Positions 1 through 21,172 of a stretch of DNA of 21,172 nt are shown piece after piece (positions within the stretch are counted from its first letter, which is position 1; each line of letters begins with the position of its first letter). The notes below the pieces were generated by a model that was not told the DNA's origin, made no database searches, and saw nothing but the letters and a program-made list of their open reading frames with translations. The position numbers were made by a program, and so were the translations under genes. Source of the stretch: Alteromonas naphthalenivorans (GTDB taxonomy: Bacteria; Babelota; Babeliae; Babelales; CAIQNR01). The DNA is taken from NCBI GenBank assembly GCA_047631715.1, contig JBLICC010000014.1, positions 1-21,172 on the forward strand. The letters are read 5' to 3'.

Positions 1-528
1 TATGCAATGCAGATACAAGCGGATGGCAAGATAGTTGTTGCTGGTGTTAGTTATAACAGTACTGATGATGACTTTGCTCTTGCTCGGTACAATGCAGATG
101 GAATTCCTGACAATACTTTTGGTGATAATTCATTAAGTACCAACTGGACCCGTACTGATTTTGGTAATGGAGCTGATATCATTTTTGCAATGCAGATACA
201 AGCAGATGGCAAAATAATAGTGGCTGGTCATAGCCGTAACGGTACTAATTATGACTTTGCTCTTGCTCGATACAATGCAGATGGAATTCCTGATAATACT
301 TTTGATGATAATTCATTAAGTACCAACTGGACCCGTACTGATTTTGATAATGATGACGATGTGATTTATGCAATGCAAATACAAGCAGATGGCAAGATAG
401 TTGTAGCTGGTTATAATTATAGTGGTACTAGTTATGACTTTGCTCTTGCTCGTTATTTAAATGATATTAATTCATTAACTCAACTCAAAAGTGCATACGG
501 TAACACCGGGTTTATTACATCGGCATAA
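1..528 (+). CDS. Delta-60 repeat (beta-propeller-like) protein, 3' part; 5' end lies outside the window
   Basis: Frame is open from position 1. Three units of QADGKIVVAG...DFALARY(NADGIPDNTF), the typical delta-60 motif. Stop TAA at 526-528. Confidence 0.85.
   Translation, partial: YAMQIQADGKIVVAGVSYNSTDDDFALARYNADGIPDNTFGDNSLSTNWTRTDFGNGADIIFAMQIQADGKIIVAGHSRNGTNYDFALARYNADGIPDNTFDDNSLSTNWTRTDFDNDDDVIYAMQIQADGKIVVAGYNYSGTSYDFALARYLNDINSLTQLKSAYGNTGFITSA
7..451 (+). repeat. 183-bp (61-codon) intragenic tandem repeat, about 2.4 copies visible
   Basis: ATGCA(G/A)ATACAAGC(G/A)GATGGCAA starts at 7, 190 and 373. Long near-identical stretches, e.g. GATAATTCATTAAGTACCAACTGGACCCGTACTGATTTTG, occur in units 1 and 2. 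Confidence 0.95.
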
Positions 529-540
529 CTAAATAGTTTT

Positions 541-696
541 TAAGGGTCCCTCGATACAACGTTTATTGCATTCACGCCACTCGGGATGAACCAATTATCT
601 GCTCTTTTATAAAAGTAAGTTATAAAGTTCATCCCGTCCTTCGATACAATTTCTACGAAATAACTCAGGATAAAATCTTGCATCGAGGGATCCTTA
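541..696. repeat. REP/MITE-like palindromic cassette 1 (three repeat units, one nested)
   Basis: Outer inverted repeat TAAGGGTCCCTCGATACAA (541-559) / TTGCATCGAGGGATCCTTA (678-696), 17/19 match. Inner perfect IR CGGGATGAAC (582-591) / GTTCATCCCG (627-636). Extra unit at 637-670. Confidence 0.9.
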
Positions 697-828
697 TAAA
701 AAATATGCAAACTGTTTCTTATTGTACTATGTAAGCGTGTAAGTAAGAGAGCGTGGCGCTTTGTATTTTATAAAACTGTGCCCATTTGAATCATGTTATT
801 TTAGCTTATAATCTTTCTATAAATCTTT

Positions 829-858
829 TTGACAAGGGGGTTAAAAAACTGTTAATGT
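829..858 (+). promoter_or_regulatory. Putative sigma70 promoter for the acylphosphatase-like gene
   Basis: TTGACA (829-834), 18-nt spacer ending in TGn, TAATGT (853-858). Confidence 0.5.
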
Positions 859-905
859 TGGTGCCTAAATATGCAGTTTTATACCTTAAAAAAGGGGAGT
901 TTTGC

Positions 906-1187
906 ATGAACCAGTGCTTACGCATTATGTTCGAAGTTCCAAGTGAGAAAAAAAAGACCATTCGTTCGCTTATCCAGGAAGAAGCAAAAAAATTAATTTT
1001 AGAGGGTACGGTGCGTATAATGCCCGGTTCCAATCTAAAAGTAATTGCTTGTGGAAACAAACATAAAATGGATATGTTCCTTGATGTTGTCCTTAAAGAA
1101 GTTTCCAAAGCTCAGTGTGATGGACTAGAAATTGAACCATTTTTAAAAGATCGTGACTACCGGGGGGTATTCCGAGTTATTGAATAG
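906..1187 (+). CDS. Acylphosphatase-fold protein (93 aa), catalytic residues degenerate
   Basis: ATG 906 follows AAGGGGAG, so it is preferred over TTG 786. Pattern R-x5-A-x2-L-x-L-x-G-x-V-R-x2-P-x5-V-x-A-x-G and the size match AcyP. Confidence 0.7.
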   Translation: MNQCLRIMFEVPSEKKKTIRSLIQEEAKKLILEGTVRIMPGSNLKVIACGNKHKMDMFLDVVLKEVSKAQCDGLEIEPFLKDRDYRGVFRVIE

Positions 1188-1210
1188 GGCAAAAATTATA
1201 AGTGGGGGTG

Positions 1211-1239
1211 TTGCGTTTTTATATGAGATCGAGTAAATT
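1211..1239 (+). promoter_or_regulatory. Putative sigma70 promoter for leader plus ABC operon
   Basis: TTGCGT (1211-1216), 17 nt, TAAATT (1234-1239). Confidence 0.5.
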
Positions 1240-1275
1240 TACTATCTAAGCTACTTTATTAGAAAGGATCCGAAC

Positions 1276-1308
1276 ATGGTAATTGTAATCTCTGCTAAAA
1301 TAACCTGA
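1276..1308 (+). CDS. Candidate leader peptide MVIVISAKIT
   Basis: SD-like GAAAGGA at 1262-1268, ATG 1276, TGA 1306-1308. Its 3' end overlaps a predicted stem-loop. Confidence 0.45.
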   Translation: MVIVISAKIT

Positions 1309-1514
1309 ATCGTACAGCGAAAGGCTGTCCAAGGTTAAGTCGATTTAGAACTTCAGTTCTATTTGTTTTTTTATCAATCTTGGTACTTTTCAGGACTTTC
1401 TCTTTTTCGGGCTTACACAGCTCAAACTTACAAAATTTTAGAATGTTTTAATTTAATTACTACGCGTATTGTCACGTCTATTTGTACGTACGTGTTTTAT
1501 AGGGAGGCTGATCT

Positions 1515-2291
1515 ATGAGCAAAATATTGTTAGACATCAAAGGTGTCACTAAACGTTATCAAAGTAAAAACCTGTCTGTTGAGGCACTCAAGGGCGTTGA
1601 TCTTAAAATCTTTGAAGGAGAAGTTTTTAGCTTGCTCGGTGTAAACGGTGCTGGTAAAACTACATTATCTTCTATTATTGCCACACTTCATCCGGCAACA
1701 TCGGGTGATATTCTAAAAGATGGCATATCTATTTTTGATAATGTTGTTGAATATCGACGAACTATTGGTTTGTGCCCGCAGTCGCCTAATATTGATATGG
1801 GTTTAACACTCGAAGAAAACTTGCGTTATTCCGGACGGTATTATGGTATGGATAGCGAAAAAATAGAAGAACGTATTACGTATCTTATGAAACGATTTGG
1901 TATGGAAAAATATGCAAAATCGCTAGGAGATATTTTATCTGGTGGTTATAAGCAACGGTTTATGATTGCACGTTCATTAATGCATGAGCCAAAGTTGGTA
2001 ATTCTTGATGAACCAACTGTGGGTCTTGATCCACATGTTCGTCGAGATATTTGGGAAGTTATCAAAGACTTAAAGAAAGATGGTACTACGGTTCTTTTAA
2101 CAACTCACTATCTTGATGAGGCTGAAAAGCTTTCTGACAGAGTATGTTTGTTAGATCGTGGTGTTATTCAGTTGATTGATACCCCTGAAAATCTTAAAGC
2201 AGCGCATGGCAAGGCAAATCTTGAAGATGTGTTTGTAAAGTTGATTAAAGAGAGCGAAAAATCTCAAGAAGAAGAAAGCAATAAAAACTAA
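1515..2291 (+). CDS. ABC-2 type exporter ATP-binding subunit (DrrA/NodI-like)
   Basis: Walker A GVNGAGKTT, signature LSGGYKQR, Walker B ILDEPTVGLDP, H-loop TTHY, and RBS GGGAGG. Confidence 0.93.
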   Translation: MSKILLDIKGVTKRYQSKNLSVEALKGVDLKIFEGEVFSLLGVNGAGKTTLSSIIATLHPATSGDILKDGISIFDNVVEYRRTIGLCPQSPNIDMGLTLEENLRYSGRYYGMDSEKIEERITYLMKRFGMEKYAKSLGDILSGGYKQRFMIARSLMHEPKLVILDEPTVGLDPHVRRDIWEVIKDLKKDGTTVLLTTHYLDEAEKLSDRVCLLDRGVIQLIDTPENLKAAHGKANLEDVFVKLIKESEKSQEEESNKN

Positions 2292-2304
2292 GAAAGGGTT
2301 AAGT

Positions 2305-3084
2305 ATGTTATCAAGTATTTCTACCTGTTTTAATTTGGTTCGAAGAGACATGCATGTCTTTTGGCCAACATTTTTTGATCGATTTATTAATGGTACCATT
2401 TGGGTGGTATTAACGGTTGTTATTTTTCAATACGTGTTTCCTCAAATGGGAATGTCTGAAGACTATGCGGTGTTTATGGCGTGTGCCAACTGTATGACGT
2501 GGGGATTTTTTGAAGTGATGGGAAACGTCGCAATATTGGTGAGCGATTTAACAGGGCCACGTTCTATTGACTATGATCTTACATTACCATTGCCGCAATG
2601 GTTGGTGTTTACTCGTCTTGCAATTTCTAATGCGCTTCAAGCAATGGCTATTGCATTGTTTATTTTACCTATTTCAAAGCTGGTATTATGGCAACAATTT
2701 AGTTTCGCAACAATATCGTTTGGTAAGTTTTCAGTTATTTTTGTCTTAGGAAATATATTTTACGGATTCTTTTCTTTGTGGCTAGCAAGTATCACCAAGA
2801 ATATGGATGCTATTACAAATGTTTGGATGCGTGTGGTATTCCCTCTTTGGTGGGTTGGTGGCTACCAATTTAGTTGGGGAACTATGAACAAGATGGCTCC
2901 ATGGTTTGCCAAACTTACTTTGCTCAATCCATTGGTCTATGCATTTGAAGGCATTAGAGCTTCGATTCTTGGACAAGGAGAGTTTATTAATGTTTGGCAT
3001 TGCGCAGGAGCACTGATTATAGCTTCTATAATTGTTGGCTATATTGGTACCAAAAAGATGATGGCACGCTTGGATTGTGTATAG
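2305..3084 (+). CDS. ABC-2 type transporter permease
   Basis: About 6 hydrophobic segments, LNPLVYAFEGIR motif, directly after the ATPase. Confidence 0.88.
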   Translation: MLSSISTCFNLVRRDMHVFWPTFFDRFINGTIWVVLTVVIFQYVFPQMGMSEDYAVFMACANCMTWGFFEVMGNVAILVSDLTGPRSIDYDLTLPLPQWLVFTRLAISNALQAMAIALFILPISKLVLWQQFSFATISFGKFSVIFVLGNIFYGFFSLWLASITKNMDAITNVWMRVVFPLWWVGGYQFSWGTMNKMAPWFAKLTLLNPLVYAFEGIRASILGQGEFINVWHCAGALIIASIIVGYIGTKKMMARLDCV

Positions 3085-3877
3085 GATGACATATACAATT
3101 ATTGCAGGTGCAAGAGTATTTTATTATTTGATTCAAAGAGATTTAAAGAATTTTTTACCAAATTTGATTACAAAAGTTATTAATGGATCTCTTTGGATTT
3201 TTTTAACAGCCTTTGTGGCGCAACATATACTTACTCTTGAGGGTATGCCAAAAACTTTTGGATTACTTGTTATGTGCGCTAATATTATGAGTTGGGGTAT
3301 GTTTGAAATGCGAGGGCAAGTTAATAAATTGATGGCCGATATTAAAGGTTTTCGAACTCTTAATTATTTTCTTACTTTGCCATTACCGCAATGGCTTATT
3401 TTTGTAGCCCTTGCTTGTGCGGCTAGCTTGCGTTCAATAATCGTTGCTGTATGTATATTTCCTGTTGCAAAGATACTATTTTGGAATGAATTGACTCTTT
3501 TATCTGTTGCATGGGGAAAATTTTTTGCAATTTTTATAGTAGGTAATTTTATGTATGGATTTGTAGGATTATGGCTCTTGAGTCTAGCAAAAGATATGGG
3601 AACAGTATCTAATATTTGGATGCGAATTGTATTTCCATTGTGGTTAGGTGGAGGATATCAATTTACTTGGTCAATGCTTAAAGCGGCTTCTCCAGTTGCT
3701 GCTTATGTTTCTCTTTTAAATCCTCTTGTTTATGCGTATGAAGGAGTTCGGGGAGCAGTATTAGGTTCTGAAGGGTATATTAATTTTTGGTATTGTTTAG
3801 GTGCGATTATCGTATTTACACTATTGAGTGGATATTTTGGTATTAAGCGATTAATGAACCAATTAGATTGTTTATAA
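3077..3877 (+). CDS. ABC-2 type transporter permease, paralog of the upstream permease (start GTG 3077 or ATG 3086)
   Basis: Shares LTLPLPQWL, WMRxVFPLW, GGYQFxW, LLNPLVYAxEGxR and C-terminal LDC with the preceding gene. Confidence 0.88.
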   Translation: MYRMTYTIIAGARVFYYLIQRDLKNFLPNLITKVINGSLWIFLTAFVAQHILTLEGMPKTFGLLVMCANIMSWGMFEMRGQVNKLMADIKGFRTLNYFLTLPLPQWLIFVALACAASLRSIIVAVCIFPVAKILFWNELTLLSVAWGKFFAIFIVGNFMYGFVGLWLLSLAKDMGTVSNIWMRIVFPLWLGGGYQFTWSMLKAASPVAAYVSLLNPLVYAYEGVRGAVLGSEGYINFWYCLGAIIVFTLLSGYFGIKRLMNQLDCL

Positions 3878-3887
3878 TAGTTTAACG

Positions 3888-4032
3888 AGCCCTCGATACA
3901 AGTCCTCTAAGGTGTCTCTCGATACAACCGCTTTCGGCGCCCACTCGAGATGAGCTTTATACTCTATTATTGCAATGATGAAATTAATTTGTTCATCACG
4001 AGTGATTTCGTAGAAATTGTATCGAGGGACTC
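3888..4032. repeat. REP/MITE-like palindromic cassette 2 between convergent genes
   Basis: Partial unit 3888-3901, full + unit 3914-3955, full - unit 3991-4030. GTCTCTCGATACAA pairs with TTGTATCGAGGGAC, and CACTCGAGATGAGC pairs with GTTCATCACGAGTG. Confidence 0.9.
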
Positions 4033-4049
4033 ATTTAAGTTTTTAAAAT

Positions 4050-4799
4050 CTACCTTCTATTAGAATAGGCATGAGCAATATTAATTGCTGCGCCTGCAAG
4101 ATCAACTTTAAACTGGTTGTCTTGAGTTGTATGTATATTGTTCATAGTTTGCGCATTGCATTCTTGTAACCAGCGAGCATCTTGTTTAACAACGAGCATA
4201 GCGGTATCAACTTTTTTAAGGTTGCTTACTAGTGCAGCTCTAATACTATCAAAATTACGCTTTGGTCGTTTGGTATTAAATCGTGTGGTAATGTCTAAAA
4301 GATGTGTAAGAGCGTTGCGTAAAGTAGTAAGTTGCACAAAAGAAGCTGCTCGTGGAAAACGTTCTACAACATATTTTGCATCAAGATTATTTAAAACTTC
4401 TTCGTTTGTTTCGCTTGTAAGTACGAGATCAAGAAGGCCATTTTCGTTTGCTCTTTGAGCTGATACTTCTGGTTTAAATTCACCAGCTAGCCAAGTTGCA
4501 ACAAATCCTGTTACCACAGGAGTAGTAACACACTGTGCTTTAGTCCAGTCTTTGATATTTAACAAATTTATTGGTTCATAGTTTGGATAAAAAATATTTT
4601 CAATTGCGCGTGTAAGAATAAAAGTATATGCGCCAGCAATAAGGCCGATAGATGCTGCTCCTGCTTGAGATCCAAGAGGTAAGTCGATAAACGAAGTATC
4701 GTAATTTTCCGCAACAAGATTAAGACTGTTAGTGTCTTCTGCTTGTAATGTTTGTTGCGAACAGGCAAAAATAAGAGTTGCGAGTAGTATTTTTTTCAT
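4050..4799 (-). CDS. Hypothetical exported/membrane protein
   Basis: 249-aa ORF with signal peptide MKKILLATLIFACSQQTLQA, two weakly hydrophobic segments and RBS AAGGGA. No family recognised. Confidence 0.75.
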   Translation of the reverse strand: MKKILLATLIFACSQQTLQAEDTNSLNLVAENYDTSFIDLPLGSQAGAASIGLIAGAYTFILTRAIENIFYPNYEPINLLNIKDWTKAQCVTTPVVTGFVATWLAGEFKPEVSAQRANENGLLDLVLTSETNEEVLNNLDAKYVVERFPRAASFVQLTTLRNALTHLLDITTRFNTKRPKRNFDSIRAALVSNLKKVDTAMLVVKQDARWLQECNAQTMNNIHTTQDNQFKVDLAGAAINIAHAYSNRR

Positions 4800-4842
4800 A
4801 CTGGTTCCCTTGATAGTTTGAGAGTAAAAAAAGTTGGATGTT

Positions 4843-4871
4843 ACTATAGCATCGATAATTTTAACTGTAAA
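4843..4871 (-). promoter_or_regulatory. Putative sigma70 promoter for 4050-4799
   Basis: Minus strand TTTACA, 17 nt ending in TGC, TATAGT. Confidence 0.5.
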
Positions 4872-4918
4872 TAATGGTTAGATGGTTGCTTTCGTGATAC
4901 ACTTCCGCACAAGTTTGA

Positions 4919-7519
4919 TTGTTAATATATGGAACAATAATGCGTACAAGTATAAAACTGTTTATTTTTAGTTGTGTAATGTGGAGTGCGCATGCTCTAC
5001 AAGACATTGACTGGACACTCCGGGCATTGCGTATTCAGGGGGTTTCGTTTGGTAAGCAAAGTTATTATCCATTATATGAGATAGCCAATGGAGATGTTTT
5101 TTCTTATGAACGGCACAAAGAATCTGTTGTAGCTCTTGAACGTGCTTTAAAAACAGAAGGATATTTAGTTGCTCAAGTACATTCTTATTTTAAGTATTAT
5201 AATGATAAAAAAGTACTCGATGTTATTTTAACGATTGACAAAAATCAGTTATTTAAAGTTTCTGAGGTATTTATAAAAGTATTGCCTTCTGAGTTACTAA
5301 CTCCTTTGCAATCAGAGCAGTTGATGGTTCTTATTAAGCATCAATTTATAGATGCATTAAAAAACAAATCTTACACTAATGAGTTGGTAAATCAAAAAGT
5401 AAAAGCTATTAAATTATTTTTAGAGCAACGAGGACTTACATCGAGTCATGTTGAATTACACGAATCTATCAACAGGCAATCGTTTGAGGTAGTGCTTGAT
5501 TTTTCTATTGATTTAGAAAGAAGTCGATCATTTGAGTTTTTTGGTAACCACTATTTTTCTGCAAAAGATTTAATGCGTATCGTGGCCCATTTTGGTAAAG
5601 ATGCAGGAATGTTGCCGGCAGAGATTTTGGCGCAAGAAGTATTGTCTGAGTATCATAAGAAGGGTTTTTGGAATGCTGCTGTAACCACAACAACCGAAGG
5701 ACAAAAAGATTATTTTGTTATTCACGAGGGGTTGCGGGCCTGTATTAAAAAGGTGATGCTTAAAGGAGTAGAGACGTATCAAAAAGAATGGCTTGAGAAA
5801 AAATTTTTATCTACACTAAAAACAAAACAGTATGATGTAGATAAAGAAAAAAAAGTTTTGAATGGTTTGATAGAGTGGTATCAAGAGCAAGGGTTTTGGG
5901 ATGCTCGTATTTTGCAAAGAAAAAATACGTGTATAAAGGATCAATCTTATACGCTCGAAGTTGTTCTCGATGAAGGAGTTCAGCGTTTTATTAAATCTGT
6001 ACATGTTCGTGATTATCCAGATGTTATGAAGCATCATAGTTTTGCTTATATCAATTATAATAAATATAAAAAAATACCATTTTCACCAGTTATTCTTGCA
6101 GAGCAAAAAGCATACTTAACTAAAATAGTACGATCTCGCGGGTATTTGCATGCTGTTATTGAATACGCATTAGAACAAAAAAAAGATGGGTGGCATGTTG
6201 TCTGGACTCTTAATTATGGTCAGCAAGTAACTTTTGGTAACACAACTATTTGTGGTTATACCAAGGTTCCTCTTTCTTTATTAAAAAAACAATTAGATTA
6301 CCAACCAGGTCAAGTTTGGAGTAAAGAGAAGTTACAGAATACGGTGACACGATTTCGATCATTAGATATTTTTGAGCGAGTACATGTGCGTCCTGTCTAC
6401 ACGCAACATAAGGGCAGCGCACGTGATATTGTAATCACGGTACAAGAGGATGATCCTTTTGAAGTAAAAGTACGCTTGGGATATCAGCAAGTGAGTAAAA
6501 GTTTTGCATTTAAAAAAGAGTCATCGTATCGTGCTGGAGCAATTTGTTTATGGAGAAATCCATTTAAAAAAGCAGATTTATTTTTATTAGATCTTTCATT
6601 TACACGGTTCGATCGCCTTGCTTCTGGAATATATAAAATACCGGTTTCTTTTTTTGTTCCTTGTATGGCAACCATTAAGGGTTATACAAAAAAATATACG
6701 CAGCCTGTATCTGTGGGTTCTCAAAAAACATTGTACGAAACCGATCAAGATGGTTTTTCTATTGGTTTAAGTTCTCATAATAAGCATTTTGATGCGGGGT
6801 GTACGGTTGGCTTGGAGTGGGCAAAAACAAAAAATGTATCTGCTCAATTAGCAAAAGCTATGCGCTTTGAGGCAGACTTGATTGACAAGCGTATTTCTTA
6901 TTTTGTTATTCAGCCAACACTCTATCTTGATTTTCTTAACGATAAACTTAATCCTACCCAAGGCATCTTTGCTTCCCTTTCGCTTAAGGGGATGATGCCG
7001 TTTGAAGAAAGTTCGTATTTAATTAAATTTTTTGCAGAAGAAGGAGTTTTTGTCCCAATGGGTGTATGTACTTTTGCGGGGCGGGTACGCTTTGGTCATA
7101 TTTTTAGAAAAAGCTTTACTGCCATCATGCCACCAGAACGTTTTTATTTGGGGGGGGCACACTCCTTGCGAGGCTATCAAACAGATAAATGCCCACCTCT
7201 CGGTAGTTTTGTGGATGAGGTAGGTCTTACTCAATGGGTACCCCAAGGAGGAAAGTCGATGGTTAATATTAATCTTGAATTGCGTATTCCATTACATAGG
7301 CGAGTGATTCAGGGAGTTGTTTTCCAGGATTTCGGTGCACTGGAAGAAGACGTTCATGTACTCTTTGAGCCTAAAAAACCGTTAGCAGCAACAGGGTTTG
7401 GGTTAAGATACGCAACCCCTATTGGTCCACTTCGATTTGATATTGGGTGGAAATGGAATAAGCAAACTCCCGAAGAAAGTTCATATGCCTGGTTTTTGAC
7501 CTTTGGACATGCTTTTTAA
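4919..7519 (+). CDS. Omp85-family outer membrane protein (BamA/TamA-like); likely start ATG 4940
   Basis: Signal-like N-terminus and POTRA-like repeats (e.g. QEQGFWDARI, RSRGYLHAVI). Barrel motifs RFYLGGAHSLRGY and GFGLRYATPIGPLRFDIG, C-terminal beta-signal WFLTFGHAF. Confidence 0.9.
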   Translation: MLIYGTIMRTSIKLFIFSCVMWSAHALQDIDWTLRALRIQGVSFGKQSYYPLYEIANGDVFSYERHKESVVALERALKTEGYLVAQVHSYFKYYNDKKVLDVILTIDKNQLFKVSEVFIKVLPSELLTPLQSEQLMVLIKHQFIDALKNKSYTNELVNQKVKAIKLFLEQRGLTSSHVELHESINRQSFEVVLDFSIDLERSRSFEFFGNHYFSAKDLMRIVAHFGKDAGMLPAEILAQEVLSEYHKKGFWNAAVTTTTEGQKDYFVIHEGLRACIKKVMLKGVETYQKEWLEKKFLSTLKTKQYDVDKEKKVLNGLIEWYQEQGFWDARILQRKNTCIKDQSYTLEVVLDEGVQRFIKSVHVRDYPDVMKHHSFAYINYNKYKKIPFSPVILAEQKAYLTKIVRSRGYLHAVIEYALEQKKDGWHVVWTLNYGQQVTFGNTTICGYTKVPLSLLKKQLDYQPGQVWSKEKLQNTVTRFRSLDIFERVHVRPVYTQHKGSARDIVITVQEDDPFEVKVRLGYQQVSKSFAFKKESSYRAGAICLWRNPFKKADLFLLDLSFTRFDRLASGIYKIPVSFFVPCMATIKGYTKKYTQPVSVGSQKTLYETDQDGFSIGLSSHNKHFDAGCTVGLEWAKTKNVSAQLAKAMRFEADLIDKRISYFVIQPTLYLDFLNDKLNPTQGIFASLSLKGMMPFEESSYLIKFFAEEGVFVPMGVCTFAGRVRFGHIFRKSFTAIMPPERFYLGGAHSLRGYQTDKCPPLGSFVDEVGLTQWVPQGGKSMVNINLELRIPLHRRVIQGVVFQDFGALEEDVHVLFEPKKPLAATGFGLRYATPIGPLRFDIGWKWNKQTPEESSYAWFLTFGHAF

Positions 7520-7532
7520 TGGTACAAAATCT

Positions 7533-7561
7533 TTGCTTTCGGGGTCAAAAGGAGCTATATT
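7533..7561 (+). promoter_or_regulatory. Putative sigma70 promoter for the membrane protein-potABCD operon
   Basis: TTGCTT (7533-7538), 17 nt, TATATT (7556-7561). Confidence 0.45.
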
Positions 7562-7603
7562 CAGGTTTATTAAAGAAAGAAAACCTTTAACTAGAGGGGC
7601 TTT

Positions 7604-8272
7604 ATGAAAACAGCCACAGATAAAAATTTTATGGATATGGTCAATCATGAGATGATTTGTCATTTTCCTTATGCCGTATTATCGGTTGCGTTAAGTATGA
7701 TCGCAGCAGGAATTTTAGGCTATTCATCGGTTGATCCTATTCCTGGAGTAGTTGATAAAGGAGCTATGGTATTGTTTCATAGTTGCCATTTTTTACATAT
7801 TGTATTTGCAGCCACCGGTGCAGTTCTTACATTTTTTAGATATTCTAATGAAGTACTTAAAGGTCTTATAGTTGGAGCAGTTTCAGCCATAGTATTTTGT
7901 ATTTTATCCGATGTTATTTTGCCTTATTTAGTTGGTGAAATGATGGGTATACCAATGGAGCTACATATTTGCTTTCTTTCTGAGTTAAGTAATGTTTTAC
8001 CATTCTTGCTCGTTGGTGTATTTAATGGTTGGTTATTGAGCCAGAATAAATCAGGACAACAAAGTTTCTTTTCTATCTGGTCTCATTTTGCACATATTTT
8101 TGTAAGTGCTTTGGCTTCCATGTTATATACCATTTCTCATGGTATGCATGATTGGTACAATTATATGGGTATTTTGTTTATATTACTTATTGTTGCAGTT
8201 GTAATTCCATGTACATTATCTGATGTTGTGGTGCCTGCTTATTTTGCTCGTATGGGTAGAAAACAAAAATGA
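7604..8272 (+). CDS. Uncharacterised polytopic membrane protein with duplicated HxxH and CxLSDxxxP motifs
   Basis: About 6 TM segments. HFLHIVFAA..CILSDVILP and HFAHIFVSA..CTLSDVVVP. RBS GAGGGG. ATGA overlap with potA. Confidence 0.8.
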   Translation: MKTATDKNFMDMVNHEMICHFPYAVLSVALSMIAAGILGYSSVDPIPGVVDKGAMVLFHSCHFLHIVFAATGAVLTFFRYSNEVLKGLIVGAVSAIVFCILSDVILPYLVGEMMGIPMELHICFLSELSNVLPFLLVGVFNGWLLSQNKSGQQSFFSIWSHFAHIFVSALASMLYTISHGMHDWYNYMGILFILLIVAVVIPCTLSDVVVPAYFARMGRKQK

Positions 8273-9360
8273 AAAATATTTATCTTAAAAAGGTAAATAA
8301 ATCTTTTGAAGGTGAACCGGTTTTAGAAAATATTAATCTTACGGTTCCTGAAGGAAAGTTCTTTGCCTTGCTGGGCCCAAGTGGTTGTGGCAAAACAACA
8401 ATTTTAAGACTTATTGCTGGATTTGAAAAGCCTGATTCGGGAACTATTAGTTTGGGTGATACTAATATTACCGATATTCCTAGTAATAAACGTAAGATTA
8501 ATACGGTATTTCAAAATTATGCACTTTTTCCTCATATGAATGTATTTGAAAATGTGGCGTATGGTTTGCGACTTAAAAATTTAGAACAAAGTATTGTTAA
8601 AAATCGAGTTCAAAAAATTTTAAAAACTGTTCGCCTTGAGCATCAGATGTATAAACCGATACATCAACTTTCTGGTGGTCAGCAGCAACGGGTAGCATTA
8701 GCACGTGCTATTATTAATGAACCAGAAGTTTTATTACTTGATGAACCATTGGCAGCGCTTGATGTTAAGTTGCGTGAGCACATGCTTATTGAGTTAATAG
8801 ATCTACAAGAAACTATTAAAACAACTTTTGTATATATTACGCACGATCAAACAGAAGCGCTTACGGTTGCCGATAAAATGGCGATTATGAATCATGATGG
8901 AGAAATCGAGCAAATTGGGACTCCGCAAGAGATTTATGAATTTCCTGTTTCTTCTTTTGTAGCGCAGTTTGTAGGTAAAACTAATTTATTTAGAGGTACC
9001 TTGCGTATTCATGGAGATGTTCCAACTGTTGATGTTTCTGATCTGGGTAGATTTTCTGTCTTTATTTCTGCAAAGTGTGAATGGATGGTAGAAGATAGAC
9101 CAGTACTTTTAGGTGTTCGACCAGAAAAAATTTGGATAAGTAAAAAACCTGTAGAAGGTTTTTCTAATCATGTTATTGGTAAGGTTGAATCCATTGTCTA
9201 TCATGGCCCAGCAACACAATATAATGTTCGTTTAAAGAACGATCAAAAAGTTCAAGTCTTTGAACAAAACGAAGAGCATTTTGCAAAAGACAAAATAGAT
9301 TATGATGATGAAGTGCATTTATATTGGCAAAAAGAGAATGCGATGGTATTAGAAAAATGA
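8269..9360 (+). CDS. potA: Spermidine/putrescine-type ABC importer ATP-binding protein
   Basis: GPSGCGKTT, VFQNYALFPHM, LSGGQQQRVALARA, LLDEPLAALD, THDQTEAL and a C-terminal TOBE-like region; context potABCD. Confidence 0.9.
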   Translation: MKNIYLKKVNKSFEGEPVLENINLTVPEGKFFALLGPSGCGKTTILRLIAGFEKPDSGTISLGDTNITDIPSNKRKINTVFQNYALFPHMNVFENVAYGLRLKNLEQSIVKNRVQKILKTVRLEHQMYKPIHQLSGGQQQRVALARAIINEPEVLLLDEPLAALDVKLREHMLIELIDLQETIKTTFVYITHDQTEALTVADKMAIMNHDGEIEQIGTPQEIYEFPVSSFVAQFVGKTNLFRGTLRIHGDVPTVDVSDLGRFSVFISAKCEWMVEDRPVLLGVRPEKIWISKKPVEGFSNHVIGKVESIVYHGPATQYNVRLKNDQKVQVFEQNEEHFAKDKIDYDDEVHLYWQKENAMVLEK

Positions 9361-10226
9361 AAAAGAAGTTTTTTTCTTCTAACACATCATTTTTTTGGGG
9401 AGTGGTTGCTTTAATATGGCAAGTCATTTTCTTTTACATTCCTCTTTCGTTTCTTGTTGCTACTAGTTTTGTTGCTTTTGTTCCTTCTATTAGCGCTTCT
9501 CGTTTTACACTCATACATTACATTCAATTATGTAAGCCAATATATGCGTTGATTTTTTTACGATCATTTTCGCTTGCACTTTCTACAGTTATTATCACGC
9601 TTTTAATTGCTTATCCGGTTGCCTACTATTTGGCCATTAAAGTAAAACGTTGGAAAGAATTTCTTTTTGCGCTCCTGGTATTGCCTTTCTGGACTAATTT
9701 TTTATTACTTGTGTATGCCTGGTATTTTTTATTAGAAAACGACGGTCTTATTAATAGTTTATTATTAAAGTGTGGTTTAATTAGTTCCCCCATATATTTG
9801 ATGAATACTACGTTTGCTGTATACATTGGCATGGTCTATTGTTACTTGCCGTTTATGTTATTGCCACTCTATTCAACGCTAGAAAAATTTAATGTTAAGT
9901 TGCTCGAAGCTTCGGCAGATTTGGGTGCTACCTATTGGCAGACATTTAGAAACATTGTATTACCTCTTACTTGGCCTGGTATTAAAACCGGTGCAATCTT
10001 AGTATTTGTACCTGCTTTTGGAGAGTTTGTGATTCCTGCCCTTTTGGGTGGTGATAAAAATATGTATGTAGGGTCAGTGATTACTCATTATTTTTTAACC
10101 ATCAGAAACGTTTCTCTTGGTTCTGCATTTACCTGCTTAAGTGTGATGGTGCTATTTTTATTCTTATTTATCTTATTTGGAATGGTTAAATTGTTTGCTC
10201 ACATAAGAAAGGGCACAGATGTTTAA
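9357..10226 (+). CDS. potB: Spermidine/putrescine-type ABC importer permease
   Basis: AYPVAY, LPFWTNFL, YLPFMLLPLY and EAA loop LLEASADLGA. ATG 9357 overlaps the potA stop (ATGA). Confidence 0.88.
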   Translation: MKKKFFSSNTSFFWGVVALIWQVIFFYIPLSFLVATSFVAFVPSISASRFTLIHYIQLCKPIYALIFLRSFSLALSTVIITLLIAYPVAYYLAIKVKRWKEFLFALLVLPFWTNFLLLVYAWYFLLENDGLINSLLLKCGLISSPIYLMNTTFAVYIGMVYCYLPFMLLPLYSTLEKFNVKLLEASADLGATYWQTFRNIVLPLTWPGIKTGAILVFVPAFGEFVIPALLGGDKNMYVGSVITHYFLTIRNVSLGSAFTCLSVMVLFLFLFILFGMVKLFAHIRKGTDV

Positions 10227-10995
10227 GAATGCATTTGAGCGTTTAGCTTTGCCTTTGTGGGTAAGTTTAACCTATTTGTTTTTGTATATTCCTATTATTG
10301 TACTTATTGTATTTTCTTTTAATTCCATCGCGTTTCCGTACCATTGGGAAAGTTTTTCTTTGCATTGGTATCATGAGCTTTTTGCAGCGGCTGATTTATG
10401 GAAAGCTGCTTACAACTCTTTGTTTGTGGGTTTAAGTACTGTTTTTTTAAGTTTGGTTATTAGCCTTTTTTTTGTGATGTGGAACGCCAGCAGAAAAGAT
10501 AATTTTCTGCTGGCGTTTTTTTATCCTAATCTTGTTGTACCAGAAATTATTTTGGCAGTTGGATTATTAAGTTTCTTTATATTTTTTAATGTACCGTTAA
10601 CGCTTGGCACTTTAATTGTGGGTCATACGTTGCTTGGATTAGGGTATGCTATTCCTATTTTGCACGAAAGTTTTTCGAGCATTGACGAACGGCTTGTCGA
10701 AGCATCATTAGATTTGGGTGCAACATCAACTCAAACATTTTTTAAAATTATTATTCCTATATTAACACCGTCATTAATTGCAGCAGGATTATTGGTATTT
10801 ATTTTGTCGTTAGATGATTTTTTGATTGCATTCTTTTGTGCCGGATCAGGTTCGCAAACGTTGTCTCTGTATATTTTTGCCATGATTAGAACAGGAGTGT
10901 CTCCTGAGGTTAATGCTCTTGCAACATTAATGATTGTGGTTAGTAGTTTATTAGTCTTCTTGTTCTGTTCTGTACGAGTAAGGGAGCAAGAATGA
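10219..10995 (+). CDS. potC: Spermidine/putrescine-type ABC importer permease
   Basis: FLYIPIIVLIVFSFN, FSLHWY, EASLDLGA, SLDDF, GVSPEVNALAT. Confidence 0.9.
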   Translation: MFKNAFERLALPLWVSLTYLFLYIPIIVLIVFSFNSIAFPYHWESFSLHWYHELFAAADLWKAAYNSLFVGLSTVFLSLVISLFFVMWNASRKDNFLLAFFYPNLVVPEIILAVGLLSFFIFFNVPLTLGTLIVGHTLLGLGYAIPILHESFSSIDERLVEASLDLGATSTQTFFKIIIPILTPSLIAAGLLVFILSLDDFLIAFFCAGSGSQTLSLYIFAMIRTGVSPEVNALATLMIVVSSLLVFLFCSVRVREQE

Positions 10996-12071
10996 TAATT
11001 AGTCGTACTCTTATAATAAGAACACTTATGGTGATCTTTTGGATGGGTATTATTTCTGCCTATTTATATACGGGTAGAGTTGTAAAATATTTTAAGCCAG
11101 CACAGTCGATTAATGTTTTTATGTGGTCTGGGGTAATCGACCCAAAGATGTTTCAAAAGTTTAAAGAAGAAACAGGCATTCATGTTAACGTCAGTTATTA
11201 CGAAGGTAACGAAGAGCTGCTCGTAAAGTTACTGGCAACAAAGGCCAGAGGATACGACATGGTTGTACCTTCTGATTATGTTGTGCAGTTTTTAGTTAAG
11301 CATGATTTACTACACACAATAGATCGATCTAAATTAGATTTTTGGAATGCACTTAATCCTAAATTTATGGGGCATTATTTTGATCCTCATAACAAATACT
11401 CTATTCCTGCTGAATGGTATCTTGAAGGTCTTGGGGTTAACACAGAGCATTTTAAAGAGGGTGAGCTTCCAGAGGCAAGTTGGGCTTCTATTTTTGATCC
11501 AGAAAAAACACCAGATCATATTGGGTTGTTTAATGATAGTCGAGAGCTGTCAGGGCTTGCGGTAAAATATTTGTATGGAAAGTTACGTACAATCAATGCG
11601 CAAGAAGTACAAGAAGTTAAAAAGCTTTTGCAAGAACAAAAAAAGAAAGTAGAGGCGTATACAGATTTTAGGGGTGATTTTTTATTAGAGTCGGGCAATT
11701 GTTCATTGGTAACCGCACCAACTTCCTTCTGGAAGACGTTGCGAGACAATCCTAATATTATTTACTTAATTCCCAAAGAGGGAACGTTCTTAAATCTTGA
11801 AAATTATGTAATTCCCAAGCCATCTCAAAAGGCAGATTTGGTGTATAAATTCTGGAATTTTTTATTTAGATTAGATGTACAAGAGCATAACTTTAATTAC
11901 GGTATATTCTTGTCTACTCGTAAAGATGCGGGTTTTATGTTTGATATTGATCTCTTAAAAACATCAACTCAGCTTATTCATCCTGATGTGGTAGAACAAG
12001 CCGAGATGTTTGAAAATAAATTAACAGACGAACAGATTAACGAAATTTGGCTCGGCGTCAAAGGCTCTTAA
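10992..12071 (+). CDS. potD: PotD/PotF-family substrate-binding protein with N-terminal membrane anchor
   Basis: FKEETGIHV, NEELLVKL, GYDMVVPSDY, FDPHNKYSIP, NDSRE, PKEG. Last gene of the pot cluster. Confidence 0.85.
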   Translation: MIISRTLIIRTLMVIFWMGIISAYLYTGRVVKYFKPAQSINVFMWSGVIDPKMFQKFKEETGIHVNVSYYEGNEELLVKLLATKARGYDMVVPSDYVVQFLVKHDLLHTIDRSKLDFWNALNPKFMGHYFDPHNKYSIPAEWYLEGLGVNTEHFKEGELPEASWASIFDPEKTPDHIGLFNDSRELSGLAVKYLYGKLRTINAQEVQEVKKLLQEQKKKVEAYTDFRGDFLLESGNCSLVTAPTSFWKTLRDNPNIIYLIPKEGTFLNLENYVIPKPSQKADLVYKFWNFLFRLDVQEHNFNYGIFLSTRKDAGFMFDIDLLKTSTQLIHPDVVEQAEMFENKLTDEQINEIWLGVKGS

Positions 12072-12764
12072 TTATTTTCTAATTAAGTTTCCTTCTGGTG
12101 TAATAATAGATCCACCTTGAGTCATATTGAAAATGTTACTTTTAGCATTAAGATTTTTTCCAAGATCGATTGCGCCTGTAAGGTCAATGGTGCCTCCATT
12201 AGGAAAGAATGCTCCAGATTGGATTTTTGCATTAGTGAAAACTGCTTTCTTAAGATTAATACTTCTTTTAGCAAGAGTTGTAGATGCATTTTGAAATACT
12301 CCGCCGGCATTGAATGTGGATGCTTCTATTGTTGTTTCTTTGAATTTTGCACCTTGAGCATTAATCGTTCCTCCATTAACTAAAAAAGAATTTTTAGAAA
12401 GCATTGCTTTGTGAAAATTTGCTTTTTTAAGAGATACACATTGAGAATTTAATATACTATAATGCGTACCTTTTGATTTTAAAGATAGTTGATATCCCTG
12501 ACAAGAGAAAGCATTAGGTAATATCTGTGCTCCTGAATAATTGGCATTATTGAGATTGATGATTTTGCAAACATCTTTATATGCGTGCATCTCTTTCATT
12601 ACTGGAAGGAACTTTTTATTAATTATACAGTTTGTATAATCACGATTCTTTTTATTTTTGTATTCGCATGATTTTTGTGTTGGTGAGTTTTTTGCAAGTA
12701 CTGCATCTATATGCGTGATGCTCAATCCCAATAATCCTAGTAATAATAACTTCTTTATTCTCAT
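12072..12764 (-). CDS. Secreted pentapeptide-repeat-like protein
   Basis: Signal peptide MRIKKLLLLGLLGLSITHIDA; blocks NLNNANYSGAQI, SLKKANFHKAML, NAQGAKFKETTI, NLKKAVFTNAKI. Confidence 0.7.
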   Translation of the reverse strand: MRIKKLLLLGLLGLSITHIDAVLAKNSPTQKSCEYKNKKNRDYTNCIINKKFLPVMKEMHAYKDVCKIINLNNANYSGAQILPNAFSCQGYQLSLKSKGTHYSILNSQCVSLKKANFHKAMLSKNSFLVNGGTINAQGAKFKETTIEASTFNAGGVFQNASTTLAKRSINLKKAVFTNAKIQSGAFFPNGGTIDLTGAIDLGKNLNAKSNIFNMTQGGSIITPEGNLIRK

Positions 12765-12903
12765 TTCCCTTTTTATCCCTGTTTATTTAACCTTACAAAT
12801 ATTGATACTCTTTTTAGATTAGCAAATTGCATATTTTAAAATCAATAATAATATTTCTCTGAGCTTATATTGAGTATGTTTAGCCTTAAGTTTTTGTAGG
12901 ACT

Positions 12904-12932
12904 TTGAGCATTTTTGTGTTTTGCGGTATTAT
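12904..12932 (+). promoter_or_regulatory. Putative sigma70 promoter for metG
   Basis: TTGAGC (12904-12909), 17 nt, TATTAT (12927-12932). Confidence 0.45.
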
Positions 12933-12969
12933 AAGCTCCAGATATCGTTTTAAACTTATTCGGTGAGGA

Positions 12970-13012
12970 CCCTTCGATACAACCACCTGCGGTGGCCACT
13001 CAGGGTGATTCG
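12970..13012 (+). repeat. Single intact unit of the structured repeat family, in the metG leader
   Basis: CCCT-TCGATACAA-CCACC-TGC-GGTGG-CCACTC-AGGG-TGATTCG. Confidence 0.88.
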
Positions 13013-13035
13013 AGGTGAAATAGAAAGGCCTACTT

Positions 13036-14940
13036 GTGAATAATAAATTTTATGTGACAACTCCCATTTACTACGCAACTGCAACTCCGCATCTTGGAAC
13101 CTTGTATTCAACCGTATTGGCAGACATTGCTGCTCGTTGGAATAAGATCCAAGGAAAAGATGTTTTCTTTTTAACCGGAACCGATGAGTTTGGGCAAAAA
13201 GTTGCTCAAGCAGCAGAAAAAGTTAATCAAGATCCCAAAGCATTTGTGAGTCAGTTTATTCCTGCTTATAAAGAGTTATGGAAAAAGTATGAGATCGATT
13301 ATTCACATTTTATTAGAACCACTGATGAGTATCATATACAAGCTGTGCAAAAATGGCTTGGTGATCTAGAAGCAAAAGGTGATATTTATAAAGGTGCGTA
13401 TGAAGGTTGGTATTGTACACCGTGCGAAACCTATCTAACCGAAAAAGATTTTGAAGCAGGTACTAAAAATCCAGCATGTGTATCGTGCGAGCGAGCAACA
13501 CAATGGGTTTCTGAGCCGTGTTACTTCTTTAAGCTTTCTGCATATCAAGATAAATTATTAAAGTTTTTCGAAGAAAATCCAAACTTTATTACTCCTAAAG
13601 AACGATTTGCAGAAGTTATCTCTTTTGTAAAAGGTGGCTTGCAAGATTTGAGTATTTCTAGAACAACACTTTCTTGGGGTGTACCGTTTCCTAACGATAA
13701 AGACCATGTTACCTATGTATGGGCCGATGCGTTGAATAACTATTTAACCGGTATTGGGTATAACCAAGACGGTAAGCAAGAAGAGTTTAAAAAGTGGTGG
13801 CCTGCAGATTTACAAGTGCTTGGTAAAGATATTGTACGGTTTCATGCAATTTTTTGGCCTGCGTTTTTGATGGCGTCTGATTTGCCATTACCTAAAAAAT
13901 TATTAGTGCATGGTTGGATCAAAATGGGTGATCATAAGATGTCAAAATCTCGTGGTAACAGTGTTGATCCACAAGATTTGTATAAAATATATGGTCCAGA
14001 TTCTGTACGTTACTATTTGGCACGTCAGCTATCTATAGCACAAGATGGACAGTTTACCGTTGCAGATTTAGAACAAAAAATTACGTCTGATCTGGCAAAT
14101 GATTTGGGTAACTTGTTACAGCGTATGGTTTCTCTTGCTACAAAAAATAAAGTAACAGAAGTTACACCAAGTACATGGGGTGACGACGAGCAAGGGTTGC
14201 AAGAACATGCTCAAGATATGATTGAGTCATTTAAAAAAGAAATGGAACGTGGTTATTACCATATGGCGTTGTCGCATTTATGGAAATTTATTAATGCGGT
14301 GAATGCATATTTTCATGCATCGGAGCCATGGAAGCTTGCAAAGACTGAACCAGAAAGATTTATGACGGTGTTGAGTGCTACGTGTCATAGTTTGCATATG
14401 ATTGCAACAATGTTGTGGCCGGTAATGCCAGAAAAAATGGAAGAACTTTTTAAGCGTCTTGGCTATACGTTTAAAGTAAATGATGATAAAGTTTTGGGGC
14501 TTGTTAATGATGAGTGGAATAAAAGTTTTACTTTAACAATGGGTGACCCACTTTTTAGTAAACCTGAGCCACGCAAAGAAGAACAAGAGCCAGCAATAGA
14601 GAAGGAGTCGTATATCGATATCGAAGACTTTATAAAAGTAGATCTACGGGTAGGAACCATCAAAGAATGCGAAGTTGTAGAAAAGTCAGAAAGACTTTTG
14701 AAATCGCAAGTTGATTTGGGTCCAGAGCTGGGTGTTCGCCAAATATTTTCTGGTATCAAAAAATGGTATACGCCAGAAGAATTAATTGGCAAGCAAGTAA
14801 TAGTTGTTGCAAATTTAAAACCGAGAAAAATGATGGGTGAACTGTCGCAAGGTATGATTTCGCTTGCTGATGGAGAGGATGGAAAGCCAACATTAATTAG
14901 TCCGGTTATGCAGCTACCAAATGGAGCAAAATTAAAATAG
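13036..14940 (+). CDS. metG: Methionine--tRNA ligase with C-terminal tRNA-binding domain
   Basis: YVTTPIYY, HIGH-like PHLGT, LTGTDEFG, Zn knuckle CTPC/CVSC, YVWADAL, GKDIVRFH, KMSKS and C-terminal VANLKPRKMMGELSQGM. GTG start with RBS GAAAGG. Confidence 0.97.
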   Translation: MNNKFYVTTPIYYATATPHLGTLYSTVLADIAARWNKIQGKDVFFLTGTDEFGQKVAQAAEKVNQDPKAFVSQFIPAYKELWKKYEIDYSHFIRTTDEYHIQAVQKWLGDLEAKGDIYKGAYEGWYCTPCETYLTEKDFEAGTKNPACVSCERATQWVSEPCYFFKLSAYQDKLLKFFEENPNFITPKERFAEVISFVKGGLQDLSISRTTLSWGVPFPNDKDHVTYVWADALNNYLTGIGYNQDGKQEEFKKWWPADLQVLGKDIVRFHAIFWPAFLMASDLPLPKKLLVHGWIKMGDHKMSKSRGNSVDPQDLYKIYGPDSVRYYLARQLSIAQDGQFTVADLEQKITSDLANDLGNLLQRMVSLATKNKVTEVTPSTWGDDEQGLQEHAQDMIESFKKEMERGYYHMALSHLWKFINAVNAYFHASEPWKLAKTEPERFMTVLSATCHSLHMIATMLWPVMPEKMEELFKRLGYTFKVNDDKVLGLVNDEWNKSFTLTMGDPLFSKPEPRKEEQEPAIEKESYIDIEDFIKVDLRVGTIKECEVVEKSERLLKSQVDLGPELGVRQIFSGIKKWYTPEELIGKQVIVVANLKPRKMMGELSQGMISLADGEDGKPTLISPVMQLPNGAKLK

Positions 14941-14971
14941 GTAAGAGACGTTTTAAAAAAAGAGAGTAAGT

Positions 14972-16843
14972 ATGAAGATTTCAAGATTGCCGCACTATAT
15001 GAAACGGCTCACAGAATTGGGTCCTCTTAAAGCTGCAGAAGTAATTTCTCATCGTATGCATATCTCTTTCTTTGAGCAGTATGCGCGGTATCAAGCAGAT
15101 CAAAAAAGGTCTGCTATTACGTGGCCATTATTTGCTCAAAAATATAAACTGGGTGATTTTCCTACGTTTTTTAATCAACTTAAAAAGCGTTCATTTATTG
15201 CAAGCAAAGATTTGTATGCTACAGAACTCAAAGATGAAAAAGAGTTAATGCGTCAGGCAGCTGCTTTTTCTCATAATTGTTTTGATATTTTAGGTTCTAG
15301 AGAGCAGTGTTTAATTACGTTGCCATGGCATAGTGATTTTAGATTGCAATATCAACATCCAGATGCCGATTATCTTTTTGATAAAAATAAATTTTACAAA
15401 GATATTGCTATTCAATCAGGGCTTACCGATCGTTTGGTAAAAGATATTAAAGTGCCTTGGGAGCTTTCTCGACTACAACATTTGTTTGTAATGGGTGCAG
15501 CGTTTGAACGTGGTAAAGATCCTATGTATGCGCGTGCATTTGAACAACATGTTGCAGACTTCTTAGATGAAAACCCATTCTTGCTTGGTCCAAATTGGAT
15601 GTGTCCAATGGATGTTGGCATTCGTACACTTAATTTAGTTTGGGCGTTTCATTTCTTTAAAGATTCAGAAGATATTAGTGATATTTTTTGGAAACGTTTT
15701 GTGTGTTCTTTATATGATCATATGCACTATTTAGAAAACAACTGGGAAATTTATTCTGTAACATCTAATCATTATCTTTCTGACTTGATAGGTTATTTTT
15801 ATGTTACCTGGTTATTCCATGACATGCCGGGTGTAGCTAAAAAGCATAAGTGGTGTTACAACGAAATTTTAAAAGAGTTTGATAAGCAGGTATTTGAAGA
15901 AGGAACGGATTATGAAGGATCTACTAATTATCATAAATTAGTTACTGAGATTTTTTATAATTTCTATCTGATTTGCCAAGAATCTAACTTACCATTACCA
16001 AAAAGATTTTTGAAAAAACTTAAAAAAATGTTCTCATTTATAGATTGGTGTGCAGTTAATGATACTGATTTAGTTAAAATTGGCGATGATGATTCGGGTA
16101 AGATTTTACATTATGGCATTCCGCGTACTTTGGTAAACGAAATGCAAGAAGAATGTGCTTTAACGGAAAAGTTCTATAAAAACTTTGGTCTTGCTGTTAG
16201 AAAAACAAAAGAGTGGCATATCACTTTGCGTCATCATGCTTATAAATCTTTGCAGCCGTCTGGCCATTTTCATAACGATATTGGCAGTGTAACACTTGCT
16301 GTAGATGGTATTGCTGTTGTGGTTGACCCAGGATCGTATGTGTACACTCCATCAGAGGTATGGCGAAATAAATTTAGATCAGCTTCTGCTCATAATGGAT
16401 TTTTTATAGAAGATATAGAACCGATTCTGTTTGATGAGCAACTATTGTTTAATCTTGCATTACCAGAAAAAAAATCATCTGATACTCCATGGCAAGTAAC
16501 GCATGATTTATACAGTATTCCTGCAACACGTGTCCTTGAGCTTGATCAAAAGAAGAATCATGTTCTATTAACTGACTCGTGGGATGAAGTACCCGTACAA
16601 GCATTTACAAGTGTATGGAACTTTACTCTTGCTCCTGGTATCGAAGCTACTAAAAAGGGCGATGACTGGTCTTTGAGTAAAGATGGTAAAGTACTCTTGG
16701 TGTTGCACACAGAAGATCTTGATTTTTGTCTTGAGAAAAGTTGGTATTCTCCAAGTTATGGTACTAAAGTTGCATGCAAAAAGTTGGTTGCTAAATCTGC
16801 TCTTAGCACTCAACCCGTACGGATATTCTTTAAAAAAGTATAG
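14972..16843 (+). CDS. Heparinase II/III-like (polysaccharide lyase fold) protein
   Basis: DIKVPWELSRLQH, NHYLSDLIG, EGSTNYH, GHFHND and DPGSYVYT..RNKFRSASAHN motifs. Confidence 0.85.
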   Translation: MKISRLPHYMKRLTELGPLKAAEVISHRMHISFFEQYARYQADQKRSAITWPLFAQKYKLGDFPTFFNQLKKRSFIASKDLYATELKDEKELMRQAAAFSHNCFDILGSREQCLITLPWHSDFRLQYQHPDADYLFDKNKFYKDIAIQSGLTDRLVKDIKVPWELSRLQHLFVMGAAFERGKDPMYARAFEQHVADFLDENPFLLGPNWMCPMDVGIRTLNLVWAFHFFKDSEDISDIFWKRFVCSLYDHMHYLENNWEIYSVTSNHYLSDLIGYFYVTWLFHDMPGVAKKHKWCYNEILKEFDKQVFEEGTDYEGSTNYHKLVTEIFYNFYLICQESNLPLPKRFLKKLKKMFSFIDWCAVNDTDLVKIGDDDSGKILHYGIPRTLVNEMQEECALTEKFYKNFGLAVRKTKEWHITLRHHAYKSLQPSGHFHNDIGSVTLAVDGIAVVVDPGSYVYTPSEVWRNKFRSASAHNGFFIEDIEPILFDEQLLFNLALPEKKSSDTPWQVTHDLYSIPATRVLELDQKKNHVLLTDSWDEVPVQAFTSVWNFTLAPGIEATKKGDDWSLSKDGKVLLVLHTEDLDFCLEKSWYSPSYGTKVACKKLVAKSALSTQPVRIFFKKV

Positions 16844-16851
16844 TTTTATAT

Positions 16852-17098
16852 GAGTCCCTCGATCCTTCGATACAATTTTTTTCACTATGTTCAAAAAATC
16901 ACTCCCAGGCTTCGCATAAAGCTTCGCCGGACACGGCAGGGTGATTCGGGGTTGTGTTTGTCGAGTCATACTGAGTGAATACGAGTTTACGAGTATTTGT
17001 ATCGAAGTATAAAAGTTATTAAGTTCATCCCGAGTGGTCCAGGACCGAATCATCCTGAGTGATTCCGTTAGGAATTGTATCGAAGGATCGAGGGACTC
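16852..17098. repeat. REP/MITE-like cassette 3 with perfect 26-bp terminal inverted repeats and nested units
   Basis: GAGTCCCTCGATCCTTCGATACAATT (16852-16877) is the exact reverse complement of 17073-17098. Internal units at 16863-16948 (+, interrupted), 16962-17009 (-), 17046-17087 (-) and 17023-17035 (-, partial). Confidence 0.93.
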
Positions 17099-17149
17099 TT
17101 AAAAAATAGTAAGATATTATGAAAATTAACGGCATCGCAATTATATTTC

Positions 17150-17193
17150 AAAAAATATCCACACGAGAGTAATTTTACTACACGTGTGGATAT
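17150..17193 (-). terminator. Intrinsic terminator of the ankyrin gene
   Basis: ATATCCACACG (17155-17165) / CGTGTGGATAT (17183-17193) stem plus inner AGTAA/TTACT, followed by a T run on the minus strand, about 10 nt after the stop. Confidence 0.7.
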
Positions 17194-17202
17194 ACGAAAT
17201 TA

Positions 17203-17610
17203 TTATGAAATTACGCATTCTGGAGCAAAGTCTGGATTAATTGGTTCAAAAAAACGTGGATACTCTTTTTTCCAGGGATAGCATATTGTTTGCTCTTCTG
17301 GAAGTAGCCGTGCCCCATGTTTATATAAAAGTTTAAGTAAACTTTTATTATTATTTCGTATGGCCGCATGAGCAAGAGAGTATCCGGTGTCTGGATGAAG
17401 AGCAAAAAGATCTTGATTGCCTTGTTCTAATAATGCTTGTACGGCAAGATTGTTTTCGTGATGAATAGCTTGTATTAAGGGTGATAGTCGAGCTCTTTGA
17501 ACAGTACAAAATGTACGTGCTACACGAGCAAATCGATGAGCTTTTTGCGCAGCATAAACAGAAGCGCTTGATAGTAATAATGTAATTTTGAGAATAATTT
17601 TCTTATACAT
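17203..17610 (-). CDS. Small secreted ankyrin-repeat protein
   Basis: Signal peptide ending SASVYA. Two ANK-like units: SPLIQAIHHENNLAVQALLEQG and TGYSLAHAAIRNNNKSLLKLLYKHGA. Confidence 0.8.
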   Translation of the reverse strand: MYKKIILKITLLLSSASVYAAQKAHRFARVARTFCTVQRARLSPLIQAIHHENNLAVQALLEQGNQDLFALHPDTGYSLAHAAIRNNNKSLLKLLYKHGARLLPEEQTICYPWKKEYPRFFEPINPDFAPECVIS

Positions 17611-17693
17611 ACAATTCCCTGATTTTTATAGGTATACTATGTTTATAATCAGGGATTATAACGTTGCTATCTAAATTAGCAACTCTTTTTTAA

Positions 17694-17825
17694 TTAATGC
17701 TTATGATTACACTTTGATGAAGTGCATGTATGAACTACTTTACCGTTTGTTTTTTTTAGAGACATACGAGAATAAAGTAATAATGCTCCGGCAAGAGCTA
17801 GGAAAATTAAAAGTTCTTTTTTCAT
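17694..17825 (-). CDS. Unannotated 43-aa membrane-anchored microprotein with His/Cys tail
   Basis: Manual translation: MKKELLIFLALAGALLLYSRMSLKKTNGKVVHTCTSSKCNHKH*. Purine-rich AGAAAGA upstream; fills the gap between topA and the ankyrin gene on the same strand. Confidence 0.65.
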   Translation of the reverse strand: MKKELLIFLALAGALLLYSRMSLKKTNGKVVHTCTSSKCNHKH

Positions 17826-17894
17826 AATATTCTTTCTATTTTTAAATACCATTGAGAATCTAGTATAAAACAAAAAAACATGAAGTAAAAGTGA

Positions 17895-20135
17895 CTACTT
17901 AGTGTATCCGCATTTTTTATCGCCACACAAAAGGGTGGTTTTGCCAGCCTTTGATACTTTTTTGATTAATGCAGGAACTTTACACTTTGGACAGGGAGTT
18001 TCTTCGATATCGCCAAAAAGAGCGAATTTACATTTTGGATAATTTTTGCAACCCCAAAAGCTACCACCACGCCATTTACGTTCTGCAACATCACCTTGAT
18101 CTTTTGGACATTTAAATCCAGCAATATTTTGATGAATATGCTTACAAGTAGGGTAACCTGAGCAGGCAATAAATGGACCAAATTTTCCAACCATTTCTCG
18201 CATGTGTTTGCCGCACTTAGGGCAATCAACATCAAGTTTTTTTGGTTCTGGTTTTGCTACCAGTTTAATTTCGTTGGTATCGATATCACGTTCAAAATTT
18301 GAGGTAAACTTACATTCGGGATAATCAGAACATCCTACAAATTCGCCGGCTTTACCAAATCGAATCAATAATTTTTGTTTTTTACATTCAGGACAATCAA
18401 TGTCGGTTAATTGAGCTTCTTTTTTTGTGTCGCTGCCTTTAAAAGCTGTAAGTTCTGGTTCGAAATTTTTCCAGAAGCCAGTTAACAGCTCATCTCGTTC
18501 TAATTCGCCTTCGCCAATTTTATCAAGATCGCCTTCCATGTTTGCTGTAAACTGCGTATCCATAATGTGAGCAAATCCACCTTTGAGAACAGTAACAACG
18601 GTCATGCCAAGTTCTGTGGGAATAAAGCGCTTTTTTTCTACAGTTGTATAATCACGAGCACGAATAGTATTCATGATAGCAGAATAAGTTGACGGTCGAC
18701 CAATGCCTTCTTTTTCCATTTCCTTAACCAAACTTGCCTCAGAAAAGCGAGGAGGCGGTTGGGTAAAGTGTTGCTTAGGATCAATATTTTTAACGTCAGC
18801 GTCATCGTTTTTACTTAGGCCATCGGGAATCTTAGTATTTTTTTCTTTTTCGTCTTCTTCATCAATGCCATACACTTTTAAGAAACCATCGAACAAGAGT
18901 GTTGATCCAGTTACTTTAAAAGTATATTTACCACCTTTAAGAACTACTTGGCGTTGCGCATATTCAGCAGAACTCATTTGAGAAGCAAGAGTGCGCTGCC
19001 AAATTAGTTCATATAAACGAGATTGGTCTTTAGTTGCATGTTTATGCACATGTGTTGCAGATACTACCATATCAACTGGACGAATAGCTTCATGGGCATC
19101 TTGAGCTGCAGTTTTTGATTTTTTTCCGTAGATCTGAGGTTTGCTCGGTAAATACTTTTCACCAAAGTTTTTAGAGATAAAGTCTCGAGCCCCGTTAATT
19201 GCAGTATCAGAAAGTCGCAACGAATCGGTACGCATATAGGTAATAAGCGCAACAGGAGTTCCGTCGCCACCAAGAGGAATACCCTCGTATAAATTTTGTG
19301 CAATTTGCATGGTTTTCTTAACGGAAAAACCAAGACGGTTATAAGCAGCCTGTTGAATAGTACTGGTCATAAACGGAGGGAGAGGATTTTTTGAACGTTT
19401 TTTATCGTTTATTTCTGTAATGCTAAAATCTGCTTTTTTAACTTCTGCAGTAACTTTATCGGCTGTTTTTTTATCTTTTATTTCTGCTTTCTTGGTGCCA
19501 ATATGAGTAAGTGGTGCAACGAGTTCCCCCTTAGCATGTTTAAAGACGCCAGTTATTGACCAGTATTCTTCTGGTTTAAAACTACGAATGGCTTCTTCTC
19601 GTTCACAGATAAATTTAAGTGCAACCGATTGCACACGGCCAGCAGATAAGCCTTTTTTAATTTTTTTCCATAATAATGGAGATACTTCGTAACCCACCCA
19701 TCTATCAAGCACACGACGCGCTTGTTGGGCAGCTACCTTGTTCATATCTATAGAATGTTGATTTTTAATACCGGCAAGAATGGCGGTTTTGGTAATTTCG
19801 TTAAAGGTAACACGATAAATAGCATTAGGATTTTTCATGACCTTTTTCATCTCTTCTGCTACATGCCAGGCAATGATTTCTCCTTCACGATCAGGATCGG
19901 GAGCAAGGTATACTTCGTCAACGCCTTGAGCAGCTTTGCAAAGTTCAGCTATTACTTTAGCTTTGTCTTTTACAGGAACATACGAAATAGCTATTGGATC
20001 GCGTGTAACACCCATCTCGCTGACCGGAAGATCTTTAACATGCCCCATGGTGGACATAATTTTGTAATCTGGTCCCAAGAACTTTTTGATTGTCTTGATT
20101 TTTGAAGGTGACTCTACAACTAATAACTTTTTCAT
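17895..20135 (-). CDS. topA: DNA topoisomerase I (type IA) with C-terminal C4 zinc ribbons
   Basis: LVVESPSK, GHVKDL, APDPDREGE, SAGRVQS, catalytic ITYMRTDS, AQDAHEAIRP, GIGRPSTY and repeated CPxC..GCxxYPxC. ATG 20135 follows GAGGA. Confidence 0.97.
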   Translation of the reverse strand: MKKLLVVESPSKIKTIKKFLGPDYKIMSTMGHVKDLPVSEMGVTRDPIAISYVPVKDKAKVIAELCKAAQGVDEVYLAPDPDREGEIIAWHVAEEMKKVMKNPNAIYRVTFNEITKTAILAGIKNQHSIDMNKVAAQQARRVLDRWVGYEVSPLLWKKIKKGLSAGRVQSVALKFICEREEAIRSFKPEEYWSITGVFKHAKGELVAPLTHIGTKKAEIKDKKTADKVTAEVKKADFSITEINDKKRSKNPLPPFMTSTIQQAAYNRLGFSVKKTMQIAQNLYEGIPLGGDGTPVALITYMRTDSLRLSDTAINGARDFISKNFGEKYLPSKPQIYGKKSKTAAQDAHEAIRPVDMVVSATHVHKHATKDQSRLYELIWQRTLASQMSSAEYAQRQVVLKGGKYTFKVTGSTLLFDGFLKVYGIDEEDEKEKNTKIPDGLSKNDDADVKNIDPKQHFTQPPPRFSEASLVKEMEKEGIGRPSTYSAIMNTIRARDYTTVEKKRFIPTELGMTVVTVLKGGFAHIMDTQFTANMEGDLDKIGEGELERDELLTGFWKNFEPELTAFKGSDTKKEAQLTDIDCPECKKQKLLIRFGKAGEFVGCSDYPECKFTSNFERDIDTNEIKLVAKPEPKKLDVDCPKCGKHMREMVGKFGPFIACSGYPTCKHIHQNIAGFKCPKDQGDVAERKWRGGSFWGCKNYPKCKFALFGDIEETPCPKCKVPALIKKVSKAGKTTLLCGDKKCGYTK

Positions 20136-20338
20136 AATCCTCAATTCCGCTTGTTTATCTGTTTAAGATGCCACTTTACCTGATAAAATCGCATTTTTCA
20201 AACAGGAGCCTATTTTTAGGTCATTTATTATTGTGCATATTAAAACTTTATAATATTAAGAATATAGAAAAAAATTACAAAGAGTCAAATTAAATATTGC
20301 ATGGGGTTTAAAAGTGCTGGTCTGTTGGGATTTTGAAT

Positions 20339-20363
20339 AAAAAAAGGGAACCCAAAGGCTCCC
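20339..20363 (-). terminator. Intrinsic terminator
   Basis: Minus strand GGGAGCC-TTTG-GGTTCCC then T7, 8 nt after the stop of 20372-20662. Confidence 0.85.
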
Positions 20364-20371
20364 ATATTTTT

Positions 20372-20662
20372 TTAATATTTAGATATTGGAAAAGGCGGGG
20401 TTGGTAATTTTATATTAGATTTATATATAGAATTATATTGTGAAGTAGCGCTGCGCAAATATTTAAAAGTGGATATAAGATTATTCTTAGTAGTCTTATT
20501 TTTCTTTGCTTTATAGGTTGCTAAAGCTGTTTTGTAGTTACTTGTACTTTTAGTCAGATCGTTTTTTGCATTAGTTGCTATTCGTGTATTACTTATAACT
20601 GCTTCTGCTTTTATACCTGATGTACTTATTAACGCGAGTGTGAGTAATAATAGTTTCTTCAT
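20372..20662 (-). CDS. Small basic secreted hypothetical protein (96 aa)
   Basis: ATG 20662 with GGAG 8 nt upstream. Signal peptide MKKLLLLTLALISTSGIKA; Lys/Thr/Asn-rich mature region. Confidence 0.75.
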   Translation of the reverse strand: MKKLLLLTLALISTSGIKAEAVISNTRIATNAKNDLTKSTSNYKTALATYKAKKNKTTKNNLISTFKYLRSATSQYNSIYKSNIKLPTPPFPISKY

Positions 20663-20685
20663 GCTCAATTCTCCATTTTTTAGTT

Positions 20686-20707
20686 AAAAGGGAACCCGAA
20701 GGCTCCC
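20686..20707 (-). terminator. Terminator-like hairpin, near-identical copy of 20339-20363
   Basis: Minus strand GGGAGCC-TTCG-GGTTCCC-TTTT with a cUUCGg tetraloop, 7 nt after the stop of the upstream ORF. Confidence 0.75.
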
Positions 20708-20714
20708 ATATTCT

Positions 20715-21172
20715 TTATTTCGCGATTATTCCAGTTGCTGCGTTGCCTCCTGATATAATTCTTCCTGGTACAGAAAGGTGTTGAGGTATTGCATCGAGTT
20801 GTTTTTGAAGTGCTTTTATATTTTCTTTGGTGAGGAAATTGTTTACAAGATTACTTAATCGTGTTCGAGCTTCTTCGGTTAAAACGCCTTGAGTTGAATA
20901 AATAACTTGTTCTGCAGAATCTCTCATCTTATTAATTATAAGTTGCAGCATTAAATCTTCGGCTGCACTTTGAGCAGATTGTTTTGGATTCTTTAAAAAG
21001 TTCATTGCGCTTGATGAAAAAGAACTTGATGGTTGTGTTGCAAATGGTTGTTTTGCAACTGTAGTGCTTTGTACTAAAGTAGTTTTCATGTTCTTAAATT
21101 TATTTGCTATTTGTGCCCAGCTAGTTGGATCTGCCTTTTCTATGAGTTTTTCTTGTTGGTGCGCAATACCAC
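20715..21172 (-). CDS. Hypothetical protein, 3' part; 5' end lies outside the window
   Basis: The frame of the 20715-21089 ORF stays open to the window edge (GIAHQQEKLIEKADPTSWAQIANKFKN precedes MKTT). Confidence 0.7.
   Translation of the reverse strand, partial: GIAHQQEKLIEKADPTSWAQIANKFKNMKTTLVQSTTVAKQPFATQPSSSFSSSAMNFLKNPKQSAQSAAEDLMLQLIINKMRDSAEQVIYSTQGVLTEEARTRLSNLVNNFLTKENIKALQKQLDAIPQHLSVPGRIISGGNAATGIIAK

Follow-up and report, generated by a model that had tools for sequence, protein, structure and literature searches.

Hairpin Repeats in the Window

The window, a stretch of 21,172 nucleotides from contig C14 of the source genome (845 kb, 58 contigs, 90% complete), carries units of a dispersed hairpin repeat; strands are given here head-first, along the strand that likely folds. 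From its gene content and size, the genome is probably one of the Dependentiae/Babelota. A sequence-only reading of the window had described eight near-complete units, and all eight were located where it had placed them. The units are of two types, distinguished in a census of their unpaired heads: type A heads end in AGTCA or AATCA, and type B heads in GTTCA or GCTCA.

A type B unit with a TCCC/GGGA arm (546–589, minus strand) forms the left half of a heads-in dimer with a 39-nt spacer (590–628). An outer type B unit follows (627–693, plus strand; head 627–636, decayed tail 680–693), and its interior holds an inverted type A unit (636–673, minus strand; TCCT/AGGA) with a degenerate head end. 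A partial copy comprising the tail half only (3889–3902, minus strand) lies close to another heads-in dimer with a 39-nt spacer, made up of a type B unit with TCTC/GAGA arms (3914–3953, minus strand) and, as its right half, a type B unit with one arm mismatch (3993–4030, plus strand). A single type A unit (12969–13008, minus strand; CCCT/AGGG) is located close upstream of a gene at 13036 whose product, named by reading its sequence, is probably methionyl-tRNA-ligase-like; the unit sits in a segment of 68 nt whose counterpart in the congener G047 measures 4 nt.

Farther right, the tail remnant of an outer type B unit (16854–16861, minus strand) adjoins a type A unit (16862–16944, minus strand) that is interrupted between its arm and its tandem GA. 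This unit had been taken as near-complete, with TCCT/AGGG arms; its location stands, but it is split by a 33-nt insert and its arm has one non-Watson-Crick pair. The insert (16905–16937, plus strand) belongs to a second hairpin family, which begins CCAG; sequences resembling it are found after tRNA 3′ ends, ahead of GIY-YIG genes of clade B (see below) in relatives. A type A unit with TACT/AGTA arms (16966–17010, plus strand) has a second GA/GA tandem within its inner hairpin. It is followed by an outer type B unit (17023–17098, plus strand; head at 17023, tail 17087–17098) enclosing a type A unit with TCCT/AGGA arms and a C-GTTA-G loop (17050–17088, plus strand); the tails of the two have three bases in common at the junction. 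The units previously reported at 637 and 17087 are thus present, but as copies nested inside outer copies of the other subtype.

Copy Number and Arm Covariation

A pattern derived from the eight units of the window found 79 full units across the genome (80 matches, one spurious long duplicate being removed). Five dinucleotide shuffles gave 0, 0, 0, 0, and 1. The genome has 110 occurrences of the core 9-mer, compared with 2–9 times in shuffles. The family is dispersed, as had been proposed, and is not confined to the window. Across the phylum, 62 of 151 genomes contain the narrow repeat pattern (control matches were 0 in most). In GTDB representatives, the exact pattern of the source genome's type A head matched three stretches, of which one, within an Akkermansia gene, is a chance match.

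The arms were tested with pairing-blind anchors, and covariation was counted by script on the sequence-anchored units. In the source genome, 68 of 83 arm pairs are fully Watson-Crick (shuffled partners: mean 15.4, maximum 28), double substitutions occur at each of the four pair positions, and there are six fully paired arm types (TCCT/AGGA, TCCC/GGGA, TCTC/GAGA, TACT/AGTA, CCCT/AGGG, and TTTC/GAAA) in addition to a bulged-A variant with nine copies. Elsewhere, full pairing is seen in 97 of 123 distinct copies, with 14 arm types. The covariation claimed from the window holds, but not as a set of independent events. The arm compensations are subfamily types whose member copies are kin to one another, so it is the types (six here, 14 in other genomes), and not the copies, that count as independent evidence. 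The earlier proposal that selection preserves a fold of one strand, with an invariant internal motif, is supported.

Nearest-neighbor folding energies of the units were no better than those of shuffles (z of −1.5 to +1.6 in 10 folds), which may reflect non-canonical terms missing from the folding model. In the window, no Rfam covariance model matched, whether at the gathering score or with E relaxed to 10; in a scan of 16 related loci the sole match was Acido-Lenti-1 (L209:149–194), distant from the gene flanks. The family is real and structurally constrained, and it is REP-like and lineage-expanded.

Folded Strand and Unit Anatomy

The fold had been described on the strand with a TC/TC internal loop. 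The folded strand is likely its reverse complement: in an alignment of inner-hairpin stems that favors neither strand, the reverse complement has 46 G·T pairs and one A·C, and the second tandem in the inner hairpin is GA/GA in 19 copies and TC/TC in none. Once read on the opposite strand, the TC/TC loop is itself a tandem GA/GA. Sequence and covariation together give the following anatomy on this strand: an unpaired head ending in TCA, a 4–5-bp stem of free sequence, the tandem GA/GA, a G-C pair, a fixed GTG/TTGTA internal loop, a variable inner hairpin of 12–24 nt, and a short tail. The inner hairpin often contains another GA/GA and is capped by GNA, GNNA, or AAA; copies in Bacteroidota have the head TGTCA. 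In a pyrimidine-GA-purine context, the pairs of a tandem GA are sheared and stable, and the GA/GA pairs of the element are probably sheared.

The 60 distinct caps include 11 GNA, 14 GNNA (nine GNYA and five GNRA), and 12 AAA, and 31 of the 60 are triloops. UNCG caps are absent from all 60 on either strand, and none of the 60 is GNA or GNNA on the strand described earlier; in other genomes GNA and GNNA make up 47 of 114 caps. GNA triloops and GTTA are mini-hairpin loops that are far stabler in DNA than in RNA, according to the available part of the source (PMC13037366). The sequence-only reading had left RNA and DNA as alternatives; the GNA/GNNA caps, the lack of UNCG, and the absence of an orientation bias (see below) favor DNA as the folded molecule.

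Placement in the Genome

The units form 50 clusters, 43 of them intergenic. By crude ORF calls, 15 lie in convergent, 24 in co-oriented, and four in divergent spacers, three in ORFs, and four near contig ends. Single units in co-oriented spacers are oriented 4:4 with respect to transcription (on the same crude calls), replication-strand bias is absent (38 vs 41 by local GC skew), and the element shows no excess at contig ends (one clear case). The outer ends of the type B dimers are inverted, and nine of the 11 dimers have a fixed spacer of 39–42 nt; the heads-out type A pairs look like cassettes deprived of their gene.

Elements reside in frame in conserved proteins, namely a Mur ligase, DnaX, and a TonB-like protein. 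The Mur ligase contains one dimer inserted in frame and is 52 codons longer than its orthologue in G047, at the element; gain in the source genome is the simplest reading of this case, and loss in G047 is a possible reading of the other sites. G047 is about 80% identical to the source genome (824 kb of about 929 kb compared) and has one match to the narrow pattern, compared with 77 in the source genome; about six decayed copies were seen in it by eye. Orthologous sites differ in presence of the element: 23 of the 50 clusters are collinear with G047 on both flanks, and G047 has a trace of a copy at three of these and none at the other 20. A constant target-site duplication was not found, flanking repeats of about 20 nt occurring at two of the 50 clusters and the rest being at background; at 80% identity to G047, very short duplications lie below the resolution of this test. 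Two DNA sequencing runs yielded other copies of the element and no clean presence/absence joint.

GIY-YIG Genes Bracketed by the Element

A trans-acting protein had been postulated, with HUH/RAYT transposases and GIY-YIG nucleases as candidates. No HUH/RAYT gene was found in the source genome; GIY-YIG genes flanked by the element are found in relatives, which supports the involvement of such a protein. Among the 150 matches listed of 517, 90 GIY-YIG genes were examined (30 loci and 60 further high-ranking matches, a few at contig ends being skipped). A quick protein tree (93 columns, many unresolved forks) divides them into clades A (60 genes), B (19), and C (11).

A descriptor written from the source genome's units was applied to the flanks of the relatives' genes (shuffles matched at 1.75% per flank). 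It matches both flanks, heads outward, in 40 of 60 clade A genes and at least one flank in 48; in clade B it matches both flanks in none of 19 and one flank in none, and in clade C both flanks in none of 11 and one flank in two. Gene and element are thus associated, and the association is specific to clade A. It recurs at metagenome loci (both flanks in 41 and at least one in 62 of the 70 with long flanks, out of 80) and among relatives of a Flavobacteriales genome (seven and 10 of 17, respectively; shuffles 3.5%). Similar hairpins were seen by eye in the flanks of Sphingomonas and Methylobacterium genes, with an inverted pair in Sphingomonas; none were seen at a broken copy in Sphingomonas paeninsulae or at Bacillus yazA, which lies in a methyltransferase operon. 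Clade B genes are located after tRNA 3′ ends in 14 of 19 cases, and each of the three clades has its own repeat type.

The clade A gene is present in 26 of 35 genomes with at least 10 copies of the repeat, in 12 of 27 with one to nine, and in 11 of 89 with none; the corresponding Fisher p of 5e-11 is overstated, because kin are not independent and the alignment was derived from the same set. There are up to five clade A genes per genome, at unrelated places, and their distribution within genera is patchy. The protein is a GIY-YIG protein by Pfam; its closest PDB sequences are the UPF0213 proteins 1zg2 and 1ywl, and its structure model matches these two and Slx1. The two motif tyrosines, an Arg, a His, and a Glu are invariant in 30 of 30 clade A sequences. 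Six proteins compared with NCBIfam gave no family above the cut-off.

No GIY-YIG gene or remnant was found in the 90% complete source assembly, nor was any match to Y1_Tnp (HUH/RAYT). Absence of the GIY-YIG gene is not proven, because uvrC, present in G047 and G102, is missing from this assembly too. The clade A gene was found in none of 12 family members searched, and it is missing from nine of the 35 repeat-rich genomes (at least 10 copies), among them G140, a single contig that carries 52 copies. In the phylum, the heads beside most clade A genes begin CCG; those of the source genome are variants, so their exact cognate enzyme was not found, and heads like them flank clade A genes at L122 and L123. 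The source genome's copies are orphans, or their cognate gene is unassembled.

Comparison with Known Systems

A partnership of hairpin repeats with a single-domain GIY-YIG nuclease has been described for the Ssn nucleases and their NTS or Ssn-related motifs (SRM) (Chenal et al. 2025; PMC11893778), so novelty is below what the sequence-only reading implied, though both the enzyme clade and the hairpin are different here. As in the available part of that account, a single-domain gene of about 95 codons has directional hairpin repeats on both sides (in relatives, 40/60, 41/70, and 7/17), there are many gene-less copies with an unpaired head motif, and repeat-rich genomes without the gene exist. 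The putative catalytic residues also correspond by motif position: Tyr, Tyr, and Glu of SsnA (Y6, Y17, and E64) are matched in 30 of 30 clade A proteins by Y7, Y17, and E64 (L019 numbering).

In contrast, the published SRM pattern matches no unit of the element, with one unrelated match in the source genome; it is found at none of 60 clade A flanks, at one of 80 similar metagenome loci, and at none of the 17 Flavobacteriales relatives, compared with five of 11 in clade C. The clade A enzyme lies outside the SRM-flanked clade C and much nearer the UPF0213 structures (6e-15 vs 1e-4), which points to a position outside cd10448. The element's hairpin has a tandem GA/GA and a variable inner hairpin, and its stem tolerates compensatory change, whereas SsnA is inactive once its palindrome is changed (PMC11893778, available part). 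By analogy, the element system likely works like Ssn/SRM; it is not filed as an SRM member, because its repeats do not match the SRM pattern and its enzyme belongs to another clade. What would be new, judging from the sequences compared, is another enzyme clade with another hairpin. Figure 5a of PMC11893778 maps SRMs over all GIY-YIG proteins and may bear on this; the supplements of that paper that were searched make no mention of cd10456, UPF0213, or the element's core motif.

CGTC-tagged REPs, as described in the available part of Di Nocera et al. (2013; PMC3733652), resemble the element in being intergenic hairpins near gene 3′ ends with dimers, clusters, and nesting with other repeats; a GTCA-like head is present in type A and Bacteroidota copies. 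Their tag is an unpaired CGTC, TGTC, or CCTC; in the element, heads end in AGTCA/AATCA (A) or GTTCA/GCTCA (B), and Bacteroidota copies have TGTCA. The described sizes differ (8–9-bp stem, 4–5-nt loop, and CCA-like tail vs 4–5 bp, GA/GA, and 12–24-nt inner hairpin). The families are set apart here by description and not by consensus, and overlap with one of the four CGTC-tagged families, for example in alphaproteobacterial copies, is possible. No dedicated enzyme is reported for them in that part of the source.

REPs and REPINs with RAYT (TnpA-REP, HUH) share inverted hairpins bracketing an enzyme gene, fixed-spacer doublets, and recognition of single-stranded DNA hairpins; unlike them, the element has no GTAG tag in the head census and its likely partner is a GIY-YIG nuclease. 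No Y1_Tnp match was found in the 90% complete source genome. Residence in frame in the Mur ligase (+52 aa), DnaX, and the TonB-like protein recalls Rickettsia palindromic elements, a likeness in residence, but only three of 50 clusters lie in ORFs. The stand-alone UPF0213/YazA/YhbQ proteins (1zg2, 1ywl) are the closest solved relatives of clade A by sequence and fold; unlike Bacillus yazA, in its methyltransferase operon and with no such hairpins, clade A genes have a patchy distribution, occur in several copies, and are flanked by the element. Identity of the element with Flavo-1 was rejected, the Flavo-1 sequences in the available part of the PMC2864571 supplement being different. In the mainly non-subscription literature covered, five short core motifs of the element were found in no paper and no paper dealt with intergenic palindromic repeats of Dependentiae; among the matches listed, none tied YhbQ to flanking palindromes.

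Proposed Mechanism and Alternatives

The folded form of the hairpins is likely single-stranded DNA, with the strand opposite to that first described doing the folding, and the hairpins are likely the binding and cutting sites of the stand-alone UPF0213/YhbQ-like GIY-YIG nuclease of about 95 residues whose genes they bracket in relatives; we put the probability of this reading at about 0.75. Because the same hairpin family brackets nuclease genes in several phyla, the repeats are likely single-stranded DNA recognition sites of the predicted nuclease and not regulatory RNAs. The enzyme would read the head and the GA/GA and, on the analogy of SsnA, would bind the hairpin solely as single-stranded DNA of one strand; exposed single-stranded DNA might then be nicked beside the head in an SsnA-like manner. 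More speculatively, repair or recombination of such nicks could spread gene-less units, dimers, and the gene cassette, and could also account for the nesting of units.

Recognition might instead serve only to restrict or modulate incoming single-stranded DNA, as SsnA does in transformation, the repeats spreading passively through repeat recombination or another enzyme. We regard this as unlikely but the most serious of the alternatives, and it overlaps the preferred reading because the recognition step is common to both. It is the sole role shown in vivo for the related system in the available part of PMC11893778, and the lack of a fixed target duplication, the short shared sequence at nested junctions (which fits recombination), and the existence of repeat-rich genomes without the gene all agree with it. 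Against it stand the nuclease gene, patchy within genera and up to five times per genome at unrelated places, and a copy number that swings from 1 to 77 between congeners; both fit cassette mobility.

The elements could also be selected as RNA structures (mRNA 3′-end stabilizers, terminators, or protein-bound small RNAs), the link to the nuclease being secondary. G·U pairs and tandem GA stabilize RNA as well as DNA, clusters favor gene 3′ ends (15 convergent, 24 co-oriented, and four divergent of 50), and folding with RNA parameters prefers the same reverse-complement strand in 79 of 79 units. RNA roles have been proposed for REPs (Di Nocera et al. 2013; PMC3733652, available part). This is nonetheless improbable in view of the triloops (31 of 60 caps), the GNYA:GNRA ratio of 9:5 with no UNCG, the 4:4 orientation in co-oriented spacers, the absence of an Rfam match, and the inverted copies flanking a nuclease gene, which are the layout of a DNA element. 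It is very improbable that the dimers are MITEs moved by a DDE or HUH (RAYT) transposase with the GIY-YIG gene as passive cargo: the inverted outer ends and fixed 39–42-nt spacer of nine of 11 type B dimers are REPIN-doublet-like, but the source genome has no match to Y1_Tnp, the transposase family searched, there is no constant target duplication, and passive cargo would not yield three GIY-YIG clades each with its own repeat type.

The nuclease-site reading can be extended, tentatively and with doubt outweighing confidence. A class of selfish DNA spanning several phyla may be mobilized by the UPF0213-like GIY-YIG protein and do without any HUH, DDE, or tyrosine recombinase. The protein would read a tandem sheared-GA shape in single-stranded DNA and not the stem sequence, and would spread its own gene along with gene-less hairpin dimers. 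Two sister systems of nuclease and hairpin would share genomes with this one, and one of the two would insert into the element at one fixed position.

Significance

If the nuclease-site reading is right, a large uncharacterized branch of very small GIY-YIG proteins would gain a substrate, and Ssn would be joined by a second family of nucleases that act site-specifically on single-stranded DNA. The target is seemingly defined by shape, with free stem sequence and a fixed GA/GA, which would matter for single-stranded DNA tools. Within one phylum, three enzyme clades pair with three repeat types, which provides built-in negative controls, and the origin and spread of REP-like repeats that have no RAYT, a question posed in the available part of PMC3733652, would become directly testable.

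Element Copies in Reading Frames and a Second Hairpin Family

Copies of the element lie within coding sequences of G000, the genome that contains the window. A Mur ligase gene (L269:78-1532; contig C12, approximately 10535-10700) contains a complete type B dimer, in frame, which accounts for the 52 residues that its product has in excess of the counterpart in G047 (a congener approximately 80% identical). dnaX and a TonB-like gene each hold one in-frame unit; at the dnaX site, a copy is present in G047 as well.

The element itself is host to a second hairpin family, which starts with CCAG and has a copy inserted at window positions 16905-16937. The insertion point is constant, between the element's arm and the tandem GA; seven pattern matches and two further cases found by eye place the CCAG hairpin there in G000 (window 16905-16937 and contigs C1, C6, C8, C10, C23, and C37), and one case of insertion within its own family was also identified. 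Of the 19 clade B GIY-YIG genes in relatives (small stand-alone genes not bracketed by the element), 14 have a tRNA 3′ end upstream, and most of these tRNA ends are followed by hairpins resembling the CCAG family.

GIY-YIG Genes and Other Features

G000 alone among 151 genomes of the phylum lacks any GIY-YIG match; a search of the whole genome did not find uvrC, an absence that is probably an assembly gap. A Bacteroidota enzyme subgroup (L213, L215, L216, L218, L222, and L224) has GA/GA hairpins on its flanks with different heads (unpaired ends), and these escape the descriptor built from G000 units.

Window positions 7-528 hold three repeats of 183 nt that code for DUF5122 beta-propeller units and have no relation to the element. 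Two near-identical terminator-like hairpins of 31 nt (20342-20372 and 20686-20716) lie 344 nt apart, with a short ORF between them.

Cluster Sites and Dimer Layouts

The G047 counterparts of two element clusters (window 16842-17200 and 3880-4050) are intact-looking genes, and a remnant of one such gene survives at approximately 17139-17194; element clusters may mark places where genes have been lost. On contig C3 of G000, host sequence forms direct repeats of approximately 20 nt on either side of two clusters (23919-23958 and 32990-33108; control rate below 1%), possibly a trace of the insertion mechanism.

Type B dimers in G000 are arranged heads-in, with an AT-rich spacer of 39-42 nt in 9 of 11 (including window spacers 590-628 and 3954-3992); the remaining two hold nested units. 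Most type A pairs are heads-out, with spacers of 17-27 nt, and look like the arrangement of a gene cassette emptied of its gene.
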